Shown here: piece by piece, positions 1 to 32,000 of the stretch
Numbering within the stretch: the first letter of the stretch is position 1
Layout of the letters: each line of letters opens with the position of its first letter
Assembly (NCBI RefSeq): GCF_001644705.1
Contig: NZ_CP015137.1
Coordinates: 2,970,001 to 3,002,000 of the forward strand
Length of the DNA stretch: 32,000 nt
Origin: Dickeya solani IPO 2222
GTDB taxonomy: Bacteria > Pseudomonadota > Gammaproteobacteria > Enterobacterales > Enterobacteriaceae
Direction of reading: 5' to 3'
Notes under the pieces: model-generated
Databases searched by the model: none
Told to the model about the DNA's origin: nothing
Seen by the model: only the letters and a program-made list of their open reading frames with translations
Made by a program: the position numbers and the translations under genes

Positions 1-7
1 TTTTCTT

Positions 8-49
8 GTACGTGTGGGTGTAGATGTAGGTGTAGATGTAGATGTACGC
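8..49. repeat. imperfect hexanucleotide tandem array (gtacgt gtgggt gtagat gtaggt gtagat gtagat gtacgc)
   Basis: Read directly. The 12-mer gtgtagatgtag is duplicated at 18-29 and 30-41. Confidence 0.8.
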
Positions 50-85
50 GATAGTGTGCAGGAATAGAGCCCGGCGGTTATCGGT

Positions 86-105
86 GCGGCCCGGATGCGG
101 GCCGC
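86..105 (-). terminator. GC-rich stem-loop just downstream of the GH43 gene (gcggcccg-gatg-cgggccgc); no U-tract
   Basis: Perfect 8-bp stem with a 4-nt loop, 12 nt beyond the stop at 117-119. No T-run follows on the minus strand, so terminator function is uncertain. Confidence 0.3.
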
Positions 106-116
106 GTGATCGGCGT

Positions 117-1685
117 TCAGGGCGTAACGTGGAAAAAATCGATGTCGGCACGGCCCTGCCCACGCTGTTCCGGTAACGACAGCGCGTACAGCCCGATTTT
201 GGCCCCCACCCATTTCCCCGGCCCGGCGGCGAAAGGCTCCCCGACCGGGGTGAAACCGCCGTCAGGCGTGCGCCACGCGAACTGGCAACGCGCGTTCGGC
301 AGCACCGTCACCCGCAGTTCAAGCGTGTGTGCCTCCGCCCCAACAGGCCATGTCGGCCCGGCGTACTGGCGCAGTTCCTGCGCATCGGTCATCCAGCCAT
401 AGCCGCTTGTCAGCGCCACGCCGTCCGCCGTTTTTTCCAGCCCCAGAAAAGCGAAGCGCTCGCCGTAGACCATCAGCCCACAGCGATCGCCCACGTTTTC
501 CAGCGCCGCCTGCAGCCGGGTGGTGACCGTGAAGGTCTCCGCCGGGAATTTCTGCATCAGCAGGTTGGGAACGTCATACCAGGACGGTGCACCATGACGC
601 TGCGGCATCGGCTGGCAAAACAGCCGCAGCCCCGGACGACACAGTTCGTACCAGCCTGCATCGGGGTTGGCCTGCCATTGCCACTGCAGGCCGAGCCGGT
701 CGGCGGTGAAATCGTCAGAGGTCGCCGGTTGAGCGCGGATTTTGCCTGCGCTGACGGCGGGCATGGCCGCTTCCGCCACCGGTTCTCCCGGACCGCCGTC
801 GCCCGATTGCGCGCCGATCACCGGCCAGTCATCCTGCCATTGCATCGGTTGCAGGTGTACGACGCGGCCGTAGGCGTGGCGATCCTGAAAATGCACGAAC
901 CAGCTCTCGCCGTTTTCCAACTCTACCCAGCCGCCCTGATGAGGGCCGTTAACGGCGGATCGCCCCTGATGCAGCGCCACGCGCGCCTGCCATGGCCCCT
1001 GTAGCGAAGCGGCGCGCAGCACCGTCTGCCAGCCGGTGGGCACGCCGCCGGCCGGGGCAAAAATGTAGTACCAACCGTGGCGCTTGTAGAGTTTGGGACC
1101 TTCCAGCGTCGGCTGACTGGCGGTACCGTCGACGATAATCCGGCCTTCATCCAGCAACTGGCGGCCGTCGCTGCTCATCCGGCACAGTTGTAGCTGGTGT
1201 TTACGCCCGCTGCGGCTGAAGGCAAAGGCGTGAACCAGCCAGGCGCTGCCGTCGTCGTCCCAGAATGGACAGGGATCGATCCAGCCTTTGCCCGGCTGCA
1301 CGCAATGCGGCGCGCTCCAGTCGCTGCGCGGATCGTCGGCCTGACACATGAAGATCCCTTCGTCCGGCGTGCTGAAAAACACCCAAAATTTCCCGGCATG
1401 GTAGCGGATGCTGGGCGCCCAGACGCCTTTTCCCGGTTGAAACCGCTCGTAACCCGGCAGGTCGAAACGTGCAAACACATGGTTGATCAGCGTCCAGTTC
1501 ACCAGATCCCGCGAATGCAGGATCGGCAGCGCCGGCATATGGTTAAAGCTGGACGACACCAGGTAAATATCCTCGCCCACCCGCACGATGTCGGGGTCGG
1601 AATAGTCGGCGAACAAAATGGGGTTACGGTAGCGGCCGTCGCCCCGATCCGGGTTCCAGGGGGATGCTGTCAGTGAAGGTTCCAT
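117..1685 (-). CDS. glycoside hydrolase family 43 beta-xylosidase/alpha-L-arabinofuranosidase (522 aa)
   Basis: N-terminus NPILFADYSDPDIVRVGEDIYLVSSSF is typical of GH43 XynB/YagH-type enzymes. The length fits a catalytic propeller plus a C-terminal beta-sandwich. AAGGAG lies 9 nt upstream of the ATG. It sits 23 nt downstream of a GPH symporter gene. Confidence 0.9.
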   Translation of the reverse strand: MEPSLTASPWNPDRGDGRYRNPILFADYSDPDIVRVGEDIYLVSSSFNHMPALPILHSRDLVNWTLINHVFARFDLPGYERFQPGKGVWAPSIRYHAGKFWVFFSTPDEGIFMCQADDPRSDWSAPHCVQPGKGWIDPCPFWDDDGSAWLVHAFAFSRSGRKHQLQLCRMSSDGRQLLDEGRIIVDGTASQPTLEGPKLYKRHGWYYIFAPAGGVPTGWQTVLRAASLQGPWQARVALHQGRSAVNGPHQGGWVELENGESWFVHFQDRHAYGRVVHLQPMQWQDDWPVIGAQSGDGGPGEPVAEAAMPAVSAGKIRAQPATSDDFTADRLGLQWQWQANPDAGWYELCRPGLRLFCQPMPQRHGAPSWYDVPNLLMQKFPAETFTVTTRLQAALENVGDRCGLMVYGERFAFLGLEKTADGVALTSGYGWMTDAQELRQYAGPTWPVGAEAHTLELRVTVLPNARCQFAWRTPDGGFTPVGEPFAAGPGKWVGAKIGLYALSLPEQRGQGRADIDFFHVTP

Positions 1686-1708
1686 GTAGCTCTTCTCCTT
1701 AACTACGA

Positions 1709-3160
1709 TCAGGCCGCGCCACGCGGGGTCAGATGGGGATTGACGCCGTCTTCCTGCTCTGTCGTCGGCTGCGGCGCGGCGTGACGGCGTGCGAGGTCGG
1801 CCTGGATCTGTTCCATGGTCTTGTCATCCAGTTTATAGAAACGCGTCAGCCAGTACAGAATCAGGTAAGACAGCGACGGGCCGATACTCAGCAGGCCGAT
1901 GATGCCGGTGGTGGCAAGCGACGTCTGGGTGGTCGACCCCGCCACATAGCCGAACCAGCCCAGGGCGAACCCGACCAGTGCCCCGGCGACCGCCATTCCC
2001 AGCTTGAGAGCGAACAGATTGCCGGAGAAAGACAGCCCGGTGATGCGGCGGCCGGTTTTCCATTCGCCGTAGTCGGCGGCGTTAGCCATCATGTTCCACT
2101 TAAACGGTTGATACATCTGGTGGAAAAAACCGATCAGAAAATAGAGCGGAAACACCACCGCAAGCCAGGTGGGCGGCACCAGAAACAGCACCACGCCGGT
2201 AGCGACCAGCAGCAGGTTGATGTTTTTGAACAGGCTAAGGCTGCGGTAGCGTTTGGCGAAATAACCGGCCAGCATGGCGCCGATAATGGTGCCGACCACG
2301 CTGGTGGTGATAAACGCGCTTTTCATCGCGGTGCCGGCGGGGCCGCTGTGCTCCAGGCCGGCCATCAGGTAGGTGGCGTAGTACAGCGTGGCCGCGCCGC
2401 GCATCACGCCCGCCATACTGGAGAAAAAGGTGATGACGGCGACGATGCGCCACTGGTCGTTACTCAGCAGGCTTTTCACATCGTCCCAAACGTTCTGCCC
2501 TTGATCCACCCGCGGATTGATCCGCTCCTGCGTGGTGAAAAAGCAAAAAATCAGCATGATGACGGCCAGTACGCCCATTATCGCCATGGTGCCCTGATAA
2601 CCGAGCTGTTTATCACCGTGGCCGATCCAGTCCACCAGCCACAGGGTCCCCACCGACACCAGCAGCCCGGCGGCGGAGGAAATGGTGAAGCGGTAAGACT
2701 GGGCGGAAAGCCGGTCTTTTTCGTCGGTGGTGATGACCCCGCCCAGCGAACAGTAGGGAATGTTGATAAAGGTGTAGAACATCATCAGCAGGGTGTAGGT
2801 AATGTAGGCGTAAACCAGTTTCCCGGTGCCGGTCAGGTCCGGCGTGGTGTAGGTCAGAACAGCAATGACGGCGTACGGGACCGCGAACCAGATGAGCCAG
2901 GGGCGAAAATGTCCCCAGCGGGTGCGGGTTCGGTCGGCCAGCAGGCCGATCATGGGGTCGATGACGGCGTCCAGTACGCGGGTTACCAGAAACATCACGC
3001 CTACCGCTGCCGCGGAAATGCCGTAAATATCGGTATAAAAATAGGTCAGGAACATGGTTACCGAGGAGTAGACGATGCCGCAGGCCGCGTCTCCCATACC
3101 GAAACCGATTTTTTCCGCTGTGCTCAACTTATTATTGTTAATCATTTTATTGTTAGTCAT
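1709..3160 (-). CDS. glycoside-pentoside-hexuronide (GPH):cation symporter, xyloside-transporter-like (483 aa)
   Basis: Polytopic membrane protein with the GPH/MelB/YagG-type N-terminus LSTAEKIGFGMGDAACGIVYS and the motif DRTRTRWGHFRPW. GGAG lies 8 nt upstream of the ATG at 3160. Forms an operon with the GH43 gene. Confidence 0.9.
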   Translation of the reverse strand: MTNNKMINNNKLSTAEKIGFGMGDAACGIVYSSVTMFLTYFYTDIYGISAAAVGVMFLVTRVLDAVIDPMIGLLADRTRTRWGHFRPWLIWFAVPYAVIAVLTYTTPDLTGTGKLVYAYITYTLLMMFYTFINIPYCSLGGVITTDEKDRLSAQSYRFTISSAAGLLVSVGTLWLVDWIGHGDKQLGYQGTMAIMGVLAVIMLIFCFFTTQERINPRVDQGQNVWDDVKSLLSNDQWRIVAVITFFSSMAGVMRGAATLYYATYLMAGLEHSGPAGTAMKSAFITTSVVGTIIGAMLAGYFAKRYRSLSLFKNINLLLVATGVVLFLVPPTWLAVVFPLYFLIGFFHQMYQPFKWNMMANAADYGEWKTGRRITGLSFSGNLFALKLGMAVAGALVGFALGWFGYVAGSTTQTSLATTGIIGLLSIGPSLSYLILYWLTRFYKLDDKTMEQIQADLARRHAAPQPTTEQEDGVNPHLTPRGAA

Positions 3161-3272
3161 TGGAAACTCCGATGATGGATAAGAGCAGCGTTTGCTCCGT
3201 TCCCGCTTATTGTTGTGGTTAGTTGAACGGGTGACTATTGCGGAATTTCTTATGCTGGTTACGTTTACTGGT

Positions 3273-3294
3273 ATCTGTTATACCGCTCACGAAT
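3273..3294. promoter_or_regulatory. candidate CRP site (TGTTA-N6-TCACG) upstream of the xyloside operon
   Basis: 8/10 match to the TGTGA-N6-TCACA core, about 120 bp upstream of the symporter ATG in an AT-rich promoter region. Confidence 0.3.
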
Positions 3295-3398
3295 TTATCG
3301 GGTAGGAGAGGGCGAACGACAGTAAAGATAGGTGTTTTTACTTTTAAATACAGTCTATTAACCTGTCAGTCAGGTGGTGGGTTGGTATAACAATATTT

Positions 3399-3441
3399 TG
3401 GCCTTTGGCCTATCTTGTGGCCTTTGGCCTGTCCTGTGGCC
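3399..3441. repeat. 19-bp tandem repeat x2 plus a partial copy (tggcctttggcctatcttg / tggcctttggcctgtcctg / tggcc)
   Basis: Read directly. The two units differ at 2 positions and each contains TGGCC twice. Confidence 0.85.
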
Positions 3442-3577
3442 GCCGGCAGCCTGCGAGCTGGCCGGGAACAGTATGCCGGTCAGGCACGCCCGGCAGCGAT
3501 CCGGTTAGCGGCTCATTATGGTGTTTGCGGCGGCGAAGCGGTGCCGCGATCGACCCGGGAAACCGGCCTGACCGTCA

Positions 3578-3817
3578 TTATTCCGGCGTCAGCCATTCGT
3601 CGGCTTCGTTAAACATCTCTTCGATAATCCGGTTAATGGTGGATTTGTCCTGTTTGCTGGCGTTGGAGTTGATGGCGTTGGCTTGCATCGGTTTTACCTT
3701 GATTTCCGCGTCCGGAAAGACCCGATTAATGCGTTTGGCGAGTTCGTTTTTAATTTGCTCCGCCGCGTTGGGTAACCCGCTCACGTTTCTTTTATCGTAA
3801 ACCAACTCTACGTACAT
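3578..3817 (-). CDS. dinI: DNA damage-inducible protein DinI (79 aa)
   Basis: Aligns end to end with E. coli DinI (FPD motif; C-terminus KQDKSTINRIIEEMFNEADEWLTPE versus KEDKQRISEILQETWESADDWFVSE). Start moved from 3832 to 3817 (MYVELVYDK aligns with MRIEVTIAK), with GGAG 9 nt upstream. A LexA box lies upstream. Confidence 0.9.
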   Translation of the reverse strand: MYVELVYDKRNVSGLPNAAEQIKNELAKRINRVFPDAEIKVKPMQANAINSNASKQDKSTINRIIEEMFNEADEWLTPE

Positions 3818-3838
3818 TAGCTGCATCTCCATGAAAAA

Positions 3839-3858
3839 TACTGGCTAAATATACAGCT
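3839..3858 (-). promoter_or_regulatory. LexA (SOS) box, CTG-N10-CAG
   Basis: The minus strand reads AGCTGTATATTTAGCCAGTA, a close match to TACTGTATATATATACAGTA. It lies 22-41 nt upstream of the dinI ATG. Confidence 0.8.
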
Positions 3859-4147
3859 TTCATTCGGGGATCCGCAATCGGTTTTTTTAGGATCAATCCC
3901 TGACGGGGTCAGTCAGCGAACGTTTTTTCCATGTAAACACTGAGTGGGTCATCGCCGTAAGGAAAGGACGGGCCGCGCAGGCAATAGACCATGACGGGTG
4001 ATGAGCTGGCATCACGGGCTCCCTATTAACCAATAACCGGCTCACTATTTCATCTAATGCCATGATAAAAAAGGGGAATAAGCAGTATGGATGGTTGCGG
4101 AAAACCGTGGTATTAAACCCTCTTCAGTCATCAACAAGGAGTGACGT

Positions 4148-4543
4148 ATGACCACATTACGCGTGGCGCGGCCGGTAACGGATCTGCAGCGAAGCGAGCG
4201 GATGTACTGTGATGGGCTAGGGTTGCAGAAATTAGGCTCGTTTGCGCAACACGACGGCTTCAGTGGTGTTATGCTGGGTCGGCAGGGGCTGGCCTGGCAC
4301 CTTGAGTTTACCGTTTGTCATACTCATCCGGTCATGCCAGCGCCGACGGAAGACGATTTACTGGTGCTGTACGTTTCCGACCATGAGCAGTGGCAAACGT
4401 CCTGCGATCGCATGGTGCAGGCCGGGTTCAGCGTGGTGGCGTCATTTAATCCTTACTGGGAGCGGCAGGGCAAAACTTTCCGTGATCCCGACGGTTACCG
4501 GGTGGTGTTGCAGCAAGGGCGCTGGCCGAATGCCGACTTATAA
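4148..4543 (+). CDS. VOC (glyoxalase/bleomycin-resistance/dioxygenase) family protein (131 aa)
   Basis: Size and pattern are typical of single-domain VOC proteins (VTDLQRSERMYCDGLGL...LEFT...FRDPDGYRVVL). AAGGAG lies 7 nt upstream. Confidence 0.8.
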   Translation: MTTLRVARPVTDLQRSERMYCDGLGLQKLGSFAQHDGFSGVMLGRQGLAWHLEFTVCHTHPVMPAPTEDDLLVLYVSDHEQWQTSCDRMVQAGFSVVASFNPYWERQGKTFRDPDGYRVVLQQGRWPNADL

Positions 4544-4557
4544 CGAAGAGAATAACC

Positions 4558-4842
4558 ATGTATATCATAAGTTTGACGTACAACGCGCCGCTGGATGAAG
4601 TGGAAAACTTGCTGGAAAAGCACGTGACCTGGCTGAAACGGGGATATGAACAAGGTGTGTTTGTGGCGTCCGGGCGCAAAAATCCCCGTACCGGGGGGGT
4701 GATTCTGGCCAAGAGCGTCGGACGGGAAGAGCTGGATGATTTTTTAAAGCAGGATCCGTTTCAGGCGGTGGCCAGCTACGAGGTAATCGATTTCCAGCCG
4801 TCGATGACCATTGATGCCTTCGCGGCCCTCAGCCGCATCTGA
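4558..4842 (+). CDS. YciI-family protein (94 aa)
   Basis: About 95 aa with a YciI-like pattern (VASGRKNPRTGGVILAK...DPF...YEVIDFQP). Lies 14 nt after the VOC gene, probably in the same operon. Confidence 0.7.
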   Translation: MYIISLTYNAPLDEVENLLEKHVTWLKRGYEQGVFVASGRKNPRTGGVILAKSVGREELDDFLKQDPFQAVASYEVIDFQPSMTIDAFAALSRI

Positions 4843-4849
4843 GTAACAG

Positions 4850-4880
4850 GCTCCGGTATGCGCCACGCGCGCGCCGGAGC
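4850..4880. terminator. stem-loop between convergent yciI-like and ddlA genes (gctccgg...ccggagc)
   Basis: 7-bp outer stem with an inner GCGC/GCGC pairing. No clear T-run on either strand. Confidence 0.3.
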
Positions 4881-4898
4881 GCATCCATCACTTGCGCA

Positions 4899-5999
4899 TC
4901 ATGCGCGCACCGAGCTTTGCAGATTGCTGTCCTGCGCGTGGCGCTCCAGCGCCAGTTCAATCAATTGGGTGATCAGAGCGGTATAGCCAAGCCCGCTGGC
5001 TTCCCACAGTTTCGGGTACATGCTGATGTTGGTGAAACCGGGCAGGGTGTTGACCTCGTTGACGACAACCTGTTGGTCCGGCGTCAGAAACACGTCTACC
5101 CGCGCCATGCCCTGGCAGTCCAGCGTCTGGAACGCCCGCAGGGCGATATCGCGGATATGCTGGTGCACCCCGTCGTCCATCGCCGCCGGAATCGCTACTC
5201 CCGCGCCGTCTTCGTTGATGTATTTGGTGTCGTAGGAGTAGAACTCGTCGTGCAGCACGATTTCGCCGCAGACGCTGGCTTTCGGGTAGTCGTTGCCCAG
5301 CACCGCGCATTCGATTTCACGGCCGACAATCGCCGACTCCACCAGCACTTTGTGGTCGTAACGGAACGCCAGATCCACCGCCCGCTCGAATTCCGCCTGA
5401 TCGCGCACCTTGCTCACGCCGACGGAAGAGCCCTGATTGGCCGGTTTGACGAACAGCGGCAGGCCCAGTTGCGCCGTTATGCTGTCGTAGGGATGGCGGG
5501 CGCGGTTGGCGTGGGTCAGGGTGACGAACGGCGCCACTAGCAGGCCGGCGTCGCGCAGCAACCGCTTGGTGACGTCTTTGTCCATGCTGACGGCAGAACC
5601 CAGCACGCTGCTGCCGATAAACGGAATATTCGCCATGCGCAGTAACCCTTGCAGCGAACCGTCTTCGCCCAGCGTGCCGTGAACGATCGGGAAAATGACG
5701 TCAATCTGCGACAGCGCGCTGGCGCTGGCGGTGTCGATCAACTGATGGTGGGTTTGCCCCGGAATCAGCGCCACGTTTTGACTGGAGCGGTTTAAGGCGA
5801 TCAGCGCCGGGTTGTCGGCGTTGAGCAGGTAGTTGGAGGCGTCGTTGACGTGCCATTCCCCTTGCTTGTCGATGCCCAGCAACACCACATCGAACCGCGT
5901 TTTATCAATGGCGTCCACAATGTTTTTTGCGGACTGCAGTGACACTTCGTGCTCAGAGGATTTACCACCAAAAACCACGCCAACCCGAATTTTACTCAT
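4899..5999 (-). CDS. ddlA: D-alanine--D-alanine ligase A (366 aa)
   Basis: Collinear high similarity to E. coli DdlA ([29 protein letters not shown]..., [32 protein letters not shown]). Start trimmed to MSKIRVG at 5999, matching E. coli MEKLRVG, with GAAAGAG upstream. The ORF-track start at 6017 has no RBS. Confidence 0.93.
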
Positions 6000-6186
6000 A
6001 TCACTCTTTCCATTCATGGGATCGTTGTACTGTCTACCGCCTGATAAGACGTCATTTGACCTGTGGTTGCAAGAGTATCATTTCGTGCCGCAACGCGGGA
6101 CTTTTTTCCGGTCGCCGGCAGCAGCGCCTTTCCGGTTTTGGCGCAAAAATTGCTCATTCGGAAGAAACGCGCAACAGGAGAAGGGT

Positions 6187-7011
6187 ATGCGTACCGGTTC
6201 AACGTCGCTGGCGGTCAGGCCGCTGCAGCCCTGGTTTGTGATCAATGCCGCCGAAGACTATCTGAAAAAGGCGCTTATCGACTCGCCGATTGCGCATTTT
6301 TACTGTTTTTCCGTCGCCAGAGAACAGCCGGTGACGCTGGCGGTGCCGGACGGCAGCGTAGATATCCTGTTCAACATCAGTCGTAACGCGCCGTTTGGGC
6401 GGGTATGCGGCAGCACCGAAGCGGCGCAGGCGACCCGGCTCAGCCCCGGCGAACGTTACTTCGGCGTACGCTTTATGCCGGGCGTGATGCCGGCGTTTCT
6501 TGATCTGTCCGCCGGCGAGCTGGCCGGGCAGGAAATTGCGTTTCAGGACGCGGCGCCCGGCGCCGGGCGGCTGGTGGAGCGGCTGGCCGACAGCCGGGAT
6601 TTCGGTGAACAGGTGTCGCTGTTTCTGGCTTATTTTTCCCGCCAGATGGATCGGGTTTCCCCGCCGTTGCTGTTGCAGATGATCGATTTGATCATGGCGC
6701 ACGACGGGGTGATCCGGGTCGAACAACTGGAGCGAAAAACCCTCTATTCCGCCCGTTATATCCACCGTTTGTTTCACGACCACTGCGGCATGTCCACCAA
6801 GGCGTTTTGCCGCACCATCCGTTTTCAGCGTGCGCTGTCGCTGCTTAATCAGGGCGACGCGCAGAACATGGCGATGCTGGCTCAGCGGCTCGGCTATGCC
6901 GACCAATCGCATTTCCTGCGCGAATTCAAGGATTTCGCTTCCTGCTCGCCCAAAGCCTATCTGGCGGGGATTCAGGCCATTCGCTATCAGCACCGCATCC
7001 GGCAGTGCTGA
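6187..7011 (+). CDS. AraC/XylS-family transcriptional regulator (274 aa)
   Basis: C-terminal double HTH signature (LAQRLGYADQSHFLREFKDFASCSPKAYL). AGGAG lies 8 nt upstream of the ATG at 6187. The ORF-track start at 5833 lies inside ddlA and was rejected. Confidence 0.85.
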   Translation: MRTGSTSLAVRPLQPWFVINAAEDYLKKALIDSPIAHFYCFSVAREQPVTLAVPDGSVDILFNISRNAPFGRVCGSTEAAQATRLSPGERYFGVRFMPGVMPAFLDLSAGELAGQEIAFQDAAPGAGRLVERLADSRDFGEQVSLFLAYFSRQMDRVSPPLLLQMIDLIMAHDGVIRVEQLERKTLYSARYIHRLFHDHCGMSTKAFCRTIRFQRALSLLNQGDAQNMAMLAQRLGYADQSHFLREFKDFASCSPKAYLAGIQAIRYQHRIRQC

Positions 7012-7274
7012 CGTCTTCGCCCGCGCGCGGCGTCCCATCCCTCTTCACCCCTCTCACTGAGGTACCGGGTCGACGGGCATGTCTGGCAGGTTGCACTGCG
7101 GACGGGCCGTTCGCGTTTGTTGCCTTTTTTTAGTGCGAAATTGCACCAAAACAACGCCGGTTCTGCACCGTGGCCTGTGCCGATTTGTTCTATTTTCCCA
7201 CCCCGTCGTCCCGCTATAAACAGCTCACAGAACGTGTTTCTTTTCTTCATCAATCAGAGTTGAACGAGGGTGTT

Positions 7275-8645
7275 ATGGCGGATGCAAAAAAGGTAGTACC
7301 GGGGTTCTATACCATTGACGATGCTATCGCGCTGGATGGCAAAACAACGCGGGAACTGCAACTGACCCACCTGAACCGCATGCGGTCGCTGGACGGGCAT
7401 GCCAAGTATTTCGTACGGGCGGAAGGCAGCACCTTTATCGACGACAACGGCGACAAACATCTGGATATGATCGGCGCGGTCGGCGTGGTGACGGTCGGCA
7501 ACAACAACGAGTTTGTCTGGTCCTGCCTGCAGAAGTGTTTCGACAACCGCCTGTTCATGATGGGCGCCATCTCTTACCACAACGTCACGGCGGCGCTGGC
7601 GCACAACATGGCGCTGCTGTCGCCGCAGGGCAAACTCACCAAGATGGGCACCGCCACCGGCGGCGCGGAAGCCATCGAAGGCATGATCAAACTGGTGAAA
7701 CTCGGCACCCGCCACAAACCGGAGAAAACCCACCTGCTGGCGACGCTCGGCGCGTTTCACGGCAAGACCTCCGGCGCGGTGTCGCTGGGCGGCAAGGACA
7801 AATGGCGCTTCGGTCAGCAGCCGACGCTCGGCAACATCGACCACGTGACCTACGGTTCGGTCGACGAACTGGCGGCGGCGCTGGCTACCGGCAAGTACAA
7901 GGCGTTTGTGGTAGAGCCGATTCAGGGCGAAGGCGGCATTTTGGTGCCGCCGGCCGGTTACCTGAAAGCCGTGCGTGAACTGTGTGACCGTTACGACACG
8001 CTGTTGGTACTGGATGAAATCCAGTGCGGCGCGGCGCGTACCGGTAAATTCTGGTGCTGCGAGCACGATGACGTGGTGCCTGATTGCATCGTGTTCGCCA
8101 AGGGGTTGTCCGGCGGGCTGGTGCCGTTCGGCGGTTATCTCTGTACCGAAGCATTGTACGAAGCGGCTTACGGCACGATCGAAACCTGCTATCACCACAC
8201 CGCCACCTATCAGGAAAACACCCTCAGCGCAGCGGCGGCGCTGGGCGCGTTGCAGTTCATCGTGGAGCACGACCTGTGCGGCATGGCGGAACGCAAGGGC
8301 GCGCGCATGATGCAGCGGCTGCGCGAGGTACAGGCGCGCTACCCCGGTGTGATCCGCGAGGTGCGCGGCAAAGGGCTGATGATCGGCATGGAATTTTGCC
8401 CGATGCCGGAAGCGCTGCGCGCGACGTTCGGCGACTACTACTCCGCGCCCATCGCCGGCCTGATGGTGGAGAAATGGCGTATTCAGGTGAATTTCACCAT
8501 TAATAATCTGGCGGTGTTCCGTTTCCTGCCGCCGCTGACCATCACCGACGAGGAACTGGATTACGCGCTGGATGCCTTCGACGCCTCGGTGGCGCAGGTG
8601 GTCGAGCAGGTGAAAGCCGCTGTTCTGTCGGCGACGCCAGCGTGA
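7275..8645 (+). CDS. class-III (aspartate aminotransferase fold type I) PLP-dependent aminotransferase (456 aa)
   Basis: LDEIQCGAARTGKFW (DEVQTG-GRTG-type motif) and FAKGLSGG (PLP-lysine context). GAGG lies upstream of the ATG at 7275. The ORF-track start at 7170 has no RBS. Confidence 0.88.
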   Translation: MADAKKVVPGFYTIDDAIALDGKTTRELQLTHLNRMRSLDGHAKYFVRAEGSTFIDDNGDKHLDMIGAVGVVTVGNNNEFVWSCLQKCFDNRLFMMGAISYHNVTAALAHNMALLSPQGKLTKMGTATGGAEAIEGMIKLVKLGTRHKPEKTHLLATLGAFHGKTSGAVSLGGKDKWRFGQQPTLGNIDHVTYGSVDELAAALATGKYKAFVVEPIQGEGGILVPPAGYLKAVRELCDRYDTLLVLDEIQCGAARTGKFWCCEHDDVVPDCIVFAKGLSGGLVPFGGYLCTEALYEAAYGTIETCYHHTATYQENTLSAAAALGALQFIVEHDLCGMAERKGARMMQRLREVQARYPGVIREVRGKGLMIGMEFCPMPEALRATFGDYYSAPIAGLMVEKWRIQVNFTINNLAVFRFLPPLTITDEELDYALDAFDASVAQVVEQVKAAVLSATPA

Positions 8646-8655
8646 GGAGAGAGCG

Positions 8656-9810
8656 ATGAACTTCTCTTATCTACAACCGGTCAAGCTGTGCTTTGGCCGC
8701 GGCGAGTCGAAACGGGTGGGGCAGGAGGTCGCACAACTGGGGCGCAAGGTGCTGCTGGTGACCGGCACCACCAGCTGTCGCAAAACCGGCCTGCTGGATC
8801 GGGTGACCGATGCGCTGGCCGCCAGCGGCGTGACCTGCTTTCTGTTTGAGCGCATTGAGTCCAACCCGCTCAGCACCACGGTGGACGACGGCGCGCGGCT
8901 GGCGCGCATGCACCAGTGCGACGTGGTACTGGGGGTCGGCGGCGGCAGCGTGATGGACGCCGCCAAAGCCATCGCGTTCATGGCGAAACATACCGGGTCG
9001 GTGGTCGATTATCTGTCTGCCTCCGTCCCCGCGGGCGAGGCGCTGCCGCTGGTGCTGATGACCACCACGGCGGGCACCGGCAGTGAAGGCAACTGTGTGG
9101 CGGTGGTCACCAACCCGGCGACCCACGACAAACTGGTGTTTGTCAGCCCGGCGCTGTTCGCCCGCACCGCCATCATCGACCCGACGCTGATGGTGACCCA
9201 AACCCCGGCGATGGTGGCCTCTACCGGTTTTGACGCCATGAGCCACAACATCGAAGCGCTGGTCGGGCGCTATGTCCAGCCGATGAGCGCGATCATGAGC
9301 CGGGAAGCCATCGGCCTGCTGGCGCGCTATCTGCCGCGCGTCTGGCGCGACGCCGGCGATCTGGACGCCTGGGATCAGGTGTGCTGGGCCAACACCCTCG
9401 GCGGTATGGCGATCGGGTTGTCGGCCTGCGGGTTGCCGCATGCGATGGAGCACCCGCTGAGCGGGCTGTACAACATCACCCACGGTCAGGGGCTGGCGGC
9501 GCTCTACCCAGCACTGATGGAGTTCTCCTGGCGCGACAACGTAGCCGGGTTTGCCGCGGTGGCGCGGGCGATGAGCGACGACGTCGCGGCCTTGAGCGAA
9601 GAGGCGCAGGCCCGGCACAGCGTGGTGCTGATCCGGCAATTACTGGGGATGCTGGCGCTGAACTTCACGCTGCGCGATCTGGGCGTTGATGAGAAAGACA
9701 TCCCGTGGATGGCGGACAACTGCGTGCAGACGATGGGATTCAGCCTGCAGCAAAACCCGCGCATCGCCACGCGGGATGAGGTGGAAGCCCTGTATCGGGC
9801 GAGTCTGTAA
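8656..9810 (+). CDS. iron-containing (group III) alcohol dehydrogenase (384 aa)
   Basis: GGGSVMDAAKAIA motif and His-rich metal site (HNIEALV, HAMEHPLSG). GAGGAG RBS. Starts 10 nt after the aminotransferase stop. Confidence 0.9.
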   Translation: MNFSYLQPVKLCFGRGESKRVGQEVAQLGRKVLLVTGTTSCRKTGLLDRVTDALAASGVTCFLFERIESNPLSTTVDDGARLARMHQCDVVLGVGGGSVMDAAKAIAFMAKHTGSVVDYLSASVPAGEALPLVLMTTTAGTGSEGNCVAVVTNPATHDKLVFVSPALFARTAIIDPTLMVTQTPAMVASTGFDAMSHNIEALVGRYVQPMSAIMSREAIGLLARYLPRVWRDAGDLDAWDQVCWANTLGGMAIGLSACGLPHAMEHPLSGLYNITHGQGLAALYPALMEFSWRDNVAGFAAVARAMSDDVAALSEEAQARHSVVLIRQLLGMLALNFTLRDLGVDEKDIPWMADNCVQTMGFSLQQNPRIATRDEVEALYRASL

Positions 9811-9823
9811 GCAACCATAGGCT

Positions 9824-9855
9824 GTGAACAGGCCGCCAGACGGCGGCCTGTTCAC
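9824..9855 (+). terminator. perfect 14-bp stem-loop between the ADH and permease genes (gtgaacaggccgcc-agac-ggcggcctgttcac)
   Basis: Read directly. Followed by CCGTCTTC, which is a weak U-tract, so it may act as a partial terminator or an mRNA-stabilising hairpin. Confidence 0.45.
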
Positions 9856-9891
9856 CCGTCTTCAACCCGGTGCGCGATCGCGAGGGCCAAA

Positions 9892-11313
9892 ATGAAAGAG
9901 AATCAACTGAAAAAGAACAGTCTGGGGCTGTGGTCGTTAGTGTTTTTCGTGGTCGCGGCCGCGTCGCCGTTGACCGGGGTGATCGGCGGGCTGCCGGTGG
10001 CGATGTCGGCGGGCAACGGCGCAGGGATTCCCGCCATGTATGTGCTGGCCGGGGCGATTCTGCTGGTGTTCTCGTTTGGTTATATCGCCATGAGCCGTTA
10101 CGTGACCAACGCCGGCGCGTTTTACAGCTATATTGCGCTGGGGCTGGGGCAACGCACCGGCGTGAGCGCGCTGACGGTGGCGCTGCTGGCCTATTTCGCC
10201 ATTCAGATCGCGGTGGTGGCGCTGTTCGGTTTTTTCAGCCAGATGTACGTGCAGGATCATCTCGGCGTTAATTTGCCCTGGTGGATTTACAGCGGCGCGA
10301 TGTTGCTGGTGATCTGCTATCTGGGGATCGAAAGCGTGGAGATCGGCGGCAAGGTGTTGGGCATTCTGATGCTGCTGGAGGTGGGCATCGTGCTGTTGAC
10401 CGATATCGCGATCCTGTGGTCGCACGGACCGCAGCCGCTGACCTTCGCCTCTTTTACGCCGTCGGTGGTCCAGCAGGGCAACCTCGGCATCGCGCTGGTG
10501 TTTACCATTGCCGCCTTCATCGGTTTCGAATCCACCGCCATCTACGGTGAAGAGTGCCGGGAACCGGCTAAAACCATCCCCCGCGCCACCCTGATGGCGG
10601 TGGTGCTGATCACGCTGTTCTTTGCGCTGACCAGCTGGGCGATGGTGCAGGCGTACGGGCTGGAACAGGTGCGGGAGCAGGCGCTCAACAATCCGGGCCG
10701 GTTCGTGTTTGACGTCGCCAGCCGCCTGCTGGGGCCGTGGTCGGAACAGGTAATGTCGCTGCTGCTGATCACCAGCCTGTTCGCCGCCGCGCAGGCGTTC
10801 CACAACAACATTTCCCGCTACCTGTTCAGCATCAGCCGCGACGGGGTCCTGTGGTCGAAAATGGCGCAGGTGCGGAGCGGCAAGGGGACGCCTTACATCG
10901 CCAGTCTGGTGCAGACGCTGATGATGCTGGCGTTATTACTGGTGCTGACGGCCGGCGGCGCGGACCCGATGATGCATATTTTCGCCTGGGGTTCCGCGGT
11001 GGCGACGATGGCGATCCTGCTGTTGCAGGGCGGGGTATCGCTGGCGGTGGTGATGTTCTTCCGTCGCGCCTCCCATTATCCGGCGTCGGCCTGGAGCCGC
11101 CTGTGGGCGCCGTTGTGCTCGGCGGTATTGATGGGCGTGGCGTTGCTGATGGTGAGCGACAACATGGATGTGCTGAGCGGTTCTTCGTCACAGCTGGTGT
11201 TCTTTATTCCGTGGGCGGTGGTAGGGATCGCGCTGGCGGGTTACCTGTTCGCCTGCTGGACCCAACAGTCGGGGCGCGCTTTCACGCTGGAGAACATGGA
11301 CTCGCGGGGATAA
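9892..11313 (+). CDS. APC-superfamily amino acid/polyamine permease (473 aa)
   Basis: About 12 predicted TM segments with an APC-like N-terminus (LGLWSLVFFVVAAASPLTGVIGG) and the motif FIGFESTAIYGEE. Confidence 0.85.
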   Translation: MKENQLKKNSLGLWSLVFFVVAAASPLTGVIGGLPVAMSAGNGAGIPAMYVLAGAILLVFSFGYIAMSRYVTNAGAFYSYIALGLGQRTGVSALTVALLAYFAIQIAVVALFGFFSQMYVQDHLGVNLPWWIYSGAMLLVICYLGIESVEIGGKVLGILMLLEVGIVLLTDIAILWSHGPQPLTFASFTPSVVQQGNLGIALVFTIAAFIGFESTAIYGEECREPAKTIPRATLMAVVLITLFFALTSWAMVQAYGLEQVREQALNNPGRFVFDVASRLLGPWSEQVMSLLLITSLFAAAQAFHNNISRYLFSISRDGVLWSKMAQVRSGKGTPYIASLVQTLMMLALLLVLTAGGADPMMHIFAWGSAVATMAILLLQGGVSLAVVMFFRRASHYPASAWSRLWAPLCSAVLMGVALLMVSDNMDVLSGSSSQLVFFIPWAVVGIALAGYLFACWTQQSGRAFTLENMDSRG

Positions 11314-11321
11314 CGCAGGAT

Positions 11322-11356
11322 GCCGGGGAGACGGGTCCCCGGCCTGGCCTGTTTCT
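11322..11356 (+). terminator. stem-loop between convergent permease and MFS genes (gccgggga-gacggg-tccccggc) followed by a T-rich tail
   Basis: 8-bp GC stem at 11322-11343 followed by ctggccTGTTTCTTC. Confidence 0.45.
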
Positions 11357-12532
11357 TCAGTCCAGCAGCGGACGGGGCTGCCTGTCCAGCCGGCCGCTCA
11401 GGGTGATCAACAGTAGCGCGACGGCTACAATCACCGCGCCGATCCACGGCGTTTGCGCCAGTCCGCCGCGGGCGACCGTCTGCCCGCCGATCACCGACCC
11501 CAGCGCAATGCCGACGTTAAACGCCGCAATGTTTAAACCGGACGCGACGTCCACCGCATGGGGCGCATACTGTTCGGCTTTCTGCACTACATAGACCTGC
11601 AGGCCCGGCACATTGCCGAACGCGAACACCCCCATCGCCAGCACCGTCGCCAGCGCGGCGTACTGGATGGACGCCGTGAACTGGAACACCAGCAGCAACA
11701 GCGCCAGCGCCGCGAAGATAAATGTCAGCGCCGGCACCGCGCCGTGGCGATCCGCCAGTTTCCCGCCCCAGAGATTGCCAATCGCCACCGACACGCCATA
11801 ACCCAGCAGAATCCAGCTGACGGCGGAGGGGCTAAACCCTGCCAGATCCTGCATCATCGACGCCAGAAAGGTGAAGGCGGTGAACACGCCGCCGTAACCC
11901 AGTGCGGTAATCGCGTAAATCATCAGCAGTCTGGGGTGGGTCAGCACCTGCAACTGTGCTTTCAGGCTGGCGATGGCCCGACCGGGGATGGTGTTCGGCA
12001 CCAGCAGCAGGCTGCTTAACAGTGAAATCACGCCCAGCGCCGACACGGCCAGAAAGGTTTCGCGCCAGCCGGCGTGCTGGCCGATGAAGGTGCCCAGCGG
12101 TACGCCGGTCACCAGCGCCACGGTCAGCCCGCCAAACATGATGGCGATCGCCGAAGCGGCTTTCTCTTTCGGCACCAGACTGGTGGCGATGGTGGATCCA
12201 ATCGAGAAGAACACGCCATGCGCCAGCCCGGTCAGCAGCCGCGCCGCCACCAGCGTGGCGTAGTTGGGGGCCAGCCAGGCCAGCAGGTTGCCGGCGGTGA
12301 ACAGCGCCATCAGCCCGACCAACAGCGGTTTGCGCGGTAGCGTTCCGGTGAGCGCGGTCAGCACCGGCGCGCCCACGGCGACGCCCAGCGCGTAAATGGA
12401 AACCAGCAGTCCTGCCGAGGGCAGCGAAATCGCCAGTTGGTCGGCGATGGTCGGCACCAGGCCGACAATCACGAATTCGGTGGTGCCAATTGCAAAGGCA
12501 CTGATGGTGAGAGCCAGTAACGCCAGCGGCAT
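11357..12532 (-). CDS. MFS transporter, YdhP-like (391 aa)
   Basis: Collinear similarity to E. coli YdhP (AFAIGTTEF..GL.P.IA, GAPVLTAL, GNLWGGKLADR). Start trimmed to MPLALLAL at 12532, with GGAG 7 nt upstream. Divergent from a LysR regulator gene. Confidence 0.85.
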   Translation of the reverse strand: MPLALLALTISAFAIGTTEFVIVGLVPTIADQLAISLPSAGLLVSIYALGVAVGAPVLTALTGTLPRKPLLVGLMALFTAGNLLAWLAPNYATLVAARLLTGLAHGVFFSIGSTIATSLVPKEKAASAIAIMFGGLTVALVTGVPLGTFIGQHAGWRETFLAVSALGVISLLSSLLLVPNTIPGRAIASLKAQLQVLTHPRLLMIYAITALGYGGVFTAFTFLASMMQDLAGFSPSAVSWILLGYGVSVAIGNLWGGKLADRHGAVPALTFIFAALALLLLVFQFTASIQYAALATVLAMGVFAFGNVPGLQVYVVQKAEQYAPHAVDVASGLNIAAFNVGIALGSVIGGQTVARGGLAQTPWIGAVIVAVALLLITLSGRLDRQPRPLLD

Positions 12533-12638
12533 AATTATCTCCATAAAACGGGGTTTGATTAATGGCGCTCAGTATGGAGAACTGCTTAAATAACAAAAAT
12601 GGCTAAAATCTCAATGGAATTTTGCTGGAGAAGCAAAA

Positions 12639-13526
12639 ATGAAGGCGACCTCGGAAGAGCTGGCGATTTTTGTCTCGGTGGTGGAAAACGGCAGCTTCAG
12701 CCGGGCGGCGGAACAGTTGGGGCTGGCGAACTCGGCGGTGAGCCGGGCGGTGAAGAAACTCGAAATGAAGCTGGGCGTCAGCCTGCTGAACCGCACCACG
12801 CGGCAACTGAGCCTGACGGAAGAGGGCGAACGCTATTTTCGCCGGGTGCAGCAGATACTACAGGAGATGGCGGCGGCGGAAACCGAACTGATGGAAACCC
12901 GCCGCACGCCGCGCGGCCTGTTGCGCATTGACGCTGCCACGCCGGTGGTGCTGCATCTGCTGATGCCGCTGGTTAAACCGTTTCGTGAGCGTTACCCCGA
13001 GGTGACGCTGTCGTTGGTGTCGTCGGAGACGTTTATTAACCTGATTGAGCGCAAGGTCGATGTGGCGATCCGCGCCGGGACGCTCACCGACTCCAGCCTG
13101 CGCGCCCGCCCGTTGTTTACCAGCTATCGCAAGATCGTCGCCTCGCCGGACTATGTGGCGAAACACGGCGCGCCGCAGCATGTGGATGAACTGGCGCGGC
13201 ATCTTTGCCTGGGGTTTACCGAGCCGGTGTCGCTCAATACCTGGCCGGTGGCGCGCGCAGACGGCCAACTTTATGAGATTGAGGTGGGGTTGTCGTCCAA
13301 CAGCGGCGAAACCCTCAAGCAACTGAGCCTGACGGGCAACGGCATCGTCTGTCTGTCGGATTACATGATTGACGGGGAGATCGCCCGCGGCGAACTGGTG
13401 GAACTGCTCGCCGACCAGCGCCTGCCGGTCGCCATGCCGTTCAGCGCGGTCTATTATAGCGATCGCGCCGTCAGCACCCGCATCCGGGCGTTTATCGATT
13501 TTCTGAGCGAGCAGGTGCAGCGGTAA
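12639..13526 (+). CDS. yafC: LysR-family transcriptional regulator YafC (295 aa)
   Basis: The N-terminal ~70 aa are nearly identical to my recollection of E. coli YafC ([61 protein letters not shown]). Convergent with dkgB, as in E. coli. Confidence 0.85.
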
Positions 13527-13585
13527 GAAAGTGGTAAGAAAACGGTGAGACTGATTGTCGATCGCCCCACCGTTTCAACGGTTGA

Positions 13586-14392
13586 TTACCGATCCCACTC
13601 CGGCGCCAGACCGTCCGGGCTGACCAGGCGGTCGTTGCGATCCAGCGCGGCGATGGCCGTCATGTCGTCGGCATCCAGCGTCAGCGTTGGCGCCAGCAGG
13701 TTGCTCTGCAAGTTCTCGCGTTTTGTCGACGAGGGGATCACGGCGTAACCCAGCGCCAGCGCCCAGGCCAGAATTACCTGAGCGGGCGTGGCCTGATGCT
13801 TCGCGGCGATCGCGCCAATCACCTTATCTTTCAGCGCGTTGCCGTAGGCCAGCGTCATGTAAGAGGTGATGTGGATGCCGCGCGCGCGCGCCCAGTCCGC
13901 CACGCGGCGGTTTTGCAGGTACGGCGACAGCTCGATCTGGTTGGTGGCGATCTGCCCGGCGCCGACGGCGTCAATGGCCTGCTGCATCAGCGCGATGGTG
14001 AAGTTGGACACGCCGATTTCGCGCGTCAACCCCTGCTGTTTCGCTTCCACCAGCGCCTGCATGGACTCCGCCACGCTGACTGCATGGCCGGGCGACGGCC
14101 AGTGGATCAGCGTCAGATCCACGTAGTCGGTGTGCAGCTTGCTCAGGCTCTGTTTCAGGCTGGGGATCAGTTTTTCCCGGCTCAGGTTTTCGGTCCAAAT
14201 CTTGGTGGTGAGATACAGCTCGCCGCGCGGCACGCCGCTTGCCGCCACCGCCTGACCCACCGCCGCTTCGTTGTCGTAAATCTGCGCAGTATCGATGGCG
14301 CGGTAGCCCAGTGCCAGCGCGTTGTTGACCGAAGCGATGACTACCTCGTCTTTAAGGCGGAACGTACCTAACCCGAATGCAGGAACTGCCAT
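13586..14392 (-). CDS. dkgB: 2,5-didehydrogluconate reductase B (aldo/keto reductase, 268 aa)
   Basis: Collinear high similarity to E. coli DkgB ([61 protein letters not shown]). GAGG RBS. Confidence 0.92.
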
Positions 14393-14550
14393 GATTGACC
14401 TCGTTTGTCACAGGAATAAGGCGGTGGATTATCACGAGGCGCGATGCTGTGAAAAAGGTGAACAAACGCAGAGGTTTTTTGCTGTTACAGCAATAATGCA
14501 GTGAAATAGAAGTAATGCGGCGAAATCAATCGGCGACACAGCAAGCCGCG

Positions 14551-14582
14551 ACAAGAAAAAGCCCCGGCGCAGCGACGGGGCT
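14551..14582 (-). terminator. intrinsic terminator of the RpiR-family (iolR) gene
   Basis: The minus strand reads AGCCCCG-tcgctgcgc-CGGGGCT followed by TTTTCTTGT, beginning 29 nt after the stop. Confidence 0.8.
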
Positions 14583-14610
14583 TCCTGAATCAATAATCGA
14601 TACCCGGTGG

Positions 14611-15468
14611 TCAGGCGCTTTTCTGACCTTCCTCACGCTGGCGCAGGCTGTTGCCCTGACGATAGGCCAGCGAAACCATGAGCGACTGCACCAGACACAG
14701 CGTGGCCGACTGGGAGCGGAAGGCGTCTACCTGCGCTTCTTTCACCACAAAGCACACATCGCTGAGCGTCGCTAGCGGGCTTAACTGACTGTCGGTGATC
14801 ACGATCTGGTGTGCGCCCGCGCTGGCGGCCATTTCGCTCACCATCACCGTTTCCTGCGCGTATGGCGAGAAGCTGATCGACACCACGATATCCTTGTCGT
14901 TCAGGCGGCACAGCTGCTCGCGGAACATCCCCCCCAGCCCGTTGACCAACACCGGGCGGCTTTCCAGATGGCTCAGCGCGTAGGACAGGTAAGTGGCGAC
15001 GCTGAACGAGCGCCGCAGCCCGACGATGTAGATAGTGTCGGCCTGCGCCAGCAAATCGACCGCTTTCTCCAGGTCTTCCGGCTGGGTGCGCGCGGCCAGT
15101 TGCTGCATCGCCTGCGCGTTGGAGCGGGCGAACTCGTGCAGGATGTCCTGCGGACGTTCCGGCACGATGTCTTCCATCTCCCGAAACAGACGCGCCCGAT
15201 CGGTGTAGCTGGCGGTTTCCTCCACCAGATTCATGCGGAACAGCTGTTTCATTTCATTGAAACCGCTGAAATCGAAGGCGTTGGCGAAGCGGATAAGCGT
15301 GGAGGGCGGTACGTCCGCCTGCTCGGCGATCACCGCCACGGTGTCGAACGCCACGCTGTTGGTGTTGTCCAGCACGTAACGCGCCACCTGCTGCAAACGC
15401 TTGCTCAGGGAGTCGTACCGTGCGCGGATCTGCTCCTGTAATTCTCTCAGGCTGGTCGCCATAGCCAT
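14611..15468 (-). CDS. iolR: RpiR/MurR-family regulator (HTH plus SIS domain), likely inositol repressor IolR (285 aa)
   Basis: N-terminal HTH_6-type region (LSKRLQQVARYVLDN...IAEQADVPPSTLIRFA) and a C-terminal SIS domain. Divergent from iolA-iolD; enterobacterial IolR is RpiR-type. Start trimmed to 15468, with GGAG 9-10 nt upstream. Confidence 0.75.
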   Translation of the reverse strand: MAMATSLRELQEQIRARYDSLSKRLQQVARYVLDNTNSVAFDTVAVIAEQADVPPSTLIRFANAFDFSGFNEMKQLFRMNLVEETASYTDRARLFREMEDIVPERPQDILHEFARSNAQAMQQLAARTQPEDLEKAVDLLAQADTIYIVGLRRSFSVATYLSYALSHLESRPVLVNGLGGMFREQLCRLNDKDIVVSISFSPYAQETVMVSEMAASAGAHQIVITDSQLSPLATLSDVCFVVKEAQVDAFRSQSATLCLVQSLMVSLAYRQGNSLRQREEGQKSA

Positions 15469-15780
15469 AATATTGTTCTCCGTTATCCCGGCGGGATACT
15501 GCTGATCCGATTCTAGTGAGTTGAACCGGCATTTCAAACCGATTTGTCATTTTTTCGGTGAAAAATAGAATGAATAATTCAGTTTTTCCGGGCGTTAACG
15601 GCTGATGAAACCGCATGGAAAGCCGGTTAAATGCTGGTTACCTGCCGTTTACCGGAAAATCTATCCTGGATCACAATAATCAACATTTGTTTTATTTCTT
15701 ATTAAAATGGAATTTTTATTTCATATACAGTAAAGCGGTATCAGCCATCTGTCACCCTAAACCCCAGCAGAGGTGTAACC

Positions 15781-17292
<1,512 letters not shown>

Positions 17293-17319
17293 TTCCACCT
17301 GATTTGCGGGAGCAGAACG

Positions 17320-19251
17320 ATGGACACGTTGAAAATGACCATGGCGCAGGCGCTGGTCCGGTTTCTCAATCAGCAATACCTTGACGTCGACGGCGAGCAA
17401 ACGCCGTTGTTTGCCGGGGTGATGACCATCTTCGGGCACGGCAACGTGCTCGGCATCGGGCAGGCGCTGGAGCAGGATGCCGGGCACCTGCAGGTGCATC
17501 AGGGGTGCAACGAGCAGGGCATGGCGCACATCGCCGTCGGCTTTGCCAAACAGCACCGGCGGCGGCGGGTGTACGCGGTGACCACCTCGGTGGGGCCGGG
17601 CTCCGCCAATCTGGTGACGGCGGCGGCCACCGCCACCGCCAACCGCATTCCGCTGTTGCTGCTGCCGGGGGATCTGTTCGCCAGCCGTCAGCCCGACCCG
17701 GTGTTGCAGCAAATCGAGCAGTATCACGACGCGACCATCAGCACCAACGATTGCCTGCGGCCGGTGTCGCGCTACTGGGACCGCATCAGTCGTCCGGAGC
17801 AACTGATGAGCGCGCTGATCAATGCCATGCGGGTGCTGACCGATCCGGCGGACACCGGCACGGTGACGCTGTGCCTGCCGCAGGACGTGCAGGCGGAAGC
17901 CTGGGATTATCCGGCGGCGTTTTTCCAGCGACGGGTGCATCATCTGGAACGACGTCCGCCGGACGCCGCCCGGCTGGCGCAGGCGGCGGCATTACTGGCG
18001 CGCAAACGCCGTCCGTTGTTGATTTGCGGCGGCGGGGTGCGTTATGCCGGTGCGCACGACGTTTTTCAGCAGTTTGCCGAGCGTTTTAATTTGCCGTTTG
18101 GCGAAACTCAGGCGGGCAAGGGCGCGCTGGTGTCGACGCACCCGCTTAACGCCGGCGGCATTGGCGTCACCGGCGGGCAGGCCGCCAACCGGCTGGCGGC
18201 GCAGGCGGATCTGGTGATTGGCGTCGGCACCCGGCTGACCGACTTCACCACGGCTTCCAAGTCGCTGTTTACCCACCCGCAGGTCGAGTTTTTGCTGCTC
18301 AACGTGGCGGAGTTCGACGCGTTCAAACTGGATGCCACCGCACTGATCGCCGACGCCCGCGAGGGGCTGACGCAACTGGCGCAGATGCTGGACGCCCAGG
18401 GTTATCGCAGCGGCTGGGGGGAAGAAATCGCACAGGCGCGTCTCGACTGGCAACAGGAGCGTCAGCGGCTGTTCGCCCGGCGTGACGAAGACGGACAGGG
18501 GCTGGAAATCGCCGGGCATCTGGACGCGCAACTGGCGGAGTACCGCGAAACGCTTGGCACCCGGCTAACGCAAACCCGCGTGCTGGGGCTGTTGAACGAC
18601 GCGCTGGAAGACGACGCTATCGTGGTGGGCGCGGCCGGGTCGCTACCTGGCGACCTGCAACGGCTGTGGCAGGTGAAAACGCCGGACAGCTACCATCTGG
18701 AGTACGGTTATTCCTGCATGGGGTATGAGATCGCGGCGGCGGTGGGCGCACGGCTGGCGGCGCCGCGACAGCCGGTGTACGCGATGGTGGGCGACGGTTC
18801 CTACCTGATGCTGCACAGCGAGCTGCAAACCGCGGTGCAGGAAGGCATCAAGATAACCGTGCTGCTGTTCGACAACGCCGGGTTTGGCTGCATCAACAAC
18901 TTGCAGATGAGTCAGGGCATGGGCAGCTTCTGCACCGAGAACCGGCGGCGTGATCGGGACAGCGGCACGCTGACTGGCTCGCTGGTGACGGTGGATTTCG
19001 CCCGCAACGCTGAAAGCTACGGCTGCCGGGCGTGGACGGTGCGGGATGAAACGTCGTTGCTGCAGGCGCTGCGTGAGGCGCAGGCGCACCCCGGCCCTTG
19101 TCTGCTGGATATCAAGGTGCTGCCGAAAACCATGACCCACGGCTACGACGCCTGGTGGAATACCGGTACCGCGCAGGTGGCGGACAATCCGGCGATTGAA
19201 GCGGCGGCGCGCCAGGTACAGTTACAGCGCTCGAAAGCGCGGCAGTATTAA
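17320..19251 (+). CDS. iolD: 3D-(3,5/4)-trihydroxycyclohexane-1,2-dione acylhydrolase (643 aa, ThDP-dependent)
   Basis: ThDP-enzyme architecture with the motif [18 protein letters not shown]...[15 protein letters not shown]. Size and iol context fit IolD. Confidence 0.9.
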
Positions 19252-19435
19252 GGCCGATGACCGACAAACCTTTTGGCGGCGGTGTCCTGCAATGATTCGC
19301 GCCGCCGGCGTAGATTCACCATGCCGCCGTCAAGGCGGCGCAAGACGCATATAGCAGCCAATGCACAGGCCCGGCAACGCTGAGAACGGCGTTGTCGGGC
19401 TCGTCCGAAGGCTGGGGTATCCCACCTGTTTTTCG

Positions 19436-19897
19436 TCACTGAACTGGAATATGCATGTCGATATCCCAGTAGCCGTCGCTGTAGCCGTCATTGAGATAGA
19501 CTTCGAAACAGGCGCGCGCCGGGTCGATGGTGTTACCATCGCCGAGTAACGCGGCAAAAAACGCCTGCCACGATAGGCCAAAATCATCGTTGGATACGCG
19601 CGCACGGGCAATCGCGTACTGACCTGCGGCGATCTCCGTCGTTATCGCCCCTTCGCCGTCGGCGGGCAGGTGAAAATCAGCGGGTACGCTTACCACGGTA
19701 TCCGCAGCCAGTTTTTCAGGCGGCGTCTCTTGTGGGTTGCCGTAATAAACCGCGATCCACTCCAGCGGCTGCACCGCGTGCTCATCCACCCATTTCATTA
19801 GTTGTTCAAATCCTTGCGGCACCGTCTGTTCCCATGGCCCCACCAGATGGAACCCAGCCGCATGGCGTTTATCCACATGCTGAACGTTGTAATCCAT
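19436..19897 (-). CDS. sbmC: DNA gyrase inhibitor SbmC/GyrI (153 aa)
   Basis: Collinear similarity to E. coli SbmC ([29 protein letters not shown]...DGYWDI.M). AAGGA RBS. Confidence 0.9.
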
Positions 19898-19919
19898 ATC
19901 TGATCCTTACCAATATGAT

Positions 19920-19939
19920 GACTGTGTATTTATACACCT
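19920..19939 (-). promoter_or_regulatory. near-consensus LexA box upstream of sbmC (plus strand CTG-N10-CAC)
   Basis: gaCTGtgtatttataCACct has one mismatch in the CAG half and a TA-rich spacer. It lies 23-42 nt upstream of the sbmC ATG and overlaps a TATAAA -10-like element on the minus strand. Confidence 0.45.
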
Positions 19940-20083
19940 TAATATACACCTCAATGTCGCGTGGACACGATGATCGTATTCCGTATGCGAGCGAACTCGC
20001 ATTCTTGTCAGAAGAAGGCGCTGATGTCCTAAACAGGGAAGGCATTGCGGTAAAAACCGGCGGTGTATTTTGCGTCGCGGCTG

Positions 20084-20115
20084 AGGGGGAGGCGATAGCA
20101 TCCCCCTTATTTTTT
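20084..20115 (+). terminator. plus-strand intrinsic terminator (aggggga-ggcgatagca-tccccct followed by TATTTTTT) with no annotated plus-strand gene upstream
   Basis: 7-bp stem and 10-nt loop with a T-run only on the plus strand. An A-run precedes the hairpin on the minus strand, so weak bidirectional function for the islet operon ending at 20139 is possible. Confidence 0.6.
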
Positions 20116-20138
20116 CACAGCCATTCAGCCGCTATGGA

Positions 20139-20810
20139 TTAACGATCGTCGACAATAAAATCCATCGCGATGTGAAAATAGCCATTCATCATTTCAGGAA
20201 CTAATTCAGCCACCGCGCTATCAACGTCCTGACCATAAACCTGTATAGCCCGATCGGTTAATGTCTGTGTGTATACACCGTTTTTAACCTCCGTATGTAA
20301 ATCCCTTCGTGTTTGCAAAAAATCATTCGAGAAGTTAAATCTGGATATAGAGAATTTATCATTTTTTATGATGATAAAATCGATAGGGTTCATGAGGCGG
20401 TCTTTTTTTAGCGTAATTTTGGGGACGTGGGTAGAAAACGCTACGTGATTGTTCTCCGTTACCTCGGCCCATGTTGCATTACACGTATTATTGACTGAGG
20501 GCGTTTTTCCTTGCGCTTTGAATGCATCAGAAAGGCATAGTCCTACTTTTGCGCCGGTCAGCGGCTGCATAGTGTCTTTTTCAAAAAATCGCAAAACGAA
20601 TTTTACAGGGATACGGCCTTTCGAATCTGAAAAACTACACTGACCTCTTTTAAACAGAAATTTATCCAACCTGCCGATAATTTTTTGTTCGTCATTGATG
20701 AGTGCCGTATTTATTATGATCGGTTTTTTCGTCAGGGCGCTGTAAGTTCGGTGTGTGATGCCGTAAAGCCCTAACGCTACCCCGGATATGATGAACATTC
20801 TCCTGTTCAT
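20139..20810 (-). CDS. hypothetical exported protein with a Tat-type (twin-arginine) signal peptide (223 aa)
   Basis: The N-terminus [25 protein letters not shown] has an RR-x-F-I motif, a Gly-rich h-region and a basic c-region. The ATG overlaps the ferredoxin stop (ATGA at 20807-20810), with GAGGAGGA upstream. AT-rich codon usage. No recognisable catalytic motif. Confidence 0.75.
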
Positions 20811-21100
20811 GAGGTCAAATCCTCCTCGGCATGAGACATGATAAACATATCGGATTGTGGATAGGTGACACAGGGGAGTAGATATTTTCCCTGTTGATCT
20901 TCATCGAGGAAGGATTGATCAGAGTCATCATATTTTCCAGTTAACGCTCTGCAGGCACATGAAGAACATGCACCGGCCCGGCAACTGTAGGGTAGTTCTA
21001 AGCCTTCTTCCTCGGCGGCATCTAGTATATATTGATCATCGCTGCATTTTATGGTCTTTGTTTTTCCACAGCTCATGATGTTTATATGATAAATTGGCAT
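20807..21100 (-). CDS. plant-type (chloroplast/cyanobacterial-type) [2Fe-2S] ferredoxin (97 aa)
   Basis: [26 protein letters not shown]...DQSFLDEDQ...LLPCVTYP...HAEEDLT. The ligand pattern C40-x4-C45-x2-C48...C77 is complete. AAGGAGG lies 10 nt upstream, and the ATG overlaps the upstream stop (TAATG). Confidence 0.9.
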
Positions 21101-21351
21101 TATGCGTTCTCCTCCTTTTGAACGTAAACGGTAAATCCTTTGGGTTTTAAATCAGGATGATCAATGGAGATTTCATTTAAAACGTTCATGCACAGGGTAT
21201 AAAGTAGCTCGCCTGCGACACGTTTGCATTGGTTATATTCCTCTTCCGGCAGCTGATTTCCCAGATCGGTCAGTTCTTTTTCAATTAACGTGATGAGTGC
21301 CGATGACTTATTAATGACTTTCCTGGCGACGTCTTTGTCTGAAATGAACAT
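21100..21351 (-). CDS. hypothetical small cytoplasmic protein (83 aa), first gene of the translationally coupled triad
   Basis: Start set at MFISDKD (21351), with GGAG 8 nt upstream. The ORF-track start at 21450 would overlap the upstream gene by 68 nt and has no RBS. No signal peptide and no recognisable domain. Confidence 0.65.
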
Positions 21352-21382
21352 GGTTATTACTCCATAATTTTTTAAGTAGGAA

Positions 21383-21742
21383 TTAAAAATCACACATGGG
21401 GACCATTCCCATACACTCAGCCATACAGCTGTGAAAGGAGCCGCCATCAAACGAGCCAGTTGGTAATGTATATAAGCATTCTTGTATGCATCGGTCTTTC
21501 TTATCTCCCATGCTTGAATTCAGCATGTCGCTGGTTGAATTTGGGATTATGTTATTTTTTTTAATAACGCATACTGCGCTTACTTTGTAAAAATTGGCTG
21601 ATTTTTTTATTTTCTCACGCTCATTTTGGTGTGTCAATTTTGCATTGATATCTCCATCGGCGACACTTGTATTTTGATAAAACAAGCTCATGGTTAATAG
21701 AGTGGAAGTAAATAATACTCTTTTTACAGATAGATTGATCAT
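21383..21742 (-). CDS. hypothetical secreted cysteine-rich mini-protein with a twin CX3C motif (119 aa precursor)
   Basis: Sec-type signal (KR, then VLFTSTLLTMSLF, then SVA/D). The mature ~91 aa carry 6 Cys, including C85-x3-C89, then 16 residues, then C106-x3-C110. AAGGA lies 7 nt upstream. Confidence 0.65.
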   Translation of the reverse strand: MINLSVKRVLFTSTLLTMSLFYQNTSVADGDINAKLTHQNEREKIKKSANFYKVSAVCVIKKNNIIPNSTSDMLNSSMGDKKDRCIQECLYTLPTGSFDGGSFHSCMAECMGMVPMCDF

Positions 21743-21928
21743 CTGTTATTCCTTTAAAGATGTCCTCAGAAGTATGGTTTTTGGGGGTGTTAAATTAAAT
21801 CTATTTTTGTGTGATGTTATTTTTTATTCTGGAAATTAATTGTCGATATTCCTCCATTTTTATGGATATAATGAAAGTGAATGGTTTATGGGCAACTGAA
21901 TGCACCAAATGACTTTAATGCTTTTCTG

Positions 21929-22678
21929 TTATTTCTTCATTAACTCCTGTAACATTTTTTCAGGATTATTCAGGAACGAACGCGTGATTTGGTAATGATC
22001 GGTGTCTTTATAATTTACCTGGGATATGTTATCGCCATCAAATTGATAAATTAACGCATCCGGGTAACCCAAAAGAATCGGGGAATGGGTGGCGATAATA
22101 AACTGCGAATCATCCAGAATAAGATCATGCATTCTGGCGAGCATCGCCAACTGTCTGGCCGGCGACAGCGCGGCTTCCGGTTCGTCGAGCAGATAGAGCC
22201 CTTTACCACTAAAACGGTTCATCATTAATGAGAGAAAAGACTCGCCGTGCGACTGCTCATGTAATGAGTGACCGCCATACGAATTAATCACCGGCGGTCC
22301 GAAGGACGGTTCGGCATCAAGGTGTTCGATTTCGGAGGCCAGGTTAAAAAAGCTCTCGGCACGAAAAAAAAATCCATTACGGGGACGTGGTACGCCTTTG
22401 GCGATTCTCAGGTAATTGGATAGCTCTGAATGCGACGCCCGCGTACTGAAAGTAAAGTTCCGGGTGCCGCCTTCGGGGTTAAATCCCATCGAGACGGCAA
22501 TCGCTTCCAGCAGCGTTGACTTTCCGGTGCCGTTTTCGCCAATAAAGAATGTGACGTTGGGGTGGGGAACAATAAAATCAAACGAACGAATTGCCGGAAT
22601 GGAAAAAGGGTAATGATCGAATGACGCTACTTTATCGCGGTTGAGAGAGATACGGCTGATGTATTGGTTTGAAATCAT
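21929..22678 (-). CDS. stand-alone ABC/SMC-fold AAA ATPase (COG3910-like predicted ATPase, 249 aa)
   Basis: Walker A GENGTGKST, signature-like SHGESF, Walker B LYLLDEPEAALSP and H-loop IIATHSP. No transmembrane or nuclease domain. Confidence 0.85.
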   Translation of the reverse strand: MISNQYISRISLNRDKVASFDHYPFSIPAIRSFDFIVPHPNVTFFIGENGTGKSTLLEAIAVSMGFNPEGGTRNFTFSTRASHSELSNYLRIAKGVPRPRNGFFFRAESFFNLASEIEHLDAEPSFGPPVINSYGGHSLHEQSHGESFLSLMMNRFSGKGLYLLDEPEAALSPARQLAMLARMHDLILDDSQFIIATHSPILLGYPDALIYQFDGDNISQVNYKDTDHYQITRSFLNNPEKMLQELMKK

Positions 22679-22861
22679 TCTGCGTCATTTCCTGCCATGG
22701 ACAGCCCAAAAACACTCACTACCACACCGGGCTAATCATTCCAATAATTTTATTCCCGGCCACGTTATTCCCGATCTCGTGGTTGCCAGTCGCTTACTGA
22801 TGCAATATCCCAGAGATTCACCCGGTTGCGTGAAATTTAGCGAAAATCAGTAACCCTACTG

Positions 22862-22890
22862 ATAGTAATGGTTATCATTATCAAGATCAA
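22862..22890 (-). promoter_or_regulatory. candidate Fur box (22864-22882) overlapping a sigma70-like promoter (TTGATC-17 nt-TACTAT)
   Basis: The minus strand GATAATGATAACCATTACT matches GATAATGATAATCATTATC at 16/19 positions and spans the spacer and -10 of a promoter pointing at the ATPase gene. Confidence 0.5.
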
Positions 22891-23164
22891 CGGCGTTTTT
22901 AGCTGCTGCGACCGCCACGCGGTTCAGCGCCTGATTGAACATCGGTGGTGTCGGCGCTCTTGCTTTTCTGCAATAGAGACAGTGATTGAAATATTTATTT
23001 CATTTTTATTCACCGCGAGGGACGGCGGGACGGTGGTGTCCGCATGCCCTCTGGTCGTTTTATCTGTACGTCAGCTGCAAGACACGACGTCACTCTTCTT
23101 TACTGATTCTATGCCTTGATTACGTTTTTTTTCGTCCTGCAACGCACTGGCAACCCGGCCGCGG

Positions 23165-23186
23165 TTTCGTGATTGTGCTAACACTA
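23165..23186. promoter_or_regulatory. candidate CRP site (CGTGA-N6-TAACA) upstream of iolG
   Basis: 8/10 match to the TGTGA-N6-TCACA core, about 170 bp upstream of the iolG ATG. Confidence 0.25.
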
Positions 23187-23348
23187 TTTTGCTCATATGT
23201 CACCAAAATGTTATCTGGCGCGCAAAAACATAATTTCCAGTTTTACTGAAATTGAAATAAACGTTTTATTGTCTTTACTCTAACAAGCAGAACAGACCCT
23301 GACCCCTACAACTAACCAGTGATACCCCGTGGTATCGAGGGAGTAGCC

Positions 23349-24335
23349 ATGTTTAACATTGCTTTACTGGGCGCTGGCCGCATCGGCCAGGTTCATGCCG
23401 TCAACATCGCCGAACATCGGGAAACCTGTCTTTATTCGGTGGTGGACCCTAACCCCGTCAACGCCCGAGCGCTGTCCGATAAATATCAGGCCCGTCTGCA
23501 AACCCTCGATGAGGCGATGGCCGATCCGGCGGTACACGCGGTACTGATCGCCTCAGCCACCGATACCCACGCCGACCTGATTGAACTGGCTGCCCGCCAC
23601 GGCAAAGCCATCTTCTGCGAAAAACCGGTACACCTGGATATCGCCCGGGTGCGTGACTGCCTGAAGGTGGTGGAACAGCAACAGGTGCCGTTGTTCGTCG
23701 GCTTTAACCGCCGCTACGACCCGCAGTTTCGCCGGGTGAAAACGCTGGCGGGCGAAGGATGCATCGGCAAGCCCGAGTCGCTGATGATTATCTCCCGCGA
23801 CCCGTCGCCGCCGCCGGCGGAGTACGTGCGCGTGTCCGGCGGCATGTTCCGCGACATGACCATCCACGATTTCGACATGGTGCGTTTCATCATGGGCGAA
23901 GAGCCGGTGTCGGTATTCGCGCAGGGCAGTAATCTGGTGGACCCGGCCATCGGCGCGGCTGGCGATATCGATACCGCTTTTGTGGTGTTCAAATTCGCGT
24001 CCGGCGCGATGGCCACCATCGTTAACAGTCGCCGCTCCGGCTACGGCTACGACCAGCGGCTGGAATTACACGGCGAGCGTGGCGTGCTGAGCGTGGGCAA
24101 CATCCGTGAAAATCAGGTGGAACACTGGGGCGACGCGGGGTGCCTCGCGGCCAAACCGGAACACTTTTTCCTACAGCGTTACCGCGATGCCTACGCGGCG
24201 GAATGGCGTCATTTCGTCGAGGTGCTGCACGGGCGTACCCAGCCCGAGTGCAGCGGCGTGGACGGCGAGCGGGCGCTGTATCTGGCCGACAAAGCGCTGG
24301 AGTCGCTGGCGACGGGGCGTGCGGTTTCGCTCTGA
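23349..24335 (+). CDS. iolG: myo-inositol 2-dehydrogenase (IolG/IdhA type, 328 aa)
   Basis: Rossmann motif LLGAGRIGQVHA. Blocks ATDTHADLIE..A..GKAIFCEKP, GFNRRYDP, SRDPSPPP, GGMFRDMTIHDFDM.RF..GEEPVSV and SRR..YGYDQR match rhizobial IdhA from memory. GAGGGAG RBS. The ORF-track start at 23319 was trimmed. Confidence 0.88.
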   Translation: MFNIALLGAGRIGQVHAVNIAEHRETCLYSVVDPNPVNARALSDKYQARLQTLDEAMADPAVHAVLIASATDTHADLIELAARHGKAIFCEKPVHLDIARVRDCLKVVEQQQVPLFVGFNRRYDPQFRRVKTLAGEGCIGKPESLMIISRDPSPPPAEYVRVSGGMFRDMTIHDFDMVRFIMGEEPVSVFAQGSNLVDPAIGAAGDIDTAFVVFKFASGAMATIVNSRRSGYGYDQRLELHGERGVLSVGNIRENQVEHWGDAGCLAAKPEHFFLQRYRDAYAAEWRHFVEVLHGRTQPECSGVDGERALYLADKALESLATGRAVSL

Positions 24336-24378
24336 CATAACCGGGGGCCGGTATTGCCGCGGCCCCTGACATAACGAT

Positions 24379-24423
24379 ATGACCTAAATAACAGCATGAC
24401 CTAAATAACAGCATGACCTGACC
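24379..24423. repeat. 17-bp tandem repeat x2 plus a partial third copy (atgacctaaataacagc)
   Basis: Perfect copies at 24379-24395 and 24396-24412, then atgacctgacc. Located in the iolG / binding-protein intergenic region. Confidence 0.9.
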
Positions 24424-24456
24424 TTTACCTACACCTACTGATGCAGAGACAACACC

Positions 24457-25395
24457 ATGAAAAAGATAACCATCATGGCCGCCGCGATGGCCTTCACGAT
24501 GTCCTCCGGTCTGGCGCAGGCCCAGAACGAACAGATTGTGTTCAGTACGCCTAATCTGGCGATGCCATTCGAAGTCCACATGCAGCGTACCGCGGTCAAG
24601 GCCGCCAAAGAACTGGGCGTTAGCCTGCAGGTGCTGGACAGCCAGGGCAGTTCCCCGAAACAGGTGGCGGATCTGGAAAACGCCATTACGCGCGGCGCGC
24701 AGGGCTTTGTGGTGTCGCCCAACGATGTAAACGCGGTGTCGGGCGCGGTAACGGAAATTCAGGACGCCAAACTGCCGGTGGTCACGCTGGATCGCTCGGT
24801 GAAGACCGACAAGAAAGTGCCGCACTTCGGCGCCAACAACTACAAGGGCGGTCAGGCGATTGCCGATTTCGTCAAAGCACGCTTTCCGAACGGCGCCGAC
24901 ATCGTGCTGCTGACCGGACAGCCGGGGTCGTCATCCAACATTGAACGCACGCAGGGGATCCGCGACAGCCTGAAAGCCGGCGGCAGCAAGTACCGTCTGG
25001 TGGTGGATCAGACCGGCAACTGGATGCGCTCCGAAGGGATGCGCATTGTGGAAAGCGTATTGCCGTCGCTGCCCAAACGTCCGCAGGTGATTCTGTCCGC
25101 CAACGACGACATGGCGCTGGGGGCGATCGAAGCGCTGCAAAGTCAGGGGCTGAAGCCGGGCGAGGTGATGGTGACCGGGTTTGACGCGGTGCCGGAAGCG
25201 CTGGCTCGGGTGCGTGACGGCTGGCTGTCGGTGACCGCCGATCAGCGCCCCGGCTACGCGGTGACGCAGGCGATGACCCAACTGACCAACAATATTCGCA
25301 CCAAGTCGCCGATCACCGGCGCGGATTACCCGCCGACCATGATCACCAAGGACAACCTCAACGACGCGGAACGTATCGGCGAAGCGGGCAAATAA
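24457..25395 (+). CDS. periplasmic sugar-binding protein of an ABC transporter (RbsB/IbpA-like, probable inositol binding; 312 aa)
   Basis: Signal peptide MKKITIMAAAMAFTMSSGLAQA. Type-I periplasmic-binding-protein pattern (VVTLDR, NDDMALGA). iol context. Confidence 0.88.
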   Translation: MKKITIMAAAMAFTMSSGLAQAQNEQIVFSTPNLAMPFEVHMQRTAVKAAKELGVSLQVLDSQGSSPKQVADLENAITRGAQGFVVSPNDVNAVSGAVTEIQDAKLPVVTLDRSVKTDKKVPHFGANNYKGGQAIADFVKARFPNGADIVLLTGQPGSSSNIERTQGIRDSLKAGGSKYRLVVDQTGNWMRSEGMRIVESVLPSLPKRPQVILSANDDMALGAIEALQSQGLKPGEVMVTGFDAVPEALARVRDGWLSVTADQRPGYAVTQAMTQLTNNIRTKSPITGADYPPTMITKDNLNDAERIGEAGK

Positions 25396-25413
25396 GCGGA
25401 CACACCACTCACT

Positions 25414-25433
25414 CACCGGCCGGGCGGCCGGTG
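25414..25433 (+). other. intercistronic GC-rich hairpin (caccggcc-gggc-ggccggtg) between the binding-protein and ATPase genes
   Basis: Perfect 8-bp stem with a 4-nt loop and no T-run. This is the typical position for an mRNA-stabilising hairpin that raises the binding protein to transporter ratio. Confidence 0.6.
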
Positions 25434-25451
25434 ATGACGGAGGGCTATCCC

Positions 25452-26999
25452 ATGACTGAACCCTTACTGGCTATCACCGATCTGGCCAAGAATTTCTCCG
25501 GCGTCTGGGCGCTGAACAAGGTGCAACTGACGGTGCTGCCGGGAGAAATCCACGCCCTGCTGGGCGAAAACGGCGCCGGCAAGTCTACGTTGCTCAAGGC
25601 GCTGGCCGGGGCGCAACCCCAGACCAGCGGCGATATCCGCTTCAACGGCGAACTCTTGTCGCCGCAGAACTCGCCGGTAGAACGGCAGAATCGCGGCATC
25701 GTCACCATCTACCAGGAATTCAACCTGCTGCCCAACATGACGGTGGCGGAAAACATGTTTCTCGGCCGCGAGCTGCAACGCAGCCGGCTGTTTGTCGATG
25801 CGCAGGCGGTCAATCAGGAAGCCCGCACGGTGCTGGAGTATCTGCAACTGAACATAGCGCCGACCACGCAGGTGGCGCGGTTGAGCGTGGCGCAGCAGCA
25901 GATGGTGGAAATCGCCCGCGCATTGACCCTTAACGCCCGGTTGATCGTGATGGATGAACCCTCCGCCGCGTTAAGCGACAGCGAGGTGGAGAGCCTGCAT
26001 CGGGTGGTGCGCGAGCTGAAAGCGCGCGGCGTCAGCGTGATTTATGTCACCCACCGGCTGCACGAAGTGTTCCAGCTGTGCGACCGTTTCACCGTATTGC
26101 AGGACGGCCGTTACACCGGCTCCGGCAACGTGGCCGACATCGACGTCGCCGGCATCATCCGCATGATGGTCGGGCGCGACGTGGTGTTCACCCGTCGCCC
26201 GGCGTCGGAAACCCACCATCAGGACAAACCGGTGCGGCTGGCGGTGAAAGGGTTGTGTCGGGAAAAACCGCCGCTCGACCCACACGGCATCGCGCTCGAC
26301 CACATCGGTTTTCAGGTTCATGAAGGGGAGATCCTCGGCATCGCCGGGCTGGTGGGCGCCGGTCGCACCGAGGTGGCGCGCTGCCTGTTCGGCGCCGACC
26401 CGTTTACCTCCGGCGAATTCTGGCTCGACGGTCAGCCCTACCAGCCGGTCGACCCGCTGCACGCGCTCGATCAGGGCATTGCGCTGGTGCCGGAAGATCG
26501 CAAAAAAGAGGGCGCGGTGCTGGGCTTGTCGATCCGCAACAATCTGTCGCTCTCCAGCCTGTCGTCGCTGCTGCGCTGGCGCTACTTTGTCGACACCCGT
26601 CGCGAAGACGACCTGATCGAATCCTACCGGCAGGCGTTGCGCATCAAGATGGTGGACAGCGAGCAGGAGGTGCGCAAGCTCTCCGGCGGCAACCAGCAGA
26701 AAGTGATTCTGGCGCGCTGTATGGCGCTCAACCCCCGGGTGCTGATCGTCGATGAGCCGACGCGCGGCATCGATGTCGGCACCAAGTCTGAAGTGCATCA
26801 GGTGCTGTTCGATATGGCGAAACGGGGCGTGGCGGTGATTGTGATTTCCTCCGATCTGCCGGAGGTGATGGCGATTTCCGATCGCATCATCACGCTCAGC
26901 GAAGGCCGGATCACCGGCGAACTGCACGGCGATGACGCCACGGAAGAGCGGCTGATGACCCTGATGGCCATCTGCCATGACGCATTACAAGCCGCATAA
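25452..26999 (+). CDS. sugar ABC transporter ATP-binding protein with tandem ABC domains (RbsA/MglA type, 515 aa)
   Basis: Walker A GENGAGKST and GLVGAGRTE; signatures LSVAQQQ and LSGGNQQK. Start set at 25452, with GGAGGG 8 nt upstream. Confidence 0.9.
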   Translation: MTEPLLAITDLAKNFSGVWALNKVQLTVLPGEIHALLGENGAGKSTLLKALAGAQPQTSGDIRFNGELLSPQNSPVERQNRGIVTIYQEFNLLPNMTVAENMFLGRELQRSRLFVDAQAVNQEARTVLEYLQLNIAPTTQVARLSVAQQQMVEIARALTLNARLIVMDEPSAALSDSEVESLHRVVRELKARGVSVIYVTHRLHEVFQLCDRFTVLQDGRYTGSGNVADIDVAGIIRMMVGRDVVFTRRPASETHHQDKPVRLAVKGLCREKPPLDPHGIALDHIGFQVHEGEILGIAGLVGAGRTEVARCLFGADPFTSGEFWLDGQPYQPVDPLHALDQGIALVPEDRKKEGAVLGLSIRNNLSLSSLSSLLRWRYFVDTRREDDLIESYRQALRIKMVDSEQEVRKLSGGNQQKVILARCMALNPRVLIVDEPTRGIDVGTKSEVHQVLFDMAKRGVAVIVISSDLPEVMAISDRIITLSEGRITGELHGDDATEERLMTLMAICHDALQAA

Positions 27000-27009
27000 C
27001 GGAGATACC

Positions 27010-28050
27010 ATGAGCATGCAGCAACCCTTATCCCGTACCAAACAGCCGGCACCGGCTAACGGCCGGGGACGCATCGACCCGATCGCCTTCTTCGAACGTT
27101 TCGGGGTGTTCATTTTCATGATTCTGTTGCTGATCTTTTTCCAGTCGCAGAACAGCAATTTCCTGACCGAGCGCAACATCACCAACATCCTCACCGAGGT
27201 GTCCATCTACGGCATCATGGCGGTGGGCATGACCTTCGTGATCCTGACCGCGGGTATCGACCTGTCGGTCGGGTCGATTCTGGCGGTGTGCGCCATGACC
27301 GCCGCCTACGTGATCAAAGGGGATAATTTCACCACCGTCGACGCGCAGGCCTGGGGCGGCATGAGCTGGCTGGTGGGGTTGGGCATCTGTCTGGCGATGG
27401 GCACGGTGATCGGCTTCCTGCATGGGCTGGGCGTCACCCGCCTGCGGCTGTCGCCGTTTATCGTCACGCTGGGCGGCATGACCATCTGGCGCGGCCTGAC
27501 GCTGGTGATCAACGACGGCGCGCCCATCGCCGGGTTTGACCCCGGTTATCGCTGGTGGGGACGCGGCGAACTGCTCGGCGTCTCCATTCCAATCTGGATC
27601 TTCGCGCTGGTGGCGCTGATCGGTTGGCTGGCGCTGCATAAAACCCGCTGGGGGCGCTTTGTCTATGCCATCGGCGGCAACACCGAGGCGGCGCGGTTGG
27701 CCGGGGTCAACGTGCAGCGGGTGCTGGTCAGCGTCTACGTGGTGATCGGCGCGCTGGCGGGTCTGGCGGGCTTTATTCTCAGCGCCCGGCTGGGTAGCGC
27801 CGAAGCGGTGGCCGGTATCTCGTTCGAACTGCGGGTGATCGCCTCGGTGGTGATTGGCGGCACCTCGCTGATGGGCGGCTACGGGCGTATCAGCGGCACC
27901 ATCATCGGCTCCGTCATCATGGGGATCCTGATTAACGGGCTGGTGCTGATGAACGTTTCCGCCTACTACCAGCAGATTATCACCGGCCTCATCATCGTGC
28001 TGGCGGTGGCGTTCGACACCTACGCCAAGAACCGGCGCGGCGCCATCTGA
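27010..28050 (+). CDS. sugar ABC transporter permease (RbsC type, 346 aa)
   Basis: Polytopic protein with the RbsC-like block TAGIDLSVGSILA and GGTSLMGG. Start set at 27010, with GGAG 5 nt upstream. Confidence 0.88.
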   Translation: MSMQQPLSRTKQPAPANGRGRIDPIAFFERFGVFIFMILLLIFFQSQNSNFLTERNITNILTEVSIYGIMAVGMTFVILTAGIDLSVGSILAVCAMTAAYVIKGDNFTTVDAQAWGGMSWLVGLGICLAMGTVIGFLHGLGVTRLRLSPFIVTLGGMTIWRGLTLVINDGAPIAGFDPGYRWWGRGELLGVSIPIWIFALVALIGWLALHKTRWGRFVYAIGGNTEAARLAGVNVQRVLVSVYVVIGALAGLAGFILSARLGSAEAVAGISFELRVIASVVIGGTSLMGGYGRISGTIIGSVIMGILINGLVLMNVSAYYQQIITGLIIVLAVAFDTYAKNRRGAI

Positions 28051-28067
28051 CACAGGGAGCGACAGGC

Positions 28068-29201
28068 ATGAAACAGGTACGAATCGGTTTGATCGGCACT
28101 GGCTACATCGGCCGCGCCCACGCCATCGCTTACGCGCAGGCGCCGGTGGTGTATGCGCTGAAAGGGCAGCTGGTGTGCGAAATGTTGGCGGAAGTCTCGC
28201 CGGAACTGGCGGCACAGCGGGCGCAGGAACTGGGGTTCGCCCGTTCCACCGGCGACTGGCATCAACTGGTGGCCGACCCGGCCATCGACGTGGTGGATAT
28301 CTGCGCACCTAATTTTCTGCATCAGGACATGGCGATGGAAGCGATTCGCCACGGCAAACACGTCTATTCGGAAAAACCGCTGGCGCTCAACGCCGCCGAG
28401 GCGCGCGAGATGGTGGATGCCGCCCGTCGGGCCGGGGTGAAAACGCTGGTGGGATTCAACTACATGAAAAACCCGGCGGCGCAGCTGGCAAAAGAGATCA
28501 TCGCGCGCGGCGAGATCGGCGAGGTGACGCATTTCTACGGCACCCACAACGAAGACTATCTGGCCGACCCGCTAAAACCGGCGGACTGGCACTGTTTTCG
28601 GCACACCGCCGGGCTGGGCGCGCTGGGAGACGTGGGCGCGCACATCGTCAATATGGCGCACTACCTGGTGGGCGAGATTACCGAGGTGTGCGGCGATATG
28701 CAGACGGTGGTTACGCAGCGGCCGGTCAGCGCCGGTTCCGCCGAGCGGGTGACGGTGGAAAACGAGGATCAGGCGCATGCGATGGTGCGTTTCGCCAACG
28801 GCGCGCGCGGGGTGATCGAAGCATCGCGGGTGGCGTGTGGGCGCAAAATGGGGCTGAGTTATGTCATCACCGGTACCCGCGGCGCCATCAGCTTTACTCA
28901 GGAACGGATGGCGGAACTGAAACTGTACCGGCATGACGACCCGGTTAACCGGCAAGGGTTTCAGACCCTGCTGATCGGGCCGCAGCATCCGGAGTATGCC
29001 GCGTTTTGCGCCAGCGCCGGGCACGGCGTCGGTTTTAACGATCAGAAAACCGTCGAGGTGCGCGACCTGATCGACGGCATCGCCGCCGACCAGCCGCTGT
29101 GGCCCGATTTTGAAGAAGGCTGGCGCGTCTCTCAGGTGCTGGACGCCATCGTGCTGTCGCATCAGGCCGCACGCTGGGTGGCGGTGCATGAAGCGGGATA
29201 A
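28068..29201 (+). CDS. Gfo/Idh/MocA-family NAD(P)-dependent oxidoreductase (377 aa)
   Basis: N-terminal Rossmann motif IGLIGTGYIGRAHA and EKPLA motif. Embedded in the iol operon, so possibly an inositol-stereoisomer dehydrogenase; specificity is not deducible. Confidence 0.85.
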   Translation: MKQVRIGLIGTGYIGRAHAIAYAQAPVVYALKGQLVCEMLAEVSPELAAQRAQELGFARSTGDWHQLVADPAIDVVDICAPNFLHQDMAMEAIRHGKHVYSEKPLALNAAEAREMVDAARRAGVKTLVGFNYMKNPAAQLAKEIIARGEIGEVTHFYGTHNEDYLADPLKPADWHCFRHTAGLGALGDVGAHIVNMAHYLVGEITEVCGDMQTVVTQRPVSAGSAERVTVENEDQAHAMVRFANGARGVIEASRVACGRKMGLSYVITGTRGAISFTQERMAELKLYRHDDPVNRQGFQTLLIGPQHPEYAAFCASAGHGVGFNDQKTVEVRDLIDGIAADQPLWPDFEEGWRVSQVLDAIVLSHQAARWVAVHEAG

Positions 29202-29255
29202 CGGTCGTGCCGACGTGTTGTCGATTTCCTTTTTTGACTTGCAGGAATGGACGTT

Positions 29256-31241
29256 ATGAGTACGCAAAAGCAGTTTGACGTGATTTGCATGGGGCGGGTG
29301 GCGGTGGACCTGTACGGTCAACAGATCGGGTCGCGCCTGGAAGACATGGGCAGCTTCGCCAAATACCTGGGCGGTTCTTCCGGCAACGTGGCCTACGGCA
29401 CCGCCCGGCAGGGACTGCGCTCCTCCATGCTGGCGCGGGTGGGCGACGAGCACATGGGGCGCTTTCTGCGTGAAGAGTTGCAGCAGGTCGGTTGCGACAC
29501 CCGTCACCTGATTACCGATCCGACGCGGCTGACCGCGCTGGTGCTGCTCGGCATCAAGGATCGGGAAACCTTCCCGCTGATCTTCTACCGCGACAACTGC
29601 GCCGACATGGCGATCGCGCCGGAAGACGTCAGCGAGGATTACATCGCCTCGTCGCGCTGTCTGGCGATCACCGGCACCCATCTGTCACACCCTAATACCC
29701 GCGACGCGGTGCTGACCGCGCTGCGCTACGCCCGCCGGCACGGCGTGAAAACGGTACTGGATATCGACTACCGGCCGGTGCTGTGGGGGCTGACCTCGCC
29801 GGGCGACGGCGAAACCCGTTTCATCGAGTCCGCGGCGGTGACGGCGCAACTGCAACAGGTGGTGAACCTGTTCGATCTGATCGTCGGCACCGAAGAAGAA
29901 TTTCATATCGCCGGCGGCAGCACCGACACCCTACAGGCGCTGCGTCAGGTGCGGGCGCATACCGCGGCGGAACTGGTGTGCAAGCGCGGCCCGCTGGGTT
30001 GTTCGGTGTTCACCGGCGACATTCCGGCGTCGCTGGATGAGGGCATTACCGTCAAAGGCGTGCGCGTCGAGGTGCTCAACGTGCTGGGGGCGGGCGATGC
30101 CTTCATGTCCGGCCTGCTGCGCGGTTATTTGAGCGGCGAGGGTTGGGAAAAAGCCTGTGCCTACGCCAACGCCTGCGGCGCGCTGGTGGTGTCTCGCCAC
30201 GGCTGTGCGCCGGCGATGCCGAGCCGCATCGAACTGGATAACTATCTGGCGCGCGCCCATGCGGTGCCGCGTCCGGATCTGGACCCGGAGCTGAACCATT
30301 TACATCGCGTCACCACCCGCCGTCAGCGCTGGGAAGAGCTGTGCGTGATTGCCTTTGATCACCGCATTCAACTGGAGGAAATGGCGTTGGCCTGCGGCGC
30401 TGAACGCAGCCGGATCCCGGCGCTCAAGCAGTTGATCCTTAAGGCCAGCCAGCAGGCGGCGCAGCAGGCCGGGCTGCTGGGTGATGCCGGGTCGCCCGGA
30501 AAAGCCGGATTAGCGGCCGGCAGAGCTGGATTAGCGTCCGGCAGAGCCGGATTAACGCCCGGCAAAGCCGGATTATTGTGCGACGGCACTTTCGGGCAGG
30601 ACGCGCTTAACGCCATTACCGGGCAGGGTTGGTGGATCGGCCGTCCGATCGAATTGCCTGGCTCGCGCCCGCTGGCGCTGGAGCACGGCAACATCGGTTC
30701 GCAACTGGTGAGCTGGCCGCTGGAGCACATCGTGAAGTGTCTGGTGTTCTTCCATCCGGAAGATGACAGCCCGTTGCGGCTGGCGCAGGAACGGCAGGTG
30801 ACCGAGGTCTATCGCGCCTGTTGTCAGTCCGGCCATGAGCTGCTGCTGGAGGTGATCCTGCCCGCCGATATGCCGCGCAGCGACGATCTGTATCTGCGGG
30901 CGATCCAGCGTTTCTACAATCTTGGCATTCGGCCCGACTGGTGGAAACTGCCGCCGCTGTCCGCCGACGGCTGGCAACGGCTGGAACACCTGCTGGCCGA
31001 GCGCGATCCCTATTGCCGCGGTGTGGTGATCCTCGGGCTGGATGCGCCGATCGAGACATTACGTCAGGGGTTCAACGCCGCCGCCGGTCAATCGGTGGTG
31101 AAAGGGTTTGCGGTGGGGCGCACGCTGTTTGCGCAGCCGGCACAGCAGTGGCTGCGCGGCGACATCAACGACGAACAGTTGATCGCCGACGTCAAAAATA
31201 ACTACCTGCAGCTGATCGCCTTGTGGCGTCAACGCGGCTAA
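29256..31241 (+). CDS. iolC: 5-dehydro-2-deoxygluconokinase (PfkB) fused to a DUF2090/aldolase-like C-terminal domain (661 aa)
   Basis: PfkB motifs (GGSSGNVA, NVLGAGDAFMSGLL) in the N-terminal half and a C-terminal ~260 aa extension as in long-form proteobacterial IolC. Start set at 29256, with AGGA 9 nt upstream. An in-frame repeat lies in the linker. Confidence 0.88.
   Translation: MSTQKQFDVICMGRVAVDLYGQQIGSRLEDMGSFAKYLGGSSGNVAYGTARQGLRSSMLARVGDEHMGRFLREELQQVGCDTRHLITDPTRLTALVLLGIKDRETFPLIFYRDNCADMAIAPEDVSEDYIASSRCLAITGTHLSHPNTRDAVLTALRYARRHGVKTVLDIDYRPVLWGLTSPGDGETRFIESAAVTAQLQQVVNLFDLIVGTEEEFHIAGGSTDTLQALRQVRAHTAAELVCKRGPLGCSVFTGDIPASLDEGITVKGVRVEVLNVLGAGDAFMSGLLRGYLSGEGWEKACAYANACGALVVSRHGCAPAMPSRIELDNYLARAHAVPRPDLDPELNHLHRVTTRRQRWEELCVIAFDHRIQLEEMALACGAERSRIPALKQLILKASQQAAQQAGLLGDAGSPGKAGLAAGRAGLASGRAGLTPGKAGLLCDGTFGQDALNAITGQGWWIGRPIELPGSRPLALEHGNIGSQLVSWPLEHIVKCLVFFHPEDDSPLRLAQERQVTEVYRACCQSGHELLLEVILPADMPRSDDLYLRAIQRFYNLGIRPDWWKLPPLSADGWQRLEHLLAERDPYCRGVVILGLDAPIETLRQGFNAAAGQSVVKGFAVGRTLFAQPAQQWLRGDINDEQLIADVKNNYLQLIALWRQRG
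30496..30579 (+). repeat. 4 x 21-bp in-frame tandem repeat inside iolC (PGKAGLA AGRAGLA SGRAGLT PGKAGLL)
   Basis: Units at 30496-30516, 30517-30537, 30538-30558 and 30559-30579 differ by a few substitutions. Confidence 0.9.
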
Positions 31242-31267
31242 ATCCATTTAATGAGAGGGAATCGAGA

Positions 31268-32000
31268 ATGACTGTTCAACTGGGTATCAATCCGCTGACC
31301 TGGACCAATGACGACCTGCCCTCGCTGGGCGCGGAAACCTCGCTGGAAACCTGCCTGAGCGAAGGGCGTCAGGCCGGTTTCGCCGGGTTCGAACTGGGCA
31401 ACAAGTTCCCGCGCCAGTCCGGCGTGCTGGGGCCGATTCTGAAGAAACACGGGCTGAGTCTGGTTTCCGGCTGGTATTCCGGCCAGTTGCTGACCTGTTC
31501 GGTGAAAGACGAGATCGCCGCGGTGCAGGATCACCTCAACCTGCTGCGTGAGCTGGGCTCCACCGTGCTGGTGTTCGCCGAAGTCACCGGCGCGGTGCAT
31601 GGCGAGCAGCGCACGCCGGTGCATCTGCGCCCGCGTTTTCCGGCGGCGCGCTGGCAGGAATACGGCGACAAGCTCAGCGAATTCGCCCGCTATACCGAGC
31701 AGCAGGGCGTGCAAATCGCCTATCACCACCATATGGGCACCGTGATTGAAACCGCCGACGACGTAGACCAACTGATGACCCACACCGGGCCGGAAGTGGG
31801 CCTGTTGTTGGATACCGGCCATCTCACCTTTGCCGGCGCCGACCCGCTGGCGGTGGCGCAGCGCTGGGTGCAACGCATCAACCATGTGCACTGCAAAGAC
31901 ATTCGGCCCGAGGTGCTGAAAGAGGTGAAGAACCGCAAGACCAGCTTCCTTGATGCGGTGCTGAACGGCGTGTTCACCGTGCCGGGCGACGGCTGCGTCG
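31268..32000 (+). CDS. iolE: myo-inosose-2 dehydratase, 5' partial (244 codons; runs off the window)
   Basis: Open frame from the ATG at 31268 (GAGGGA RBS) to the window end, absent from the ORF track because it has no stop. MTVQLGINPLTWTNDD..., YHHHMGT, DTGH and FTVPGDGC match the IolE/xylose-isomerase-like TIM barrel. Confidence 0.88.
   Translation, partial: MTVQLGINPLTWTNDDLPSLGAETSLETCLSEGRQAGFAGFELGNKFPRQSGVLGPILKKHGLSLVSGWYSGQLLTCSVKDEIAAVQDHLNLLRELGSTVLVFAEVTGAVHGEQRTPVHLRPRFPAARWQEYGDKLSEFARYTEQQGVQIAYHHHMGTVIETADDVDQLMTHTGPEVGLLLDTGHLTFAGADPLAVAQRWVQRINHVHCKDIRPEVLKEVKNRKTSFLDAVLNGVFTVPGDGCV

What the first reader, a model, noticed from the sequence alone, without database searches (positions are those of the whole stretch)
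20116..23318. AT-rich ~3.2 kb islet splits the myo-inositol locus and carries five ORFs unrelated to inositol catabolism
Seen: base composition drops sharply across this segment. Hand counts of 60-nt lines give 19/60 G+C at 20281 and 14/60 at 21781, against 39/60 at 17401 inside iolD. The segment lies between iolR-iolA-iolD-sbmC and iolG-ABC-iolC-iolE. All on the minus strand, it encodes an ABC/SMC-type ATPase, a secreted twin-CX3C mini-protein, an 83-aa protein, a plant-type 2Fe-2S ferredoxin and a Tat-signal protein. I found no integrase, transposase, tRNA or terminal inverted repeats. Inference: this is horizontally acquired cargo. The gene combination matches no system I can name, so it is the best candidate in this window for an undescribed function, apparently linked to iron/ferredoxin and directed at the cell envelope.
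Basis: partly seen in the sequence, partly recalled or inferred. Interest (0 to 1): 0.8.

Follow-up and report, generated by a model that had tools for sequence, protein, structure and literature searches.

The report
FerE-type ferredoxin cassette in Dickeya
The AT-rich stretch is real and foreign, but it holds two unrelated things: a widespread stand-alone ATPase gene, and a four-gene cassette built around the plant-type ferredoxin FerE already known from the sister genus Pectobacterium. The cassette's conserved exported partner proteins have not been described, and they suggest the ferredoxin works in the cell envelope.

Summary
The window is Dickeya solani. The GC drop is real: 42.4% in 20116-23318 against 61.4% elsewhere, about 7 sd. 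All five ORFs exist as described.

The islet is composite. The 249-aa ATPase sits at this spot in every Dickeya examined, with or without the other genes. It is absent from every other copy of the cassette. It belongs to a widespread stand-alone family.

The other four genes form a conserved cassette:
- a Sec-signal twin-CX3C protein;
- an 83-aa protein;
- a plant-type 2Fe-2S ferredoxin;
- a Tat-signal 223-aa protein.

The cassette recurs at two other chromosomal sites in Pectobacterium. One of these is exactly genomic island GI_55 of strain SCC3193, whose ferredoxin is the published FerE. It also recurs, reordered, in Pseudomonas lijiangensis. The ferredoxin-Tat pair also occurs in Endozoicomonas.

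The Tat protein models as an intradiol-dioxygenase-like beta-sandwich that has lost the iron ligands.

My preferred mechanism is inferred, not shown: the Tat protein carries folded holo-ferredoxin into the periplasm. A conserved Fur-box-like site lies upstream of the ATPase gene.

Verdict: a new member of a known but mechanistically uncharacterised island. Interest is moderate.

The parts
20139..20810 (-). 223-aa protein with a twin-arginine (Tat) signal. The mature part models as an intradiol-dioxygenase-like beta-sandwich without conserved iron ligands. Its ATG overlaps the ferredoxin stop codon (ATGA).
   Evidence: ORF. The RRxF motif plus a hydrophobic stretch is kept in 10 of 10 homologues. 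The AF2 model has pLDDT 74.6. Foldseek top hits are intradiol dioxygenases, E 2.5e-7, TM about 0.5. There is no Pfam hit. The family is very rare: 8 representatives among 1.84 billion.
20807..21100 (-). 97-aa plant-type [2Fe-2S] ferredoxin without a signal peptide. It is the homologue of Pectobacterium FerE.
   Evidence: TIGR02008 8.6e-36 and Pfam Fer2 4e-21. PDB best hits are cyanobacterial and plant ferredoxins, and pectocin M1/M2 N-domains also hit. All four Cys ligands are kept. Identity is 56% to SCC3193 FerE and 68% to the P. carotovorum-type copy.
21100..21351 (-). 83-aa acidic protein without a signal peptide and with no known domain. Its TAA stop overlaps the ferredoxin ATG (TAATG).
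   Evidence: ORF and sequence. Homologues occur only in Dickeya and Pectobacterium and Pseudomonas lijiangensis. No Pfam or PADLOC hit.
21383..21742 (-). 119-aa exported mini-protein. It has a Sec-type signal-like N-terminus and a C-terminal motif C-x3-C-x(12-16)-C-x3-C-x(5-6)-C.
   Evidence: ORF. Homologous to the Pectobacterium 104/102-aa and Pseudomonas 93-aa proteins in the same cassette.
21392..21416 (-). Weak terminator-like hairpin at the 3' end of the 119-aa gene. It may separate that gene from the translationally coupled 83-aa/ferredoxin/Tat unit.
   Evidence: Consensus scan only, and the number of sites found is not above chance.
21929..22678 (-). 249-aa stand-alone ABC/SMC-type P-loop ATPase. 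It is a neighbour inside the AT-rich block but not part of the conserved cassette.
   Evidence: Pfam AAA_15/AAA_21. At least 90% identical copies occur in D. dadantii 3937, D. chrysanthemi, D. aquatica and others. It is present at the locus without the cassette and absent from the Pectobacterium, Pseudomonas and Endozoicomonas cassettes. Homologues at 58-73% identity occur in distant phyla. Matches to defence ATPases cover only the P-loop and signature ends.
22864..22882 (-). Fur-box-like site GATAATGATAACCATTACT, a 16/19 match to the consensus. It lies 186-204 nt upstream of the ATPase start codon.
   Evidence: It is the only match in the window with 3 or fewer mismatches, and 0 of 100 shuffles gave one. 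0 of 200 shuffles reached it. It is conserved in four Dickeya species inside a poorly conserved spacer.
20085..20115 (+). GC-rich hairpin GGGGGAGGCGATAGCATCCCCC followed by a T-run on the + strand. It lies between the Tat-protein stop codon and the sbmC-like gene, just beyond the end of homology with D. dadantii 3937 (which runs up to 20077).
   Evidence: Read directly from the sequence. Its function was not tested.
19436..19897 (-). GyrI-like (SbmC-like) 153-aa gene. It is a separate variable cargo of the same hot spot: present in D. solani and D. dadantii, absent in D. aquatica and D. chrysanthemi.
   Evidence: Pfam GyrI-like 2.8e-24. Locus comparison.

Best explanation
Identity (high confidence). 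The AT-rich block in the Dickeya solani iol locus is a hot spot holding independent cargo. Its core, window 20139-21742, is the Dickeya copy of the FerE cassette of Pectobacterium. The cassette encodes a Sec-exported twin-CX3C mini-protein, an 83-aa cytoplasmic protein, the plant-type [2Fe-2S] ferredoxin FerE, and a Tat-signal protein with a degenerate intradiol-dioxygenase fold. The last three genes are translationally coupled. The 249-aa ATPase is an older, unrelated neighbour.

Mechanism (inferred, moderate to low confidence). The ferredoxin has no signal peptide and must receive its cluster in the cytoplasm. I propose that it binds the basic, cofactor-less beta-sandwich protein and is carried with it through the Tat translocase ('hitch-hiking'). 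This would place a plant-type ferredoxin in the periplasm. There it would act together with the disulfide-stabilised mini-protein, which in some relatives is serviced by a dedicated DsbA-like oxidoreductase. The 83-aa protein would be a cytoplasmic assembly or proof-reading helper.

Output (most speculative). The output would be an envelope redox or iron-handling function, used under iron limitation or oxidative stress in hosts that contain plant-type ferredoxin.
For: Shown:
- Exact protein matches place the window in D. solani.
- The ferredoxin-Tat gene pair is adjacent in 6 of the 7 family lineages examined. These are Dickeya, two divergent Pectobacterium types, Endozoicomonas euniceicola, one metagenomic contig and Pseudomonas lijiangensis.
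- All four genes recur in Pectobacterium and P. lijiangensis in different gene orders and chromosomal sites.
- The SCC3193 stretch from the IS3 fragment to yshB is 3239 bp with 8 genes, and its ferredoxin is the 4th gene. This matches published GI_55 (W5S_4688-4695, FerE = W5S_4691).
- Start and stop codons overlap for 83-aa/ferredoxin (TAATG) and for ferredoxin/Tat protein (ATGA). The same kind of overlap is seen in contig L020.
- The RRxF motif is kept in all homologues, and the N-terminus aligns to the CueO Tat signal.
- The family has no invariant Cys, His or Tyr. The exported protein itself therefore shows no cofactor site that would explain Tat use.
- The mature Tat protein is basic (pI 7.8-9.5) wherever it is paired with the acidic ferredoxin (net -9 to -12). 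The one homologue without a ferredoxin neighbour is acidic (pI 4.5).
- A homologous DsbA-like gene accompanies the cassette in SCC3193 and P. lijiangensis. The Pseudomonas copy has a signal peptide and a CVYC motif.
- A Fur-box-like site is conserved upstream of the co-directional ATPase gene.

From the literature:
- FerE enhances oxidative-stress tolerance and in planta fitness (PMC3486870, citing Sjoblom 2008).
- Tat substrates can be exported as heterodimers with the signal peptide on only one partner (PMC10924467, abstract).
Against: - No interaction or localisation was tested.
- Many cofactor-less proteins use Tat. The Tat signal could simply be inherited from a secreted iron-dioxygenase ancestor.
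- The charge-complementarity contrast rests on a single unpaired homologue.
- The published ferE phenotype is compatible with a purely cytoplasmic ferredoxin, or with polar effects on downstream genes.
- The Fur-like box lies about 950 nt upstream of the cassette, in front of a gene that is not part of it. Co-transcription is unknown. Fur-like matches upstream of other cassettes are only borderline (14/19, shuffle fraction 0.03-0.06).
- The cassette decays often in Dickeya. The ferredoxin is frameshifted in D. aquatica, the cassette is deleted in strain 3937, and it is reduced to one gene in D. chrysanthemi. Whatever it does is dispensable.
- The fold model is of moderate confidence (pLDDT 74.6, built from 10 sequences).
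Confidence: 0.4

Rival explanations
1. FerE is a cytoplasmic electron carrier. It buffers oxidative stress or feeds a cytoplasmic reductase. The exported neighbours work separately, or need the ferredoxin only for a maturation step before export. No ferredoxin reaches the periplasm.
For: The ferredoxin has no signal peptide and is a canonical plant-type ferredoxin with all four ligands. The published ferE phenotype is oxidative-stress tolerance (PMC3486870). Tat signals are common on secreted intradiol-dioxygenase-like proteins, so Tat use may be ancestral (fold match).
Against: It does not explain why the ferredoxin is tied to a Tat-exported protein across gamma-proteobacterial orders, with overlapping start and stop codons. 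It also does not explain why that protein has no conserved redox or metal ligands. Intradiol dioxygenases need no electron donor (established enzymology, my own knowledge).
Confidence: 0.25
2. This is a competition or ferredoxin-piracy accessory. The self-made plant-like ferredoxin exploits or blocks the FusA/FusB/FusC plant-ferredoxin import route. It might act as a decoy that protects against ferredoxin-fused pectocins, or as a targeting subunit for an exported toxin. The 83-aa protein would be an immunity-like factor.
For: - Pectocins M1, M2 and P use this same ferredoxin type as their receptor-binding domain, and pectocin M1 arose by duplication of the stand-alone ferredoxin region (PMC3302902).
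- Pectocin M1 and M2 are PDB hits of the window ferredoxin.
- Dickeya carries fus homologues (PMC5095587).
- In Endozoicomonas and contig L020 the ferredoxin-Tat pair is followed directly by an RHS/YD-repeat protein.
- D. chrysanthemi keeps only the 83-aa gene at the locus and has a second copy elsewhere, as orphan immunity genes do.
Against: - No cassette protein matches a toxin, immunity or defence family.
- The 83-aa protein lacks any export signal, although the putative action would be in the envelope.
- The RHS neighbours may be independent island cargo.
- Whether fus genes co-occur with the cassette was not tested.
Confidence: 0.15
3. One reading: all five genes, including the ATPase, form one undescribed system.
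For: The genes are co-directional and adjacent in several Dickeya species. All have low GC. A Fur-like box precedes the ATPase gene, and no strong terminator was found between it and the cassette.
Against: The ATPase is retained at 90-93% identity where the cassette is deleted or reduced. It is absent from every cassette outside Dickeya. It is a member of a family conserved at 58-73% identity in unrelated phyla. Its GC3 (0.52) differs from that of the cassette (0.38-0.46).
Confidence: 0.05
4. The cassette is a decaying remnant with no present function in D. solani.
For: Independent pseudogenisation or loss is seen in D. aquatica, D. dadantii 3937, D. chrysanthemi and D. ananatis (a truncated 145-aa Tat protein).
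Against: In D. solani all four ORFs are intact and identical across many genomes (24 contigs read, 33 index blocks). The ligand cysteines, the RR motif and the CX3C motifs are all kept. The coupled start and stop codons are preserved.
Confidence: 0.1

Closest known systems
FerE, the 'plant ferredoxin-like protein' of Pectobacterium, and its island GI_55 in P. parmentieri (formerly P. wasabiae) SCC3193 (Sjoblom et al. 2008 as cited in PMC3486870; stand-alone 'plant-like ferredoxin' of Pcc PC1 in PMC3302902)
   Same: The ferredoxin is homologous (56% identity to SCC3193 FerE, 68% to the P. carotovorum type). It has the same neighbours: a twin-CX3C protein, an 83-aa protein and a Tat approximately 225-aa protein. 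Both are AT-rich, small (about 3.2 kb) and located in variable chromosomal sites.
   Different: The Dickeya copy sits in the iol locus, not at hemN-glnG or beside the pel genes. It lacks the DsbA-like gene and IS fragments. It is preceded by an ATPase gene with a Fur-like box. The literature I could read treats only the ferredoxin gene and calls it unique to Pectobacterium and plant-derived. The partner genes, and their presence in Dickeya, Pseudomonas and Endozoicomonas, are not described there.
Ferredoxin-containing bacteriocins pectocin M1, M2 and P, and the Fus plant-ferredoxin uptake system
   Same: They use the same plant-type ferredoxin fold (PDB 8jc1 and 4n58 are hits). According to PMC3302902, pectocin M1 derives from a duplication of this stand-alone ferredoxin region.
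   Different: Here the ferredoxin is a separate 97-aa protein with no fused cytotoxic domain and no Cmi-like immunity gene. No fus genes lie in the window.
Tat 'hitch-hiker' complexes, for example hydrogenase small/large subunits, DmsAB and the periplasmic PaoABC with its [2Fe-2S] subunit (my own knowledge; principle stated in PMC10924467)
   Same: One partner carries the twin-arginine signal and a signal-less cofactor protein is encoded next to it. Small dedicated cytoplasmic helper proteins are typical of such systems.
   Different: In the known cases the signal-bearing subunit is itself a redox enzyme subunit. Here it is a cofactor-less beta-sandwich, and the cargo would be a free plant-type ferredoxin. 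Nothing has been shown experimentally.
Intradiol ring-cleavage dioxygenases (protocatechuate 3,4- and catechol 1,2-dioxygenases; secreted forms such as Tetranychus 5vg2 and Streptomyces SACTE_2871)
   Same: They are the best structural matches (E 2.5e-7 to 1e-5, TM 0.4-0.56). A short sequence echo is also seen: 'P[LI]xGAKV' followed by a hydrophobic strand.
   Different: There is no Pfam Dioxygenase_C hit and no conserved Tyr or His that could form the 2-Tyr/2-His Fe(III) site. It is probably not an enzyme of this type.
Fur-repressed [2Fe-2S] proteins of iron mobilisation (Bfd, FhuF; my own knowledge)
   Same: A small 2Fe-2S protein lies in a locus that carries a strong Fur-box-like site. A paralogue of the 83-aa gene lies beside an NRPS and a FecCD-type iron transporter in D. 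chrysanthemi.
   Different: The ferredoxin class is different. The Fur-like site precedes the ATPase gene, not the ferredoxin. No regulation data exist.

Membership tests
Plant-type [2Fe-2S] ferredoxin (TIGR02008 / PF00111) | Profile score above the curated cut-off over the full length | tested here: met
   TIGR02008 scores 121.6 bits against a cut-off of 81.15, covering residues 4-96. PF00111 scores 75.2 against 21.
Plant-type [2Fe-2S] ferredoxin (TIGR02008 / PF00111) | Four cluster-ligating cysteines, C-x4-C-x2-C ... C | tested here: met
   [10 protein letters not shown] ... PCVTYP aligns with the ligands of cyanobacterial ferredoxins 3p63 and 2pvg.
Plant-type [2Fe-2S] ferredoxin (TIGR02008 / PF00111) | Actually binds a [2Fe-2S] cluster and transfers electrons | not testable with these tools
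   Needs purified protein (UV-vis or EPR).
FerE island of Pectobacterium (GI_55 of SCC3193) | Ferredoxin homologous to FerE | tested here: met
   56% identity to the SCC3193 ferredoxin and 68% to the P. carotovorum-type copy. tblastn E 2e-42.
FerE island of Pectobacterium (GI_55 of SCC3193) | Same flanking genes (twin-CX3C protein, 83-aa protein, Tat approximately 225-aa protein) | tested here: met
   All three are found by tblastn or BLASTP in L005/L008/L010/L011. In SCC3193 locus L027 they are identified by gene order and size in the gene calls and by the shared C-terminal Cys motif. L027 spans 3239 bp with 8 genes, as published.
FerE island of Pectobacterium (GI_55 of SCC3193) | Quorum-sensing/RsmA control and an oxidative-stress / in planta fitness phenotype | not testable with these tools
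   The phenotype is known only from Pectobacterium (PMC3486870 citing Sjoblom 2008). The original paper is not held.
Tat (twin-arginine) substrates | N-terminal (S/T)-R-R-x-F-L-K-like motif followed by a hydrophobic h-region | tested here: met
   The sequence is [20 protein letters not shown] is invariant and F is nearly invariant in 10 homologues. The profile aligns to the CueO signal. The Pfam TAT_signal match is only weak (E 0.12).
Tat (twin-arginine) substrates | Export depends on TatABC | not testable with these tools
   Needs a tat mutant and fractionation.
Intradiol ring-cleavage dioxygenases (PF00775) | Beta-sandwich fold of the catalytic domain | tested here: met
   All top 50 Foldseek hits are in this family, with best E 2.5e-7 and TM about 0.5. 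The model pLDDT is 74.6.
Intradiol ring-cleavage dioxygenases (PF00775) | Sequence profile match | tested here: not met
   No Pfam hit even at E of 10 or less for any of 10 members. There is only a 34-residue echo to 5vg2 at E 0.64.
Intradiol ring-cleavage dioxygenases (PF00775) | Conserved 2 Tyr + 2 His ligands of Fe(III) | tested here: not met
   The invariant residues of the family are R3 R4 G86 F97 P130 K135 D144 R157 D186. No Tyr or His is invariant or nearly invariant. A residue-by-residue structural superposition was not available.
Ferredoxin-containing bacteriocins (pectocins) | Ferredoxin domain fused to a colicin M-like or pesticin-like killing domain | tested here: not met
   The ferredoxin ORF ends after 97 residues. 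No toxin domain is found in any cassette protein.
Anti-phage defence ATPase systems (Septu PtuA, PARIS AriA, MADS MAD3), considered for the 249-aa ATPase | Full-length match and the partner effector gene alongside | tested here: not met
   The matches cover only the Walker A and signature/Walker B ends of profiles that are 304-545 positions long. No partner nuclease is adjacent.
Discrete mobile element (IS, transposon or integrative island) | Integrase or transposase, tRNA target, terminal repeats | tested here: not met
   None are present in the window. IS3, IS21 and Tn3 fragments do flank the cassette in other genomes.

The most novel reading that the evidence does not exclude
The FerE cassette is a dedicated machine that exports a folded, cluster-loaded plant-type ferredoxin across the inner membrane. 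The ferredoxin would hitch-hike on a catalytically dead dioxygenase-fold Tat carrier. This would create a periplasmic (or, after type II secretion, extracellular) ferredoxin that works with a disulfide-locked mini-protein in iron handling, redox defence or ferredoxin-receptor (Fus) interplay. On this reading the ferredoxin was not taken from the host plant. It spread among bacteria of photosynthetic hosts as part of this module.
Probability: 0.3. Interest if true: 0.7.

Novelty: new member of a known kind. Interest (0 to 1): 0.5.

Why it matters
FerE has been listed as a Pectobacterium fitness factor since 2008, with no mechanism. It has been described as a lone gene captured from plants and unique to that genus.

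This analysis changes that picture in three ways:
- The ferredoxin is always tied to a Tat-exported partner and two small proteins.
- The module is present in Dickeya, including the epidemic potato pathogen D. solani.
- The module reaches Pseudomonas, and the ferredoxin-Tat pair reaches a coral symbiont.

These results turn 'what is FerE for?' into a testable question. Is a plant-type ferredoxin exported? Does it interact with the Fus ferredoxin-piracy and pectocin routes that these pathogens use for iron and for competition? The results also weaken the host-to-pathogen gene-transfer story.

The practical lesson for the scan is that a compositional islet can be a hot spot with several independent cargoes.

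Tried and rejected
- Word-indexed homology searches for the 223-aa, 119-aa and 83-aa proteins found only Pectobacteriaceae. The exhaustive profile search was needed to reach the distant relatives. One of its hits, P0028, is a 1644-aa repeat protein that I regard as spurious.
- The first structure model, built from 4 sequences, was too poor to use (pLDDT 58).
- A genome-collection scan with the wide alignment failed for lack of conserved stretches. I therefore could not retrieve an uninterrupted iolD-iolG junction from another genus, nor survey fus co-occurrence.
- The 83-aa family gave only a marginal match to a hemerythrin-like region of PDB 3cax (E 0.005). This was not backed by Pfam scans of ten members, so I rejected it.
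- The cassette gave no Rfam match and no PADLOC match. Promoter and terminator counts were not above chance. No terminal repeats were found. The 223-aa protein has no plasmid-borne copy.
- Fur-like matches upstream of cassettes outside Dickeya were borderline only.
- The context of the ATPase homologue in Cupriavidus could not be read because the record has no annotation.
- The original FerE paper is not held.

Full report
**Observation**

The composition claim holds. GC is 0.424 over 20116-23318, against 0.614 for the rest of the window. No same-size window elsewhere falls below 0.547 (mean 0.611, sd 0.027). Third-position GC is 0.38-0.46 for the four small genes and 0.52 for the ATPase gene, against 0.75-0.81 for the iol genes.

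The five minus-strand ORFs are present, and public annotation calls the same genes. The window has no tRNA, no convincing terminal repeats, no Rfam match in 19300-23500, and no transposase or integrase domain in the five proteins.

**Organism and locus history**

Exact protein matches place the window in Dickeya solani. Comparison with other Dickeya shows that the islet is neither a single unit nor a recent insertion.

- D. aquatica has iolG, then the ATPase, the 119-aa-like gene, the 82-aa gene, the ferredoxin, the Tat protein, then iolD, at the same place. It has no sbmC-like gene. Its ferredoxin carries a frameshift before the fourth cysteine in three assemblies.
- D. chrysanthemi keeps the ATPase and only the 82-aa gene.
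- D. dadantii 3937 keeps the ATPase at 93% protein identity. It has a deletion that joins window position 21624, inside the 119-aa gene, to 20285, inside the Tat-protein gene. A PAS-chemoreceptor gene follows before sbmC.

The space between iolG and iolD is therefore a hot spot with several independent cargoes. The cassette was there early in the genus and has decayed repeatedly.

**The ATPase is a bystander**

It is conserved at 90% identity or more across the genus, whether or not the cassette is present. It is absent from every cassette outside Dickeya. It belongs to a stand-alone family of about 245 aa found at 58-73% identity on Caballeronia, Cupriavidus, Clostridium and Mycobacterium replicons. 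Its similarity to the defence ATPases PtuA, AriA and MAD3 is limited to the P-loop and signature ends, and no partner gene is adjacent.

**The cassette**

The ferredoxin is a bona fide plant-type [2Fe-2S] ferredoxin. TIGR02008 scores 121.6 bits against a cut-off of 81.15. The best PDB hits are cyanobacterial and plant ferredoxins, and the N-domains of pectocins M1 and M2 also hit. All four ligand cysteines are present.

The three partners have no Pfam, NCBIfam or PADLOC family. They are nevertheless conserved together, as the table shows.

| Lineage | Gene order and setting |
|---|---|
| P. carotovorum, P. versatile, P. parvum | 83-aa, 104-aa, ferredoxin, 224-aa; beside three pectate-lyase genes, a RelB/ParE pair and a Tn3 fragment |
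| P. parmentieri SCC3193 | IS3 fragments, 102-aa, 83-aa, ferredoxin, 227-aa, a DsbA-like gene; between hemN and glnG |
| Pseudomonas lijiangensis | 224-aa, 93-aa, 78-aa, ferredoxin, DsbA-like gene |
| Endozoicomonas euniceicola | ferredoxin directly followed by the Tat protein, then an RHS/YD-repeat protein, amid IS21 and Tn3 elements |
| One metagenomic contig (L020) | ferredoxin directly followed by the Tat protein, then an RHS/YD-repeat protein |
| A second metagenomic contig (L019) | Tat-protein homologue alone, no ferredoxin nearby |

The SCC3193 stretch spans 3239 bp and 8 genes, with the ferredoxin fourth. That is exactly the published island GI_55 (W5S_4688-4695), whose W5S_4691 is FerE.

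The exhaustive profile search found only eight representatives of the Tat-protein family among 1.84 billion proteins, and one of those is probably spurious. The family is very rare and almost always tied to this ferredoxin.

**Anatomy of the partners**

*The 223-aa protein.* It begins MNRRMFI followed by a hydrophobic stretch. RR is invariant and F nearly so in ten homologues. The profile aligns with the CueO Tat signal. With ten sequences AlphaFold2 gives pLDDT 74.6. All top Foldseek matches are intradiol ring-cleavage dioxygenases (E down to 2.5e-7, TM about 0.5), and a short sequence echo to the same top hit is seen. However, there is no Pfam match, and no tyrosine, histidine or cysteine is conserved in the family. 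The 2-Tyr/2-His iron site is therefore not kept. I read this protein as a degenerate, probably non-catalytic, beta-sandwich.

*The 119-aa protein.* It has a signal-like N-terminus. It shares the C-terminal motif C-x3-C-x(12-16)-C-x3-C-x(5-6)-C with its Pectobacterium and Pseudomonas counterparts.

*The 83-aa protein.* It is acidic, has no signal, and keeps an MxISDK start and a [HY]P[DE]LKPxxF motif in the Dickeya, P. carotovorum-type and Pseudomonas copies.

*Gene coupling.* The 83-aa, ferredoxin and Tat genes have overlapping stop and start codons, TAATG and ATGA.

*DsbA-like proteins.* Those of SCC3193 and P. lijiangensis are homologous (31% identity, E 6e-24). The Pseudomonas one has a signal peptide and a CVYC active site.

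**Mechanism**

What is shown is a tight, rare, cross-order linkage. It joins a signal-less Fe-S protein, a Tat-signal protein with no evident cofactor site, a Sec-exported disulfide-type mini-protein, and sometimes a periplasmic thiol oxidase.

The simplest model that uses all parts is hitch-hiking. The ferredoxin would acquire its cluster in the cytoplasm, bind the Tat-signal protein and be co-exported. This mode is established for other Tat substrates (PMC10924467).

Charge gives modest support. The mature Tat protein is basic (pI 7.8-9.5) in all six lineages where it is paired with the acidic ferredoxin (net -9 to -12). The one unpaired homologue is acidic (pI 4.5).

This remains inference. 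No localisation or interaction was tested, many cofactor-less proteins use Tat, and the signal may simply be inherited from a secreted dioxygenase ancestor. I put it at about 0.4.

The rivals are:
- a purely cytoplasmic ferredoxin, which fits the published oxidative-stress phenotype;
- a role in the Fus ferredoxin-import and pectocin arena, supported by the pectocin M1 origin story in PMC3302902, fus homologues in Dickeya in PMC5095587, the RHS neighbours, and the orphan 83-aa genes;
- a decaying remnant with no present function.

**Iron link**

A 16/19 match to the Fur consensus lies at 22864-22882, upstream of the ATPase gene. It is the only such match in the window, and none occurred in the shuffles. 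It is conserved in four Dickeya species within an otherwise divergent spacer. It belongs formally to the ATPase gene. Whether transcription continues into the cassette is unknown.

Fur-like matches upstream of other cassettes are borderline. A paralogue of the 83-aa gene lies between an NRPS gene and a FecCD-type transporter in D. chrysanthemi.

**Origin**

The literature calls FerE plant-derived and unique to Pectobacterium. Three findings here do not favour direct capture from a host plant:
- The gene is widespread in Dickeya.
- The module ferredoxins of Dickeya, Pectobacterium, Pseudomonas and contig L020 share derived features absent from the two cyanobacterial ferredoxins (PDB 3p63, 2pvg) used as references: an extra cysteine in CxxC[AV]C and a G-x-Y-D segment.
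- The pair occurs in a coral symbiont.

A proper phylogeny was not run.

**Verdict**

It is wrong on two points: the segment is not one five-gene system, and it is not nameless.

The locus is a new member, in Dickeya, of the FerE island known from Pectobacterium. What appears undescribed in the literature I could search is the conserved multi-gene module around FerE and its exported partners. Interest is moderate at 0.5. The export hypothesis would raise it if confirmed.

Noticed in passing
window 22864-22882 (- strand): A strong Fur-box-like site (16/19 match) lies upstream of the 249-aa ATPase gene. It is conserved in D. solani, D. dadantii 3937, D. aquatica and D. chrysanthemi within a divergent spacer. 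This suggests iron regulation of this widespread ATPase of unknown function.
   Followed up: partly
window 22750-22779: A tandem 15-nt direct repeat, TTATTCCCGGCCACG / TTATTCCCGATCTCG, lies between the Fur-like box and the ATPase start. On the minus strand it reads CGGGAATAA twice. It is also present in D. dadantii 3937 but not in D. aquatica, and may be a regulator binding site.
   Followed up: no
window 20085-20115 (+ strand): A GC-rich hairpin followed by a T-run is oriented for a plus-strand transcript, in the spacer between the Tat-protein stop codon and the sbmC-like gene. No plus-strand gene is evident upstream. It lies just beyond the homology boundary with D. dadantii 3937 (20077).
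   Followed up: no
L012 (D. dadantii 3937) 8055-8096 and 8629-9927: Strain 3937 carries a remnant of the cassette, with window 21624 joined to 20285. A PAS-domain methyl-accepting chemotaxis gene occupies the place of the rest. The spot is a recombination hot spot inside the iol cluster.
   Followed up: yes
L022/L023/L024 (D. aquatica) ferredoxin gene, L023 6712-6998: The ferredoxin carries an identical frameshift before the fourth ligand cysteine in three assemblies. The neighbouring 82-aa and Tat-protein genes stay intact.
   Followed up: yes
L015 6734-9010 (Endozoicomonas) and L020 1694-3559 (metagenomic contig): The ferredoxin-Tat pair is followed directly by a signal-peptide RHS/YD-repeat protein. 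The L020 protein ends in a Cys-rich tail (CAEDC...C...CMRIC) reminiscent of the twin-CX3C mini-protein. The similarity is weak and unverified.
   Followed up: partly
L009 6001-6252 (D. chrysanthemi): A second, lone copy of the 83-aa gene (55% identical) sits just after a large NRPS gene and next to FecCD-type iron-siderophore transporter genes.
   Followed up: no
L027 6761-7309 (P. parmentieri SCC3193) and L018 2479-3135 (P. lijiangensis): A homologous DsbA-like thiol oxidoreductase gene accompanies the cassette in two distant lineages and is missing in D. solani. The SCC3193 call lacks a signal peptide and may be 5'-truncated.
   Followed up: partly
window 2945-4257, ORF 3578-3832 (- strand): A second low-GC stretch occurs in the window. 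It contains an 84-aa ORF that looks like a DinI-family protein, judged from my memory of the E. coli DinI sequence and not tested with tools.
   Followed up: no
iolC (PfkB+DUF2090) follows at 29247-31241. No iolE was seen in the gene calls of the matching public contigs.
   Followed up: partly

Follow-up and report, generated by a model that had tools for sequence, protein, structure and literature searches.

Plant ferredoxin is a source of iron that soft-rot bacteria steal by import, and the pectocins make use of the same route. Since 2008 it has been a question why these bacteria should also possess a plant-like ferredoxin gene themselves. We analyzed such a gene of Dickeya solani IPO 2222 in its genomic setting, using a stretch of 32,000 nucleotides that is called the window below (all positions count from its first letter).

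The ferredoxin ORF was confirmed at positions 20807-21100 and lies on the minus strand (ORF list, Fer2, and fdx_plant matches); the plus-strand translation of the same interval is riddled with stop codons. Its product, a FerE-type plant-type [2Fe-2S] ferredoxin of 97 amino acids, carries no signal peptide and has a 100% identical match in Dickeya solani. A preliminary description of this DNA had listed four ligands (C40, C45, C48, and C77), a 26-residue block likened to spinach ferredoxin I, and the segments DQSFLDEDQ and HAEEDLT, all of which we found in the product. The ligands are spaced C-x4-C-x2-C-x28-C and occupy columns that are invariant in 125+ aligned sequences, a family spacing from which binding of a [2Fe-2S] cluster is predicted. 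The protein matched Pfam Fer2 (PF00111) with an E-value of 4e-21 and 75.2 bits against a cutoff of 21, and the NCBIfam model fdx_plant (TIGR02008) with 121.6 bits against a cutoff of 81.15. Scores for the ISC Fdx model (fdx_isc, 17.3 bits, cutoff 132.1) and the YfaE model (33.5 bits, cutoff 75) fell far below the cutoffs; the protein is thus neither ISC Fdx nor YfaE, and the initial assignment as plant-type rather than ISC-type holds. In the PDB it matched spinach ferredoxin I (1a70, E = 7.9e-28), and a PHROGs search returned a phage ferredoxin family.

The gene resides in a low-GC islet at about 19900-23300, delimited by the GC profile and flank annotation; it interrupts the myo-inositol (iol) cluster, with sbmC/iolD on one side and an iolG-like gene on the other. 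With a GC content of 36-49%, versus about 60-65% in the flanks, it is indeed the accessory islet that had been proposed, and the low GC supports its horizontal acquisition. The same insertion site is used in D. undicola and in a D. fangzhongdai-like contig. A 249-aa AAA_15/AAA_21 ATPase shares the islet (21929-22678, minus strand; Pfam, PADLOC). Its PADLOC matches resemble mad3/AriA/PtuA and it matches PHROGs as well; the ATPase stands beside the ferredoxin genes in D. undicola and the D. fangzhongdai-like contig, and this adjacency is limited to Dickeya, the ATPase being absent from the Pectobacterium, Pseudomonas, and Endozoicomonas loci described below. We found no meaningful direct or inverted repeats flanking the islet, promoter and terminator scans stayed at chance level, and an Rfam scan of the window gave no RNA family.

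This setting bears on the simplest explanation, namely that the gene either encodes an ordinary proteobacterial ferredoxin that works with a neighboring oxygenase or reductase or is the decaying remnant of a foreign gene. The protein does resemble the ferredoxin domains of BenC, PaaE, and MmoC-type reductases, weakly and below threshold. However, neither the islet nor its flanks contain an oxygenase or reductase gene, the neighbors being inositol catabolism and transport genes and sbmC, and the nearest relatives outside the loci described here are cyanobacterial and algal ferredoxins. As to a remnant, the reading frame is intact, and a dN/dS of 0.13 against the D. fangzhongdai-like ortholog indicates purifying selection. 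Gene context and dN/dS contradict both versions of this explanation, which we regard as extremely improbable.

Four genes form a compact cassette in which the ferredoxin gene comes third, preceded by those of a Cys-rich protein with a Sec signal and an 83-aa protein and followed by that of a 223-aa twin-arginine protein. The genes are tightly coupled: the 83-aa stop codon overlaps the ferredoxin start (TAATG), and in the sequence ATGA the ferredoxin stop codon overlaps the start codon of the next gene, which encodes the 223-aa protein. Together with the N-terminal signal of the 223-aa product, the latter overlap bears out the suggested translational coupling of the ferredoxin to an export-signal protein. 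A strong ribosome-binding site, GAGGAGGA, is visible in the cassette sequence. All four genes are under purifying selection, with dN/dS values of 0.07 for the 223-aa gene, 0.11 for the 83-aa gene, and 0.38, the highest in the cassette, for the Cys-rich gene.

The first gene of the operon (21383-21742, minus strand; ORF list, family HMM) encodes a 119-aa Cys-rich protein with a Sec-type signal peptide and a C-terminal Cx3C...Cx3C...C motif, whose five cysteines are kept throughout the family in the alignment and HMM. The acidic 83-aa protein (21100-21351, minus strand; ORF list, orthologs) begins with MFISDK; its ORF was listed from an upstream TTG at 21450, and the ATG at 21351 fits the orthologs from Pectobacterium, P. 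parmentieri, and P. lijiangensis. As it lacks a signal peptide, it is predicted to be cytoplasmic. Neither of these two proteins matched the domain libraries or the PDB; their family profiles gave only a weak match to a calpain EF-hand in the PDB (E = 0.006 over 24 residues), which we treated as chance. PHROGs and PADLOC returned nothing for the three cassette proteins other than the ferredoxin.

The 223-aa partner of the ferredoxin (20139-20810, minus strand; ORF list, family alignment, AF2, Foldseek) starts with the twin-arginine (Tat-type) signal MNRRMFI. Its family is tiny: one search yielded 13 proteins, another seven representatives, and the alignment used here contains 23 sequences. Both arginines are invariant in all 23 of these, and the phenylalanine of R-R-x-F is present in at least 90%, as in the N-terminus MKRRDFLK of one member, compared with the consensus S/T-R-R-x-F-L-K. 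The hydrophobicity of the signal core (1.1-2.15) is weaker on average than that of neighboring Sec signals (1.7-3.5), with overlapping ranges. Profile models of Tat signals hardly respond, which speaks against Tat export: PF10518 picked up only two of the 23 members, at an E-value of about 0.12, and the window protein had no NCBIfam match at E-values up to 0.1. The partner fits the Tat substrate consensus, and Tat export is predicted for it from its RR motif and signal core.

No Pfam or NCBIfam model matched the window partner. Two independent AF2 models (pLDDT 57 and 76.6) were compared with the PDB by Foldseek, and for both the best 50 matches were all intradiol dioxygenases (best E-value 3.5e-7, TM 0.45-0.6). 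From these models, the better of which is of medium quality, the mature part is predicted to form an intradiol-dioxygenase-like beta-sandwich; a Foldseek comparison with viral structures gave nothing convincing. The invariant residues of the family are R3, R4, G86, F97, P130, K135, D144, R157, and D186, and the alignment of 23 contains no conserved His, Tyr, or Cys. D95, K98, K135, D144, R157, and D186 make up a conserved patch. Consequently, with no two-Tyr/two-His Fe(III) site, catalytic ring cleavage is unlikely, and we rejected the partner as a catalytic intradiol dioxygenase on the strength of the missing His/Tyr ligands and of the Pfam model Dioxygenase_C, which matched none of the 23 members at E-values up to 1. 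An Fe-S or disulfide cofactor site was likewise discarded, as no cysteine is conserved across the family. Partners linked to a ferredoxin are basic (pI 7.5-9.5 in 20 of 21), whereas two homologs without a ferredoxin nearby are acidic.

Outside Dickeya, all four cassette genes were found in Pectobacterium, P. parmentieri, and Pseudomonas lijiangensis, and the ferredoxin-partner pair alone in Endozoicomonas and a metagenome. Of the seven partner-family representatives, five have a ferredoxin next to the partner or in its vicinity. Pattern scans for further partner loci returned two loci in public genomes and one in a metagenome, with a back-translated pattern that was too narrow. The cassettes sit in islets near integrases and toxin-antitoxin genes, and in Pectobacterium the insertion sites differ, the cassette either neighboring pel genes or being flanked by hemN and glnL. 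The cassette is a horizontally moving four-gene operon, and the pair is conserved across several gammaproteobacterial genera. Such a wide distribution argues against a recent transfer from plants to Pectobacterium and for a long-evolving bacterial cassette. Its extracytoplasmic neighbors comprise the Cys-rich protein, DsbA-like proteins, and Rhs/YD proteins with signal peptides. The last of these, secreted proteins encoded directly after the pair, occur twice, in Endozoicomonas and in the metagenome; in Endozoicomonas the locus comprises an Rhs core, a variable domain at the C-terminus, and, downstream, a small membrane protein. The metagenomic YD protein carries a Cx3C...Cx3C pattern similar by eye to that of the Cys-rich protein, but we rejected it as a homolog since the family HMM remained silent even at an E-value of 10.

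The recurring pairing with a partner that bears an export signal suggests that the ferredoxin works outside the cytoplasm. We favor, at a probability of roughly 45%, the explanation that the signal-less ferredoxin is exported in folded form through the Tat pathway by its partner and that the module acts in the envelope or outside the cell. The ferredoxin would acquire its cluster in the cytoplasm and bind the basic partner, and the two would then cross the membrane folded via Tat, with the ferredoxin as a "hitchhiker". Once outside the cytoplasm, the pair would act with the Sec-exported Cys-rich protein, joined in some lineages by a dedicated DsbA-like oxidoreductase or by a secreted protein of the Rhs/YD type. 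The module might then serve in stress defense or in interaction with a host or competitor, and not shuttle electrons for a pathway in the cytoplasm; the cassette is not accompanied by any metabolic redox enzyme. The charge of the two proteins, basic partners versus cassette ferredoxins with a pI of about 4.1, was also counted in support, as were the extracytoplasmic neighbors, the C50/Y57 signature described below, the purifying selection on all four genes, and the published FerE phenotype. Some Tat substrates carry neither cofactor nor passenger, so that a Tat signal alone does not require one.

The window ferredoxin is a member of an already known clade of stand-alone plant-like ferredoxins of Pectobacterium that includes FerE. 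In the neighbor-joining tree, Dickeya, Pectobacterium clade 1, P. lijiangensis, and the metagenomic sequence grouped together, apart from the photosynthetic ferredoxins, with 86.5% bootstrap support, which dropped to 63% upon adding P. parmentieri; support is moderate because the alignment is short (81 columns). The clade is marked by a private C50/Y57 signature common to the cassette ferredoxins. The extra cysteine noticed earlier after the third ligand (C50, in CAC) is real, occurring in 13 of 13 cassette ferredoxins versus 1 of 112 other plant-type ferredoxins. C11 is a third clade-specific residue of the window protein. The cassette ferredoxins contain seven cysteines, compared with four to six in nearly all other plant-type ferredoxins compared.

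A cytoplasmic role has to be weighed against export. The ferredoxin might be an antioxidant carrier, reduced by a bacterial ferredoxin/flavodoxin-NADP+ reductase and directed against the plant oxidative burst, with its neighbors separate or only loosely related. The missing signal peptide and the four conserved ligands agree with this, as do the Phe of SFLD and the acidic C-terminus, which we take to be typical of transfer-competent ferredoxins and important for electron transfer to FNR; their retention in the window protein makes an ordinary redox role compatible with the sequence. The stand-alone plant-like ferredoxin FerE was described in strain SCC3193 (Sjoblom 2008, as cited in PMC3486870) and is reported, in SCC3193 only, to be connected with quorum-sensing control, oxidative-stress tolerance, and in planta fitness (PMC3486870). 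This phenotype fits a cytoplasmic antioxidant role equally well, but the original ferE transposon mutant could perhaps have been polar on downstream genes. An antioxidant carrier would also leave unexplained the translational coupling to a Tat-signal protein, the persistence of the pairing in Dickeya, Pectobacterium, Pseudomonas, and Endozoicomonas, and the clade-specific surface changes at C50 and Y57 with the extra cysteines. On balance, we consider it rather unlikely.

The preliminary description had linked the ferredoxin to the receptor-binding modules of pectocins. No special affinity to these domains emerged: over the 81 columns alignable with the pectocin domain, identity was 56% to M1 and 51% to M2 versus 63-68% to cyanobacterial ferredoxins, and in the neighbor-joining tree the pectocins stay outside the cassette-ferredoxin clade. 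The sole derived character shared with pectocins M1 and M2 is a one-residue deletion before the fourth ligand, present in the Dickeya and Pectobacterium clade-1 ferredoxins. No colicin M-like sequence was found in the 97-aa protein, which consists of the Fer2 domain only, and M1 and M2 match it only over their ferredoxin part.

Still, the pectocins show that plant-type ferredoxin domains can be used to bring a toxin in via FusA (PMC3302902, PMC5095587), and Grinter et al. proposed that pectocin M1 arose from a duplicated stand-alone ferredoxin and part of a neighboring ORF (PMC3302902). The cassette might accordingly encode a split version of such a toxin, a multi-subunit counterpart of the pectocins in which the exported ferredoxin targets the FusA-type TonB-dependent receptor of competitors, the Cys-rich protein (in other lineages an Rhs toxin) is the cargo, and the 83-aa protein provides immunity or acts as a chaperone. 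The signal-peptide-bearing Rhs/YD proteins directly after the pair in Endozoicomonas and the metagenome, the integrases and toxin-antitoxin genes near the islets, the comparatively high dN/dS of the Cys-rich gene, and the fus operons carried by Dickeya (PMC5095587) all point in this direction. On the other hand, Pfam, NCBIfam, PADLOC, and PHROGs revealed no known toxin or immunity domain in the window cassette, the ferredoxin falls outside the pectocin cluster, the Cys-rich HMM misses the metagenomic YD protein, a dN/dS of 0.38 is still purifying, and a release route from the periplasm would be needed. We judge a ferredoxin-guided toxin of this kind improbable. Equally speculative is the route that such a "split pectocin" could take, in which the folded, cluster-loaded ferredoxin, carried through Tat by its dioxygenase-fold partner, would join Sec-exported cargo in the periplasm, perhaps by a disulfide at Cys50, and after release would guide it into competitor cells through FusA-type importers. 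If true, ferredoxin-guided toxin delivery would have its ancestral, multi-subunit form in the cassette, and a soluble iron-sulfur protein would have a new export route.

An exported ferredoxin could instead serve, as the preliminary description had suggested, as a decoy in the periplasm or at the surface, occupying the cell's own FusA, FusB, or FusC and so protecting it from ferredoxin-bearing bacteriocins. According to PMC7593965, FusB binds ferredoxin directly, and in Pcc PC1 the stand-alone ferredoxin lies about 3 kb from pectocin M1 (PMC3302902). Against a decoy, iron piracy from plant ferredoxin would be blocked too, and the Cys-rich protein, the 83-aa protein, the DsbA-like proteins, and the Rhs neighbors would be unaccounted for. 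We regard this function as highly improbable. In the Pectobacterium loci examined, there was no second ferredoxin or pectocin copy.

The association with a Tat-signal partner and two further small proteins, the wider distribution in Pseudomonas, Endozoicomonas, and uncultured bacteria, and the Cys50/Tyr57 signature reframe the question of why soft-rot bacteria have a plant-like ferredoxin gene. Export, as in the Tat-hitchhiker explanation that we favor, would make the ferredoxin an unusual example of a soluble iron-sulfur protein with an extracytoplasmic role, and the origin of the pectocin targeting domain could be explained as well. The four-gene operon, the ligand-less partner, the distribution of the pair, and the C50/Y57 signature appear to be undescribed so far.

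The closest known counterpart is FerE of Pectobacterium parmentieri (formerly wasabiae) SCC3193 (W5S_4691), a stand-alone protein of 97 amino acids that is likewise encoded in a small genomic island. We equated the ferredoxin of the P. parmentieri locus with FerE by strain accessions and map position, not by a published sequence. The two ferredoxins share the C50/Y57 signature and the gene order (Cys-rich protein, 83-aa protein, ferredoxin, twin-arginine partner) and are about 56-60% identical; the P. parmentieri cassette differs in an extra DsbA-like gene and in its site between hemN and glnL. The plant-like ferredoxin of Pcc PC1 (YP_003017870), described by Grinter et al. 2012 (PMC3302902), belongs to the same clade as those of P. 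parvum, P. brasiliense, and P. versatile; the latter three share 65-69% identity with the window protein. Genus and insertion site differ from those of the window, and the first two genes are swapped in Pectobacterium. Because gene order is conserved, the "hypothetical ORF" beside the PC1 ferredoxin (PMC3302902) is probably the twin-arginine partner.

Photosynthetic ferredoxins of cyanobacteria, algae, and plants (TIGR02008) have the fold family, ligand spacing, length, and acidity of the window protein, with 54-60% identity over the full length. They differ at position 50, where 107 of 112 canonical sequences have Gly instead of Cys, and at position 57, where Val or Ile replaces Tyr. Unlike theirs, the host here is a heterotrophic bacterium, and the genomic partners are exported proteins instead of enzymes of photosynthesis or assimilation. 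Pectocins M1, M2, and P contain, as here, a plant-type ferredoxin module with all four ligands; theirs forms a fusion with a colicin M or pesticin domain and has A and V in place of C50 and Y57, whereas the window ferredoxin is a separate 97-aa protein.

For the partner, the nearest structural parallels are small secreted intradiol dioxygenases (Tetranychus 5vg2/6bdj; Streptomyces SACTE_2871, 4ilv), beta-sandwich proteins of ~200 residues that are extracytoplasmic, as is predicted for the partner. These enzymes carry the two-Tyr/two-His Fe(III) site, in contrast to the partner, which has neither this site nor a Dioxygenase_C match. As for the layout of the pair, Tat hitchhikers are known from E. 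coli hydrogenase-2 (HybO/HybC) and from DmsA/DmsB, in which, as in the cassette, the gene of a twin-arginine protein stands beside that of a cofactor-bearing, signal-less partner. Those systems are defined redox enzymes, whereas in the cassette the signal-bearing subunit has no recognizable cofactor site and co-export is what the gene arrangement suggests.

The ferredoxin ORF of the preliminary description proved real, but it lies on the minus strand (20807..21100, 97 aa, by ORF call and sequence); the plus-strand translation of this interval is full of stops. The encoded protein has all four ligand cysteines (C40, C45, C48, C77), the additional cysteine after the third ligand (C50) and the sequence blocks quoted in that description. 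The product matched Pfam Fer2 (PF00111) at E 4e-21 and passed TIGR02008, the curated plant-type model (121.6 bits, cutoff 81.15), while failing the models for the ISC ferredoxin (17.3 versus a cutoff of 132) and YfaE (33.5 versus 75), so that its classification as plant-type rather than ISC-type stands. Cyanobacterial and plant ferredoxins of the PDB, including spinach ferredoxin I (1a70), matched it at E 1e-27 to 1e-31. It shows 100% identity to a protein of Dickeya solani, and its closest relatives come from D. undicola (79%) and from Pectobacterium parvum, brasiliense, versatile and actinidiae (60-69%), followed by cyanobacterial, algal and plant ferredoxins at 54-60% identity.

Four minus-strand genes form one tight unit, encoding a Cys-rich protein of 119 aa that carries a Sec-type signal peptide (21383-21742), an acidic 83-aa protein without a signal (21100-21351), the ferredoxin and its 223-aa partner (20139-20810). 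Stop and start codons overlap at two junctions, as TAATG between the 83-aa and ferredoxin genes and as ATGA between the ferredoxin and partner genes, and a ribosome-binding site, GAGGAGGA, lies within the 3' end of the ferredoxin gene. The ATGA overlap and a twin-arginine motif in the 223-aa protein agree with the coupling to an exported partner suggested earlier. Searches of the three other products against Pfam, NCBIfam, PADLOC, PHROGs and PDB sequences returned no match. Compared with a D. fangzhongdai-like contig, the window gave dN/dS values of 0.07 (partner gene), 0.11 (83-aa gene), 0.13 (ferredoxin gene) and 0.38 (Cys-rich gene); thus, all four genes are maintained. About 30 nt past the partner stop, a GC-rich hairpin (20085-20106, minus; GGGGGA-tgctatcgcc-TCCCCC) without a clear T-tract, absent from the terminator-scan list, may be the operon terminator.

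The proposed accessory islet is evident in the base composition, with a GC content of 36-49% across roughly 19900-23300 and of about 60-65% on either side. Its flanks carry a myo-inositol pathway and transporter (an RpiR-type regulator, IolA, IolD, two IolG-like dehydrogenases and a sugar ABC system) together with sbmC. An ordinary metabolic role, in which the ferredoxin serves a neighbouring oxygenase or reductase, is unlikely: no such enzyme able to use it was annotated in the islet or its flanks. Upstream of the cassette lies a 249-aa AAA_15/AAA_21 ATPase gene (21929-22678, minus) with PtuA/AriA/mad3-like matches in a defence library and no adjoining nuclease or partner gene; in D. undicola and the D. 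fangzhongdai-like contig it likewise sits beside the cassette (96% aa identity, dN/dS 0.03), but the cassettes of other genera lack it. The 640 bp or so between the ATPase gene and the iolG-like gene (22679-23318), of intermediate GC (about 47%), hold no convincing ORF; an 87-aa gene is called at the equivalent site in D. undicola. Only about 240 bp (19898-20138) separate the partner gene from sbmC, where D. undicola (L020, 6727-9471) and the D. fangzhongdai-like contig (L023, 7436-9285) carry genes for a PAS-domain methyl-accepting chemotaxis protein and a NUDIX hydrolase; about 2.7 kb appears to have been lost in D. solani or gained by the others. Elsewhere in the window, a 728-aa Arg/His/Gly-rich ORF antisense to iolA and iolD (15757-17943, minus) most likely reflects the high GC content rather than a true gene.

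Comparison across lineages shows a cassette that is both conserved and mobile. The gene order and the iol/sbmC site of the window recur in D. undicola and the D. fangzhongdai-like contig. In P. brasiliense and P. parvum the order is 83-aa, Cys-rich, ferredoxin and 224-aa partner, beside pel, integrase or toxin-antitoxin genes; in P. parmentieri it is Cys-rich, 83-aa, ferredoxin, 227-aa partner and DsbA-like, between hemN and glnL. Of the partner family's six distant representatives, those of Endozoicomonas euniceicola, the P. parmentieri clade and a metagenomic contig (where the two genes overlap) have a ferredoxin gene directly upstream. The two genes lie about 700 bp apart in Pseudomonas lijiangensis, with Cys-rich and 83-aa homologs between them and a DsbA-like gene after them. 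The short contexts available for the two most distant homologs contained no ferredoxin. The DsbA-like proteins of P. parmentieri (L018, 8671-9309) and P. lijiangensis (L013, 6695-7351), each encoded last in its cassette, have signal peptides and a thioredoxin fold (motifs CGKC and CVYC); the Dickeya cassette of the window has no such gene.

We compared 13 cassette ferredoxins with the 112 other plant-type ferredoxins from the search. The extra cysteine at position 50 is indeed unusual, being found in 13/13 cassette proteins and in one of the others (Gly in 107). Position 57 is Tyr in all 13 versus none of the 112, which have Val or Ile; position 11 is Cys in 9/13 versus 0/112. Cassette ferredoxins have seven cysteines, and 109 of the 112 others have 4-6. 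At 50 and 57 the Endozoicomonas ferredoxin has the canonical residues, and the partner encoded with it lacks cysteine.

Very few proteins belong to the partner family: one search of 5.8 billion proteins gave 13 clusters, and one of 1.84 billion gave 7 representatives. Across 23 aligned members, 22-92% identical to the window protein, R3, R4, G86, F97, P130, K135, D144, R157 and D186 are invariant and nothing else. The N-termini read (S/N/K)-R-R-x-F-(I/L), or MKRRDFLK in one member, which by sequence is a twin-arginine consensus. The signal cores are on average less hydrophobic than neighbouring Sec signals, with overlapping ranges. Tat-signal profile models barely responded to the family, and the Tat assignment therefore rests on the motif. 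Two AlphaFold models (pLDDT 57, and 76.6 with a deeper alignment) were compared with the PDB, and for both the top 50 matches were all intradiol ring-cleavage dioxygenases (best E 3.5e-7, TM 0.45-0.6), among them small secreted spider-mite and Streptomyces enzymes. The alignment contains no conserved His, Tyr or Cys, and Dioxygenase_C gave no match. Because the modelled protein is a dioxygenase fold without an iron site, we did not file it as a dioxygenase. Mature ferredoxin-linked partners are basic (pI 7.5-9.5 in 20/21), the ferredoxins have a pI of about 4.1, and both partners lacking a ferredoxin nearby are acidic.

Taking the family assignment, operon structure, conserved pairing, twin-arginine motif, predicted fold without iron ligands, charge complementarity and cysteine-rich signature together, we infer the following course, with a probability of roughly 45%: the ferredoxin would acquire its cluster while still cytoplasmic, bind the basic partner, be carried out in folded form as a Tat passenger and then act extracytoplasmically alongside the Cys-rich protein exported by Sec. 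The chief alternative, which we hold less probable, is an antioxidant electron carrier confined to the cytoplasm. Nykyri et al. 2012 (PMC3486870) place FerE (W5S_4691) in island GI_55 of SCC3193 and state, with reference to Sjoblom et al. 2008, that it raises tolerance of oxidative stress and influences in planta fitness; the title of the latter paper presents it as a quorum-sensing target. The P. parmentieri cassette includes SCC3193 and WPP163 accessions and lies within the chromosomal region containing GI_55, and we therefore equate its ferredoxin with FerE; the window protein is another ferredoxin of this known type. A cytoplasmic carrier agrees with the published phenotype but leaves the conserved linkage unaccounted for, and the original transposon insertion may have been polar on downstream genes. 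Our literature search turned up no paper covering the partner with the twin-arginine motif, the two remaining genes or any occurrence outside Pectobacterium; the conserved cassette with its Tat-signal partner is the part that appears undescribed, and it is testable.

In Endozoicomonas (L010, 5977-8373; L011, 1355-3994) and the metagenomic contig (L007, 1706-5217), the ferredoxin-partner pair is directly followed by Rhs/YD-repeat proteins with Sec-type signal peptides. The Endozoicomonas Rhs protein combines clear RHS repeats and an Rhs core motif with a variable C-terminus, and a small membrane protein is encoded downstream. In E. euniceicola the C-terminal domain (HEHG...NNCQDF) weakly matches PPPDE peptidases and the membrane protein has 105 aa; the metagenomic YD protein is followed by DUF1835 and TPR-like proteins. 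Such neighbours, and the pectocin precedent, suggest a more specific form of the export reading, in which the ferredoxin might be the targeting subunit of a multi-part toxin entering competitors through ferredoxin importers, but no known toxin or immunity domain was found in the window cassette and we regard this as improbable.

The preliminary description, pointing to pectocins, suggested a receptor-targeting or decoy module. No specific affinity to pectocin ferredoxin domains emerged from the tree or from sequence identity. A decoy role is unlikely. In a neighbour-joining tree (81 columns, 200 bootstraps), with the pectocin M1 and M2 domains taken from PDB alignments, the Dickeya, Pectobacterium, P. 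lijiangensis and metagenome ferredoxins formed a clade (86.5%; 63% with P. parmentieri added), outside which M1 and M2 paired with each other (78.5%). The window ferredoxin is 56% identical to M1 and 51% to M2, versus 63-68% to cyanobacterial ferredoxins. Recent transfer from plants, the view in the literature, is not specifically supported by the present data, since the closest non-cassette relatives are cyanobacterial or algal and the clade spans several bacterial genera. In Pectobacterium PC1, Grinter et al. 2012 (PMC3302902) reported a "plant-like ferredoxin" encoded on its own some 3 kb from pectocin M1, and proposed that the pectocin arose by duplication of this gene and part of an adjacent hypothetical ORF. 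The only derived feature shared by M1/M2 and the Dickeya/Pectobacterium clade-1 ferredoxins is a one-residue deletion before the fourth ligand (DQ-QGKY versus canonical DQIEAGY; compared with PDB 8jc1 and 4n58), which could be a trace of that duplication or a convergence.

What the first reader, a model, noticed from the sequence alone, without database searches (positions are those of the whole stretch)
20139..21351. Translationally coupled triad: 83-aa protein, ferredoxin, Tat-signal protein (TAATG and ATGA overlaps)
Seen: the stop of the 83-aa ORF overlaps the ferredoxin ATG (TAATG, 21098-21102), with AAGGAGG 10 nt upstream. The ferredoxin stop overlaps the ATG of the 223-aa ORF (ATGA, 20807-20810), with GAGGAGGA upstream. 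Established: such overlaps commonly enforce co-synthesis of complex partners. The Tat pathway exports folded, cofactor-loaded proteins and can co-export signal-less partners by hitchhiking, as with hydrogenase subunits and DmsAB. Inference (speculative): the signal-less Fe-S ferredoxin could leave the cytoplasm bound to the RR-signal protein. That would produce a periplasmic or extracellular plant-like ferredoxin complex. With pectocins as precedent (ferredoxin fused to a toxin), a non-covalent two-component version is a testable idea, with the 83-aa and/or CX3C proteins acting as chaperone or immunity factors.
Basis: inference. Interest (0 to 1): 0.7.

Follow-up and report, generated by a model that had tools for sequence, protein, structure and literature searches.

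The report
Exported-partner cassette around bacterial plant-type ferredoxin
A soft-rot bacterium (Dickeya solani) carries a small foreign gene cassette in which a plant-type iron-sulfur ferredoxin with no export signal sits next to a partner protein with a twin-arginine export signal, so the ferredoxin may be carried out of the cytoplasm piggy-back; this is untested.

Summary
On the minus strand, the 83-aa ORF, a 97-aa plant-type [2Fe-2S] ferredoxin and a 223-aa ORF are joined by TAATG and ATGA overlaps with good Shine-Dalgarno sites. All four cassette proteins are 100% identical to Dickeya solani proteins.

The triad is part of a four-gene, low-GC cassette; the fourth gene encodes a Sec-signal twin-CX3C protein. 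The cassette recurs in Dickeya, Pectobacterium (where the ferredoxin matches the stand-alone plant-like ferredoxin known as FerE) and Pseudomonas lijiangensis. The ferredoxin/RR-protein pair alone also recurs in Endozoicomonas and in metagenomes.

The 223-aa protein family always starts with an RR-x-F motif plus a hydrophobic stretch. Its predicted fold is that of an intradiol dioxygenase, but the iron ligands are missing. Other cassette partners are also extracytoplasmic: a DsbA-like protein or signal-peptide RHS proteins.

Best reading (about 0.4): Tat "hitchhiker" co-export of a ferredoxin:RR-protein complex. The bacteriocin idea lacks direct support, because no toxin domain was found and the cassette also occurs outside genera known to carry Fus. 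RHS linkage in two lineages keeps it open.

Caveats: many RefSeq models start the 223-aa gene at Met5, which hides the RR motif. No multimer prediction or experiment was possible.

The parts
21383..21742 (-). 119-aa protein with an N-terminal Sec-type signal peptide (about residues 1-28, ending SVA) and a C-terminal twin CX3C motif (C85-x3-C89 ... C106-x3-C110, plus C117; about 21392-21490). It is the first gene of the cassette.
   Evidence: ORF. The four Cys are invariant in Dickeya, Pectobacterium and Pseudomonas homologues and in the C-terminus of the L019 RHS-like protein. No family match. dN/dS is 0.62, the fastest-evolving of the four genes.
21100..21351 (-). 83-aa acidic protein with no signal peptide. 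It is predicted to form a helical hairpin (helices 5-33 and 36-64) followed by a conserved, low-confidence tail, [13 protein letters not shown].
   Evidence: homologues in Pectobacterium, Pseudomonas and L021. Single-sequence AlphaFold2 gave pLDDT 73.5. Foldseek found nothing significant. No Pfam, NCBIfam or PADLOC hit. dN/dS 0.14.
21098..21102 (-). TAATG stop/start overlap between the 83-aa ORF and the ferredoxin. The Shine-Dalgarno site AAGGAGG lies at 21111-21117.
   Evidence: Sequence read.
20807..21100 (-). 97-aa plant-type [2Fe-2S] ferredoxin with no signal peptide. All four cluster cysteines are present (C-x4-C-x2-C ... C), plus an extra Cys giving the signature SC[A/V/L/T]C. It is the Dickeya counterpart of the Pectobacterium stand-alone plant-like ferredoxin (FerE).
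   Evidence: PF00111 E=4e-21. TIGR02008 121.6 bits. PDB hits to cyanobacterial and plant ferredoxins at E about 1e-30 and to the pectocin M1 and M2 ferredoxin domains at 2e-25 and 3.5e-22. 100% identical to D. solani and 60-69% to Pectobacterium. Subfamily clade and signature.
20807..20810 (-). ATGA stop/start overlap between the ferredoxin and the 223-aa ORF. The Shine-Dalgarno site GAGGAGGA lies at 20820-20827. The overlap is valid only if Met1 is the start.
   Evidence: Alternative Met5 models.
20139..20810 (-). 223-aa protein. Residues 1 to about 25 form a twin-arginine (Tat-type) signal, [25 protein letters not shown] (about 20736-20810). The mature part is basic and predicted to form a beta-sandwich with the intradiol-dioxygenase fold, but without the iron ligands.
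   Evidence: RR is invariant and F+2 nearly so in 13 family members. AlphaFold2 gave pLDDT 74.6 and pTM 0.75. The top 50 Foldseek hits are all intradiol dioxygenases, best E=2.5e-7, probability 1.00. No column has at least 75% His, Tyr or Cys. Mature pI is about 9. dN/dS 0.06. The family has only about 7 true clusters among 1.84 billion representatives.
19900..23300 (.). Low-GC island (about 0.43 GC against about 0.61-0.63 in the flanks). It carries the cassette and an AAA_15/AAA_21 ATPase gene and is inserted in a myo-inositol catabolism locus.
   Evidence: The same site is used in D. fangzhongdai. The cassette has lower GC than the rest of its locus in every lineage examined (margin negligible in L019).

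Best explanation
This is a horizontally acquired four-gene cassette built around a plant-type ferredoxin. The ferredoxin is the Dickeya counterpart of Pectobacterium FerE.

Proposed mechanism:
1. The ferredoxin receives its [2Fe-2S] cluster in the cytoplasm.
2. It binds the basic, cofactor-less beta-sandwich protein encoded immediately downstream.
3. The pair is exported by the Tat system on the partner's twin-arginine signal, as a 'hitchhiker'.
4. Tight or overlapping translation keeps the subunits stoichiometric.
5. The signal-less 83-aa helical protein acts in the cytoplasm as an escort or assembly factor.
6. The Sec-exported twin-CX3C protein, which is disulfide-bonded and in other lineages served by a dedicated DsbA-like protein, meets the complex in the periplasm.
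7. The result is an extracytoplasmic plant-type ferredoxin module. It may be secreted further.

The physiological role is probably tied to host-associated stress and fitness, the phenotype reported for FerE.

Shown here: the gene structure, the conservation of the pair and the cassette, the motif, the fold class and the absence of iron ligands.

Inferred: complex formation, Tat dependence, the role of the 83-aa protein and the final location and function.
For: - The Fd and RR genes are adjacent or in one cassette in Dickeya, Pectobacterium, P. lijiangensis, Endozoicomonas and three metagenomic lineages, despite only 24-48% RR-protein identity.
- Most cassette ferredoxins form their own clade with a shared signature, which implies co-inheritance.
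- RR is invariant and F+2 nearly so, followed by an uncharged hydrophobic stretch, in all 13 family members. A weak, non-significant profile match (E 1.5) points to the CueO Tat signal peptide.
- The RR protein has no conserved Cys, His or Tyr, so its use of a folded-protein export route is not explained by a cofactor of its own.
- Charges are complementary: ferredoxin about -10, mature RR protein about +4, with conserved R47, K50, K135, K152 and R157.
- The remaining cassette partners are extracytoplasmic: the Sec-signal CX3C protein, the DsbA-like protein and the signal-peptide RHS proteins.
- Hitchhiking by untagged subunits is an established Tat mechanism (PMC10924467).
- Purifying selection acts on all three genes.
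Against: - There is no direct evidence of a complex or of export. No multimer prediction could be run.
- Tat-signal profile HMMs were not significant.
- Cofactor-less proteins can also use Tat, so the cofactor argument is weak.
- The two most divergent family members, in L018 and L026, have no ferredoxin nearby.
- The overlap itself is not conserved in Pectobacterium, L021 or Endozoicomonas.
- Many RefSeq models start at Met5, which removes the RR motif.
- The reported FerE phenotype, oxidative-stress tolerance (cited in PMC3486870), fits a cytoplasmic redox role equally well.
- A periplasmic ferredoxin would have no obvious electron source, and in Fus-positive strains it would be exposed to the FusC protease.
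Confidence: 0.4

Rival explanations
1. The ferredoxin is a cytoplasmic electron carrier. It stays in the cytoplasm and supports redox or oxidative-stress metabolism, the phenotype reported for FerE. The RR protein is exported alone and is co-transcribed with the ferredoxin only because both belong to the same stress or fitness island.
For: [quoted passage not shown]
- The ferredoxin keeps all cluster ligands and is very close to working photosynthetic ferredoxins. From my own knowledge of Anabaena ferredoxin, it also keeps the residues equivalent to F65 and E94 that matter for reductase interaction.
- Two RR-family members occur without a ferredoxin.
Against: - It does not explain why this ferredoxin subfamily is found next to an RR-signal protein in four genera and several metagenomes.
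- It does not explain why every other cassette partner is extracytoplasmic.
- No reductase or acceptor enzyme is encoded in any version of the cassette.
Confidence: 0.3
2. The cassette is a non-covalent, pectocin-like antagonism module. The exported ferredoxin serves as the receptor-binding key for a Fus-type ferredoxin importer on competing cells. It carries in a cargo: the RR protein, the twin-CX3C peptide, or an RHS toxin in other lineages.
For: - The ferredoxin domain is homologous to those of pectocins M1 and M2.
- Pectocin M1 is thought to derive from a duplicated stand-alone ferredoxin locus (PMC3302902).
- Signal-peptide RHS proteins with immunity-like downstream genes follow the Fd-RR pair in Endozoicomonas and in L019. 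In L019 the RHS-like C-terminus carries the twin-CX3C motif.
- The CX3C gene evolves fast, dN/dS 0.62.
- Dedicated DsbA-like genes occur in L017 and L021.
Against: - No toxin or immunity family matches any of the window's proteins.
- The RR protein has a dioxygenase-like fold and is under strong purifying selection, dN/dS 0.06, which is unlike polymorphic toxins.
- The cassette occurs in genera where Fus systems are not reported.
- There is no lysis or release gene.
- The L019 RHS match is below the Pfam threshold.
Confidence: 0.12
3. The RR protein is a periplasmic or secreted ferredoxin-binding protein that handles imported host ferredoxin, as an accessory to iron piracy. The bacterial ferredoxin acts as a cognate placeholder or regulator rather than as cargo.
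For: - All named hosts live with photosynthetic partners: plants, or corals with algal symbionts.
- The RR protein has a conserved basic surface that suits acidic ferredoxins.
- Dickeya and Pectobacterium import plant ferredoxin through Fus (PMC5095587).
Against: - The cassette is not linked to fus genes in any locus examined.
- There is no explanation for why a ferredoxin gene would have to be co-inherited.
- The idea is purely inferential.
Confidence: 0.08
4. There is no functional partnership. The genes are unrelated small ORFs that happen to sit together on a mobile island, and the overlaps are ordinary operon packing.
For: - Start/stop overlaps are common.
- Promoter and terminator scans were at chance level.
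- The family is tiny and patchy.
Against: The same gene set recurs in four genera, at different chromosomal sites and in different gene orders, under purifying selection.
Confidence: 0.05

Closest known systems
FerE, the stand-alone plant ferredoxin-like protein of Pectobacterium (Sjoblom et al. 2008; the 'plant-like ferredoxin' of Pcc PC1 in Grinter et al. 2012)
   Same: - It is a stand-alone plant-type [2Fe-2S] ferredoxin in a soft-rot enterobacterium.
- It is 60-69% identical to the Pectobacterium ferredoxins examined here, and the same neighbouring genes are present.
- It lies on a small, low-GC, horizontally acquired island (GI_55 in PMC3486870).
   Different: - The host is Dickeya and the chromosomal site differs: the iol locus rather than beside the pel genes.
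- The gene order differs, and the stop/start overlaps are specific to Dickeya.
- The papers I could read describe only the ferredoxin and 'a hypothetical ORF'. They do not mention the RR-signal partner or the four-gene cassette.
- I could not compare with the SCC3193 FerE sequence itself.
Tat 'hitchhiker' heterodimers (HybO/HybC hydrogenase-2, DmsAB, formate dehydrogenases)
   Same: Only one partner carries a twin-arginine signal. The untagged partner carries a metal cofactor assembled in the cytoplasm. The genes are adjacent (for the principle).
   Different: - In the known cases the signal-bearing subunit usually carries a cofactor itself, and the complex is a respiratory enzyme.
- Here the tagged subunit appears to have no cofactor, and the passenger is a small soluble plant-type ferredoxin.
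- No dedicated known chaperone family (NapD or TorD type) is present.
- Export is unproven.
Pectocins M1, M2 and P (ferredoxin-containing bacteriocins) and the Fus ferredoxin uptake system
   Same: The plant-type ferredoxin module occurs in the same bacterial family, with homology at E 2e-25 to the pectocin M1 ferredoxin domain. An evolutionary link between stand-alone ferredoxin loci and pectocin M1 has been proposed.
   Different: - The ferredoxin is not fused to any cytotoxic domain.
- The downstream protein is neither colicin-M-like nor pesticin-like.
- Pectocins have no signal peptides, whereas here the partner has a Tat-type signal.
Secreted intradiol ring-cleavage dioxygenases (for example SACTE_2871 of Streptomyces and the Tetranychus urticae enzymes)
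   Same: The predicted beta-sandwich fold matches (Foldseek probability 1.00, TM about 0.5). Like these secreted enzymes, the 223-aa protein carries an N-terminal export signal.
   Different: - Sequence similarity is not significant (E 0.64), and there is no PF00775 hit.
- The 2-His/2-Tyr Fe(III) ligands are not conserved.
- It is most likely a non-catalytic derivative of that fold.

Membership tests
Plant-type [2Fe-2S] ferredoxin (TIGR02008 / PF00111) | Profile score above the curated cutoff | tested here: met
   TIGR02008 scores 121.6 bits against a cutoff of 81.15. PF00111 scores 75.2 bits against 21.
Plant-type [2Fe-2S] ferredoxin (TIGR02008 / PF00111) | Four cluster-ligand cysteines, C-x4-C-x2-C ... 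C | tested here: met
   [10 protein letters not shown] ... PC is present in the window's ferredoxin and in all cassette ferredoxins.
Plant-type [2Fe-2S] ferredoxin (TIGR02008 / PF00111) | Binds a [2Fe-2S] cluster and transfers electrons | not testable with these tools
   Needs spectroscopy of the purified protein.
FerE orthologue (Pectobacterium plant ferredoxin-like protein) | Closest relatives are Pectobacterium stand-alone ferredoxins, with shared neighbouring genes | tested here: met
   60-69% identity to ferredoxins of P. parvum, P. brasiliense, P. versatile and P. actinidiae. The 83-aa, CX3C and RR genes are shared.
FerE orthologue (Pectobacterium plant ferredoxin-like protein) | Direct match to FerE of strain SCC3193 (W5S_4691), plus quorum-sensing control and the oxidative-stress phenotype | not tested
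   The SCC3193 sequence and the 2008 paper were not available. The phenotype needs experiments.
Twin-arginine (Tat) signal peptide | Consensus motif S/T-R-R-x-F-L-K near the N-terminus, followed by a moderately hydrophobic uncharged stretch | tested here: met
   The window has N-R-R-M-F-I-I plus 16 uncharged residues, and Pectobacterium has S-R-R-x-F-I-L. RR is invariant and F is present in 12 of 13 members.
Twin-arginine (Tat) signal peptide | Significant match to Tat-signal profile models (PF10518, TIGR01409) | tested here: not met
   PF10518 matched only 2 of 13 members, best E 0.12. There was no TIGR01409 hit. These are short models with low power.
Twin-arginine (Tat) signal peptide | Export depends on TatABC and on the RR pair | not testable with these tools
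   Needs a tatC mutant and an RR-to-KK mutant.
Tat hitchhiker heterodimer | Signal on one partner only, cofactor-bearing untagged partner, conserved genetic linkage | tested here: met
   The ferredoxin has no signal peptide. Linkage holds in 7 of 9 contexts.
Tat hitchhiker heterodimer | Stable physical complex formed before export | not testable with these tools
   No multimer prediction was available. Only charge complementarity could be shown.
Intradiol ring-cleavage dioxygenase (PF00775) | Characteristic beta-sandwich fold | tested here: met
   The top 50 Foldseek hits are all from this family, best E=2.5e-7. The model has pLDDT 74.6.
Intradiol ring-cleavage dioxygenase (PF00775) | Fe(III) ligands (two Tyr and two His) and a significant sequence-profile match | tested here: not met
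   No conserved His or Tyr column. No Pfam hit at E up to 10. The PDB profile hit has E 0.64.
Pectocin-type ferredoxin bacteriocin | Ferredoxin domain covalently fused to a colicin-M-like or pesticin-like cytotoxic domain | tested here: not met
   The ferredoxin ends at a stop codon. The downstream ORF has its own start and signal in every lineage and no toxin-family match.
Pectocin-type ferredoxin bacteriocin | Killing of related strains through FusA | not testable with these tools
   Needs bioassays.
Tat proofreading chaperones (NapD, TorD/DmsD) as the identity of the 83-aa protein | Sequence or fold match to those families | tested here: not met
   No Pfam or NCBIfam hit. The helical-hairpin model gave no significant Foldseek match. 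An analogous function is not excluded.

The most novel reading that the evidence does not exclude
Soft-rot and other host-associated bacteria export their own plant-type ferredoxin through Tat hitchhiking, possibly followed by type II secretion. The ferredoxin acts as the detachable receptor-binding 'key' of a modular, non-covalent toxin or cargo delivery system. Its cargoes range from the dioxygenase-fold partner and a disulfide-rich twin-CX3C peptide to RHS toxins. This would be a free-standing precursor or analogue of the pectocins that exploits ferredoxin importers on competitors.
Probability: 0.1. Interest if true: 0.85.

Novelty: new variant of a known kind. Interest (0 to 1): 0.6.

Why it matters
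Plant-type ferredoxin is central to soft-rot biology. It is pirated for iron through the Fus system and copied into the pectocin bacteriocins. The bacterial stand-alone copy, FerE, is listed as a fitness factor without a known mechanism.

A Tat-signal partner and two further conserved small proteins always travel with this ferredoxin. This gives a concrete, testable model for where the ferredoxin acts: outside the cytoplasm.

If confirmed, it would be an unusual Tat hitchhiker, with a cofactor-less carrier and a small Fe-S passenger, and the first periplasmic or secreted plant-type ferredoxin in a heterotroph. It could also explain how ferredoxin-based bacteriocins arose.

There is a practical annotation point too. 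Many RefSeq models start the partner gene at Met5 and so hide its twin-arginine motif.

Tried and rejected
Searches that found nothing useful:
- Pfam, NCBIfam and PADLOC scans of the 223-aa, 83-aa and 119-aa proteins found no family.
- Tat-signal profile HMMs run across the family were not significant.
- Foldseek with the 83-aa model returned only generic helical hits at E of 4 or more.
- The promoter and terminator scan was at chance level.
- The repeat search around the island in the window found no flanking repeats.
- tblastn of the RR protein against the plasmid and phage collections found no match.

Searches that were limited or failed:
- The genome-contig scan with the Dickeya and Pectobacterium alignment returned only P. 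colocasium.
- The Sjoblom 2008 paper is not held in the library. Its content is cited second-hand and from memory.

Ideas considered and rejected:
- A catalytic intradiol dioxygenase. The iron ligands are absent.
- A frameshifted or split ferredoxin-toxin fusion (a pseudo-pectocin). Both ORFs are intact, under purifying selection and separately initiated in every lineage.
- A lipoprotein signal on the RR protein. There is no lipobox.
- A link between the cassette and the neighbouring AAA ATPase. The ATPase is absent from the Pectobacterium and Pseudomonas versions.
Full report
**1. The observation**

On the minus strand the window carries four consecutive small ORFs:
- a 119-aa ORF at 21742-21383
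- an 83-aa ORF at 21351-21100
- a 97-aa ORF at 21100-20807
- a 223-aa ORF at 20810-20139

TAATG lies at 21102-21098, with AAGGAGG 10 nt upstream. ATGA lies at 20810-20807, with GAGGAGGA 9 nt upstream.

The 97-aa product is a plant-type [2Fe-2S] ferredoxin:
- PF00111 matches at E=4e-21.
- TIGR02008 scores 121.6 bits against a cutoff of 81.15.
- The best PDB matches are cyanobacterial and plant ferredoxins at E about 1e-30.
- The ferredoxin domains of pectocins M1 and M2 match at 2e-25 and 3.5e-22.

All four proteins are 100% identical to Dickeya solani proteins. Three are annotated only as 'hypothetical protein'.

Overlaps of 1 and 4 nt are ordinary in operons, so the junctions alone are not remarkable. 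What counts is what the comparative data add.

**2. A caveat on the gene model**

Many database models of the 223-aa gene are 219 or 221 aa long. They start at Met5 (MFIISG...), which removes 'MNRR' and abolishes the ATGA overlap.

I favour Met1 for two reasons:
- Its Shine-Dalgarno site is well spaced, whereas the AGGAG before Met5 abuts the ATG.
- The RR pair is invariant in every relative, including Pectobacterium proteins that have no nearby internal Met.

**3. The genes are real and foreign**

Against D. fangzhongdai, dN/dS values are:

| Gene | dN/dS |
|---|---|
| 223-aa (RR protein) | 0.06 |
| ferredoxin | 0.14 |
| 83-aa | 0.14 |
| 119-aa (CX3C) | 0.62 |

The cassette lies in a low-GC island, about 19.9-23.3 kb, with GC 0.43 against about 0.61-0.63 in the flanks. 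The island sits inside a myo-inositol catabolism locus. The cassette has lower GC than the rest of its locus in every lineage examined, though in L019 the difference is negligible.

**4. The triad is part of a conserved four-gene cassette**

| Lineage | Site | Gene content and order |
|---|---|---|
| D. fangzhongdai | same site as window | same four genes, same overlaps |
| Pectobacterium (P. parvum, brasiliense, actinidiae, colocasium) | beside pectate lyase genes | 83-aa, CX3C, Fd, RR protein; Fd-RR gap 3-12 nt |
| Pseudomonas lijiangensis and related metagenomic contigs | between two copies of a 300-nt direct repeat | RR protein, CX3C, 83-like, Fd, DsbA-like thioredoxin-fold protein |
| Metagenomic contig L021 | unknown | 83-like (overlapping Fd by 4 nt), Fd, RR protein, DsbA-like protein |
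| Contig L019 | unknown | Fd (1-nt overlap), RR protein, signal-peptide RHS-like protein, DUF1835 protein |
| Endozoicomonas genome CP103300 | unknown | Fd, RR protein, signal-peptide RHS protein (RHS_repeat E=6e-21), small membrane protein |

The C-terminus of the L019 RHS-like protein carries the same twin-CX3C pattern as the 119-aa protein.

An exhaustive HMMER search of 1.84 billion representative proteins found only about seven true clusters of the RR-protein family. The family is therefore rare, and I examined a context for each cluster. The two most divergent members, in L018 and L026, have no ferredoxin nearby.

Most cassette ferredoxins form their own clade. They share the signature SC[A/V/L/T]C, an extra cysteine two residues after the third cluster ligand.

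**5. What the proteins look like**

*The 223-aa (RR) protein*
- Every family member begins with RR-x-F plus an uncharged hydrophobic stretch. Examples are MNRRMFII in the window, M(I/V)SRRxFIL in Pectobacterium and MKRRDFL elsewhere.
- A family profile picks up the CueO Tat signal peptide as a weak, non-significant hit (E 1.5).
- Dedicated Tat-signal HMMs were not significant.
- An AlphaFold2 model built from ten family members (pLDDT 74.6, pTM 0.75) matches only intradiol ring-cleavage dioxygenases among the top 50 Foldseek hits. The best E is 2.5e-7 at probability 1.00, and the hits include the secreted enzymes 5vg2 and 4ilv.
- The family has no column with at least 75% His, Tyr or Cys, and no Pfam match. 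The Fe(III) ligands that define those enzymes are therefore absent. It has the fold but is not a member of the enzyme family.
- The mature protein is basic (pI about 9), with conserved R47, K50, K135, K152 and R157. The ferredoxin carries about -10 net charge.

*The 83-aa protein*
- It has no signal peptide.
- It is predicted to form a helical hairpin with a conserved, low-confidence tail.
- It has no structural or family match.

*The 119-aa protein*
- It has a Sec-type signal peptide and four invariant cysteines in two CX3C motifs.

**6. Mechanism**

The pattern across the cassette is as follows:
- a cluster-bearing ferredoxin with no signal
- a cofactor-less partner with a twin-arginine signal
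- conserved linkage of the two genes, often translationally coupled
- all other cassette products targeted outside the cytoplasm

This is best explained by Tat 'hitchhiker' co-export of a ferredoxin:RR-protein complex. That mechanism is established for hydrogenases and formate dehydrogenases (PMC10924467). In this model the 83-aa protein would act in the cytoplasm as an escort, and the CX3C protein would join the complex in the periplasm.

I put this at about 0.4. Nothing here shows a physical complex or export. Cofactor-less Tat substrates exist, two relatives lack a ferredoxin, and a periplasmic ferredoxin has no obvious electron donor.

The main rival, at about 0.3, is that the ferredoxin stays cytoplasmic as a redox carrier. 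This fits the reported FerE phenotype of oxidative-stress tolerance and fitness in planta (PMC3486870).

**7. The bacteriocin idea**

- No toxin or immunity family matches any of the window's proteins.
- The RR protein is strongly conserved rather than polymorphic.
- The cassette occurs in Pseudomonas and Endozoicomonas, whereas Fus systems are reported mainly in Pectobacterium and Dickeya (PMC13253070).

It is not dead, however:
- Signal-peptide RHS proteins follow the Fd-RR pair in two independent lineages.
- The twin-CX3C motif occupies the C-terminal position of one of them.
- The CX3C gene evolves fast.
- Pectocin M1 has been proposed to derive from a duplicated stand-alone ferredoxin locus (PMC3302902).

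I give it about 0.1.

**8. Comparison with what is known, and novelty**

The ferredoxin itself is not new. Stand-alone plant-like ferredoxins of Pectobacterium (FerE) have been described as horizontally acquired, quorum-sensing-controlled fitness factors (details of the 2008 paper are from my own memory).

In the literature I could search, three things appear undescribed:
- the conserved Tat-signal partner
- the four-gene cassette and its spread beyond Pectobacteriaceae
- the links to DsbA-like and RHS genes

I rate this as a new variant of known kinds (Tat hitchhiker complexes and ferredoxin-based systems of soft-rot bacteria), with moderate to high interest.

Noticed in passing
window 20798-20810 (Met1 versus Met5 of the 223-aa gene): Many RefSeq and GenBank models of this gene in D. 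solani and D. fangzhongdai (219 or 221 aa) start at Met5. This cuts off 'MNRR', so the twin-arginine motif is invisible in those annotations.
   Followed up: yes
window 21929-22678 (minus strand): A 249-aa ABC/AAA_15/AAA_21-type ATPase with generic PtuA, AriA and mad3-like matches lies in the same low-GC island, just upstream of the cassette. It is split by a frameshift into 129-aa and 120-aa ORFs in some D. fangzhongdai strains (L001, L005). It is absent from the Pectobacterium and Pseudomonas cassettes.
   Followed up: partly
L019 1694-4586; L022 5734-8373; L023 1355-3994: Signal-peptide RHS/YD-repeat proteins lie immediately downstream of the Fd-RR pair. In L019 the C-terminus carries the twin-CX3C motif and is followed by a DUF1835 protein. 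In Endozoicomonas the C-terminus has an H...NC motif that I read by eye (not tested with any tool) as an NlpC/LRAT-like domain, and it is followed by a 105-aa membrane protein.
   Followed up: partly
L016 3549-3848 and 7412-7711: In Pseudomonas lijiangensis a 3.9-kb segment carrying the cassette is bracketed by a 300-nt direct repeat at 99% identity. The repeat duplicates the 5' part of a lipoprotein gene, which suggests an insertion or recombination scar.
   Followed up: partly
L017 2479-3135; L021 1175-1807; L025 1976-2185: In the Pseudomonas-type and L021 cassettes a DsbA-like thioredoxin-fold protein follows the cassette. It has a signal peptide and a CxxC motif, which suggests dedicated disulfide formation, for example for the twin-CX3C protein.
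   Followed up: partly
window 20950-20960 (ferredoxin residues 48-50); all cassette ferredoxins: The ferredoxin subfamily has an extra cysteine two residues after the third cluster ligand, giving SCAC, SCVC or SCLC instead of the canonical SCAGK. The Endozoicomonas copy lacks it. Its significance is unknown.
   Followed up: no
window 19934-20082 versus L002 (D. fangzhongdai): D. fangzhongdai has an extra 2.8 kb between the RR gene and the GyrI-like gene, encoding a PAS-domain chemoreceptor and a NUDIX hydrolase. This segment is missing from the window.
   Followed up: partly
window 21392-21416 (minus strand): A terminator-like hairpin followed by a T-run lies at the 3' end of the CX3C gene, just before the 83-aa gene. 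It could set different expression levels for the CX3C gene and the triad. The scan overall was at chance level.
   Followed up: no
window 15781-19251 and 23319-25395: The island interrupts a myo-inositol utilisation locus. On one side lie an aldehyde dehydrogenase (mmsA/iolA-like) and a TPP enzyme (iolD-like). On the other lie a GFO/IDH/MocA dehydrogenase (iolG-like) and a periplasmic sugar-binding protein.
   Followed up: no
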